Shown: positions 1 to 64,000, numbered from the stretch's first letter. The stretch is 64,000 nucleotides of DNA from Pristiophorus japonicus (GCF_044704955.1 NC_092002.1:12152001-12216000), one strand, 5' to 3'. The notes: generated by a model not told the origin, from the letters alone. Program-made: numbers and translations.

Positions 1-3000
1 ACACTGATAGAAACACACACTGATATAAACACACACTGACACACTGATATAAACACACATTGATACACTGATATAAACACACACTGACACACTGATATAA
101 AATACACTAACACTGATATAAACACACACTGACACTGATATAAACACACACTGGGACTGATATAAACGCACAGTGACACACTGATATCATCACATCACTG
201 ACACACTGATATAAACACACACTGATATAAAGATACACTGATATAAACACACATTGATACGCTGATATAAACACACACTGATATAAACACACACTGATAT
301 AAACACACTGACACACTGATATAAACACACACTGACACTGATATAAACACACACTGATATAAACACACTGACACACTGATATAAACACACACTGACACAG
401 TGGTATAAACACACAATGACACACTGATATAACCACACACTGACACACTGATATAAAATACACTAGCACTGATATAAACACACACTGACACTGATATAAA
501 CACACACTGGGACTGATATAAACGCACAGTGACACACTGATATCATCACATCACTGACACACTGATATAAACACACACTGATATAAAGATACACTGATAT
601 AAACACACATTGATACGCTGATATAAACACACACTGATATAAACACACACTGATATAAACACACTGACACACTGATATAAACACACACTGACACTGATAT
701 AAACACACACTGACACACTGATATAGACACACATTGATACACTGATATAAACACACACTGATATAAACACACACTGATATAAACACGCACTAACACACTG
801 ATATAAATATACACTGACACAGTGGTATAAACACACAATGACACACTGATATAAACACACACTGACACACTGATATATAAATACACTAACACTGATATAA
901 ACACACACTGACACACTTATTTAATGCACACTTACACACTGATATCAACACACACTGATATAAACACACACTGATAGACTGATATAAACACTCACTGATT
1001 TCAACACACACTGACACACTGATATAAACACACTGACACACTGATATAAACACGCACTAACACACTGATATCAACATACACTGACACACTGATATAAACA
1101 CACGCTGAAATAAACACACACTGACACGCGGATGTAAACACACACTGATATAAACAGATACTGACACACTGATAGAAAAATACACTAACACTGATATAAA
1201 CACACACTGACACACTGATATAAATACACACTGATATAAACACACACTGAAATAAACACACACTGACACACTGATATAAACACACACTGATATAAATACA
1301 CACTGATAGAAACACACACTGACACATTGATATAAACACGCACTAACACACTGATATAAACACACACTGATATAAACACACTGACACACTAATATAAACA
1401 CACACTGACACTGATATAAATACACATTGATACACTGATATAAACACACACTGATATAAACACACACTGATATAAACACACCGACACACTGATATAAACA
1501 CGCACTAACACACTGATATAAACATACACTGACACAGTGGTATAAACACACAATGACACACTGATATAACCACACACTGACACACTGATATAAAAATACA
1601 CTAACACTGATATAAACACACACTGACACACTGATATAAATACACACTTACACGCTGATATAAACACACACTGATATAAACACACACTGATAGACTGATA
1701 TAAACACTCACTGATTTCAATACACACTGACACACTGATATAAACACGCACTAACACACTGATATCAACATACACTGACACACTGGTATAAATACACACT
1801 GATATAAACACACACTGAAATAAACACACACTGACACAATGATATAAATACACACTGACACACTGATATAAACACGCACTGATATAAACACACTGTCACA
1901 CTGATATAAACACACACTGGCACACTGATATCAACACAAAATGGCACACTGATATGAACACACACTGACACACTGATATAAACACGCACTGATATAAACA
2001 CACTGTCACACTGATATAAACACACACTGGCACACTGATATAAACACACAATGGCACACTGACATAAACACACACTGACACTGATATAAATGCACACTGA
2101 TATAAAAACACAATGACACACTGATATAACCACACACTGACACACTGATATAAAAATACACTAACACTGATATAAACACACACTGACACTGATATAAACA
2201 CACACTGAAACACTGATATAAACGCACACTGATAGACTGATATAAACACACACTGATATAAACACACATTGACACACTGATATAAACACACACTGATATA
2301 AAGATACACTGATATAAACACACATTGATACACTGATATAAACACACACTGATATAAACACACACTGATATAAACACACTGACACACTGATATAAACACA
2401 CACTGACACTGATATAAACACACACTGACACACTGATATAAACACACATTGATACACTGATATAAACACACACTGATATAAACACACACTGATATAAACA
2501 CACACTGACACTGATATAAACACACACTGGGACTGATATAAACGCACAGTGACACACTGATATCATCACACACTGACACACTGATATAAACACACACTGA
2601 TATAAAGATACACTGATATAAACACACATTGACACACTGATATAAACATACAATGACACACTGATATAAACACACACTGATATAAACACACTGACAGACT
2701 GATAGAAACACACACTGACACACTGATATAAACTAACACTGATATAAACACACACTGATATAAACACAAACTGATATAAACACACACTGATATAAACACA
2801 CACTGGCACACTGATATAAACACACACTGATATAAATACACACTGATAGAAACACACACTGACACATTGATATAAACACGCACTAACACACTGATATAAA
2901 CATTCACTGACACAGTGGTATAAACACACAATGACACACTGATATAAACACACACTGACACACTGATATAAAAATACATTAACACTGATATAAACACACA

Positions 3001-6000
3001 CTGACACACTTATTTAATGCACACTTACACACTGATATAAACACACACTGATATAAACACACACTGATAGACTGATATAAACACACTGACACACTGATAT
3101 AAACATGCACTAACACACTGATATCAACATACACTGACACACTGATATAAACACACGCTGAAATAAACACACACTGACACGCGGATGGAAACACACACTG
3201 ATATAAACAGATACTGACACACTGATATAAAAATACACTAACACTGATACAAACACACACTGACACACTGATATAAATACATACTGATATAAACACACAC
3301 TGAAATAAACACACACTGACACAATGATATAAACACACACTGATATAAATACACACTGATAGAAACACACACTGATATAAACACACACTGACACACTGAT
3401 ATAAACACACATTGATACACTGATATAAACACACACTGATATAAACACACACTGATATAAACACACTGACACTCTAATATAAACACACACTGACACTGAT
3501 ATAAACACACACTAATATAAACACACACTGACACACTGATATAAACACACACTGACACACTGATATAAACACACACTGCCTCACTGATATAAACACACAC
3601 TGATATAAACACACACTGATATAAACACACACTGACACACTGATATAAACACACACTGATACACGGATATAAACACACAATGATATAAACACACACTGAC
3701 ACTGATATATAAACACACACTGATATAAACATACACTGACACATTGATATAAACACACATTGACACACTGATATAAACACACACTGATATAAACACATAC
3801 TGATATAAACATACACTGACACACTGATATAAACACACACTGGCACACGGATATAAACACAGACTGATATAAACACACACTGACACGTAGATATAAACAC
3901 ACACTGACACACTGATATAAACACACACTGAAATAAACACACACTGTCACACAGATATAAACACACACTGACACTGATATAAACACACGCTGATATAAAC
4001 ACTACTGACACACAGATATAAATACACACTGACACACTGATATAAACACACACTGACACACTGATATAAACACATACTGCCACTGATATAAACATACACT
4101 GACACACTGGTATAAACACACACTGACACACTGATATAAACACACACTGAAATAAACACACACTGTCACACAGATATAAACACACACTGACACTGATATA
4201 AACACACGCTGACACTGATATAAACATACACTGACACACTGGTATAAACACACACTGACACACTGATATAAATACACACTGATATAAACACACACTGAAA
4301 TAAACACACACTGACACAATGATATAAACACACACTGCCACTGATATAAACACACACTGACACACTGATATAAATACACACTGATATAAACACACACTGA
4401 AATAAACACACACTGACACAATGAAATAAACACACACTGACACACTGATATAAACACGCACTGATATAAACACACTGTCACACTGATATAAACACACACT
4501 GGCACACTGATATAAACACACAATGGCACACTGACATAAACACACACTGACACTGATATAAATGCACACTGATATAAACACACACTGCAACACTGATATA
4601 AACACACACTGCCTCACTGATATAAACACACTTTGACATACTGATATAAACACACTGACACAATGATAGAAACACACACTGACACACTGATATAAACACA
4701 CACTGATATAAACACACACTGACACACTGATATATACACACACTGATACACTGATATAAACACACACTGATATAAACGCACACTGACATACTGATATAAA
4801 CACACACTGATACACGGATATAAACACACAATGATATAAACACACACTGACACTGATATATAAACACACACTGATATAAACATACACTGACACATTGATA
4901 TAAACACACATTGACACACTGATATAAACACACACTGATATAAACACACACTGATATAAACATACACTGACACACTGATATAAACAAACACTGACACACT
5001 GATATAAACACACACTGACACACTGATATAAACACATACTGACACTGATATAAACATACACTGACACACTGGTATAAACACACACTGACACACTGAAATA
5101 AACACACAATGATATAAACACACACTGCCACTGATATAAACACACACTGACACACTGATATAAACACACATTGACACACTGATATAAATACACACTGATA
5201 TAAACACACCCTGATATAAACACACACTGACACACTGAAATAAACACACAATGATATAAACACACACTGCCACTGATATAAACACACACTGACACACTGA
5301 TATAGACACACATTGACACACTGATATAAACACACACTGACACACTGATATAAACACACACTGTTATAAACACTGATATAAACACACACTAACACACTGA
5401 TATAGACATACATTGATACACTGATATAAACACACACCGACACACTGATATAAACACACACTGATGTAAACATACACTGATATAAACTCACACTGACACA
5501 CTGATATAAACACACATTGACACACTGATATAAACACATTGACACACTGATATAAAGACCCTGACACACTGATATATACACACACTGACACTGATATAAA
5601 CACACACTGACACACTGATATAAACACACTGATATAAACACACACTGACATAAACATAAACTGACAAACTGATATAAACACACAATGATATAAACACACA
5701 CTGGCACTATATAAACACACACTGACACACTGTTATAAACACACACTGACACACTGTTATAAACACACACTAACACACTGATATAAATACACACTGACAC
5801 TGATATAAACACACACTGACACACTGTTAAAAACACGCACTGAAACACTGATATTAACACATACTTACACATTGATATAAACACACACTGACACACTGAT
5901 ATAAACACATACTGGCACACTGATATAAACACACACTGACACACTGATATAAACACACACTGATATAAACTCGCACTGACACACTGATATAAGCAAACAC

Positions 6001-9000
6001 TGATAGAAACACACACTGACACACTGATATAAACACATTGACACACTGATATAAACACCCTGTCACACTGATATATACACACATTGACACACTAATTTAA
6101 ACACACACTGACACTCTGATATTAACACACACTGACACTGATATAAACACACACTGACACATTGATCTAAACACACACTGACACACTGATATAAACACAC
6201 ACTGCCTCACTGATATAGACACACTTTGACATACTGATATAAACACACTGACACAATGATAGAAACACACACTGCCTCACTGATATAAACACACACTGAT
6301 ATAAACACACACTGATACACTGATATAAACACACACTGATATAAACACACACTGACACACTGATATAAAAACACACTGATACACGGATATAAACACACAA
6401 TGATATAAACACACACTGACACTGATATATAAACACACACTGATATAAACATACACTGATATAAACATACACTGACACACTGATATAAACACACACTGGC
6501 ACACGGATATAAACACAGACTGATATAAACACACACTGACACGCAGATATAAACACACACTGACACAGTGATATAAACACACACTGAAATAAACACACAC
6601 TGTCACACAGATATAAACACACACTGACACTGATATAAACACACACTGAAATAAAACTACTGACACACAGATATAAATACACACTGACACACTGATATAA
6701 ACACACACTGACACACTGATATAAACACATACTGACACTGCTATAAACATACACTGACACACTGGTATAAACACACACTGACACACTGATATAAACACAC
6801 ACTGAAATAAACACACACTGTCACACAGATATAAACACACACTGACACTGATATAAACACACACTGACACTGATATAAACATACACTGACACACTGGTAT
6901 AAACACACACTGACACACTGATATAAATACACACTGATATAAACACACACTGAAATAAACACACACTGACACAATGATATAAACACACACTGCCACTGAT
7001 ATAAACACACACTGACACACTGATATAAATACACACTGATATAAACACACAGTGAAATAAACACACACTGACACAATGAAATAAACACACACTGACACAC
7101 TGATATAAACACGCACTGATATAAACACACTGTCACACTGATATAAACACACACTGGCACACTGATATAAACACACAATGGCACACTGACATAAACACAC
7201 ACTGACACTGATATAAATGCACACTATTATAAACACACACTGTAACACTGATATAAACACACATTGACACACTGATATAAACACACACTAATATAAACAA
7301 ACACTGACACACTGATATAAACACACGCTGACACACTGATATAAACACACAGTGATCTAAACACACACTGATACACTGATATAAACACACACTAATATCA
7401 ACACACACTGATAAAAACACATTGACACAGTGATATAAACACCCTGATACACTGATATATACACACACTGACACACTGATATAAACACACACTGACACAC
7501 TGATATAAACACACACTGATATAAACACAAACTGATATGAACACACACTGACAAACTGATATAAACGCACACTGATATAAACACACACTGCCTCACTGAT
7601 ATAGACACACTTTGACATACTGATATAAACACACTGACACAATGATAGAAACACACACTGACACACTGATATAAACACACACTGATATAAACACACACTG
7701 ACACGCTGATATATACACACACTGATACACTGATATAAACACACACTGATATAAACACACACTGACACACTGATATAAACACACACTGATACACGGATAT
7801 AAACACACAATGATATAAACACACACTGACACTGATATATAAACACACACTGATATAAACATACACTGACACATTGATATAAACACACATTGACACAGTG
7901 ATATAAACACACACTGATATAAACACACACTGATATAAACACACACTGACACTGATATATAAACACACACTGATATAAACATACACTGACACATTGATAT
8001 AAACACACATTGACACAGTGATATAAACACACACTGATATAAACACACACTGATATAAACATACACTGACACACTGATATAAACACACACTGACACACTG
8101 ATATAAACACACACTGAAATAAACACACACTGTAACACAGATTTAAATACACACTGACAGTGATATAAACACACACTGATATAAACACTACTGACACACA
8201 GATATAAATACACACTGACACACTGATATAAACACACACTGACACACTGATATAAACACATACTGACACTGATATAAACATACACTGACACACTGGTATA
8301 AACACACACTGACACACTGAAATAAACACACAATGATATAAACACACACTGCCACTGATATAAACACACACTGACACACTGCTATAAACACACATTGACA
8401 CACTGATATAAATACACACTGATATAAACACACCTGATATAAACACACACTGACACACTGAAATAAACACACAATGATATAAACACACACTGCCACTGAT
8501 ATAAACACACACTGACACACTGATATAGACACACATTGACACACCGATATAAACACACACTGACACACTGATATAAGCACACACTGTTATAAACACACAC
8601 TGACACACTTGATATAAACACACACTGATGTAAACATACACTGATATAAACTCACACTGACACACTGATATAAACACACAATGGCACACTGACATAAACA
8701 CACACTGACACTGATATAAATGCACACTGATATAAACACACACTGACACACTGATATAAACACACACTGATATAAATACACACTGATAGAAACACACACT
8801 GATAGAAACACACACTGACACACTGATATAAACACACATTGATACACTGATATAAACACACACTGATATAAACACACACTGATATAAACACACTGACACA
8901 CTAATATAAACACACACTGACACTGATATAAACACACACTAATATAAACACACACTGACACACTGATATAAACACACACTGACACACTGATATAAACACA

Positions 9001-12000
9001 CACTGCCTCACTGATATAAACACACACTGATATAAACACACACTGACATTGATATAAACACACATCTGACACACTGATAAAAGCAAACACTGATGGAAAC
9101 ACACACTGACAAACTGATATAAATACACAATGATATAAACACACACTGCCACTGATATAAACACACACTGATATAAATACACATTGGCACACTGATATAA
9201 ACACACACTGGCACTATATAAACACACACTGACACACTGTTATAAACACACACTGACACACTGATATAAACACACACTGATATAAACACACACTGACACA
9301 CTGATATAAACACACACTGACACACTAATATAAACACACACTGACACTGATATAAACACACACTGACACACTGGTAAAAACACGCACTGACACACTGATA
9401 TAAACACATACTTACACACTGATATAAACACACACTGACACACTGATATAAATACACACTGATATAAACTCACACCGATATAAACAGATACTGACACACA
9501 GATATGAACACACTGACACACTGATATAAACACATACTTACACACTGATATAAACACACACTAACACACTGATATAAACACACACTGATAGAAACACACA
9601 CTGACACTGATATAAACACACACTGACACACTGGTAAAAACACGCACTGACACACTGATATAAACACATACTTACACACTGATATAAACACACACTGACA
9701 CACTGATATAAATACACACTGATATAAACTCACACCGATATAAACACACACTGACACACCGATATAAACACACACTGACACACTGATATAAACACACATT
9801 GACACACTGATATAAACTCACACTGATATAAACAGATACTGACACACTGATATGAACACGCTGACACACTGATATAAACACACACTAAAACACTGATATA
9901 AACATACTCTAATATAAACACACACTGACATTGATATAAACATACACTGACACACTGATAAAAGCAAACACTGATGGAAACACACCCTGACACACTGATA
10001 TAAACACCCTGACACACTGATATAAACACACACTGACACTGATATAAACACACACTGGCACACTGATATAAACATACTTACACACTGATATAAACACACA
10101 TTGACACACTGATATAAACACACACTGACACACTGATATAAACACACACTGACACACTGATCGAAACACACACTGACACACTGATATAAGCAAACACTAA
10201 TATAAACACACACTGACACTGATATAAACACATTGACACACTGATATAAACACCCTGACACACTGATATATACACACACTGACACTGATATAAACGCACA
10301 CTGACACACTGATATAAACACACACTGCTATAAACACACACTGACACACTGATATAAACACACTGACACACTGATATAAACACACACTGACACTCTGATA
10401 TAAACATACACTGATACACTGATATAAACACACACTGATATAAACACACACTGACACATTGATATAAACACACACTGATATAAACACACACTGACACACT
10501 GATATAAACACACTGACACACTGATATAAACACACACTGACACTCTGATATAAACACACACTGACACACTGATATAAACACACACTGACACACTGATATA
10601 AACACACAATGATATAAATACACACTGACACTGATATAAACAAACACTGATATGAACACACACTGACACACTGATATAAACACACATTGACACACTGATA
10701 TAAACACACACTGATATAAACACACACTGACACACTGATATAAACTCACACTGATATAAACAGATACTGACACACTGATATGAACACGCTGACACACTGA
10801 TATAAACACACACTAAAACACTGATATAAACAAACTCTAATATAAACACACACTGACATTGATATAACCACACACTGACACACTGATAAAAGCAAACACT
10901 GATGGAAACACACACTGACACACTGATATAAACACCCTGACACACTGATATAAACACACACTGACACTGATATAAACACACACTGGCACACTGATATAAA
11001 CATACTTACACACTGATATAAACACACATTGACACACTGATATAAACACACACTGACACTCTGATATAAACACACACTGACACACTGATCGAAACACACA
11101 CTGACACACTGATTTAAGCAAACACTAATATAAACACACACTGACACTGATATAAACACATTGACACACTGATATAAACACCCTGACACACTGATATATA
11201 CACACTGACACACTGATATAAACACACACTGATATAAACACACACTGACACACTGATATGAACACACTGACATACTGATATAAACAAACACTGACACACT
11301 GATATAAACACACACTGATATAAACACACACTGGCACACTGATATAAACACACACTGACACTGATATGAACACACACTGACACACTGATATAAACACTCA
11401 CTGATATAAACACACACCGACACACTGATATAAACACACACTGACACGCTGATATAAACACACACTGCTATAAACACACACTGTTATTAACACACACTGA
11501 CTCACTGATATAGACACACATTGACACAGTGATATAAACACAGTGGCACACTGGTATAAACACACACTGACACACTGATATAAACACACACTGACACACT
11601 GATATAAACACACACTGATATAAACACACACTGATATAAACACATTGACACACTGATATAAACACCCTGACACACTGATATATACACACACTGACACTGA
11701 TATAAACGCACACTGACACACTGATATAAACACACACTGATATAAACACACACTGACACACTGATATAAACACACTGACACACTGATATAAACACACACT
11801 GACACTCTGATATAAACACACACTGACACACTGATATAAACACACAATGATATAAATACACACTGACACTGATATAAACACACACTGATATGAACACACA
11901 CTGACACACTGATATAAACACACACTGATATAAACACACACTGACACTGATATAAACATACACTGACACACTGATATAAACACACACTGATATAAACACA

Positions 12001-13374
12001 CACCGACACACTGATATAAACACACACTGACACACTGATATAAACACACACTGACACACTGATATAAACACATTGACACACTGATATAAACACCCTGACA
12101 CACTGATATATACACACACTGACACTGATATAAACACACTCTGACACATTGATATAAACACACACTGATATAAACACACACTGACACACTGATATAAACA
12201 CACACTGACACTCTGATATAAACACACACTGACACACTGATATAAATACACACTGACACTGATATAAACACACACTGATATGAACACACACTGACACACT
12301 GATATAAACACACATTGACACACTGATATAAACACACACTGATATAAACACACACTGACACACTGATATAAACACACACTGATATAAACACACACTGACA
12401 CACTGATATGAACACACTGACACACTGATATAAACACACACTGGCACACTGATATAAACACACACTGATATAAACACACACTGACACACTGATATAAACA
12501 CACACTGATATGAACACACACGGACACACTGATATAAACACACACTGATATAAACACACACCGACACACTGATATAAACACACACTGACACCTGATATAA
12601 ACACATACTGCTATAAACACACACTGTTATTAACACACACTGACTCACTGATATAGACACACATTGACACACTGATATAAACACAGTGACACACTGATAT
12701 AAACACACACTGACACACTGATATAAACACACACTGACACTGATATAAACACACACTGACACTGATATAAACACACACTGATATAAACACATTGACACAC
12801 TGATATAAACACACACTGACACACTGATATAAACACCCTGACACACTGATATAAACACACACTGAAATAAACACACACTGACACACTGATATAAACACAC
12901 ATTGACACACTGATATAAACACACACTGACACACTGATATAAACACACACTGACACACTGATATAAACATACACTGATATAAACACACACTGGCACACTG
13001 ATATAAACACATTGACACACTGATATAAACACACACTGACACACTGATATAAACACCCTGACACACTGATATAAACGCACACTGATATAAACACATTGAC
13101 ACACTGATATAAACACACACTGACACACTGATATAAACACCCTGACACACTGATATAAACACACACTGAAATAAACACACACTGACACACTGATATAAAC
13201 ACACATTGACACACTGATATAAACACACACTGATATCAACACACACTGACACACTGATGCAAACATACACTGATATAAACACACACTGATATAAATACAC
13301 ACTGATATAAACACACACTGATATAAAACACTGATATAAACACACACTGACACTGATATAAACACACATTGACA
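1..13374. repeat. Modular satellite of CTGATATAAACACACA (16-mer) interspersed with CTGACACA/CTGACA modules; lies in the FOXA3 intron and continues past the left edge
   Basis: Continuous array seen directly; the + strand is A/C-rich. It generates all the CVYISV/CLYQC ORFs in the track. Confidence 0.98.
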
Positions 13375-13846
13375 TTTCTAAACTTCCTTGTGAGCGAGCT
13401 TCATTTAACATCCAAGTAATGTTCAATTTCAGGCTGTGCCGAGTGACCCCTTGAAAGTGACCCGGTCGATTTCAGGGCTGCAATCAGTGAGACGTTATGA
13501 ATGAAATGAATTTGAATCTGACGCCCTGACGGAATTTGTTCAATCTCTTTGCGGCACTGACGATCCGGACTGATATTCCATCCTCACTGTGTTGCCCCAG
13601 CTTCCAGACAAGCTGTAACTTGTCAGGCTTGAAGTTGTCATCCACTCAAGCAATAGGCTCCTTTTGGAGGTTGAGAAACAGAATGCAATCTCCTTATTCC
13701 CAAATTGAGAGATTGGTAAAGCACTCTCTGTTGCTTCGGTGATCTGACAAAGACTTTGCACGGAATAGAACATTTGGTAAAATGATTGCATGCCCTGTCG
13801 GTATCCCAGCACCGACTCCAACAGGTGGCCCATGTGATATACTGAC

Positions 13847-13918
13847 CTCGCCAGGGTCCGAATATAAACTGCTCCACTCCGGCATTTCATGTGATTCCAT
13901 TTTCACTGAACCCAACAT
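13847..13918 (-). CDS. FOXA3: Forkhead box A3 (HNF3-gamma), first coding exon, MLGSVKMESHEMPEWSSLYSDPGE
   Basis: ATG at 13918-13916, 24 codons, then donor GAG|GTCAGT at 13846. Matches the FoxA N-terminal exon as recalled (human FOXA3 MLGSVKMEAHDLAEWSYYPEAGE; fish foxa3 SVKMESHE.PEW). Linkage to DMWD favours A3. The forkhead-domain exon is outside the window. Confidence 0.88.
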
Positions 13919-14441
13919 TTCTTTTCCTTCGAAAAACACCAGTCAGATGAAACAAGGCAGGGGGGAGTTTGGAGTGGGGGGAGGGGGGGGAGGTTGGGGG
14001 TGGGGGGGAGGGGGGGCTCCAAATTGTATTCCAATCCCTAACCCCCCGGAGTTGTGACCGAGACTTCACCAAGCAGAGGAACTCCGAGTTTCAGAGGGAA
14101 GAGGACTTGGAGGACCTAGATAGGCCAGGGAGAGAGGGGATGGGGGTGGGGGGTGGGGGAGGGAGGGGGTGGGGGGGTGTTGGTTCCTTGACACTCCGAT
14201 TCGAAAGGATCCCAGAGTTGCAGCAGCACAGCCCTGGCACACTGGTGGCCGTAGAGTCCAAAGCTTCAGGCTTGCTCAGATGTTGGTGGGAGAGGTCCCT
14301 TGAGTTGGTGAGCCCCTTTCACACTCCACCTGGGCTTTACAGCAGTTGCAGCTCTTGTGCTCTCTCTCTCTCTCGCTCTCGCTCTCGTTTTTTGAGGTCC
14401 TCAGGCAGCCTCTGGGATACAAGTGTGTGACTGTTGGGGAA

Positions 14442-14454
14442 GTTACTGATTAAC
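14442..14454. promoter_or_regulatory. HNF1-type palindromic site about 0.5 kb upstream of the FOXA3 ATG
   Basis: GTTACTGATTAAC is one mismatch from GTTAATNATTAAC. A GC-rich patch lies at about 14530-14565. Confidence 0.55.
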
Positions 14455-14788
14455 TGAGCGCTTGAGGTGTGGTGCCTCTGGACCAAGGTTGCTGCAGTTG
14501 GGAGGCTTTGGGGAGGAGATAGACAACCAGGCGACAACACCGCCCTCTGGCGGCCGCGGCGGCGAATTGCTCAAGCCTGCCGTCCCGAGTCTGGTCAGAC
14601 AATGTCCTCTGCCCCAGGGTGGGGACATCCTGCACCTTCAGGACGCAGTCCTGTCGAGTGCATTCCAAAATGAATTTCAACCCATCCCTGCTTGCATTCC
14701 CCCCCACCCCATCATCATTGGCAGTCCCTCGGAATCGAGGAAGACTTGCTTCCACTCTAAACATGAGTCCTTGGGTGGCTGAACAGTC

Positions 14789-15095
14789 ACAGGGGTCACA
14801 GTCTAAGGATAAGGGGTAAGCTACTTAGGACTGAGATGAGGAGAAATTTCTTCACTCAGAGAGTTGTTAACCTGTGGAATTCCCTGCCGCAGAGAGTTGT
14901 TGAGGCCAGTTCATTAGATATATTCAAGAGGGAGTTAGATGTGGCCCTTACGCCGAAAGGGATCAAGGGGTATGGAGAGAAAGCAGGAAAGGGGTACTGA
15001 GGTGAATGATTAGCCATGATCATATTGAATGGTGGTGCAGGCTCAAAGGGCCGAATGGCCTACTCCTGCACCTATTTTCTATGTTTCTATGTTTC
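14789..15095 (+). mobile_element. CR1 LINE 3' fragment nested in the RTE
   Basis: Contains GHSLRI..FFTQRVVNLWNSLP and a (TTCTATGT)n tail. It splits the RTE sequence CAGTC|CAATA, which is contiguous in the copy near 40976. Confidence 0.9.
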
Positions 15096-15674
15096 CAATA
15101 TGGGAACCACAGTCCCTGTCACAGGTGGGACAGACTGTCGTTGAGGGAAGGGGAGGGTGGGACTGGTTTGCCGCACGCTTCTTCCGCTGCCTGCGCTTGA
15201 TTTCTGCATGCTCTCGGCGACAAGGCTCGAGGTGCTCAGCGCCCTCCCGGATGCACTTCCTCCACTCAGGGCAGTCTTTGGCCAGGGACTCCCAGGTGCC
15301 GCTGGGGATGTTGCACTTTATCAGGGAGGCTTTGAGGGTGTCCCTGTAACGTTTCCTCTGCCCACCTTTGGCTTGTTTGCCGTGAAGGAGTTCCGAGTAG
15401 AGCGCTTGCTTTGTGAGACTTGTGTCTCGTGCCTTAAATAGCAACCCAACTCGGGAGCAGCAAAGCAGCATTACAGACGGCTCATGGCTGAGGTCCATCA
15501 AAAAGCCCGGGACCTAAAGAGCAGGTGGTGGATGTAGAAAGCACAGGAGATACAGCAGCTGGCCGACAGCCATGATGTGCGAGGATTCTTCATCGCAGTC
15601 AAGGCCACATACGGTCCAAACTCCCAAGGCCCCACCCCACTGCTGGCCAAGAACGGGGAAACACTCATCAAGGA

Positions 15675-16358
15675 TGCAGGTACAGCAGGCGGTTAAGAAA
15701 GCAAATGGCATGTTGGCCTTCATAGCGAGGGGATTTGAGTACAGGGGCAGGGAGGTGTTGCTACAGTTGTACAGGGCCTTGGTGAGGCCACACCTGGAGT
15801 ATTGTGTACAGTTTTGGTCTCCTAACTTGAGGAAGGACATTCTTGCTATTGAGGGAGTGCAGCGAAGGTTCACCAGACTGATTCCCGGGATGGCGGGACT
15901 GACCTATCAAGAAAGATTGGATCAACTGGGCTTGTATTCACTGGAGTTCAGAAGAATGAGAGGGGACCTCATAGAAACGTTTAAAATTCTGACGGGTTTA
16001 GACAGGTTAGATGCAGAAAGAATGTTCCCAATGTTGGGGAAGTCCAGAACCAGGGGTCACAGTCTGAGGATAAGGGGTAAGCCATTTAGGACCGAGATGA
16101 GGAGAAACTTCTTCACCCAGAGAGTGGTGAACCTGTGGAATTCTCTACCGCAGAAAGTAGTTGAGGCCAATTCACTAAATATATTCAAAAGGGAGTTAGA
16201 TGAAGTCCTTACTACTCGGGGGATCAAGGGTTATGGCGAGAAAGCAGGAAGGGGGTACTGAAGTTTCATGTTCAGCCATGAACTCATTGAATGGCGGTGC
16301 AGGCTAGAAGGGCTGAATGGCCTGCTCCTGCACCTATTTTCTATGTTTCTATGTTTCT
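15675..16358 (+). mobile_element. CR1 LINE 5'-truncated copy (ORF2 C-terminus open) nested in the RTE
   Basis: ORF 15572-16261 has LVRPHLEYCVQFWSP..TRGHSLRI, followed by the octamer tail. AGGA is duplicated at 15671-15674 and 16359-16362, and the RTE frame resumes (TLIKD|TEAVRA). Confidence 0.92.
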
Positions 16359-16949
16359 AGGACACCGAGGCAGTCAGGGCCTGCTGGAAGGAACACTTCG
16401 AAGATTTCCGAGACTCTGCCTTTGACTCGAGTGTTCTCGACTCCATTCCGCTGCATGCGACCTGCCACCACCTCAGTGAGACCCCAACACTGCACGAGGT
16501 AGGGAAGGCCATAAGATAGCTAAAAAAAACAACAAGGCTACGGAAGCAGATGGAATCCCTGCTGAGGCACTGAAGTATGCGGAGAGGCACTACTGCCGTG
16601 AATATACGACCTCATCTCTCTCATCTGGAGGGAGGAGAGGATGCCGGGAGATCTCAGAGATGCAGTGATCATGACTATCTTTAAAAAAGGGGACAAGTCC
16701 GACTGCGGCAACTACAGAGGTATCTCCCTGCTATCAGCCACTGGAGTCCTCCTCAACCGTCTTCTCCCCGTGCCCGAGGAGCTCCTCCCAGAATCACAGT
16801 GCAAATTTCATCCCCTACGGGGCACAATGGACATGATTTTTACAGCGCAACAACTGCAGGAAAAATGCAGGGAACAGCACCAGCCCTTATACATGGCCTT
16901 CTTTGACCTTATACAGGCCTTTACACTCCCACCCCACACTTCTCTAGCG

Positions 16950-17240
16950 ATGAGGAAAGATTGGACAGGCTGGGGTTGATTTCTTTGGAACAGAGGAGGC
17001 TGGGGGGAGACCTTATTGAGGTGTATAAAATTATGAGGGGCCTGGATAGAGTGGATAGGAAGGACCTATTCCCCTTAGCAGGAGGTCAACAACCAAGGGG
17101 CATAGATTTAGGAGGTTTAGAGGAGATGTGAGGGGAAATTTCTTCACCCAGAGGGTGTTGGGGGTCTGAAACTCACTGCCTGAAAGGATGGTAGAGGGAA
17201 TAACCCTCGCAGCATTTAAAAAGTACTTGAATGTGCACTT
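16950..17240 (+). mobile_element. Older CR1-family ORF2 3' fragment
   Basis: Degenerate motifs RRLGGDLIEVYKIM..FFTQRVLGV.NSLPE..FKKYL. Confidence 0.75.
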
Positions 17241-18219
17241 GGATATCACATTGCTGTGTGTGGGAGCTTGCTGTGCGCAAATTGGCTGCGGCCAATTTGG
17301 GACGTCCGGTGGTCGTGAAAGGCGCTATAGAAATGCAAGCCTTTTTCTCCCCGGGGAGGAGACACAGTCTGCCAGTCGGAACGTGCGGTGGGAATTAACC
17401 CAAAAGAGACAAGCCGAGTTGGCTCTGCATTAATGCGCTGAGGAAACCAGACCGTGCTCTGGGTCTAGGTCTGTCTGAGAGTTTGGTGAGTGTGGGGTAT
17501 CTTTGCTTTTTTTTCCGGCTTGAAACCTGGAGGGGAAAAAAGATTTTTGTATAAATTGGGAGGCGTCGAAAGCTGGTTCCCTGAAAGAATTCCCTTCTGT
17601 GTGTGTGTCTGTGTATCAGACTAGACGACAACATACAGCCACTCTCAGGCAAAAAAAAATCCAGATTCCTCCTTCAGGAACGCTTCCGCCGACAAACCTC
17701 CAACTCTGTCAATATCCCTGCTGCCTTGGAATTCAAAGACTTTTCTGATACATTTATTCCAGCCAATGGGGTGAGGTGCAGGGAGTGTGGGAGGAGCCAG
17801 CATTGGATCAGTTGGGGGCCAAATGTTACTGTAAAATGTCCAGCTGATTTATTAAAACACAAGAGGTGAGGCGACTTGGGTTTGATGCAATGTCCCAAAT
17901 TGTTTTGTCTGTAAGTTTCCGGATTGTGAAATGTACCTGCCAGTCAAGTGGAAACCCTCCCGGCCAAAGCATGTGCAGGGGCAATCGGATACCCGCAGGT
18001 TTGCCCCTGAAACTCCAGCCCGGATAGACAGACAACTGTTCAAACCTTGGAAGAAAAAACATTTTTTTAAATGGGTGCGGCGTGTCTGGCACCTGCTCGG
18101 TGTCAACACGGGGGTGGTCGGAGGGACATTGCGGGAGCGGTGAGCACTCTGGTTCAGCAGCTCCATGTCCCAAACCCAGAACTCCAACACACCGCCCGGC
18201 TTCAGACCCGGCATAAAAT

Positions 18220-19683
18220 GTGAAGTGTGAGTGAGTGTGTGTGTGTGAGTGAGAGTGTGTGTTGGAGTTTGTATGTATGCGCGAGTGTGAATGTGCGTGT
18301 TGGAGTGTGTGTGAGTGTATGTGTGTTGGGGTGTGTGTGTGTAAGAGTGTGTGTGTTGGAGTGTGAGAGATTGTGAGTGTGCGTGTTGGAGTGTGCGTGG
18401 GTGTGCGAGGTGTGAGTATGTGTATGTGTGAGTGGTGTGTTGGTGTGTGTGTTGGAGTGTGTGTGGGTGTGGGTGTGTGAGTGTGTTGGGGTGTGTGTGT
18501 GTTGTGGGGTGTGTGCATGTGTGTGTGTGTTGGAGTGTGTGAGAGAATAGGTCTGTGAGTGTGTGTTTGTGTGTGTAGGTTTGAGTGTGTGTATGTGTGT
18601 GTGTGTAGGTTTGTGGGTGTGTGTGTGTGTGTTGGAGTGTTGGTGTGTGTAGGTTTGTGAGTGTGTGTTGGAGTGTGTGTAGGTGTTGGTGTGTGTGTTG
18701 GAGTGTGTGTAGGTGTGGGTGTGTGAGTGTGTTGGGGTGTGTGTGTGTTGTGGGGNNNNNNNNNNNNNNNNNNNNNNNNNNNNNNNNNNNNNNNNNNNNN
18801 NNNNNNNNNNNNNNNNNNNNNNNNNNNNNNNNNNNNNNNNNNNNNNNNNNNNNNNNNNNNNNNNNNNNNNNNNNNNNNNNNNNNNGGTGTGTGATTGTGT
18901 ATATGGGTGTAGGTGTGTGTGAGTGTGTCTATGTAGGTGTATGGGTGTAGGTGTGTGAGTGTGTATATATAGGTGTATGGGTGTAGGTGTGTGAGTGTGT
19001 GTATGTAGGTGTAGGTGTGTGTGTGAGTATGTGTGTATGTAGGTGTGTGAGTGTGTGTGTATGTAGGTGTATGGGTGTAGGTGTGTGAGTGTGTGTATAT
19101 AGGTGTATGGGTGTAAGTGTGTGAGTGTGTGTATATAGGTGTATGGGTGTAGGTGTGTGAATATGTGAATGTAGGTGTATGGGTGTAGGTGTGTGAGTGT
19201 GTGTATATAGGTGTATGGGTATAGGTGTGTGTGTGTGTATATAGGTGTATGGGTGTAGGTGTGTGAGTGTGTGTGTGTGTGTGAGTGTGTGTATGTAGGT
19301 GTATGGGTATAGGTGTGTGAGTGTGTGAATGTAGGTGTATGGGTGTAGGTGTGTGAGTGTGTATGTAAGTGTATGGGTGTAGGTGTGTGAGTGTGTATGT
19401 AAGTGTATGGGTGTAGGTGTGTGAGTGTGTGTGTATATAGGTGTATGGGTGTAGGTGTGTGAGTGTGTATGTAAGTGTATGGGTGTAGGTGTGTGAGTGT
19501 GTGTGTATATAGGTGTATGGGTGTAGGTGTGTGAGTGTGTGTGTGTGTATGTAGGTGTATGGGTGTAGGTGTGTGAGTGTGTGTATATAGGTGTATGGGT
19601 GTAGGTGTGTGAGTGTATGTATGTAGGTGTATGGGTGTAGGTGTGTGAGTGTGTGTATATAGGTGTATGGGTGTAGGTGTGTT
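18220..19683. repeat. TG-rich microsatellite/minisatellite (about 36-bp unit GTGTGAGTGTGTGTATATAGGTGTATGGGTGTAGGT right of the gap)
   Basis: Seen directly; it produces the THTH/HPYTYI ORFs. Confidence 0.95.
18756..18885. other. Assembly gap (130 N)
   Basis: Run of N inside the TG array. Confidence 0.99.
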
Positions 19684-20274
19684 TGATCTCTGCCTGCAGC
19701 CTGTTCCAGCGATGCTGTGTCTGGACCAGGCCCAGCATTGACCTCCGGCAGCTGGTTATGGAGCAGCCTGGTGGCCCATCGCACCCGTTACCTGCCGACA
19801 GTAGAAAAGCAAAAATATGAAGCAGCTGTTTTATTTTTAATGTCTTTATAAATGAGCAGTGCCCGGTGGTCCTGATCCCACTGTTCACCAGCAGGTGAAA
19901 GCAGCATCACCTCTCCGTCATCAGCCGTCTCGAGTTACAGATAGCTGGGCAGGAGTCCAGCAGCGAGAGGGTTAAGTTCCGTTGTGTTTAAGTGATCAGC
20001 CAAGTTCTCCGCTGCTGAGGAGCAGGGGAGGAAGTTTCTTGCCACCTACTGCTTGCCGCTGAACGGGAAGTTAATCATTCTCGTCCTTGTGTGCTCAAAT
20101 CTCTCCATGTCTGCGCTCCTCCAATTCTGGCCTCTTGAGCACCCCTGATTTTAATCGCTCCAACGTCGGCGGCCGTGCCTTCTGTTGCCCGGGCCCCAAG
20201 CTCTGGAATTCCCTCCCTGAACCTCTCCACCTCTCTCTCCTCCTTTAAGACGCTCCTTAAAACCTACCTGTACT

Positions 20275-20855
20275 TCAGTGGGTAGCACCCTCACCTCTGA
20301 GTCAGAAGGTTGTGTGTTCAAGTCCCAGTCCAGGGACTTGAGCACATTAATCGAAGAATAAAGGGTTATGGGGAGCGGGCAGGGAAGTGGCGCTGAGTCC
20401 ATGATCAGTTCCGCCATGATCGTATTGAATGGCGGAGCAGGCTCGAGGGGCCGAATGGCCTCCTCCTGCTCCCAAGTCTTATGCTCTGACACTCCCAGTG
20501 CCAGTACTGAGGGAGCGCCGCACTGTCGGAGGTGCCGTCTTTCGGATGAGACGTTAAACCGAGGCCCCGTCTGCTCTCTCAGTATAGATGTAAAAGATCC
20601 CACGGCACTATTTCGAAGAAGAGCAGGGTGGAGTTATCCCCGGTGTCCTGGGGCCAATATTTATCCCTCGACCAGCATAACAAAAACAGATTATCTGGGT
20701 CATTATCGCATTGCTGTCTGTGGGAGCTTGCTGTGCGCAATTTGGCTGCCGCGTTTCCTACATTACAACAGTGACTACACTCCAAATGGACTTCGTTGGC
20801 TGTAAAGCACTCTGGGACATCCGGTGGTCGTGAAAGGCGCTATATAAATGCAAGG
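20275..20855 (+). mobile_element. tRNA-headed Deu-domain SINE (SacSINE1-like), split by a CR1 tail at about 20350-20485
   Basis: tRNA-like head with B-box GTTCAAGTCC, a Deu-like core (GATGAGACGTTAAACCGAGG..AAAGATCCCACGGCACTATTT) and an L2-like tail (AAGGCGCTATATAAATGCAAG). Confidence 0.8.
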
Positions 20856-21324
20856 TTTTCTTTACCTCTTTGAGCACCCTTTTGGTCACCTGCTTTGGCT
20901 CGGTATCAGATTATTGTGTCTGATAACTCTCCTGTGATGGGCCTCGGGATGTTTTCCTGCGTTGACGGCGCTATATGACGACAAGTTGTTGTTGCCGAGC
21001 CCACCTGGGGCAGGTTGGGCCAAGTCGGTGTTGCTTCACCTCCGTACCGTGTGCAATGCCGCCCTCCGGTGGCGGGTCAGTGACATTCCATCCAGGTACT
21101 TGAACAGATCACAATCCCCAGGGTTCAGGAGCTGCCGTGTATCTTTGGCAGAAGATAAGGCGGAAACCCCAGAGCGCCCCACCCCTGTTCCTATTTATTG
21201 TGTTCTTATGGGGGATCGGGAGAAGACCGACAGAAACTTTATATTTCCATCCATTTTCAAAGGGCTCTCGGGGACTGAGGGCCCTCGGGGACTGACACAA
21301 AATGCCAAGTGATGTTTGATACAA

Positions 21325-21855
21325 TATAGGAGGAGTCGGCCATTCGGCCCCTCGAGCCTGCTCTGCCATTCAATCAGATCATGGCTGATCATCGACCTCA
21401 ACTCCACTTTCCCCGCTCGATCTCCAGATCCCTTGATTCCAAAAATCTATCTCTGTCTTGAATATACTCAATGACTGAGACTCCACAGCCCCCTGGGGCA
21501 GAGAATTCCAAAGATTCACCACTCTCTGAGTGAAGAAATTTCTCCTCATCTCTGTCCTAAATGGCCGACCCCTTATCCTGAGACTGTGACCCCTGGTTCT
21601 AGACACTCCAGCCCGGGGGGAAACATCCTCCCTGCATCTACCCTGTCAATCCCCCTCAGATTCTTATAGGTTTCAATGAGATCAGCTTTCATTCATCTAA
21701 ACTCCAGAGAGTATAGGCCCAATCTACTCAGTCTCTCCTCATAGGATAACCCTCTCATCCCAGGAATCAATCTGGTGAACCTTTATTGCACCCACTCTGA
21801 GGCAAGAATATCATTCCTCAGATAAGGAGACCAAAACTGTGCGCATTACTCCAGG
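21325..21855 (-). mobile_element. CR1 LINE 3' fragment
   Basis: ORF 21379-21606 has TRGHSLRIRGRPFRTEMRRNFFTQRVVNLWNSLP, plus the 3' UTR. Confidence 0.9.
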
Positions 21856-22006
21856 TAGGTGCTGCACAGAGGAAGGTGAAATGGGCAACTCCCAGACTTC
21901 AGAAATGGTGGTGAAATAACTACAGGTGAAGTTGAAAAAGATTTAGGCGCCTTAGGAGATTCAACACTCAGTGTATCGAACCAATGCAGAGCATCAATCA
22001 GTGAGA

Positions 22007-25000
22007 CCAGCGCTCACTGTATCCGCTCTGTGCCAGTGCTCACTGTATATTCCCTGTGCCAGTGCTCACTGTATACGCTCTGTGCCAGTGCCCACTGTAT
22101 CTGATCTGTGCCAGTGCTCACTGTATATTCCCTTTGCCAGTGCTCGCTGTATATTCCCTGTGCCAGCGCTCACTGTTTCCGCTCTGTGTCAGCTCTCACT
22201 GTATCCGCTCTGTGCCTGCACTCACTGTATCCACTCTGTGCCTGCGCTCACTGTATCCGCTCTGTGCCAGCTCTCACTGTATCCGCTCTGTGCCAGTGCT
22301 AGCTGTATCTGCTCTGTGCCAGTGCTCACGGTAGCTGCGCTTGGTCAGTGCTAGCTGCATCTGCTCTGTGCCAGTGCACACTGTGTCCGCTCTGTGCCAG
22401 TGCTCACTGTGTCTGCTCTATGCCAGCTCTCACTGGATCCGCTCTGCACCAGTGCTAGCTGTATCTGCTCTGCGCCAGTGCTAGCTGTATCTGCTCTGTG
22501 CCAGTGCCCACTCTATCCGCTCTGTGCCAGCTCTCACTGTATCCGCTCTGTGCCAGTGCTCACTGCATCCACTCTGTGCCAGTGCTAGCTGTATCCACTC
22601 TGTGCCAGTGCTAGCTGTATCCGCTCTGTGCCAGCACTCACTGTATCTGCTCTGTGCCAGTGCTCAATGTATCTGCTCTGTGCCAGTGCTCACTGTATCC
22701 GCGCTGTGCTAGCGATCACGGTATCTGCCCTGTGCCAGTGTTAGCTGTATCCGTCCTGTGCCAGTGCTCACTGTATCTGCCCTGTGCCAGCGCTCATTGT
22801 ATCCGCTCTGTGAAAGTGCCCATGGTATCCGCTCTATGCCAACGCTCACTGTATCTGCCCTGTGCCAGTGCCCACTGTATCCGTTCTGTGCCATGCTTGC
22901 TGTGCCGCACTGTGCCAGTGCTCACTGTATCCGCTCTGTTCCAGTGCCCACTGTATCCGCTATGTGCCAATGCTCACTGTTTCCGCTCTGTGCCCGTGTC
23001 CACTGTTTCCGCTCTGTGCCAACGCTCACTGTATTGGCTCTGTGCCAGTTGCCACTGTATCCGCTCTGTGCCGGCGCTCAATATATCCATTCTGTGCCAG
23101 CGCTCGCTGTATCCGCTCTGTGCCAGTGCCCACTGTATCCGCTCTGTGCCAGTGCTCAATGTATTCACACTGTGCCATCGCTCGCTGTATCTGCTCAGTG
23201 CCAGTGATCACTTTATCCGCTATGTGCCAGTGCCCACTGTAACCGCTTTGTGCAAGCACTCACTATACCCGCAATGTGTCAGCGCTCGTTGTATCTGCTC
23301 TGTCTCGGTGCCCACTGTACCCACTCTGTGCCAGCGCTCACTGTATCCACACTGTGCCAGCGCTCGCTGTATCTGCTTTGTGATCACCGTATCTGCTCTG
23401 TGCCAGTGCTAGCTGTATCCGCTCTGTGCCAGCGCTCACTGTATCTGCTCTGTGCCAGTGCTCACTGTATCTGCTCTGTGCAAGTGTTTACTGTATCCAC
23501 TCTGTGCCAGTGCTAGCAGTATCCGCTCTTTGCCAGTGCTCACTGTATCTGCTCTGTGCCAGTGCTCGCTGTATCTCATCTGTGTCAGTGCTTACTGTAC
23601 CTGACATATGCCAGTGATCACTGTATCTGCTGTGTCAGCACTCACTGTATCTGCTCTGTGCCAGTGCTGGCTGTATCTGCTCTGTGCCAGTGCCCACTTT
23701 ATCCGCTATGTGCCAATGCTCACTGTATCTGCTCTGTGCCAGCGCTCACTGTATCTGCTCTGTGCCGGTGATCACTGTGTCTGCTTTGTGCCAATGCTCA
23801 CTGCATCTGATCTGTGCCAGTGCTCACTGTATCCGCTCTGTGCCAGCACTCACTGTATCCGCTCTGTGTCAGTGCTCACTCTATCCGTTCTGCGCCAGTG
23901 CTCTTGTATCTGCTATGTGCCAGCGCTGGCTGTATCTGTCCTGTGCCAGTGCCCACTGTATCTTCTCTGTGCCAGTGCCCACTGTATCCGTCCTGTGTCC
24001 GCGCTCACTGTATCTGCTCTGTGCCAGTGCTCACTGTATCTGCTCTGTGCAAGTGTTTACTGTATCCGCTCTGTGCCCGTGCTAGCAGTATCCGCTTTTT
24101 GCCAGTGATCACTGTATCTGCTCTGTGTCAGCACTCACTGTATCTGCTCTGTGCCAGTGCTGGCTGTATCTGCTCTGTGTCAGTGCCCACTGTATCTGCT
24201 CTGTGCCAGTGATCACTGTGCCTGCTTTGTGCCAATGCTCACTGCATCTGATCTGTGCCAGTGCTCACTGTATCTCATCTGTGTCAGCGCTCACTGTATC
24301 CACTCTGTGCCAGCACTCACTGTATCCGCTCTGTGTCAGTGCTCACTCTATCCGTTCTGCGCCAGTGCTCTTGTATCTGCTCTGTGCCAATGCTGGCTGT
24401 ATCTGTCCTGTGCCAGTGCCCACTGTATCTTCTCTGTGCCAGTGCCCACTGTATCCGTCCTGTGTCAGCGCTCACTGTATCTGCTCTTTGCTAGTTCCCA
24501 CTGTATCCAGTCTGTGCCATCGCTCACTGTGTTCCCCCTGTGCCACTGCTCACTGTATCTGCTCTGTGCCAGTGCCCACTGTATCTGCCCTGTATCACTG
24601 CTCACTGTAACTACTCTGTGCCAGTGCTCACTGTATCTGCTCTGTGCCAATGCTAGCTGTATCTGCACTGTGCCAGTGCCCACTGTATCCGATCTGTGCC
24701 ACTGCCCGCTGTATCCGCCCTGTGCCGGCGCTCACTGTATCCGCCCTGTGCCCACGCTAGCTGTATCCACTCTTTGCCAGTGCTAGCTGTGTCCACTCTG
24801 TGCCAGTGCTCACTGTATCTGCTCTGTGACAACGCTAGCCGTATCTGCCCTGTGCCAGTGCCCACTGTGCCTGCTCTGTGCCAGTGCTAGCTATATCCGC
24901 TCTGTGCCAACACTCACTGTACCCACTCTGTGTCAGCACTCACTGTATCCGCTCTGTGCCAGCACTCACTGTATCCGCTCTGTGTCAGTGCTCACTCTAT

Positions 25001-28000
25001 CCGCTCTGCGTCAGTGCTCACTGTATCTGCTCTAAGCCAATGCTGGCTGCATCTGTCCTGTGCCAGTGCCCACTGTATCCGCTCTGTGCCAGTGCCCACT
25101 GTATCTGTCCTGTGCCAGCGCTCACTGTATCTGCTCTTTGCCAGTTCCCACTGTATCCAGTCTGCGCCAGCGCTCACTGTATTCCCCCTGTGCCCCTGCT
25201 CACTGTATCTGTGCTATGCCAGTGCCCACTGTATCCGTCCTGTGCCACTGCTCACTGTATCTACTCTGTGCCAGTACTCACTGTATCTGCTCTGTGCCAA
25301 TGCTAGCTGTATCTGCACTGTGCCAGTGCCCACTGTATCCGCTCTGTGCCACTGCCCACTGTATCCATCCTGTGCCAGCGCTCACTGTATCCGCTCTGTG
25401 CCCACGCTAGCTGCATCCACTCTTTGCCAGTGCTAGCTGTGTCCACTCTGTGCCAGTGCTCACAGTATCTGCTCTGTGACAACGCTAGCCGTATCTGCCC
25501 TGTGCCAGTGCCCACTGTCTGCTCTGTGCCAGTGCCCACTGTAGCCGCCCTGTGCCAGCGCTCACTGTATCCGCTCTGTGCCAGCGCTCACTGTATTCCC
25601 GCTGTGCCCGCACTCATGGTATCTGCTATGTGCCAGTGCCCACTGCATCCGCTCTGTGCCAGCGCTCACTGTATCCGCTCTGTGCCAGTGCTCACTGTAT
25701 CTGCTCTGTGCCAGTGCTCACTGTATCTGCTCTGTGCTAGTGATCACTGTATCTGCCCTCTATCAGCACTCACTGTAACTGCTCTTTGCCGGTGCCCACT
25801 GTATCCTCTATGTGCCAGCGCTCACTGTATTCTCCGTGCCACTGCTCACTGTATCTGCTCTGTGCCAGTGCCCACTATATCCGTCCTGTGCCACTGCTCA
25901 CTGTATCTGCTCTGCGCCAGTGCTCACTGTATCTGCTCTGTGCCAGTGCTCACTGTATCTGCTCTGTGCCAATGCTAGCTGTATCTGCCCTGTGCCAGTG
26001 CCCACTGTATCCGCTCTGTGCCACTGCCCACTGTATCCGCCCTGTGCCCGCGCTCACTGTATCCGCTCTGTGCCAACGCTAGCTGTATCCGCTCTGTGCC
26101 AGTGCTAGCTGTATCCACTCTGTGCCAACGCTGGCTATATCTGCCGTGTGCCAGCGCTAACTGTATCCGCTCTGTGCCAGCGCTCACTGTATTCCCCTGT
26201 GCCAGCGCTCATGGAATCTGCTCTGTGCCAGTGCCCACTGTATCCGCCCTGTGCCAGCGCTCACTGTATCCGCTCTGTGCCAGTGATCACTGTATCTGTT
26301 CTGTGCCAGTGCTCACTGTATCTGCTTTGTGCCAGTGATCACTGTATCTGCTCTGTGTCAGCGCTCACTGTATCTGCTGTGCCAGTGCCCATCGTATCCA
26401 CTCTGTGCCACGCTCACTGTGTCTGCTCTGTGCCAGCGGTCACTGTATCTGCTCTGTGCCAGCACTCACTGCATCCGCTCTGTGCCAACGCGCACTGTAT
26501 CCGCTCTGTGCCAGTGCCCACTGTATCCGCTCTGTGCCAGTGTCCACTTTATACGCCCTGTGCCAACGCTCACTGTATCCGCTCTGTGCCAGCGCTCACT
26601 TTATTCCCCCTGTGCCAGCGCTCACGGTATCCGCTCTGTGCCAGTGCCCACTGTATCCGCCATGTGCCAGTGCCCACTGTATCCGCCCTGGGCCAGCGCT
26701 CACTGAATCTGTTCTGTGCCAGTGCTCACTGAATCTGTTCTGTGCCAGTGATCACTGTATCTGCTCTGTGCCAGCGCTCACTGTATCTGCTCTGTGCCAG
26801 TCCCCACTGTCTCCACTCTGTGCCAACGCTCACTGCATTTGCTCTGTGCCAGTGCTCACTGTACCTGCTCTGTGCCAGCGCTAGCTGTATCCGCTCTGTG
26901 CCAATGCTCATTGTATCCGCTCTGTGCCAGAGCTAGCTGTAACCGCTCTGTGCCAGAGCTAGCTGTATCCGCCCGGTGCCATTGCGCACTGTATCCGCTC
27001 TGGGAAAGTGCTCACTGTATCCGCTCTGTGCCAGAGCTAGCTGTATCCGCTCTGTGCCAGCTCTCACTGTAACTGCTCTGTGCCAGTGATCACTGTAACT
27101 GCTCTGTGCCAGTGCCCACTTTATCCGCTCTGTGCCAACGCTCACTTTATCCGCTCTGTACCAACGCTCACTGTATCTGCTATGTGCCAGTGATCACTGT
27201 ATCTGTTCTGTGCCAGTGCCCACTGTATCGCTCTGTGCCAGCGCTCACTGTATCCGCTCTGTGCCAGTGTCCACTGTATCCGCCCTGTGCCAACGCTCAC
27301 TGTATTCCCCCTGTGCCAGCACTCACGGTATCCGCTCTGTGCCAGTGCCCACTGTATCCGCCATGTGCCAGTGCCCACTGTATCCGCCCTGGGTCAGCGC
27401 TCACAGTATCCGCTCTGTGCCAGTGGTCACTGTATCTGTTCTGTGCCAGTGGCCACTCTATCTGTTCTGTGCCAGTGATCACTGTATCTGCTCTGTGCCA
27501 GCGCTCACTGTATCTGCTCTGTGCCAGTCCCCACTTTATCCAATCTGTGCCAACTCTCACTGTATCTGCTCTGTGCCAGTGCTCACTGTACCTGCTCTGC
27601 GCCAACGCGCACTGTATCCGCTCTGTGCCAACGCTCACTGTATCTGCTCCGTGCCAGCGCTAGCTGTATCCGCTCTGTGCCAATGCTCATTGTATCCGCT
27701 CTGTGCCAAAGCTAGCTGTAACCGCTCTGTGCCAGAGCTAGCTGTATCCGCCCGGTGCCATTGCGCACTGTATCCGCTCTGAGAAAGTGCTCACTGTATC
27801 CGCTCTGTGCCAGAGCTAGCTGTATCCGCTCTGTGCCAGCTCTCACTGTAACTGCTCTGTGCCAGCTCTCACTGTAACTGCTCTGTGCCAGTGCCCACTT
27901 TACCCGCTCTGTGCCAACGCTCACTGTATCTGCTCTGTGCCAGTGCTCACTGTATCCACCCTGTGCCAGCTCTCACTGTATCCACTCTGTGCCAGTGATC

Positions 28001-28998
28001 ACTGTATCTGTTCTGTGCAGTGCTCACTATATCTGCTCTGTGCTAGTGATCACTGTATCTGCTCGGTGCTAGTGATCACTGTATCTGCTCTGTGCCAGCG
28101 CTCACTGTATCTGCTCTGGGCCAGTGACCACTGCATCCACTCTGTGCCAGTGCCCACTGTATCGCTCCGTGCCAGCGCTCACTGTATCTGCTCTGTGCCA
28201 GTGCTAGCTGTATCCGCTCTGTGCCAATGCTCACCGTATCTGCTCTGTGCCATTGCACACTGTATCTGCTCTGGGAAAGCGCTCACTGTATCCGCTCTGT
28301 GCCAGAGCTAGCTGTATCCGCTCTGTGCCAGCTCTCACTGTAAGCGCTCTGTGCCAGCTCTCACTGTAACCGCTCTGTGCCAGTGCCCACTTTATCCGCT
28401 CTGTGCCTACGCTCACTGTATCTGCTCTGTGCCAGTGCTCACTGTATCTGCCCTGTGCCAGTTCTCACTGTGTCCACTCTGTGCCAGTGATCACTGTATC
28501 TGTTCTGTGCCAGTGCTCACTGTATCTGCTCTGTGCTAGTGATCACTGTATCTGCTCTGTGCCAGCGCTCACTGTATTTGCTCTGTGCCAGTGCCCACTG
28601 CATCCACTCTGTGCCAACGCTCACTGTATCCGCTCTGTGCCAGTGCCCACTGTATCGCTCTGTGCCAGCGCTCACTGTATCTGCTCTGTGCCAGCGCTCA
28701 CTGTATCTGCTCTGTGCCAGCGCTAGCTGTATCCGCTCTGTGCCAACGCTCACCGTATCTGCTCTGTGCCATTGCACACTGTATCTGCTCTGGGAAAGCG
28801 CTCACTGTATCCGCTCTGTGGCAGAGCTAGCTGTATCCGCTCTGTGCCAGCTCTCACTGTAACCGCTCTGTGCCAGTGCCCACTTTATCCGCTCTATGCC
28901 AACACTCACTGTAACCGCTCTGTGCCAGTGCTCACTGTTACCGTCCTGTGCCAGTGCCCACTTTATCCGCTCTGTGCCAGTATTCACTGTATCCGCAC
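22007..28998. repeat. 26-bp satellite GCCAGTGCTCACTGTATCCGCTCTGT (about 270 degenerate units)
   Basis: Seen directly. Each unit has the internal inverted repeat CAGTG-CT-CACTG, and higher-order duplications are visible. Confidence 0.97.
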
Positions 28999-28999
28999 T

Positions 29000-29340
29000 C
29001 GCGATACTCTGTGTGTCCGCTCGGGGGCAGTGCAGCTGCCGTCCTGCGTGATGACGTCAGCCCGTGAGCCTGAACCAGGAAGTCCGTGTGAACGCGGAAG
29101 GTGGGTGTCGCTGTCGCGGCTCCGGGGACTGGGAATGGCGGGGGGAGGGAGAGGGGGAGACCGAGGAACGGCGGGGGGAGGGAGAGGGGGAGACCGAGGA
29201 ACGGCGGGGGGAGGGAGAGGGGGAGACCGAGGAACGGCGGGCGGCGCACACCGGCTCCCGAGGCCCCGCGGGGCCGGCACTGAGTCACCGATCGGCGGCC
29301 GGTCAAACCCGGGCCGGTCCGATGGGAAATCCGCCAAAAC
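29000..29340 (+). promoter_or_regulatory. CpG-island promoter and probable non-coding exon 1 of the 101-aa gene
   Basis: CpG-dense. Perfect CRE TGACGTCA at 29052-29059, GGAAGT/CGGAAG ETS-like cores, donor AAG|GTGGGT at 29100/29101, TGAGTCA at 29281, and three copies of a G-rich 33-bp unit. Confidence 0.65.
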
Positions 29341-29343
29341 ACC

Positions 29344-29645
29344 TGTGTGAGGGTCAGGGGTTAGTGTGTGAGGGGGTCAGTGTGTGTGTCAGGGAGTCAG
29401 AGGTCAGTGTGTGAGAGAGTCAGGGGTCAGTATGTGGGGGTCAGGGGTCAGTGTGAGAGTCAGGGGTCGGTGTGCGTCGGGTCAATATGTGAGCGGGGTC
29501 AGGAGCCCGTGTGTGAGCGGGTCAGAGGTCAGTGTGTATGTGAGGGGTCAGAGGTCAGTATGTGCGTGTCGAGGGTCAGGGGTCCGTGTGTGAGCGGGTC
29601 AGAGGTCAGTGTGTATGTGAGGGGGTCAGGGGTCAGTATGTGAGA
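29344..29645. repeat. Degenerate minisatellite rich in GGGTCAG(A/G)GGTCA
   Basis: Seen directly; five perfect RGGTCA-N-RGGTCA elements. Confidence 0.85.
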
Positions 29646-29754
29646 TGGGGGAGAGGGTCTTGTCGCTCAGATTTCTAACAAACTTGTTTTCTGTGATTTA
29701 GCCTTAAGAATTGAAGCTGTTTAAGGATTCTTCTTGGCGTGAGGAGAGTGGACG

Positions 29755-29802
29755 ATGTCAGATGGAAGTAGAGGGCTTAGCCTTCCAGAGCTGGCACAGC
29801 AG
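29755..29802 (+). CDS. Uncharacterised 101-aa protein, coding exon 1 (MSDGSRGLSLPELAQQ)
   Basis: Acceptor TTTTCTGTGATTTAG| at 29701. First ATG of the exon is at 29755 with A at -3. Phase-0 donor CAG|GTAATC. Confidence 0.72.
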
Positions 29803-29964
29803 GTAATCCAGTCTGGTACAACAATTTACACATTACCCACTGTCTGATACAGCAGGTAAATCCCTAACCTGACCCTCTCCAGAGACACTAATCCATCCAA
29901 GCTAGTTACAGCCTCTCTGTCTGCCTGTCCCTATCACCGTCTCTACCCCTGTCTGTGCCTCATT

Positions 29965-30280
29965 ATCATAAGAACATAAGAAATAGGAGCAGGAGTAGGC
30001 TGTACGGTCCCTCGAGCCTACTCCACCATTCAATAACATCATGGCTGATCTACTTCACTTTCCCACACAATCCGCTTGATACCCTTTTGTGTCCAAAAAT
30101 CTAGGGATCTCAGTCTTGAATATACTCAACATCCACAGCCCTCTAGTTGAAAATTCGAAAGATTCACAGCAGTGAAGAAATTTCTTCTCGTCTCAGTCTT
30201 AAATGGCCGACTCCTTATCCTGAGACTGCGCCCACCCCTAGTTCTAGACTCTCCAGTCAGGGGCCACAACCTCTCACCAT
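29965..30280 (-). mobile_element. Degenerate CR1 3' fragment, followed by CT-rich low-complexity sequence to about 30590
   Basis: CATAAGAACATAAGAAATAGGAGCAGGAGTAGGC is the reversed CR1 tail. Confidence 0.8.
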
Positions 30281-30642
30281 CTATCTCTGTCTGTCTCTCC
30301 CTGTCTGTCTGTTTCTATCACTGTCTCTGTCCCTCTCTATCCCTGTTTGCCTGTCTCTATCGCTGTCTCTCTATCTCTGATTCTCTCTCTCTTTCTGTCT
30401 CTATCTCTGTCTCTCTCTAATCCTGCCTGTCTGTCTCTATCATTGTGTCTGTCTGTCTCTCTATTGCTTTCTGTCTCCCTATTGGTGTCTGTCTCTCTAT
30501 CACTGTCTGTCTCTCTATCTCTGTCTCTATCTCTCTCTAATCCTGCCTGTCTGCCTCTATCATTGTGTCTCTCTCTATCCCTGTCTGAGAGAGACAGTCA
30601 CATTCAGCTGAAACGATGTAATTCTGGCTCTGATTGTTAAAG

Positions 30643-30774
30643 ATAGCGCTGTGGAATTGGCTGAATTCTGAAGATGAGGCGAGCAAGCAGCTGTTGAAAG
30701 CAGTGACTGGAGCGCGATTGGCTCACTCACTGTTGCAGCGCCTGACGGGACAGGACACCATTAACCTGTACAAG
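30643..30774 (+). CDS. Uncharacterised 101-aa protein, coding exon 2 (IALWNWLNSEDEASKQLLKAVTGARLAHSLLQRLTGQDTINLYK)
   Basis: AG at 30641-30642, 132 nt open, donor AAG|GTAACG, phase 0/0; non-repetitive protein-like sequence. Confidence 0.8.
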
Positions 30775-30934
30775 GTAACGAGAAAGGCCGGCTGTGGACT
30801 CTTCCACCCTGGATCCGCTTCGGTTTGGTCTTAATCGCGAGGAGGTTCCTGATGGGTAAATCTGGGCGGAGGGGCTTCTGGAATGAGCATGTGATTATCA
30901 TGTGAAAAGGGGGAGGGGCCAATGGGGAAATCTC

Positions 30935-32245
30935 CCTGGGAGTGTTTGATGGAGACAGTGTAGAGGGAGCTTTACTCTGTATCTAACCCCGTGCTGTATC
31001 TGCCCTGGGAGTGTTTGATGGGACAGTGTAGGGGGAGCTTTACTCTGTATCTAACCCCGTGCTGTATCTGCCCTGGGAGTGTTTGATGGCACAGTGTAGA
31101 GGGAGCTTTACTCTGTATCTAACCCCGTGCTGTACCTGCCCTGGGAGTGTTTGATGGGACAGTGTAGAGGGAGCTTTACTCTGTATCTAATCCCATGCTG
31201 TACCTGCCCTGGGAGTGTTTGATGGGACAGTGTAGAGGGAGCTTTACTCTGTATCTAACCCCATGCTGTACCTGCCCTGGGAGTGTTTGATGGGACAGTG
31301 TAGAGGGAGCTTTACTCTATCTAACCAGTGCTGTACCTGCCCTCAGAGTTTTGGATGGGACAATGTAGAGGGAGCTTTACTCTGTATCTAACCTGTGCTG
31401 TACCTGCCCTCGGAGTGGGTGATGGGACAGTGTGGAGGGAGCTTTACTCTGTATCTAACCCCATGCTGTACCTGCCCTGGGAGTGTTTGATGGGACAGTG
31501 TAGAGCGAGCTTTACTCTGTATCTAACCCCATGCTGTATCTGCCCTGGGAGTGTTTGATGGGACGGTGTAGAGGGAGCTTTACTCTGTATCTAACCCCGT
31601 GCTGTACCTGCCCTGGGAGTGTTTGATGGGACAGTGTAGAGGGAGCTTTACTCTGTATCTAACCCCGTGCTGTACCTGCCCTGGGAGTGTTTGATGGGAC
31701 AGTGTAGAGCGAGCTTTACTCTGTATCTAACCCCATGCTGTATCTGCCCTGGGAGTGTTTGATGGGATGGTGTAGAGGGAGCTTTACTCTGTATCTAACC
31801 CCGTGCTATACCTGCCCTGGGAGTGTTTGATGGGACAGTGTAGAGGGAGCTTTACTCTGTATCTAACCCCGTGCTGTACCTGCCCTGGGAGTGTTTGATG
31901 GGATGGTGTAGAGGGAGCTTTACTCTGTATCTAACCCCGTGCTATACCTGCCCTGGGAGTGTTTGATGGGACAGTGTAGAGGGAGCTTTACTCTGTATCT
32001 AACCCCGTGCTGTACCTGCCCTGGGAGTGTTTGATGGGACGGTGTAGAGGGAGCTTTACTCTGTATCTAACCCCGTGCTGTACCTGCCCTGGGAGTGTTT
32101 GATGGGACAGTGTAGAGGGAGCTTTACTCTGTATCTAACCCCGTGCTGTACCTGCCCTGGGAGTGTTTGATGGGACAGTGTAGAGGGAGCTTTACTCTGT
32201 ATCTAACCCCGTGCTGTACCTGCCCTGGGAGTGGGTGTTGGGACA
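30935..32245. repeat. 68-bp minisatellite CCCTGGGAGTGTTTGATGGGACAGTGTAGAGGGAGCTTTACTCTGTATCTAACCCCGTGCTGTACCTG (about 19 copies), intronic
   Basis: Highly homogeneous head-to-tail units. Confidence 0.97.
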
Positions 32246-32451
32246 GCGTAGCAGGTGGCCCCCTGGAGGAGCAGCTGGATGGGGTAGGGAGCGTGGATCC
32301 GCTCCTCTGCAGCACGCCCTCGGTGTCTCTTCCCTCCCCGCCCGAGGAGCGTCAACAACTCTCGGGTGCTTTCCTGATCCTTTGTGTCGGGGGCCGTTGG
32401 AGAAACACTGTCACGATTCCAGCAGTAACCACGTTGCGTTCCCGTCCACAG

Positions 32452-32577
32452 AGGCAGTGCATCCTCGGCATGGCGGAGTTTGTGAAGGCCAATCCGCGCG
32501 CCTCGCAGTCTCAGCTGAACGAGGAGCTGAAGAAACAAGTGCTGCTGTTTGCAGTGCGAGTCAGTGCCTCCCAGTGA
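32452..32577 (+). CDS. Uncharacterised 101-aa protein, last coding exon (RQCILGMAEFVKANPRASQSQLNEELKKQVLLFAVRVSASQ*)
   Basis: Acceptor TTGCGTTCCCGTCCACAG| at 32451, phase 0, GC3-rich codons, TGA at 32575-32577. Candidate polyA signal ATTAAA at 32898-32903. Confidence 0.8.
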   Translation, partial: RQCILGMAEFVKANPRASQSQLNEELKKQVLLFAVRVSASQ

Positions 32578-33009
32578 CTCCCAGCCACAGGCCGATTGCG
32601 TGTAGAGTCTGGACCTTTGCCACTGTTTGAACTTGACTTGAGCGACCCCAATCGATGCCTTTTGTTAATCTCTCTGTCACATTCTCTCTCGCCCTTCATT
32701 CACTTCGCTGTGACATTCCCCAATGCTGTTGACTGTGTTACTAACCTCCTCATTCTTCCATGGAATTTCGAACTTGCTGAGAATGAAGCTTTGTTGCTGG
32801 GGTGCCTAATAAGGGGACTTCAGATTTATTATTGAACAGTTACACTAAAGTGTGCATTTGATCAGGAATGTTCCCTTTAAACATTGTGCCAAGCAACATT
32901 AAATCTCGGTAAACAAACTCTTCCAAGTCTACTCTTCAATCTCTCGTCGTCTTTGGGTTATTGAAACTTCTGCGTCTTCCAACTATGTTCTGTTTTGTGG
33001 CAGCTTAGG

Positions 33010-33997
33010 CCCGTGGCTCAGTGGGCAGCCCCCTCGCCTCTGAGTCAGAAGGTTGTGGGTTCGAGTCCCACTCCAGGGACTTGAGCACAAACATCCAAGT
33101 TGACACTCCCAGTGGAGTGCTGCAGTGTCAGAGGTGCCGTCTTTCGGATAAGACGCCCTGTTTGCCCTCGAGTTATCCCCGGTGTCCTGGCCAATATTTG
33201 TCCCTCAATCGACATCACTTTAAAAAAAAAACCCACAACAGATTATCTGGTTGCTGCAGGTGGGATCTTGCTGTGCGCAAATTGGTTGCCGCGTTCCTTA
33301 ATTTACAACAGTGACTACACTTCAAAAAAAGTACTTCATTGGCTGTAAAGCGCTTTGAGACGTCCGGAAGTCGTGAAAGGCGCTATAGAAATGCAAGTCT
33401 TTTTCCACCCGCATCTGGTCCTGAAACCAGCCTCTGTCGATATCTATCAGATCAGCTTTGTGCAATAGGGTGAGATGTAGTAGGAGGAGGCTTGTGTGGA
33501 GTATAAACACCGGCACGGACCCGTTGGACCGAATGGTCTGTTTCTGTGCTGTACGTGTCAGCTGTGGCTCACCTCGCCTCTGAGTCAGAAGGTTGTGGGT
33601 TCAAATCCCACTCCAGGGACTTGAGCACAAAAATCTAGGCTGACACTCCCAGTGCAGTGCTGAGGGAGCGCCGCACTGTCGGAGGTGCCGTCTTTCGGAT
33701 GAGACGTTAAACCGAGGCCCCGTCTGCTCTCTCGGGTGGACATAAAAGATCCCACGGCACTATTTCGAACAAGAGCGGAGGAGATGTCTTGGAGCCAATA
33801 TTTATCCCTCAATCAACAACAAAAACCAGATGATCTGGGTCATTATCACATTGCTGTCTGTGGGAGCTTGCTGTGCGCAAATTGCCTGCCGTGGTTCCCC
33901 CATTACAACAGCGACTACACGCCAAAAAGTACTTCATTGGCTGTAAAGCGCTTTGGGATATCCGTTGCTGGTGAAAGGCGCTATATAAATTCAAGTC
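33010..33997 (+). mobile_element. Two tandem Deu-domain SINEs (about 33010-33400 and 33560-33997)
   Basis: Same head, core and tail as the copy at 20275. Confidence 0.82.
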
Positions 33998-34039
33998 TTG
34001 TTACATTCCATGTCATTCACCCACACACACAGACTGCTG

Positions 34040-34457
34040 CGGGCCGGAGGGGGCGCTGTGGGCGGAGGCCGGAGCCGGGAGAGGAGAGGCCGGGCCGGAG
34101 GGGGCGCTGTGCGCGGAGGCCGGGAGAGGAGAGGCTGGGCCGGGCCGGGCCGGAGGGGGCGCTGTGGGCGGAGGCCGGGAGAGGAGAGGCCGGGAGGGGG
34201 CGCTGTGGGCGGAGGCCGGGCCGGGCCGGAGGGGGCGCTGTGCGCGGAGGCCGGGAGAGGAGAGGCCGGGAGGGGGCGCTGTGGGCGGAGGCCGGGCCGG
34301 AGGGGGCGCTGTGCGCGGAGGCCGGGCCGGGAGAGGAGAGGAGGGGCCGGGCCGGGCCGGGCCGGAGGGGGCGCTGTGCGCGGAGGCCGGGCCGGGAGAG
34401 GAGAGGAGAGGCCGGGGCCGGGCCGGGCCGGGCGGGTGTTGTGGCTTCGGGCTGAAG
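34040..34457 (+). promoter_or_regulatory. DMWD CpG-island promoter/5' UTR made of a GC-rich tandem repeat (8 x GGAGGGGGCGCTGTG)
   Basis: Directly upstream of the ATG; includes GGGCGGAG GC boxes. Confidence 0.75.
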
Positions 34458-34709
34458 ATGGCGGCCGAGGGCGGAGGCAAGGAGCTGAACGAGATCAAGT
34501 CGCAGTTCCGCACCCGGGAGGGCGCCTACAAGCTGCTCAGCCTGTCCGAGTACAGCCGCCCCAACCGGGTGCCGCTCAGCGCCGCGCAGGGCACCAACCC
34601 GGTGCGGGTGTCGCTGGTCAACGTGCGGGACCAGAGCGGCAGCGGGGACCGCATCTGCTTCAATGTGGGCCGCGAGCTCTACCTCTACTTGTACCGCGGC
34701 CCCAGGAAG
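34458..34709 (+). CDS. DMWD: DMWD (WDR20-family WD40 protein; USP12/USP46 complex partner family), exon 1
   Basis: MAAEGGGKELNEIKSQFRTREG..RICFNVGRELYLYLYRGPRK, 84 codons, donor AAG|GTAGGC. KSQFRTREG is DMWD-like (WDR20 has KTQFTTREG as recalled). Confidence 0.88.
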
Positions 34710-34724
34710 GTAGGCCCAGCCCTG

Positions 34725-35150
34725 GGGGCAGGGGTTGGGGTGTCAAGGGTTGGGGGTCAAGGGTGGTGGGGTGTCAAGGGTTGGGGGTCAAGGGTGGTGG
34801 GGTGTCAGGTAGTGGGGTGTTAAGGGTTGGGGGGTCAAGGGTGGTGGAGTGTCAGGTAGTGGGGGTCATATACTGTGGGAGGTTTAAGGGTAGTGAGTCA
34901 CAGGCTTGGGGTGTGGTGGATTCAAACCAGTTAGAGAGCGGTCACGGTTTGAGGGGCTGTCGTGTAGTGAGGGGGTCAAGGGTTGGGTGCCGGGTATTGG
35001 AGAGTTCAAGGGTTGGGTGTCGAGGGTAGTGGGGTGTCCAGGTAATGGGTAGTGGTGGGGAGGGTTAAGGGTAGTGGGTCACAGGTTAGGGGTCAGGTCG
35101 GGTGTGTGGTGGTTTGCGGTCTGGTAGTGAGGGGTCAAGAGTTGTGTGGT
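34725..35150 (+). repeat. G-rich low-complexity repeat (GGGGTGTCAAGGGTTGGGGGTCAAGGGTGGT-like) at the start of DMWD intron 1
   Basis: Seen directly; many G3-G6 runs. Confidence 0.8.
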
Positions 35151-35629
35151 CAGATAGTGAGGTAACAAGTTTTAGGATCAGGTAATGCGATATCAAGTTT
35201 TGGGATTAGGTAGTGAGATTTAGGGTCAGGTAACATGGGGGGGGGGAGAGAGAGAGGAAGAGTTCGGGTCAGGTAGCAGGGGATGGAGAACCAGTGCTCA
35301 TGGGCACAAGTGTTGGGAGACAAATGCAATGCAATACAATACCGAATGATCGCAAAACATCTGTTCCCATTAGAGCAGTGAAATACATTTGTATTTGTCA
35401 AGATGTTAATGTTTGTGATAATGGAATTACTCGGTGAGATATCAAGGGGGCCAGGCTGTGCGTTTACAAATTGTTTGGAGCTACAGGCTACATGGTCCCA
35501 TCAAACACTATCAGGCTAGATTGTCAAGCTGGCTGGATGGACAGTGTGTAACCCACAACATCATCCGGGGGGGAAGAGCAGCCAGCATTGGTTCAGTGAC
35601 TACATTTCAGGAAGTACTTCATTGGCTGG

Positions 35630-35860
35630 AGATTCTAGAACTAGGGAGCATAGTCTCAGGATAAGGGGTCGGCCATTTGGGACTGAGATGAGGGATTTCT
35701 TCACTCAGAGGGTGGTGAATCTTCGGAATTCTCTGCCCCAGAGGGCTGTGGAGACTCAGTCGTTGAGTATGTTCAAGGTTGAGATCGATACTTGGACTCT
35801 AGGGAAGTCAAGAGATATGAAGATCGGGCAGTAACGTGTAGTTAAGGTTGAAGATCAGCC
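35630..35860 (+). mobile_element. CR1 3' fragment
   Basis: SRTREHSLRIRGRPF..FFTQRVVNLRNSLPQ. Confidence 0.85.
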
Positions 35861-35944
35861 ATTCTTGTGTTCCGCTCATGCTGCTTGTAATACTGAGACC
35901 CAGAGCCGTCTGGACTGACAGTGAGTCTTTTATCTTCTCCTCAG

Positions 35945-36127
35945 GCAGCAGATCTGAGTAAACCCATTGACAAACGTATATACAAAGGGACGCAGCCCAC
36001 CTGTCATGATTTTAACCAGTTCACCGCGACACCCGACAGTGTCTCGCTCGTCGTGGGCTTCTCAGCAGGGCAGGTCCAGTACCTGGATCCCATCAAGAAA
36101 GAAACCAGCAAGTTGTTCAATGAAGAG
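35945..36127 (+). CDS. DMWD: DMWD exon 2
   Basis: Acceptor CTCCTCAG| and donor GAG|GTAGTG; AADLSKPIDKRIYKGTQPTCHDFNQFT..GQVQYLDPIKKETSKLFNEE (61 aa). FNQFT and QVQYLD are DMWD-type. Confidence 0.93.
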
Positions 36128-36433
36128 GTAGTGTCATCGCCCCAAGTACGAGTTGCACTTTCGAGGTTTGGCAATGATTCGGTCACTTTCTAACCAGCTG
36201 GGCAGCGGTTTCGGTTGTCCTGTTGTGGAGTGACGCAAGAGTGTTCGAGTCTACCCGAGTCTATCCTGTCCTTGTGGGGTGATTGAGTGTTCCTGAGTCT
36301 ATCCTGTCCTTACAGAGTGACTGTGTGTCCGTGAGTCTATCCATTATTGTGGAGTGACAGTGTTCCTGAGTCTATCCTGTCCTTGCAGAGTGATTGAGAC
36401 TGTTCCTGAGTCTGTCCCTGGGCACGGTAGTTT

Positions 36434-36625
36434 CATCATCATCATCATCATAGGTAGTCCCTCGAAGCGAGAATGGCTTGCTGCCACGCCAAAAAGGGAT
36501 GAGTTCAGAGGTGTTTCAATGTTCCAAATCCCGAACTAATATTCCGGATCCCGAACTACATGTTGAAGGGTGGAAGATGCCTGTGCGTGAATATTTTTAA
36601 CGTGCGGTGGCCGTTTTGGAGGATG
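36434..36625 (-). mobile_element. RTE-like 3' end fragment
   Basis: (CAT)n followed by AGGTAGTCCCTCG, similar to the RTE tails at 14712 and 40896. Confidence 0.6.
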
Positions 36626-36769
36626 TGGCACATGCGACTCCTCATCTGTAACAGAAAACAGCAGACGAGTGGTTAGCAGCAGGGGAGGGGGCAGGGTGAC
36701 ATGAGGAAGGTCACATAGCACAGGCTCATTTGAAATACTGCCCCGACTCCCATTATATGTAGTTCAACG

Positions 36770-38377
36770 ACACTACGTCACATTGCCCCAACCCTAGTCC
36801 ACAGACACTACGTCACATTGCCCCAACCCTAGTCCACAAACACTACATCACATTGCCCCAACCCTAGTCCACAGACATTACATCACATTGACCCAACCAT
36901 AGTCCAGAGACACTACATCACATTGCCCCAACCCTAGTCCACAGACACTACATGACATTGCCCTAACCCTAGTCCACAGACACTGCATGACATTGCCCCA
37001 ACCCGAGTCCACAGACACTGCATGACATTGCCCCAACCCTAGTCCACAGACACTGCATGACATTGCCCTAACCCTAGTCCACAGACACTGCATGACATTG
37101 CCCCAACCCTAGTCCACACACACTACGTCACATTGCCCCAACACTAGACAAGAGACACTACATGACATTGCCTCAACCCGAGACAAGAGACACTACATGA
37201 CATTGCCCCAACTCTAGACAAGAGACACTACATGACATTGCCCCAACCCGAGTCCAGAGACACTACATCACATTGCCCCAACCCTAGTCCACAGATATTA
37301 CGTCACATTGACCCAATAGTCCACAGACATTACATCACATTGCCCCAACCCAAGACAAGAGACACTACATCACATTGCCCCAACCCTAGTCCACACACAC
37401 TACATCACATTGCCCCAACCCTAGTCCAGAGACATGACATCACATTGACCCAAACCTAGTCCACAGATATTACGTCACATTGACCCAATAGTCCACAGAC
37501 ATTACATCACATTGCCCCAACCCTAGTCCACAGACACTACATGACATTGCCCCAACCTTAGTCCACAGACATTACATCACATTGCCCCAACCCTAGACAA
37601 GAGACACTACATCACATTGCCCCAACCCGAGACAAGAGACACTACATGACATTGCCTCAACCCGAGACAAGAGACACTACATGACATTGCCTCAACCCGA
37701 GACAAGAGACATTACATCACATTGCCCCAACCCTAGACAAGAGACACTACATGACATTGCCCCAACCCTAGTCCAGAGACACAACATCACATTGCCCCAA
37801 CCCTAGTCCAGAGACACTACATCACATTGCCCCAACCCTAGTCCACACACACTACATCACATTGCCCCAACCCTAGTCCAGAGACATTACATCACATTGA
37901 CCCAACCCTAGTCCACAGACATTACGTCACATTGCCCCAACCCGAGTCCAGAGACATTACATCACATTGACCCAACCCTAGTCCACAGACATTACGTCAC
38001 ATTGACCCAATAGTCCACAGACATTACATCACATTGCCCCAACCCTAGTCCAGAGACACTACATCACATTGCCCCAACCCTAGTCCACACACACTACAAG
38101 ACATTGCCCCAACCTTAGTCCACAGACATTACATCACATTGCCCCAACTCTAGACAAGAGACACTACATCACATTGCCCCAACCCTAGTCCAGAGACACG
38201 ACATCACATTGCCCCAACCCTAGTCCACAGACACTGCATCACATTGCCCCAACCCAAGACAAGAGACACTACGTCACATTGCCCCAACCCTAGTCCACAC
38301 ACACTATGTCACATTGCCCCAACCCTAGTCCACAGACACGACATCATATTGCCCCAACCCCAGTCCACAGACACTAC
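36770..38377. repeat. 35-bp minisatellite CATTGCCCCAACCCTAGTCCACAGACACTACATCA (about 46 copies), DMWD intron 2
   Basis: Period of 35 measured from 36781 to 36816. Confidence 0.96.
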
Positions 38378-38994
38378 TGGGGCTGTGGCTGAGAGTGTTG
38401 TGGACTGGAATCTTTGCGTCCTGCAGCAAGGCCTTTCAATGGAGAAGAGAAAGGACTGGGAGATCGTCGGTGCTCTCCCGTACTCCCTGGATCGAGAGGA
38501 CCGGGTGGCCTTGGGCTGAGGGCCAATAATGAGAAGCCTCCCATTTAACCGAGATCTTCCTCCCATTCGCTCCCTTCCATTCCTGCTGGCAATGTTATTT
38601 TTGTCACGTGGTCACTCGATTCACCCTCCCATTCCCCTTAGAATTTCCTTTGCCCGCCAATCCCGACGTGTAATGCTGCACACTGGAGGTCCCCTCAGCC
38701 CCGTTTAAAAATAACTTTCTCCCACTCAACTCACCGCATGAGTGGCACTCGGGATCCCAGCCTGTCACCTGCGTGGGCGGGATTTAAACCCAGCCCTTAC
38801 TGTGCCACCCACCTGACCTTTCACCTGGTTGGACCTTGGTGGGACAGCAGCGTGCGAGGCGCTGAATGTACTTTCTAATGTCCAGAGTTTTGACATTGGC
38901 AGTAAATCGCTCATCTCTGTCTTTGAAAGCTGCCACGGGATTTTGTATTCGGGGTTAAATCTAACACAGCTACCACCTCGTGCCATGGGGAATG

Positions 38995-40895
38995 GTAGCA
39001 TAGCGGCTATGTTGCTGGGCTAGTAATCTAGAGGCCTGGGCTAATGATCCAGAGACCCGAGTTCAAATCCCGCCACGGCAGCTGGAAGGATATAAATTCA
39101 GTAAATTAAATAAGTCTGGAGTATACAGCTAGTGTCGGTAATGGTGACCGAATTGTCGTCATAGCCCACTAATAGAATGCTGCACTGTCAGGTGCTGTCT
39201 TCCAGATGAGACATTAAACCGAGGCCCCGTCTGCTCTCAGGTGGACGTAGAAGATCCCATGGCTACTATTTCGAAGAAGAGCAGGGGCGTTCTCCCCGGT
39301 GTCCTGGGGCCAATATTTATCCCTCAATCAACACAACAAAAACAGATTATCTGGGTCATTATCACATTGTTGCTTGTGGGAGCTTGCTGTGCGTATTTTG
39401 GCTGCCGTGTTTCCTACATTACAACAGTGACTACACTTCGAAAGTGCTTCATTGGTCATAAAGCACTGTGGGACGTCTGGTGGTCGTGAAAGGCGCTATA
39501 TAAATGCAAGTCATTAATGTCCTTTAGGGAAGGAAATCTGCCGCCCTCACCCCGGTCTGGCCTATATGTGACTCCAGACCCACAACAATGTGGTTGACCC
39601 GTAACTGCCCCTCTGAAATGGCCTCTGGATTGTCTCCACATCACGGAGCTAAATATTCCGGGCGCATTTTGTGCAGAAGATCCGCTTTCTCTTATTTACT
39701 GAAAACCAAGGCTCCGTCCTTGGGCATATTTGGGGGTGAGAGGGCTTCGCTCGCCTGTTACTGGGCTTCTCCCCGCAGACAGCCAGCAAGGGGACTGAAC
39801 ACGATGCCGTGAGATACGGGCCGGGTTCCTAAGTCCCCTCGGCGCTGCCGGTTTTTGTTTCTCTGCTTCTTTGCTTCAGGGTCTTGAGTGTGAAAAATCT
39901 TAAGCTGACACTCCACCCCAGTGCAGTGCTGAGGGAGCGCCGCACTGTCGGAGGGGCCGTCTTTCGGATGAGACGTTAAACCGAGGCCCCATCTGCGCGC
40001 TCAAGAAAGACTTGCATTTAGATAGCGCCTTTCGCAACCACCGGACGTGTCTCGAACTGAATTTGAGCTTTTTAAAAAAAATTAATTCAGTGGACGCAAA
40101 AGACACTATTTCGAAGAAGAGCAGGGGAGTTATCCCCGGTGTCCTGGGGCCAATATTTATCCCTCAATCAACATAACAAAAAACAGTTCATCTGGTCATT
40201 ATCACATTGCTATTTGTGGGAGCTTGCTGTGCGCAAACTGGCTGCCGCGTTTCCTACATTACAACAGTGACCACACTTACAAAGTACTGGCTGTAAAGCG
40301 CTTTGGGACGTCCGGTGGCCATGAAAGGCGCTATATAAATGCAAGCCTTTCATGGCTTAAAGGGTTAAACTACGAGGGCAGGTTGCGTAAATGTGGTTCA
40401 CGCTCCCTTGAGTTCAGAAGGTTGACGGCCGATCCAATTGGGGTGCTTAAAATGGTAAAATGATTCAATAGGGATAGACACAGAGAAACTATTTGCTCTG
40501 TTGCGGGAATCCACCACAAGGTGGGGATAGTGTTAAGATGACAGTGAGGACATTTAGGAGTGAGATCAGGCAGCCTTTTTAATCTGGAACATTGCTGTTT
40601 GTGGGAGCTTGCTGTGCGCAAACTGGCTGCCGCGTTTCCCACATTACAACAGTGACCACGCTCCAAAAAGTACTTCATTGGTTGTAAAGCGCTTTTGGGA
40701 CGTACGGTGGTCGTGAAAGGCGCTATATAAACGCAAGTCTTTAATGTCCTTTAGGGAGGGAAATCTGCCGCCCTTACCTGGTCTGGGGCCTATACGTGAC
40801 TCCAGACCCACAGCAATGTGGTTGACGTTGAAATGGCCCAGCGAGCCACTCCGTTGTCACCACCGCCTTCTCGAGGGCAATTCGGGATGGCCAAT
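38995..40895 (+). mobile_element. Cluster of nested SINEs (Deu-domain SINE copies inside or next to a second tRNA-headed SINE family) with CR1 debris
   Basis: Head with GAGTTCAAATCCC at about 39059; Deu cores at about 39180-39510, 39900-40350 and 40590-40742; second-family core TCCTTTAGGGAAGGAAATCTGCC at about 39520 and 40747. Confidence 0.75.
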
Positions 40896-41218
40896 CACCA
40901 TCATCGTCACAGGCAGTCCCTCAAAATCGAGGAAGACTTGCTTCCACTCTAAAAGTGAGTTCTCAGGTGGCTGCACAGTCCAATACTAGAACCACAGTCC
41001 CTGTCACAGGTGGGACAGACAGTGGTTGAGGGAAAGGGTGGGCGGGGAGTCTGGTTTGCCGCACGCTCCTTCCGCTGCCTGCGCTTGCTTTCTGCACGCT
41101 CTCGGCGACGAGACTCGGGGTGCTCAGCGCCCTCCCGGATGCTCTTCCTCCTCTTAGGGCGGACTAGTCTTTGGCCAGGGACTCCCAGGTGCCGGTGGGG
41201 AATGTTGCACTTTATCAG
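40896..41218 (-). mobile_element. 5'-truncated RTE 3' end with a 15-bp target-site duplication
   Basis: Homologous to 14712-15320. Flanks TTCGGGATGGCCAAT (40881-40895) and TTAGGGATGGGCAAT (41219-41233) are 13/15 identical. Confidence 0.85.
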
Positions 41219-41395
41219 TTAGGGATGGGCAATAAATGCCAGCGATGCCCATGTCCCATGAATGAATTTTTTTTTTTTTAAAAAAAGCTCACATTCAGTT
41301 TGCGAGGTGTCCGGTGGTCAGGAGAGAGGCACGATACAAATGCAAGTCTTTCTTGGCAAGCAGTTAACGGTGGTTTCTTTCTCCTTGCGCCACAG

Positions 41396-42673
41396 AGGTT
41401 CATCGACAAGACCAAGGTGACGTGCCTGAAGTGGGTGCCGGAGTCCGAGAGCCTGTTCCTGGTCGCCCACACCAGCGGCAACCTGTACCTGTACAATGTG
41501 GAGCACCCCTGTGGCACGGCGGCCCCCCACTACCAGCCGCTGAAGCAGGGCTCCGGCTTCTCCGTCTACGCCTGCAAGAGCAAGTCGTGCCGTAACCCGC
41601 TGCTGAAGTGGTCGGTGGGCGAGGGGGCCATGCACGCCTTCGCCTTCGCTCCCGACGGCAAGCACGTGGCCTGCGCCAGCCAGGACGGCGGGCTGCGGGT
41701 CTTCCACTTCGACTCCATGGAGCTGCACGGGGCCATGAAGAGCTACTTCGGGGGTCTGCTGTGCGTGTGCTGGAGCCCCGACGGCCGCTACATCGTGACA
41801 GGCGGCGAGGACGACCTGGTGACGGTCTGGTCCTTCTGGGACTGCCGGGTGATCGCCCGGGGCCACGGCCACAAGTCCTGGGTCAGCGTGGTGGCCTTCG
41901 ACCCCTACACCAGCAGCGTGGGCGAGGGCGAGGCCCCCGAGCTCAGCGGCAGCGACGAGGAGCTGCCGGAGCGCCCCCCGCTGGCCCGGGCCCGCACCGC
42001 CAGCTCCCTGTCCCGCCTCTCCAAGCGCAACTCCGCCTCCGCCGACGGCCGTCCGCCGTCCAGCCTGACCTACCGCTTCGGCTCGGTGGGCCAGGACACC
42101 CAGTTCTGCCTGTGGGACCTGACCGAGGACATCCTCTTCCCCCACCAGCCCCTGTCCCGGGCCCGCACGCACACCAACGGAGTGGGTGGCGGCGGCGGCG
42201 GCCTTCCGTGGTCGCTGAGCGGCCTGGCGCTGGAGTCGGGCCCCGCCAACCCCCTGCCCCACTCGCTCTCCCGCTCCAACAGCCTGCCCCACCCGCCCGC
42301 CGCTCGCCCACCGGCCGGCAAGGCCCCCGCCACAGACGGGGGCGGCCCCTTCGCCGGCGGCGGCGGCCGGTTCGCCACGCTGACGCTGCACGACAAGGCC
42401 GCCGACAAGACCCACAAGCCCAGCCACGGTGTCGGCCACGCCGCCAGCAAGAGCAACGACAAGCTCCACCTGGTGCCCAGAAGCAAGCTCGACCCCGCCA
42501 GGGCCCTGGGCACCGCCTTGTGCCCCCGCATGGACGAAGTGCCCCTGCTGGAGCCCCTGGTCTGCAAAAAGATCGCCCACGAGAGACTGACGGTGTTGAT
42601 ATTCTTGGAGGACTGCATCGTCACTGCCTGCCAAGAGGGCTTCATCTGTACGTGGGCACGGCCAGGTAAAGTG
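41396..42673 (+). CDS. DMWD: DMWD exon 3 (WD40 repeats and long insertion)
   Basis: Acceptor CCACAG| and donor GTG|GTGAGT, 426 codons; MKSYFGGLLCVCWSPDGRYIVTGGEDDLVTVWSF, RFGSVGQDTQFCLWDL, KKIAHERLTVLIFLEDCIVTACQEG. Confidence 0.95.
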
Positions 42674-42899
42674 GTGAGTATGGGAGTGGCGGCTGGCCAG
42701 AGGCGTGGTCTCTGTCGCCTCCTCCAGCCCCACAACCCTCACTGCATGCCTCCAATTCTGGCCCCTTGAACATCCCCCCCCCCCACCCCATCTTGGATGT
42801 CCGAGGAGAGAATGAGTTTGAGCAGGAGATGGGACATTGAGTGTCAACAGAGTGAGGATGGAGGTTAAGAGGAACAAAGCAGGAGATAGACAGAACTTT

Positions 42900-43430
42900 G
42901 AGCAATAAGGGAATAAAGGGTTATGGGGAGCGAGCAGGGAAGTGGAGCTGAGTCCATGCGAGAAGAATAAGAGGGTATCTCATTGAATTCTGACGGGGTT
43001 GGATAGACTGGATGTGGGGAGGATGTTTCCCCCGGGCTGGGAAGTCTAGAACAAGGGGTCACAGTCTCAGGATACGGGGTAGGAAATTTAAGACCGAGAT
43101 GAGGAGAAATGTTTTCACTCAGAGGGTGGTGAACCTGTGGAATTCTCTACCACAGAAGGCTGTGGAGGCCAAGTCACTGAATATATTTAAGAGGGAGATA
43201 GATAGATTTCTAAACACAAAAGGCAACAAGGGGTATGGGGAAAAAGCGGGACTATGGTGTTGAGATAGAGGATCAGCCATGATCATATTGAATGGCGGTG
43301 CAGGCTCGAAGGGCCGAATGGCCGACTACTGCTCCTATTTTCTACGTTTCTATGATCAGATCAGCCATGATCTTATTGAATGGAGGAGCAGGCCAAATGG
43401 CCTACTCCTGCTCCTATTTCTTATGTTCTT
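42900..43430 (+). mobile_element. Nested CR1 3' fragments
   Basis: ORF 43012-43263 has CR1 C-terminal motifs; two tails are present. Confidence 0.85.
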
Positions 43431-44550
43431 AACATTCAAAGGATCAGTGACCATCGTAGAGAGATACAACAGAGAGAGAGAGAGAGAACTATCAATTCTG
43501 GCTTCTTCACGTCCCCGATTTTCATCGCTCCAATATTGGCAGCCGTGACTTCAGCTGCCTCGGTCCCTAAGCTCTGGAATTCCCTCCCAAAACCTCTCCG
43601 CGCCTCTCCTTTTAAAACGCTCCATAAAACCTACCCTTGAGACCAAGCACCTGTCCCAATATCTCCATATGTGGCTCAGTGTTGGATTTTGTTTTGCATG
43701 GTTCCTCTCAAACGCTCTGGGACGTTTTTGCTACATTAAGGGCGCTATATTGTTGTTGGTCAATTGAGAATAAGCCGCACTTGTATGCAGTCGCAAAGTG
43801 TGGTTTGTGAAGGGCTTGCCGATATTCTAGCAGAGTTCGCGGAAGCCATGCCACAAGTTGCACAGCTTCTGAGAGCAGTTTGTACCCATGTGTGATCTCC
43901 TTGTCTCTGTCACTTTCTCCAGCCCTGCAACCTTCCGAGCTCTCTGTGCTCCACCAATTCTGGCCCCTTGCACATCCCCCAATTTCCTTCGCTCCACCAT
44001 TTGTGGCCATGCCTTCAGCTGCCCGGGCACCAAGCACGAGAATTTCCTCCCTTAACCTCGTCACCCCTCTCTCTCCTTTTAAGATGCTCCTTAAAACCTA
44101 CCTTTGTGACCAAGCTTTTGGTCACCTGTCCTAATATCTCCTTTTGTGGCTCGCTCTATCTGCGTGCTGCCCCCTCGGTAACATCATCGAAAAGCACAGC
44201 GTCAGTTTCCACATGTACGCTGACAACACCCAGCGCCACCTCGCCACCACTTCACTCGACCCCTCCACTGCCTCTAAATTGTCAGACTGCTTGCCCCACA
44301 TCCAGTGCTAGATTGGCAGAAATTTTATATTTTTAATTTTTAATTAAATATTGGGAAGACCGAAGCTGTTGTTTTCGGTCCCCGACACAAGCTGTGTTCC
44401 CTGGCCACCGACTCCATCTCTCTCTCTCCCTAGCATCTGTCCGAGGCTGAACCAGACTGCTCGCAACCTCGGTGTCATATTTGACCCTGAAATGAGCTTT
44501 CCGGCCACATATCCGCAGCGTAACTGAGACCAAACTATTTCCCTCTCCGT

Positions 44551-47500
44551 AACATAGAAAATAGGTGCAGGAGTAGGCCATTCGGCCCTTCTAGCCTGCA
44601 CCGCCGTTCAATGAGTTCATGGCTGAACATGCAACTTCAGTACCCCATTCCTGCTTTCTCACCACACTCCTTGATCCCCCTAGTAGTAAGGACTACATCT
44701 AACTCCTTTTTGAATATATTTAGTGAATTGGCCTCAACAACTTTCTGTGGTAGAGAATTCCACAGGTTCACCACTCTCTGGGTGAAGACGTTTCTCCTCA
44801 TCTCGGTCCTAAATGGCTTCCCCCTTATCCTTCGACTGTGACCCCTGGTTCTGGACTTCCCCAACATTGGGAACATTCTTCCTGCATCTAACCTGTCTGA
44901 ACCCATCAGAATTTTAAACGTTTCTATGAGGTCCCCTCTCATTCTTCTGAACTCCAGTGAATACAAGCCCAGTTGATCCAGTCTTTCTTGATAGGTCAGT
45001 CCCGCCATCCCGGGAATCAGTCTGGTGAACCTTCGCTGCACTCCCTCAATAGCAAGAATGTCCTTCCTCAAGTTAGGAGACCAAAACTCTACACAATACT
45101 CCAGGTGTGGCCTCACCAAGGCCCTGTACAACTGTAGCAACACCTCCCTGCCCCTGTACTCAAATCCCCTCGCTATGAAGGCCAACATGCCATTTGCTTT
45201 CTTAACCGCCTGATGTACCTGCATGCCAACCTTCAATGACTGATGTACCATGACATCCAGGTCTCGTTGCACCTTCCCTTTTCCTAATCTGTCACCATTC
45301 AGATAATAGTCTGTCTCTCTGTTTTTACCACCAAAGTGGATAACCTCACATTTATCCACATTATACTTCATCTGCCATGCATTTGCCCACTCACCTAACC
45401 TATCCAAGTCGCTCTGCAGCCTCATAGCATCCTCCTCGCAGCTCACACTGCCACCCAACTTAGTGTCATCTGCAAATTTGGAGATACTACATTTAATCCC
45501 CTCGTCTAAATCATTAATGTACAGTGTAAACAGCTGGGGCCCCAGCACAGAACCTTGCGGTACCCCACTAGTCACTGCCTACCATTCTGAAAAGTACCCA
45601 TTTACTCCTACTCTTTGCTTCCTGAATGACAACCAGTTCTCAATCCACGTCAGCACACTACCCCCAATCCCTTGTGTTTTAACTTTGCACATTAATCTCT
45701 TGTGTGGGACCTTGTCGAAAGCCTTCTGAAAGTCCAAATACACCACATCAACTGGTTCTCCCTTGTCCACTCTACTGGAAACATCCTCAAAAAATTCCAG
45801 AAGATTTGTCAAGCATGATTTCCCTTTCACAAATCCATGCTGACTTGGACCTATCATGTCACCTCTTTCCAAATGCGCTGCTATGACATCCTTAATAATT
45901 GATTCCATCATTTTACCCACTACCGATGTCAGGCTGACCGGTCTATAATTCCCTGTTTTCTCTCTCCCTCCTTTTTTAAAAAGTGGGGTTACATTGGCTA
46001 CCCTCCACTCGATAGGAACTGATCCAGAGTCAATGGAATGTTGGAAAATGACTGTCAATGCATCCGCTATTTCCCAGGCCACCTCCTTAAGTACTCTGGG
46101 ATGCAGTCCATCAGGCCCTGGGGATTTATCGGCCTTCAATCCCATCAATTTCCCCAACACAATTTCCCGACTAATAAGGATTTCCCTCAGTTCCTCCTCC
46201 TTACTAGACCCTCTGACCCCTTTTATATCCGGAAGGTTGTTTGTGTCCTCCTTAGTGAATACCGAACCAAAGTACTTGTTCAATTGGTTTGCCATTTCTT
46301 TGTTCCCCGTTATGACTTCCCCTGATTCTGACTGCAGGGGACCTACGTTTGTCTTTACTAACCTTTTTCTCTTTACATATCTATAGAAACTTTTGCAATC
46401 CGTCTTAATGTTCCCTGCAAGCTCCTTCTCTTCCTCCATTTTCCCTGCCCTAATCAAACCCTTTGTCCTCCTCTGCTGAGTTCTAAATTTCTCCCAGTCC
46501 CTGGGTTCGCTGCTATTTGTATGCCACTTCCTTGGCTTTAATACTATCCCTGATTTCCCTTGATAGCCACGGTTGAGCCACCTTCCCTTTTTTATTTTTA
46601 CGCCAGACAGGAATGTACAATTGTTGTAGTTCATCCATGCGGTCTCTAAATGTCTGCCATTGCCCATCCACAGTCAACCCCTTAAGTATCATTCGCCAAT
46701 CTATCCGAGCCAATTCACGCCTCATATCTTCAAAGTTACCCTTCTTTAAGTTCTGGACCATGGTCTCTGAATTAACTGTTTCATTCTCCATCCTAATGCA
46801 GAATTCCACCATATTATGGTCACTCTTCCCCAAGGGGCCTTGCACAACGAGATTGCTAATTAATCCTCTCTCATTACACAACATCCAGTCTAAGATGGCC
46901 TCTCCCCTAGTTGGTTCCTCGACATATTGGTCTAGAAAACCATCCCTTATGCACTCCAGGAAATCCTCCTCCACCGTATTGCTTCCAGTTTGGTTTGTCC
47001 AATCTATGTGCTTATTAAAGTCACCCATTATAATTGCTGCACCTTTATTGCATGCACCCCTAATTTCCTGTTTGATGCCCTCCCCAACATCACTACTACT
47101 GTTTGGAGGTCTGTACACAACTCCCACTAACGTTTTTTGCCCTTTGGTGTTCTGCAGCTCTACCCATATAGATTTCACATCATCCAAGCTAATGTCCTTC
47201 CTAACTATTGCATTAACCTTTAACCAGCAATGCTACCCCACCTCCTTTTCATTTTATTCTATCCTTCCTGAATGTTGAATACCCCTGGATGTTGAGTTCC
47301 CAGCCCTGATCATCCTGGAGCCACGTCTCTGTAATCCCAATCACATCATATTTGTTAACATCTATTTGCACAGTTAATTCATCCACTTTATTACGGATAC
47401 TCCTTGCATTAAGACACCAAGCCTTCAGGCTTGTTTTTTTAACACCCTTTGTCCTTTTAGAATTTTGCTGTTCAGTGGCCCTTTTTGTTCTTTGCCTTGG

Positions 47501-48787
47501 GTTTCTCTGCCCTCCACTTTTCCTCATCTCCTTTCTGTCTTTTGCTTTTGTCTCCTTTTTGATTCCCTCTGTCTCCCTGCATTGGTTCCCATCCCCCTGC
47601 CATATTAGTTTAACTCCTCCCCAACAGCACTAGCAAACACTCCCCCTAGGACATTGGTTCCGGTCCTGCCCAGGTGCAGACCGTCCGGTTTGTACTGGTC
47701 CCACCTCCCCCAGAACCGGTTCCAATGCCCCAGGAATTTGTATCCCTCCCTGCTGCACCACTGCTCAAGCCACGTATTCATCTGAGTTATCCTGCGATTC
47801 TTACTCTGACTAGCACGTGGCACTGGTAGCAATCCCGAGATGACTACTTTTGAGGTCCTACTTTTTAATTTAGCTCCTAGCTCCTTAAATTCGTTTCGTA
47901 GGACCTCATCCCTTTTTTTACCTATGTCGTTGGTACCAATGTGCACCACGACAACTGGCTGTTCTCCCTCCCTTTTTAGAATGTCCTGCACCCGCTCCGA
48001 GACATCCTTGACCCTTGCACCAGGGAGGCAACATACCATCCTGGAGTCTCGGTTGCGGCCGCAGAAACGCCTATCTATTCCCCTTACAATTGAATCCCCT
48101 ATCACTATCGCTCTCCCACTCTTTTTCCTGCCCTCCTGTGCAACAGAGCCAGCCACGGTGCCATGAACTTGGCTGCTGCTGCCCTCCCCTGATGAGTCAT
48201 CCCCCTCAACAGTACTCAAAGCAGTGTATCTGTTTTGCAGGGGGATGACTACAGGGGACCCCTGCACTACCTTCCTTGCACTACTCTACCTGCTGGTCTT
48301 CCATTCCCTAGCTGGCTTTGGACCCTTCACCTGCAGTAAGACCAACTTGCTACACGTGCTACTCATGTCATTCTCAGCATCGTGGATGCTCCAGAGTGTA
48401 TCCACCCTCAGCTCCAATTCCACAACGCGGTGCGTCAGGAGCTGGAGGCGGATACACTTCCCGCAGACGTAGTCGTCAGGGACACCGGAAGTGTCCCTGA
48501 GTTCCCACATGGTACAGGAGGAGCATATCACGTGACCGAGCTCTCCTGCCATGACTTAACCCTTAGATACACTTAAATTTGCAACAACAATGTTAAAAGT
48601 TACTGACTGATATAAAAAAGAAAGAAAAAGAAAAGCTACTCACTAATCACCAGCCAATCACTTACCCCCTTGGCTGTGTCGTCACCTTTTGATTTCTTTC
48701 TACTTTTTTGCTTTCTCTCCCAGGTGGAGCTGTACAAGCCCCACCTCTCTCCCCGGACTGCCCGACTGCTGAACCTCTCTCGACGTT
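44551..48787 (-). mobile_element. Near-full-length CR1 LINE, inactivated
   Basis: 5' UTR, ORF1, ORF2 (endonuclease plus RT: NYRPVSLTS, VYLDFQKAFD, SGVPQGSVLGP, KFADDTKL) and 3' tail. Frameshifts near 47220 and 46515 and a stop at 45579. Confidence 0.95.
47605..48552 (-). pseudogene. CR1 ORF1 (zinc finger/leucine zipper plus SGNH esterase) with one premature stop
   Basis: CSSC..CGKC, VIGDSIVRG, HIGTND and DGLHL motifs. The two track ORFs are in the same frame, separated by TAG at 48288-48286. Confidence 0.9.
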
Positions 48788-48936
48788 CGTCCGTCTCCGC
48801 CTCTTGCCTCAGCTCATCCGCTGCTGAAACCCTCATCCGTGCCTTTGTTACCTCTAGACTTGACTATTCCAACGCACTCCTGACTGGCCTCCCACATTCT
48901 ACCCTACGTAAACTAGAGGTGATCCAAAACTCGGCA

Positions 48937-49608
48937 GCCTGTGTCCTAACCCACATTAAGTCCCGCTCACCCATCAACCCCTGTGCTCGCTGCCCCGTGT
49001 CCTAGTTCACACCGAGTCCCGCTCACCCATCACCCCCTGTGCTCGCTGCCCCGTGTCCTAGCTCACACCGGGTCCCGCTCACCCATCACCCCCTGTGCTC
49101 ACTGCCCCGTGTCCTAACTCGCACCGAGTCCCACTCGCCCATCGCCCCCCGTGCTCACTGCCCCGTGTCCTAACTCGCACCGAGTCCTGCTCTCCCATCA
49201 CCCCCTGTGCTCGCTGCCCCGTGTTCTAACTCGCACCGAGTCCTGCTCTCCCATCACCCCCTGTGCTCGCTGCCCCGTGTCCTAACTCGCACCGAGTCCC
49301 ACTCGCCCATCGCCCCCCCGTGCTCACTGCCCCGTGTCCTAACTCGCACCGAGTCCTGCTCACCCATCACCCCCTGTGCTCGCTGCCCCGTGTCCTAACT
49401 CGCACCGAGTCCTGCTCTCCCATCACCCCCTGTGCTCGCTGCCCCATGCCCTAACTCGCACCGAGTCCCGCTCACCCATCACCCCCTGTGCTCGCTGCCC
49501 CGTGTCCTAACTTGCACCGAGTCCCGCTTGCCCATCACCCCCTGTGATCGCTGCCCCATGCCCTAACTCGCACCGAGTCCCGCTCACCCATCACCCCCTG
49601 TGCTCACT
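48937..49608. repeat. 56-bp minisatellite (about 12 copies) derived from L2 ORF2
   Basis: Unit CCCGTGTCCTAACTCGCACCGAGTCCCGCTCACCCATCACCCCCTGTGCTCGCTGC; L2 sequence continues on both sides. Confidence 0.92.
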
Positions 49609-51554
49609 GACCTACATTGGCTCCCAGTTAAGCAACGCCTCGATTTAAAAATTCTCATCCTTGTTTTCAAATCCCTCCATGGCCTCACCCCCTCCCTATC
49701 TCTGTAATCTCCTCCAGCCTCACCCCCCCCCCCCCGAGATGTCTGCACTCTTCTAATTCTGTCATATTTGACCCTGAAATGAGCTTCTGACCAAATATCT
49801 GCCCCGTAACTGAGTCCAAACCATTTCCACTTCAGTAACATCGCCCGTCTCCGTCCCTTGCCTCAGCTCATCTGCATTCCCAATTTTAATCGCTCCACCA
49901 TCGGTGGCCGTGCCTTCTGTTGCCTGGGTCCCAAGCTCTGGAACTGCCTGCCTAAACCTCTCCGCCTCTCTTTTGACTTTAAGACACTCCTTAAACCCTA
50001 CCAAGCTTTTGGACAAGTGAGTAAAGGGTTATGTGGAGTGGGCAGGGAAGTGGAACTGAGTCCATGATCAGATCAGCCATGATCTTATTAAATGGCGGAG
50101 AGGCGCTCGAGGGGTCACATGGCCGACTCCTCCTATTTCTTGTGACATCCGCCCAGATTTCCCCTTGTGTGGCTCAGTAACAAATTTTGTTTTATAACAC
50201 TTCTGCGAAGCGCCTAGGGTCATTTCACTACAGTAAAGGCGCTGTAGGAATGCAAGTTGTCATGCATCTCAGATCCTGCGGGAACAGCCAAACAGAGTGG
50301 GTGGGAGGAGAGGGCGACGAGAGAAACCCTCCCCACTGATGGCAGAGGACCGAAGTTAGAGAAACACTTCGACACACAAAGGGCAGCAGACGTTTGGAAC
50401 TCTCTGCCGCTCACTGCAGTTCGTGCTCGGTCAATTATTAATTTTAAATCTGAGATTGTTGGAGGATTCTGAATGTAAACATGAGTTTGCTCGCTTTGAG
50501 GGGAGGGGAGGATGGGGGGAAAGGAGGGAGGGAGGGGAGGTTATTTTGTACCAGTCTTTATCCCTTAATACCTTTTTGGTTGACAAAAATCTACCAATCC
50601 CCGATTTAAAATTAACAATTGTCGCAGCATTGATTGCCGTTTGCGGAAGAGAGTTCTAAACTTCTACCGCCCTTTGTGTGTCAGAGTGTTCCCTAACTTC
50701 ACTCCTGAAAGGCCTATTTTTAGACTCTGTCCCCTGGTCCTAGACTCCCCAACCAGCAGGAATAGTCTCACTCTATCTACCCACCCTATCTGTTCCACTT
50801 AATATCCTGAAAACTTCGATCAGGTCACCCCTTAACCATCTAAATTCCAGGGAATACAGCCCGAGTTTGTGTAATTGCTCCTTGTAATTAATCAGGTCTG
50901 ATTCTGGTAAATCTCTGCTGCACTCCCTCCAAGGCCTGGTGCCCAGAACTGCTCACAGTGAACCCGGGATTATCCCTTTGGCCCTTTGGTACTTCACCCC
51001 TGGCCGTTTTTAAAGGGTTAACCCTAAACGGTGTGTGTTGACGGGGGCTGGTTCTCTGGAGGTGTTTCGCTGATCCTCAACCTCACGCCCCCCCCCCCCC
51101 CCACACATACACATAGGAGAAGAATCGCTGGACAGTGAGGAGGAGGGCTGGCTGGAGAGGGGGGTTGGGAGGGTGTGGTGCGTGGAGGGCTGGCTAGCGA
51201 GGGGGGGGGGGGTTGGAGGGCATGGGTGCGGTGCGTGTCGGTTAGCGATCAGGAGCAGAATCTCGAACATCCCCTAATGTGGAGGTGCTGTGACTACCTG
51301 TGAGGCTGCTACTGCTGTCTTGGCTAAGAGCATACTCTCGCAGGCTGTGTCGCGGCTCTAGGGTCCTCTGCAGGGCTTGGTGGCAGAGTAACGTTATCCA
51401 CCAAGGGAAGTCACTGTGGCCCACTCTGTACTGGTATGTTACAATTATAATACAGCGTCCCTGTGGTGGTTATTTTACAGGGGTAATTACTGATACTTTG
51501 CCCATTTACAAATGTTCTTAGTCACGACATTAGTCCCTTATCCCGCGAGGTGAC

Positions 51555-51850
51555 CCCTTAGCGCCTCCCAAACCCGGGACCTCTACCGCCCGGAAGGACA
51601 CGGACAGCAGGCGCATGGGAACACCACCACCTCCACGTTCCCCACCGAGTCACACACCATCCTGACTTGGCCGTTCCTTCATCGTCGCTGTGTCAAAATC
51701 CTGGAACTCCCTCCCTAACAGCACTGTGGGAGCACCTTCACCACACGGGACTGCAGCGGTTCAAGAAGGCGGCTCACCACCACCTTCTCAAGGGGCAATT
51801 AGGGATGGGCAATAAATGCCGGCCTTGCCAACAACGTCCACATTCCAAAA
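51555..51850 (+). mobile_element. LINE 3' end of a further family (tail shared with the SINE at 40860-41260)
   Basis: WNSLP motif and CACCTTCTCAAGGGGCAATTAGGGATGGGCAATAAATGCC; a reverse copy lies at about 60290-60385. Confidence 0.65.
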
Positions 51851-52074
51851 TCAAGGAAAAGAAAAAAAATAACACCTTTGTTGGAAGGGGAATGCGCATT
51901 TATCATCATTGAAATGTGGGGGGGGGCGTCCAGTGGACTCCACAACCGAGGTGTAGATAAACAGGCCCTGCCTCAAGGGTGGTGCTTATCTGAAACCTTT
52001 CCCCCACCCCCAGAGGGCAATACTGGATCAGTGAAATTTCCACGGCTGAGCACAGTAGGTTTGTTTTCGGTAAC

Positions 52075-53170
52075 GGTGCAGCGAAGGTTCACTGGATTGA
52101 TTCCTGGGATGAGGGCTGTCCTATGATGAGAGATTGTGTCGAGTGGCCCTATACTCTCTGCTGTTTAGAAGAATGAGGTGTGATCTCATTGAAACATAAG
52201 ATTGTGAGGGGGATTGACAGGGTAGATGCTGAGAGGATGTTTCCCCCCCCGGACTGGAGTGTCCAGAACCAGGGGTCACAGTCTCAGGATAAGGGGTCGG
52301 CCATTTAAGACAGAGATGAGGAATTTCTTCACTCAGAGGGTGGTGTGAATCCTTGAAATTCCCCGCCCCAGAGGGCTGTGGATGCTGAGTCATTGAATAT
52401 ATTTCAAGGCAGAGAGCGCTCGAGTTTTGGTCTCCAGGGGAATCGAGGGATGTGACGATCAGGCGGGAAAGTGGAGTTGAAGTTGACGATCGTCCATGAT
52501 CTTATTGAATGGTGGAGCAGGCTCGAGGGGCCGTACGGCCTTCTCCTGCTCACATTTCGTATGTTTTTATGATCTGGACCAAAGGCGGGTAAATGGGCTT
52601 GAGGTACAGATCAGCTGCAATGCAATTGAACGATTCAATACTCTCAACAGGAAGGACGTTCTTGCTATTGAGGGAGTGCAGCGAAGGTTCACCAGACTGA
52701 TTCCCGGGATGGCGGGACTGACACATGAGGAGAGGCTGGATCGACTGGGCCTGTATTCACTGGAGTTTAGAAGGATGAGAGGGGATCTCATAGAAACGTA
52801 CAAGATTCTGACGGGACGGGACAGGTTAGATGCGGGAAGAATGTTCCCGATGTTGGGGAAGTCCAGAACCAGGGGGCACAGTCTTAGGATAAGGGGTAGG
52901 CCATTTAGGACCGAGATGAGGAGAAACTTCTTCACTCAGAGAGTTGCTAACCTGTGGAATTCCCTGCTGCAGAGAGTTGTTGATGCCAGTTCATTGGATA
53001 TATTGAGGAGGGAGTTAGATATGGCCCTTACGGCTAAAGGGATCGAGGGGTATGGAGAGAAAGCAGGAAAGGGGTACTGAGGTGAATGATCAGCCATGAT
53101 CTTATTGAATGGTGGTGCAGGCTCGAAGGGCCAAACAGCCTACTCCTGCACCTATTTTCTATGTTTCAAA
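52075..53170 (+). mobile_element. Two tandem CR1 3' fragments (about 52075-52570 and 52648-53170)
   Basis: ORF 52496-53080 has the CR1 ORF2 C-terminus; tails are present. Confidence 0.9.
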
Positions 53171-53854
53171 GGGCTGAATCGACTACTCCTGATCCTCTTG
53201 TGATTACTCTCTCTAGTCCCTGTCACGGGGTGTCAATGGTTAAAGAATATTGCAGCACAGAAGGAGGCCATTTGTCCCATCATGCCTGTGCCGGCTCTTT
53301 GAAAGAGCTATCCCCCGTTCTTTTCCCCCATCGTCCTGCAATTCATTTTCCTTTTCAAGTATTTATCCAAGTGCCTTTTGAAAGTTACTTTTGAATCTGC
53401 TTCCACCGCCCTTTCTGGCAGCTCATGCTAGCCTGGTGGAGAAACCATAGCAACAGCCCCACGAGCCAGTTCCGCCATTCAATTAGTGCGACTTAACATT
53501 ACAACAGTGACTACACTCCAAAGGTACTTCATTGGTTGTAAAGCGTTTTGAGACGTCCGGTGGTCGTGAAAGGCGCTATATAAATCCAAGTCTTTTAACT
53601 CTATCCGTCTTGGTTCCCGTAACCCTTAATGCTCTTGCCTAACAAGCATCGGTTTTGAAAATTTCAATTGACCCCCCCCAGCCTCAACAGCTTTTTTTTG
53701 GGGGGGGGGGGGGTGAGTTTGAGATTTCCACTGCCCTTTACGTGAAGAAGTGCTTCCTGACAGCACCCACTGAACGGCCTAGCTCTAATTTTAAGGTTAT
53801 TCCTCCCCCCCCCCCCGTGTGTTGATAAAACCTATGCGTATTTTCTGTTTTCAG

Positions 53855-53908
53855 GGTTTACTGTCTGCACAGAATCAAGCTAATTCACCGAGCGGGACTG
53901 TGGTGTAG
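53855..53908 (+). CDS. DMWD: DMWD terminal coding exon GLLSAQNQANSPSGTVV*
   Basis: Strong acceptor TTTTCTGTTTTCAG|, phase 0. The C-terminus NSPSGTVV matches human DMWD as recalled. Total CDS is 84+61+426+17=588 aa. Confidence 0.9.
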   Translation, partial: GLLSAQNQANSPSGTVV

Positions 53909-54691
53909 CTGGAATCTGGTGCGAAAGGACATTGAGCTGTTGAGATACGTGGGCACTGCTGGTATCTCGGCACTCGCCCGTCAAGACCCGGAGCCGCTGG
54001 TGCATCGACACTCCTGGTTCGCGGAGAAGGAATCCCCAGAGCTGCGTCGGCCACGAGCCGAAATGGACTCCTTTATTTATTAATCATTTGAAACTAAAAT
54101 CCTTGTCAGTGGAGCTCGGCCCTTAAATGACATCTAATTTATGTAACTGTACAGTCCAAGTGTAACACAGAGCGCGAAACGAGGAGCTTTATCAGTGTCT
54201 TAACTACAGATAGATTATTATATATTGTGTACATAGACAAAGGAACTAATCGAGGACAGGCAATCAATGTAATTCTCATCGCAGAGGCCGGTACAAGCCG
54301 GGAGCAGGCCAGATCCCACACTCCCGAGCACTAGAAATAGGATTTGGTCCAAGGCAAATCCCAATTATGTTCATCTCCAAACTGAAGAGGAAAATCACCC
54401 GAGGCTTTGAAGCCCGAACGGAACACTCCATCTGCTGTTGTTTGCAAAATGGGATGATGGCGAGTCGATGGTCGCTATTTTGTTTTTTTTGCACTTAATC
54501 GAATTGTTCGACCAGAGGCTGGGCTGTGATGCAGTACATTTGGTACCATTACCTCTGGCTATAAATATTGTCCCTGCAGAGATTTGCAACTGATAACTGG
54601 TTTCTCCTTTATTAAAATATTTAAAATATGTTTCTAATACGGTAGGGTTGTTTTTCTTGGCTACTTTTAGCCAGTGTCTGGAGGGAATAAA
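53909..54691 (+). other. DMWD: DMWD 3' UTR with candidate polyA signals ATTAAA (54611-54616) and AATAAA (54686-54691)
   Basis: Repeat-free stretch after the stop. Contains the Pumilio element TGTACATA at 54228-54235 and TTGCACT at 54489-54495. Confidence 0.65.
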
Positions 54692-54799
54692 AACAGAATA
54701 CGGGAAATCTCAGCGGGTCAGGCAGCATCTGTGGAGAGGAAGCAGCGTTAATTCTTCGTGTCGATGACCCTTCGTCAGAACTCACCAGTTGACCAGTTG

Positions 54800-57700
54800 C
54801 GATGTTGGGGAAGTCCAGAACCAGGGCTCCCAGTCTAAGGATAAGGGGTAAGCCATTTAGGACCGAGTTGAGAAACTTCTTCACTGAGAATTGTGAACCT
54901 GTGGAATTCTCTACCACAGAAAGTTGTTGAGGCCAGTTCATTGGACATATCCAAGAGGGCGTTAGATGTGGCCCTTACGGCTAAAGGGATCAAGGGGTAT
55001 GGAGAGAAAGCAGGAGTGGGGTACTGAAGTTGCATGATCAGCCATGATCATATTGAATGGTGATGCAAGCTCGAATGGCCTGATCCTGCACCTATTTTCT
55101 ATGTTTCTATGACCTGCTGAGATTTTCAGCATTTTCTGTTTTCAATCCAGATTCCAGCATCCGCAGTATTTTGTTTTTGTATTGGTGTCTGGAGGGAGCA
55201 AGGGTGACCTTGAAGTGAACCTCTGAGCTGTGGGAGGGCCCGGAGATAGAAACATAGACAATAGGTGCAGGAACAGGCCATTCGGCCCTTCGAGCCTGCA
55301 GTACCATTCAATATGATCATGGCTGATCATGCAACTTCAGTACCCCACTCCTGCTTTCTCTCCATACCCCTTGATCCCTTTAGCCATAAGGGCCACATTT
55401 TACTCCCTTTTGAATATATCCAACAAACTGGTATCAACAACTTTCTGTGGTAGAGAATTCCACAGGTTCACAATTCTCTGAGTGAAGAAGTTTCTCATCT
55501 CAGTCCTAAATGGCTTACCCCTTATCCTTAGACTGTGACCCCTGGTTCTGGACTTCCCCAACATCAGGAACATTCTTCCTGCATCTAATCTGTCCAATCT
55601 CGTCAGAATTTTATATGTTTCTATGAGATCCGCTCTCATTCTTCTAAATTACAGTGAATATAAGCCTAGTCGATCCAGTCTTTCTCCATATGTGGGCATG
55701 TGAGATAGAACTGACCATTTTGTGTTTCTGCAGGACTGAGATGAGGAGAAATGTCTTCACTCAGAGGGTTGTGAATCTTTGGATGCTAAACGGTTCAGTA
55801 TATTCAAGACTGAGCTCGATAGATTTTTGGACTCTCGGGGAATCGAGGGATATGGGGATCGGGCGGGAAAGTGGAGTTGAGGTCGAAGATCAGCCAGGAT
55901 CTTGTTGAATGATGGAGCAGGCTCAAAGTGCCATATAAGGACATAAGAAATAGGAGCAGGAGTCGGCCATTCGGCCCCTCGAGCCTGCTCCGCCATTCAA
56001 TAAAATCATGGCTGATCTACCTCAACTCCTCCTTCCTGCACTATCCCCATATCCCTTGATTCCCTTAATATCCAAAAATCTATCGATCTCTGTCTTGAAT
56101 ATATTCAACGACTGAGCCTCCACAGCCCTCTGGGGTAGAGAATTCCAAAGATATACCACCCTCTTGAGTGAAGAAGTTTCTTCTCATCTCAGTCATAAAT
56201 GGCCGACGCCTTATTCCGAGACTATGATTTATTTCTAGACTCTTCAGCCAGAGGAAATATCCTTCCAGCATCTAAACTGTCAAGCCCTGTAAGAATTCTG
56301 TGTGTTTCAATGAGATCACCTCTCATTCTTCTAAACTCTAGAGAATATTGGCCTAGTCTACTCAATCTCTCCTCACAGGACAATCCCCCCCTCCATCCCA
56401 GGAATCAGTCTGGCGAACCTTCGTTGCACTCCCTCTATGGCAAGTATATCCTTCCTTAGGTAAGGAGAACAAAACTGTACACAATACTCCAGGTGCGGTA
56501 TCACCAGAGCCCGATATAATTGCAGTAAGATGTCTTTTATCTTCTACTCAAACCCTCTTGTAATAAAGGGCAACATACCATTTGCTCTCTTAAACGCTTG
56601 GTGTACCTGCATGTTAACGTTCAGCGATTCGTGTACAAGGACACCCAGGTCCCTCTGAACACCAACATTTCCCGATATCTCACCATTTAAAAAATACTCT
56701 GCTCTTCTATTTTGACTACCAAAATGGATATAACTTCACATTTCTTTATATGACCCGCTTCTGCTCCTAATTCTTATGTTCTGATGCTGGCTCCAGGCTT
56801 ACTCTGGCCTGCGACAGCCTCTCAGTTTCCTGGGCCAGGCTGCTGCACCTTCCCTCTTATTTGCTGATATTCCACGGACATAGCGGGAATTTAAGCCTGG
56901 GCAGGACTCCTGCGATACTTTGTCTATGGGGAACCTTTTCACGCATTCTAAACATTGCTCTTGCATTAAAGTTTCTTCCAAAAATCAGCAGGAAAAGACA
57001 TGCCGAGAGGTGACTGGTGGGCAATGTGTCCACACGCAATGTTTCTGATGTACCCTGTGATCTTCCTGGCTCATCTCACAGCGAGTGGGATGACTTAGAA
57101 GAACATAAGAAATAGGAGTGGGTCACTAGGCCCCTCGAGCCTGCTCCGCCATTCAATAAGATCATGGCTGATCTGATCATGGCCTCAGCTCCACTTCCCC
57201 GCCCTCTCCCCATAACCCTTGACCCCCTTATCACTCAAAAATCTGTCTTATCTCCACCTTAAATGTATTCAATGACCCAGCCTCCACAGCTCTCTGGGGC
57301 AGAGAATTCCAAAAATGCACCACCCTCTGAGGGAAGAAATTCCTTCTCATCCCCATTTTAAATGGACGACCCCCTATTCTGAAACTCTGCCCCCTCGTTC
57401 TAGATTCCCCCACAAGGGGAAACAACCATTTGCTCTGTTCCTTTCATCTCGGGTAAGATATACTAGGCTTGTAGAGAGTGCTGTGCAGATTCACCAGAAT
57501 GGTACCATGGCTTAAAGGGTTCAATCACGCAGACAGGTTGCCTAAATGTAGTTCGTGCTCCCTTGGGTTCAGAAGGTTAAGTGTGCGATCCAGTTGAGGT
57601 GCTGGAGATGATAAAGGAATTCAATAGGGTCGATACAGAGAAACTATTTGCTTTGGTATGGGAATCCACAACAAGTGGGGGCATAATTTTACAGACTCTG

Positions 57701-59020
57701 ACCCCTGGTTCAAAAATCCCCAGCCAGGGGAAACATCTACCCTGTCAAAGCCCTCTAAGAAGTTTGTATGTTTCAATGAGATCACCTCTCATTCTTCTAA
57801 AGTCTAGAGAATATAGGCCTGGTCTACTCAATTTCCTAATAGGACAATTCCCCCATCCCAGGAATCAGTCTGGTGAACCTTCGTTACACTCCCTCTATGA
57901 CAAATATACCCTTGGGTAAGGAGACCAAAACTGTGCTCAATAAGTCCATATAAGCCATTGGCCATAGGAAGGGTAGGTTTACCAGAATGATACCTGGACT
58001 CCAAGGGTTAAATTAATAGAAGAGATTATACAACTGGGGTTGTATTCGCTTGGAATTTAGAAGGTTAAGGGATAATCTGATCGAAGTTTTCAAGATATGA
58101 AGGGGAACTTTTTTTAAACTGAGTTGAGAAGTAATTTCTTCTCCCAGAGGGTTGTGAATCTGTGGAATTCTCTGCCCAAGATAGCAGTTGAGACTAGCTC
58201 ATTGAATATATTCAAATCACAGAGAGATAGATTTTTAACCAATAAGGGAATTAAGGGTTATGGGGAGCGGGTGGGTAAGTGGAGCTGAGTCCACGGCCAG
58301 ATCAGCCATGATCTTGTTGGGTGGCGGAGCAGGCTCAAGGGTCTAGATGGCCTACTCCTGTTCCTAATTCTTATGTTCTTATTAATGTTGGGGAAGTCCA
58401 GAACCAGCGGTCACAGTCTAAGAATAAGGGGTAAGCCATTTAGGACCGAGATGAGGAGAAACTTCTTCACCCAGAGAGTGGTGAACCTGTGGAATTCTCT
58501 CCCACAGAAAGTTGTTGAGGCCAATTCACTAAATATATTCAAAAAGGAGTTATATCTAATCCTTACTACTAGGGGGATCAAGGGGTATGGCGAGAAAGCA
58601 GGAATGGGGTACTGAAGTTGCATGTTCAGCCATGAACTCATTGAATGGCGGTGCAGGCTCGAAGGGCCGAATGGCCTACTCCTGCACCTATTTTCTATGT
58701 TTCTATTAACTGGTAGGGTAGATAGAGAAAAACTATTTCCGCTGGTTGTCAATCTAGCACTGGGGGGCATAGGAGTAAAGTTCTGAGGAACTTCTAGGCT
58801 CAAACGGTGGTAGAAGTTTTTTAACTCTCTTCCGCAAACGGCAATTGATGCTAAGTCAATTGTTAATTTTAAATCGGAGAGTGCTAGCTTTTTGTTAACC
58901 AAAGGTATTAATGGATATGGGGCAATGGTGGGTAGATGGAGTTAGATCACAGAGAAGCCGTGATCTCACTGAATGACGGAACAGCTCGAGGGCCTAAATG
59001 GCCGCCTCCTGTTCCTATGA
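54800..59020. mobile_element. Dense cluster of CR1 3' fragments in both orientations (+ about 54800-55110, - 55245-55690, + 55730-55930, - 55935-56750, - 57100-57420, + 57970-58380, + 58385-58705, + 58710-59020)
   Basis: Repeated GHSLRI/FFTQRVVNLWNSLP motifs and octamer tails. Confidence 0.88.
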
Positions 59021-60384
59021 CGATCCTTTTAATTTGAATGTCAGCTCATGGTCTCACAGATACGTTTGATCGACACCCTTTATTAAACTCTGCAAATTCC
59101 ACATACTTAGTATGCAGTAATTAGGAGATTGGTACAAACTTTGTGCTCACGATTAAAGAACCCATCAGGAGTCCAAATTGAGTTCTCTGACCGCTCACAG
59201 TCGCCCGGAGCAAGACTAGTTAAGAATCCCTTCGATGTATCGTGACTTTATACTGTTGAGTGCATAGGCTTGGTACATAGTGGCAACTTGGGACGTTTTA
59301 CTATGTTAGTGGTGTTATATAAATGCAAGCTGTAAGCACGCCTGCAGTACGCACAGTTAAGGCACAAGTGCGTTAGTTGTGCGTAGGGTTGGTACATGAG
59401 GACACCCATGCACCTCACGGACCACTTCTCCCCTCGTGTACGCGTATTGAAGTTTTATCTGTTTAATTTTATCTGGGCATTTCACTCTTGAACAATCAGG
59501 CTGGCGTTGAACCCCTGGTTTTTCACATCTGGTCTTATGTCCAAACTCCCCGCTCATCCCTGACGCGTAACCAGACACCTCGTAACATTCCTCTCACACT
59601 TCTTCCCCACAAGCTTTCTTCCTTTTGCAGCTTTCGCTCGCGTTGGAGGCCATTCAGCCCCTTCCTCATATCATACCTATTCCACCATTCATGGCTGATC
59701 TGTAACGTAACTCCATTTAGCCCTCTTGGTTCCGTATCCCTTAATAGCCTTGCCTATCAAAAATCTTTATCAATCTCAGTTGTGAAATTTTCAATTGACC
59801 CCCCAGCCTCTTTTGGGAGAGGGAGCGTTCCAAATTTTCACTACCCTACAAGTAATCGCTCCACCATTGGTGGTCGTGCCTTCATCTGCCAAGGAGCCAA
59901 GCTCTGGAATTCCCTCCCTAAACCTCTCCGCCTCTCTGCCTCTCTTAAAACCTACCTCTTTGACCAAGCTTTTGGTCACCTGCCCTAACTTCTCCTTAGG
60001 TGGCTCGGTGTCAGGTGAAACACGTTGGGACGTTTTACTATGTTAAAGGTGCTATATAAATGCAAGTTGTGTATGAGGGTGGAAGGAACGGCAAATTTTG
60101 TTAAAGGAAGAAAGACTTGGATTTATATAGCGCCTTTCACAACCACTGCGATTCTGCTAATGAAGTACTTTTGGAGTGTAGTCACTGTTATAATGTAATA
60201 AAGGAATAAATGTAGTTGAGTGAGCAACAATATACCACATGTAGGGTGTAGGCAAAATTGACCAAATTGCATTTATTGCACGTCTCTTGTATCCCTCGAG
60301 AAAGTGATGGTGAGCCGCCTTCTTGAGCCGCTGCAGTCCGTGTGGTGAAGGTACTCTCACAATGCTATTAGATAGCGAGTTCCA

Positions 60385-60890
60385 GGGTTGATTTTCCAAA
60401 TGTCCTGCTATTGCTTCCTTAATAAGGCATTTTCCCAACGACAGGCTAACTGGTCTATAGTTTCCTGCTTTCTGTCTCCTTTTTTAAATAGGGGCATTAC
60501 ATTTGTGGTTTTCCAATCTGTTGGGACATCTCCACAATCCAGAGAATTTTGGTAGATTACAACCAATGCATCCACTATCTCTGCAGCCACTTCTTTTAAG
60601 ACCCTAGAATGCAGGTCATCAGGTCCAGGGGACTTGTCCACCTTTAATCCCATTATTTACCAAGTACTTTTTCTTTAGTGATAGGGATTGTTTTAAGTCT
60701 CCGCACCCCCACCCCCCACCCCCCCCCCCCCCCTCCCCGCAATAGCTTCTTGATAATCAATTATTGGGATGTTTTTAGTGTCTTCTACTGTGAAGACCGA
60801 TACAAAATATTTGTTCAACGTCTCTGCCATTTCCCCGTTATTAATTTCCCTGTCTCATCCTCTGAGGGACCAACATTTATTTTAGCAAGT
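60385..60890 (-). mobile_element. Old CR1 ORF2 internal fragment
   Basis: GLKVDKSPGPDDLHSRVLKEVA..PLFKKG. Confidence 0.85.
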
Positions 60891-61419
60891 TCCAGGGTTG
60901 CACTGTCAACAATACAAAAAAGGTGAATGAACCCTTTAAAATTCTGAACTTGAGTTGATATCAAAAGTATATTATAGTTTAACCAAATATTCCTTAATTT
61001 CCACTGCTGTAAAACTCTCTCAATTAAATGTTTTGCAATGTTGCTTAATTCATCATTTGTGCAATCCCAGATCGTGGGTTGCTGAAGTAGTTCACCCCTA
61101 TATCGTTTAAAATGAAGTCACACCCTTGGGTTGTTACAGCTGTTTTGTGGGTGTGTACATTGGCTTCCTGTCCGTATGCTAGTTATAATTCTAAGTTGCA
61201 GCTTTTTGGTGAGTTCCTCATTCTGGCACACTGAAGAAACGGTGCCAAGCTTAAAGCCAGCAGGTAAAGATAAAGAGTTTTATCTTATCTCATTTTAAAT
61301 GTAACATTGTAATCAATGTAATATTTTTCAATTGCTTTTAATTTGATTTAACCAGCAAATATCAAACTATAAATAAGAGAAACAATCTTATCTCTGAAAA
61401 TCAAGAAGCAGAATCAATT

Positions 61420-63215
61420 GGTGGAGCTAAGAAACAGCAAGGGTCAGAAAATAATGGTAGGAGTTATTTACAGGTCTCCAAACAGTAATTGTAATGTAGT
61501 GCAGAGTATAAATCAGGAAATTAGAGGTGCATGTAACAAGGGTAATGCAGTAATCATGGGGGACTTTAATCTGCATATAGACTAGGCAAACCAAATTTGC
61601 AGTAATAGTGTGGAGGACGAATTCATGCAATGTATACAAGATGGTTTTCTAGATCAATATTTTGAGGAACCAACTAGGGAGCAGATATTTTAGATCTAGA
61701 AATTGTACAATGAGAAAGGGTTAATTAATAATTTTGTAGTAAAGGGGCCCTTAGGGAAGAGTGGCCATAACATGATAGAATTTTATATTGAGTTTGAAAG
61801 TGCTTTAGTTAAATCCGAAACTAGGGTCTTAAATCTAAAGAAAGCAAACTACATAGATATGAGGGGCGAGTTGGCTAAAGTAGATTGGGAAACAACATTA
61901 AAGGGTATGATGGTAAATGAGCAACGGCTCGCATTTAAAGAATTAATACATAATTTACAACAAACATACATTCCTTTAAGGCACAAAAACTCCACAGGTA
62001 AAGTGGTCCAACCGTGGTTAAGAAGAGAAGTTAAAGATATTATTAGATCAAAGAGACTTATAATGTTGCCAAAAAGAGCAGTAAGCCTGAGGAGTGGGAG
62101 AATTTTAGAATTCAGCAAAGTAGGGCCAAGAAATTGCTTAAAGAAAGGGAAAATAGAATATGAGAGTAAACTAGTGAGAGACATAAAAACAGACTGTAAA
62201 AGCTTCTATGGGTATGTAAAAAGGAAATGGTTAGCAAAAGTAAATGTGGGTCCCCAATAGGCTGAGAAAGGAGAAATTATAATGGGAATAAGGAAATGGC
62301 AGAGAAATTAAATGAGTACTTTGTGTCTGTCTTCACGGAAGAAGTCACGAAAAACCTCCCGGCAATAGTGGGGTACCAAGGGTCTAGCGAGAATGAGGAA
62401 TTGAAAGAAATTAGTATCAGTAAAAGAATAGTACTGGAGAAATTAATAGGACTGAAAGCCAATAAATCCCCTGGACCTGATGGCCTACATCCTGGGGTTT
62501 TGAAAGAGGTGGCTATAGAGATAGTGGATGGATTGGTTGTCATCTTCCAAAATTCCATAGATTCTGAACAGTTCCTGCAGATTGGAATTTTTTGAGGTTG
62601 TAACGAGCAGAATAGATAAGGGGGAACCAGTGGATGTGGTGTATTTGGATTTTCAGAAGGCATCAGATAAGGTGCCACAAAATTAGGGCTCATGGGATTG
62701 GGGGTAATATACTAGCGTGGATTGAGGATTGGTTAACGTCAGATAACAGAGAGTAGGAATAAACAGGTCATTTTCAGATTGGCAGACTGTAACTAGTGGG
62801 GTACCGCAATGATCAGTGCTTGGACCCCAGCTATTCACAATCTTTATCAATGATTTGGATGAGGGGACCAAATGTAATATATCAAAGTTTGGTGATGATA
62901 CAAAGCTAGGTGGAATGTAAGTTGTGAGGAGGATACGAAGAGGCTTCAAGGGGGTACAGACAGGCTGAGTGAGTGGGCAAGAACATGGTAAATGGAATAT
63001 AATGTGGAGAAATGTGAAGTTATCCACTTTGGTAGGAAAAATACAAAAGCAGAGTATTTTTTAAATGGTGAGAGATTGGGAAATGTTGGTGTTCAGAGGG
63101 ACCTGGGTGTCCTTGTACACCAATCACTGAAAGTTAACATGTGGGTACAGCAAGCAATAAAGAAAGCAAATGGGACGTTGGCCTTTATTACAAGAGGATT
63201 TGTGTATAAGAGTAA
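61420..63215 (+). mobile_element. Decayed CR1 ORF2 (endonuclease to RT) fragment
   Basis: PLGKSGHNMIEF, KSPGPDGLHPGVLKE and KCEVIHFGRKN, with many stops and frameshifts. Confidence 0.9.
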
Positions 63216-63489
63216 AGGGGGCCAAAATTGCCTCTTTCCTTAAGGCCTGTTACCACCGTTGCGGAGTGCAATGGCCGCCAACTTTTGGTGGAATGTCCGC
63301 CAATAGCCCAATTGCCCTCCCGAGGTTTCCCGCCGGTGCCCCAATCCCTCCCTTACCGCTCCGCTGCTGCCGATCCACAGTAAGCGTGTCATCACTGCGC
63401 ACCCACCGCCCATCTACCCCACCGACTGCGACACTCCCTTCTGAAAATCTTCAGCCCGCTCAGCGGTGCCAAAACAAGCTTTCAGCCGA

Positions 63490-64000
63490 TAAGAACATAA
63501 GAAATAGGAGTAGGATTCGGCCATACGGCCCCTCGAGCCTGCTCCGCCATTTAATAAGATCATGGCTGATCCGATCATGGACTCAGGTCCACTTCCCCGC
63601 CCGCTCCCCATAACCCCTTAATCCCTTATCGGTTAAGAAGCTGTCTATCTCTGTCTTAAATTTATTCAAAGTCCCGGCTTCCACAGTTCTCTGAGGCAGC
63701 AAATTCCACAGATTCACAACCCTCTGAGAGAAGAAATTCCTCCTCATCTCAGTTTTAAATGGGCGGCCCCTTATTCTAAGATTATGCCCTCTAGTTCTAG
63801 TCTCCCCCATCAGTGGAAACATCCTCTCTGCATCCATCTTGTCGAGCCCCCTCATAATCTTGTACGTTTCGATAAGATCATCTCTCATTCTTCCGAATTC
63901 CAATGAGTAGAGGCCCAACCTACTCAACCTTTCCTCATAAGTCAACACTCTCATCTCCGGAATCAACCTAGTGAACTTGCTCTGAACTGCTCCAAAGCAA
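63490..64000 (-). mobile_element. CR1 3' fragment running off the right edge
   Basis: ORF 63583-63966, and the tail ATAAGAACATAAGAAATAGGAG. Confidence 0.9.

Follow-up and report, generated by a model that had tools for sequence, protein, structure and literature searches.

Conserved vertebrate proteins that have neither a family nor a fold nor a name are, to our knowledge, now uncommon. The closest described relatives of the shark protein considered here are three deposited gene models and a few unnamed sequences. Chiloscyllium punctatum chiPu_0022903 (GCC38943.1, P0004) is 80% identical to it over exon 3, ends that exon at the same place and has a similar N-terminus, but its 79-aa model, which carries no name or function, runs into the following intron and lacks exon 4. 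NDU88_004245 of Pleurodeles waltl (KAJ1106847.1) and PAMP_021685 of Pampus punctatissimus (KAM7390962.1), likewise without a function, show 50% and 48% identity in exon 3 and share its invariant motif, but both models depart from the family where that exon ends. Two Logan proteins, P0005 and P0012 (94 and 98 aa), match the shark protein over their full length and bear neither name nor annotation. Helical hairpins such as those of the periphilin C-terminus (6swg_B), the ESCRT-I core (2p22_A) and FLU-GluTR (4yvq_A) have a geometry like that modelled for residues 49-98 (Z 6.5-7.3). Their sequence identity, however, is 2-8%, they are tied with unrelated proteins and they leave residues 1-48 unmatched; the likeness observed is one of geometry.

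The gene lies between a FoxA gene and DMWD. A published account of the corresponding human region names DMPK, DMWD, FBXO46, FOXA3, LOC388553, QPCTL, RSPH6A, SIX5, SNRPD2 and SYMPK among its genes (PMC6444755). Here, we describe a computational analysis of a four-exon gene at 29040..32903 of a 64,000-nucleotide stretch of the Pristiophorus japonicus genome (the window), which we regard as almost certainly real. We present evidence that its introns are removed at the predicted sites, that its third exon is constrained and that its 101-aa product has relatives in other jawed vertebrates, and we weigh what such a protein might do.

Results

Gene structure and promoter

The features of the locus are collected in Table 1. 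The three introns, 29101-29701 (601 nt), 29803-30642 (840 nt) and 30775-32451 (1677 nt), all have GT..AG ends, and both introns that interrupt the coding sequence are in phase 0. The reading frame, from ATG 29755 to the TGA at 32575-32577, comprises 306 nt and encodes 101 aa with a single terminal stop. Its start codon is the first ATG of the mRNA model and is preceded within exon 2 by in-frame stops; the frame is the sole plus-strand ORF of at least 30 aa within the mRNA model, and base shuffles left it open in 220 of 20,000 trials. The original prediction, made from the sequence, had proposed three islands with canonical AG/GT ends that join in phase 0 into one open frame, followed by an ATTAAA, and each of these elements was found, the last at 32898. 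Exon 3 has one match genome-wide in P. japonicus, and the gene is single-copy. Most of the last intron consists of a 68-nt tandem repeat (19 copies, 30934-32251) that is abundant in all four of the sequencing runs checked for it.

Table 1. Features of the 101-aa gene and its flanks, in window coordinates
Feature	Position	Strand	Basis or remark
FoxA gene, first coding exon (FOXA3 by synteny)	13847..13918	-	second exon ~128 kb away, C28:12038086
CpG-rich, TATA-less putative promoter region with CRE and ETS-type motifs	28990..29330	+	composition and motifs
Exon 1, non-coding	29089..29100	+	observed portion only; donor GT 29101; partial contig ends in X22, X23
Exon 2, 5' UTR, ATG 29755 and residues 1-16	29702..29802	+	contigs, frame
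Exon 3, residues 17-60, conserved core	30643..30774	+	contigs, selection, homologues
Coding portion of exon 4 (residues 61-101, TGA), with a pair of long helices predicted	32452..32577	+	contigs, homologues, model
3' UTR, ending in ATTAAA (32898-32903)	32578..32903	+	X22 contig over 32638-32888, 0 differences
DMWD, 5' part; WD40 gene of WDR20/DMWD type, name by synteny	34458..42769	+	sequence search, Pfam

The putative promoter region has a CpG observed/expected ratio of about 1.0 and a GC content of 0.69-0.71. It contains a CRE, TGACGTCA, at 29052-29059 and an ETS-type motif, CAGGAAGT, at 29076-29083, and TATAAA is absent from 28990..29330. Motifs, CpG content and the GT at 29101 are thus all present where a CRE/ETS CpG-island promoter with a donor had been proposed, and a promoter of this kind would be expected to drive broad expression. 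A 26-nt repeat (270 copies, 22007-28996) stops just 5' of this region.

Splicing

Seven of 24 sequencing runs, which bear no RNA label on record, were examined, and contigs from four of them, representing two organisms and two studies, back splicing of the gene. In both organisms the contigs leave out the two coding introns at the predicted GT..AG sites; the 5' junction is represented in one of them. A single contig of run X22 (organism I) joins 29802>30643 and 30774>32452 with 0 differences from the window, and a single contig of run X1 (organism A) joins the same two junctions with 19 differences in exon 3; contigs of X23 and X2, two further runs of these studies, pass from 29802 into exon 3. 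The coding pieces of these contigs are free of gaps. At 29100>29702, the third junction proposed originally, the support is short: 5' of exon 2 the loose ends of X22 and X23 consist of a string that we take to be adapter-like together with 10 and 6 letters, respectively, of 29089-29098. Contigs of X5, X6 and X15 contained repeats only, those of X15 having nothing on exon 2. Contig depth is unsuited to ranking expression. Since exon 3 has a single genomic match, the intron-skipping contigs are not accounted for by a processed copy, and exact intron skipping combined with one genomic copy disfavours an origin of the contigs in DNA, although the runs carry no RNA label.

Homologues and the conserved last intron

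A phmmer (HMMER) search of 1.84 billion representatives with exon 3 as query returned eight homologues at E <= 0.001, the three named records, all hypothetical proteins, and five unnamed Logan proteins. Matches from bony vertebrates scored 34.9-40.7 bits, the lower value being that of the weakest match in the list. P0005 is newt-like (38/44 identical over exon 3 to the Pleurodeles waltl record), and P0006, P0008, P0009 and P0010 are teleost-like (29-30/44 to Pampus). P0012 (98 aa), which clusters with P0005, is full length and covers all three coding exons, with 42 of 98 residues identical to the shark protein and no internal gap (6/13, 22/44 and 14/41 by exon). In exon 4 its alignment scores 89, whereas shuffles average 19 and none of 10,000 reaches that score. 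Conversely, with P0005 as query the shark genome yielded no locus other than this one, matched in exon 3 (E 2.3e-6) and in exon 4 (E 0.197). These shark, teleost and newt homologues support the old vertebrate origin that had been put forward as a possibility, and on sequence grounds chiPu_0022903 is most likely its orthologue. That it was a hidden gene holds in part: we found no full named model, but partial models had already been deposited as hypothetical proteins.

Eleven of the 44 exon-3 positions are invariant in seven sequences (W22, L23, L34, A36, V37, T38, G39, R49, T51, Q53 and K60). They are mostly small or hydrophobic residues, and none is a His, Cys, Asp or Glu, on which many enzyme or metal sites depend. 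Seven of the eight homologues cease to match after the equivalent of K60, six of them continuing with Val, as read-through of a GT donor would yield, and all three named models leave the alignment at the end of exon 3. This loss of matching and the Val argue that the position of the last intron is likely conserved across the homologues and that their models are mis-built there. Four teleost-like read-through records fit the shark exon-4 peptide in a shifted frame, with 25-27 of 41 positions compared with maxima of 22-24 in 300 shuffles each. P0008, P0009, P0013 and P0015, all teleost-like, appear to keep a short last intron with exon 4 in a shifted frame; such records may stem from RNA not yet spliced, from genomic DNA or from regulated retention of the intron.

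Word-indexed protein searches gave no match to the 101-aa protein, and one of them also missed P0004 (79 aa, 80% identical), which is present in the same collection, so that their blanks carry no weight. Metagenome and viral contigs contained no relative. An exon-4-like stretch at C10:98979201-98979305 (minus strand) starts at the exon's first residue and is identical at 15 and similar at 26 of 38 positions; it contains two stops and has a genome-wide E of 0.76. Nothing resembling exon 3 accompanies it within 120 kb; it was therefore not accepted as a paralogue and is put down to chance or an old remnant.

Selection on the coding exons

Differences from organism A were counted in two zones for which the difference tables looked complete, 30643-30741 and 32485-32574, exclusive of exon 2 and UTR rows. 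This single pair gave 31 differences, 4 from X2 and the remainder from X1, some differences being missing from the tool output. Exon 3 has 10 synonymous and 6 non-synonymous changes (dN/dS 0.14, permutation P 0.007), and exon 4 has 4 and 11 (dN/dS 0.94, P 0.90, from few sites and one pair). Pooled over these 31 differences of one pair, the ratio is 0.34 and not significant (P 0.085). In this one pair, purifying selection is thus seen for exon 3 only.

Family and predicted structure

The protein could not be assigned to a family, as had been anticipated. With two of the exons as query, Pfam gave no family, and of the eight homologues seven gave none and P0005 two weak rows below the cut-off. 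The best NCBIfam match (E 0.018) and the one PHROGs row (E 0.007) were taken as chance. Sequence searches of the PDB returned 0 matches for three single queries and a best E of 0.67 for a profile (A1), and the ESM Atlas yielded no usable match. Rfam gave 0 matches at E <= 1 over 28900-34500, exons and introns included.

An AlphaFold2 model was obtained for the homologue P0012 rather than for the window protein, from an alignment of nine rows, five of them with unrelated tails. It predicts five helices (residues 7-22, 25-35, 37-48, 50-70 and 76-97) with a mean pLDDT of 78.6, best over residues 51-90, and a pTM of 0.47, a low value that may be a mere effect of the shallow alignment. Exon 3 of the window protein, modelled alone, is also helical. 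The homodimer prediction returned a score of 0.00 and no verdict. Foldseek found 0 matches at E <= 0.001 in the PDB and viral libraries. With VIA-align the exon-3 model reached a Z of 4.3 at best; the highest Z of the full model was 7.6 (rmsd 1.9, 49 aligned), which falls under the level that is meaningful in VIA-align for helical models. In the full model only residues 49-98 match, to many unrelated helix pairs, with 559 chains at Z >= 5 and none at Z >= 8. For this predicted model, the fold comparisons establish neither a known nor a new fold.

No hydrophobic 19-mer was found (maxima 0.54 and 0.67), nor any stretch fit for a signal or membrane anchor. The window protein has a pI of 9.4 and P0012 has 9 K+R against 11 D+E; net charge is not conserved between the two. 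The original description of an all-helical, soluble peptide is consistent with the predicted helices and the lack of a hydrophobic 19-mer, and the structure and fold search proposed with it gave five predicted helices in P0012 and no significant fold match.

Genomic neighbourhood

The order on C28 (11.90-12.19 Mb) is SYMPK (plus strand, 11.898 Mb), a radial-spoke gene (plus, 11.92-11.93 Mb), FoxA (minus, exon 2 at 12.038 Mb), the 101-aa gene (plus) and DMWD (plus), the names FOXA3 and DMWD resting on synteny. DMWD begins ~1.6 kb beyond the poly(A) signal of the 101-aa gene, and SYMPK and the radial-spoke gene lie ~250-285 kb away, beyond FOXA3. The human order we take to have RSPH6A and SYMPK between FOXA3 and DMWD. 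Both were considered as identities of the 101-aa gene and rejected. PF04712, of radial spoke RSPH4A/6A, is found in neither P0005 nor the exons, and the family maps to C28:11.92-11.93 Mb; alignment of the protein with the first matched exon frame of the radial-spoke gene scores 29, a value that 436 of 1000 shuffles attained. Symplekin_C (PF12295) is absent from the protein, and Symplekin maps to C28:11.898 Mb. Judged by these comparisons, the 101-aa gene is not a remnant of either gene.

Several other features of the region were recorded. Only one radial-spoke locus was found in the genome, by a search whose initial screen was more stringent. The ~128 kb FoxA intron is mostly tandem repeat (16-64 nt period) with interspersed LINE-like frames (window 1-13374 and L002-L011). 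A single-frame 93-aa LYR-motif protein (Pfam Complex1_LYR), which we presume to be SDHAF1-like, is encoded at L019:4839-5120 (plus strand), and L016:9247-9549 (plus) contains a GC-rich frame whose end, in our estimation, resembles the first exon of tubulin cofactor B. IRF2BP-type matches occur at C28:10201620, C4:231551240 and C3779:915, the C28 copy ~2 Mb from FOXA3; in human, we assume, a gene of this type adjoins FOXA3.

Discussion

The reading that we prefer, at roughly even odds, is that the 101-aa product is a small, soluble, non-enzymatic helical binding subunit that acts inside the cell. It is favoured because the protein is small, has no invariant residue of catalytic type and gives a model of good local and poor global confidence. 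The product would be a five-helix protein whose exon-3 motif (WL..L-x-AVTG..R-x-T-x-Q) may form a partner-binding surface; the part encoded by exon 3 might fold completely only on its partner or as an oligomer, and the C-terminal helix pair would serve as a scaffold that changes faster than the motif. The invariant residues R49, T51, Q53 and K60 could equally suit a ligand or nucleic-acid site.

About half as probable is that the protein belongs, in diverged form, to one of the known families of helical modules for docking or dimerisation, for example of the periphilin C-terminal, ESCRT-I core or RIIa/Dpy-30 type; a named mammalian orthologue may then have been missed by shallow searches. Residues 49-98 of the model align with TASOR-periphilin (6swg_B; Z 6.6, rmsd 1.6, 50 aligned, 2% identity) and with ESCRT-I (2p22_A; Z 6.5, rmsd 3.6, 50 aligned), and the search for homologues had reached the limit of what it could detect. 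These two alignments, however, rank level with dozens of helix pairs from unrelated proteins (best Z 7.6; none at 8 or more), profile A1 matched no PDB sequence under E 0.67 and Pfam reported nothing above its cut-off. The Lge1 family, which we took as a lead to periphilin, has no match in the P. japonicus genome. We consider it improbable that the protein binds nucleic acid or chromatin, with the helix-NPRASQ-helix segment acting like a helix-turn-helix, a segment that to our eye resembles the starts of CENP-B/ABP1-type domains. The window protein is basic (pI 9.4), R49, Q53 and K60 are invariant and the NPRASQ turn agrees with the frame-shifted reading of four teleost-like records, but P0012 is slightly acidic, the helices beside the turn span 21-22 residues in a model of low pTM, unlike a compact helix-turn-helix, Pfam reports no such family, and exon 4 is the less constrained exon.

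Slightly less probable still is a small ligand-binding or enzymatic protein of a new type, in which the R-x-T-x-Q and AVTG residues would line a site at an oligomer interface. Small and polar residues that are invariant and closely clustered, as these have been over some 450 million years, are what such a site would offer; on the other side, no typical catalytic or metal residue is invariant and no pocket-bearing fold was matched. That the transcript is non-coding or an RNA host with an incidental open frame we regard as very improbable indeed. The dN/dS near 1 of exon 4 in the single pair would agree with it, but the contigs' coding pieces have no gaps, Rfam gave no match at E <= 1 and the three coding exons show protein-level homology between the shark and a newt-like record; the full-length homology of P0012 refutes it in substance.

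As a type of gene, the locus is ordinary; what is new is a protein without a recognised family whose three named database relatives are partial. By the sequence comparisons the gene is ancient, and it is uncharacterised. By title or abstract start, the literature on the locus (FOXA3/DMWD synteny) and on the homologue accessions contained nothing about it; part of the searches returned unrelated papers, mostly human GWAS. A correct, unnamed model may exist in the RefSeq or Ensembl gene sets or behind a cluster representative. A bolder possibility, to which we give somewhat worse than even odds, is that an ancient family of jawed vertebrates, without relatives in Pfam or the PDB, has in the shark protein its founding full-length member. 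It would be a helical adaptor with a housekeeping role that sharks through amphibians have retained, that mammals or all amniotes have lost, and that was overlooked as gene models break at the last intron. No amniote is among the three named homologues, in a search at its detection limit. Since the bony-vertebrate matches sit at the edge of the list, an amniote orthologue could lie just under the cut-off, and because the shark gene order differs from the human one, an empty human FOXA3-DMWD interval is no proof of loss.

With the four-exon model corrected and candidate orthologues at hand from a teleost and a newt, knock-out and pull-down experiments become practicable in fish or amphibians. 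Should amniotes prove to be without the gene, it would cleanly illustrate how an ancestral gene of housekeeping type was lost in our own lineage.
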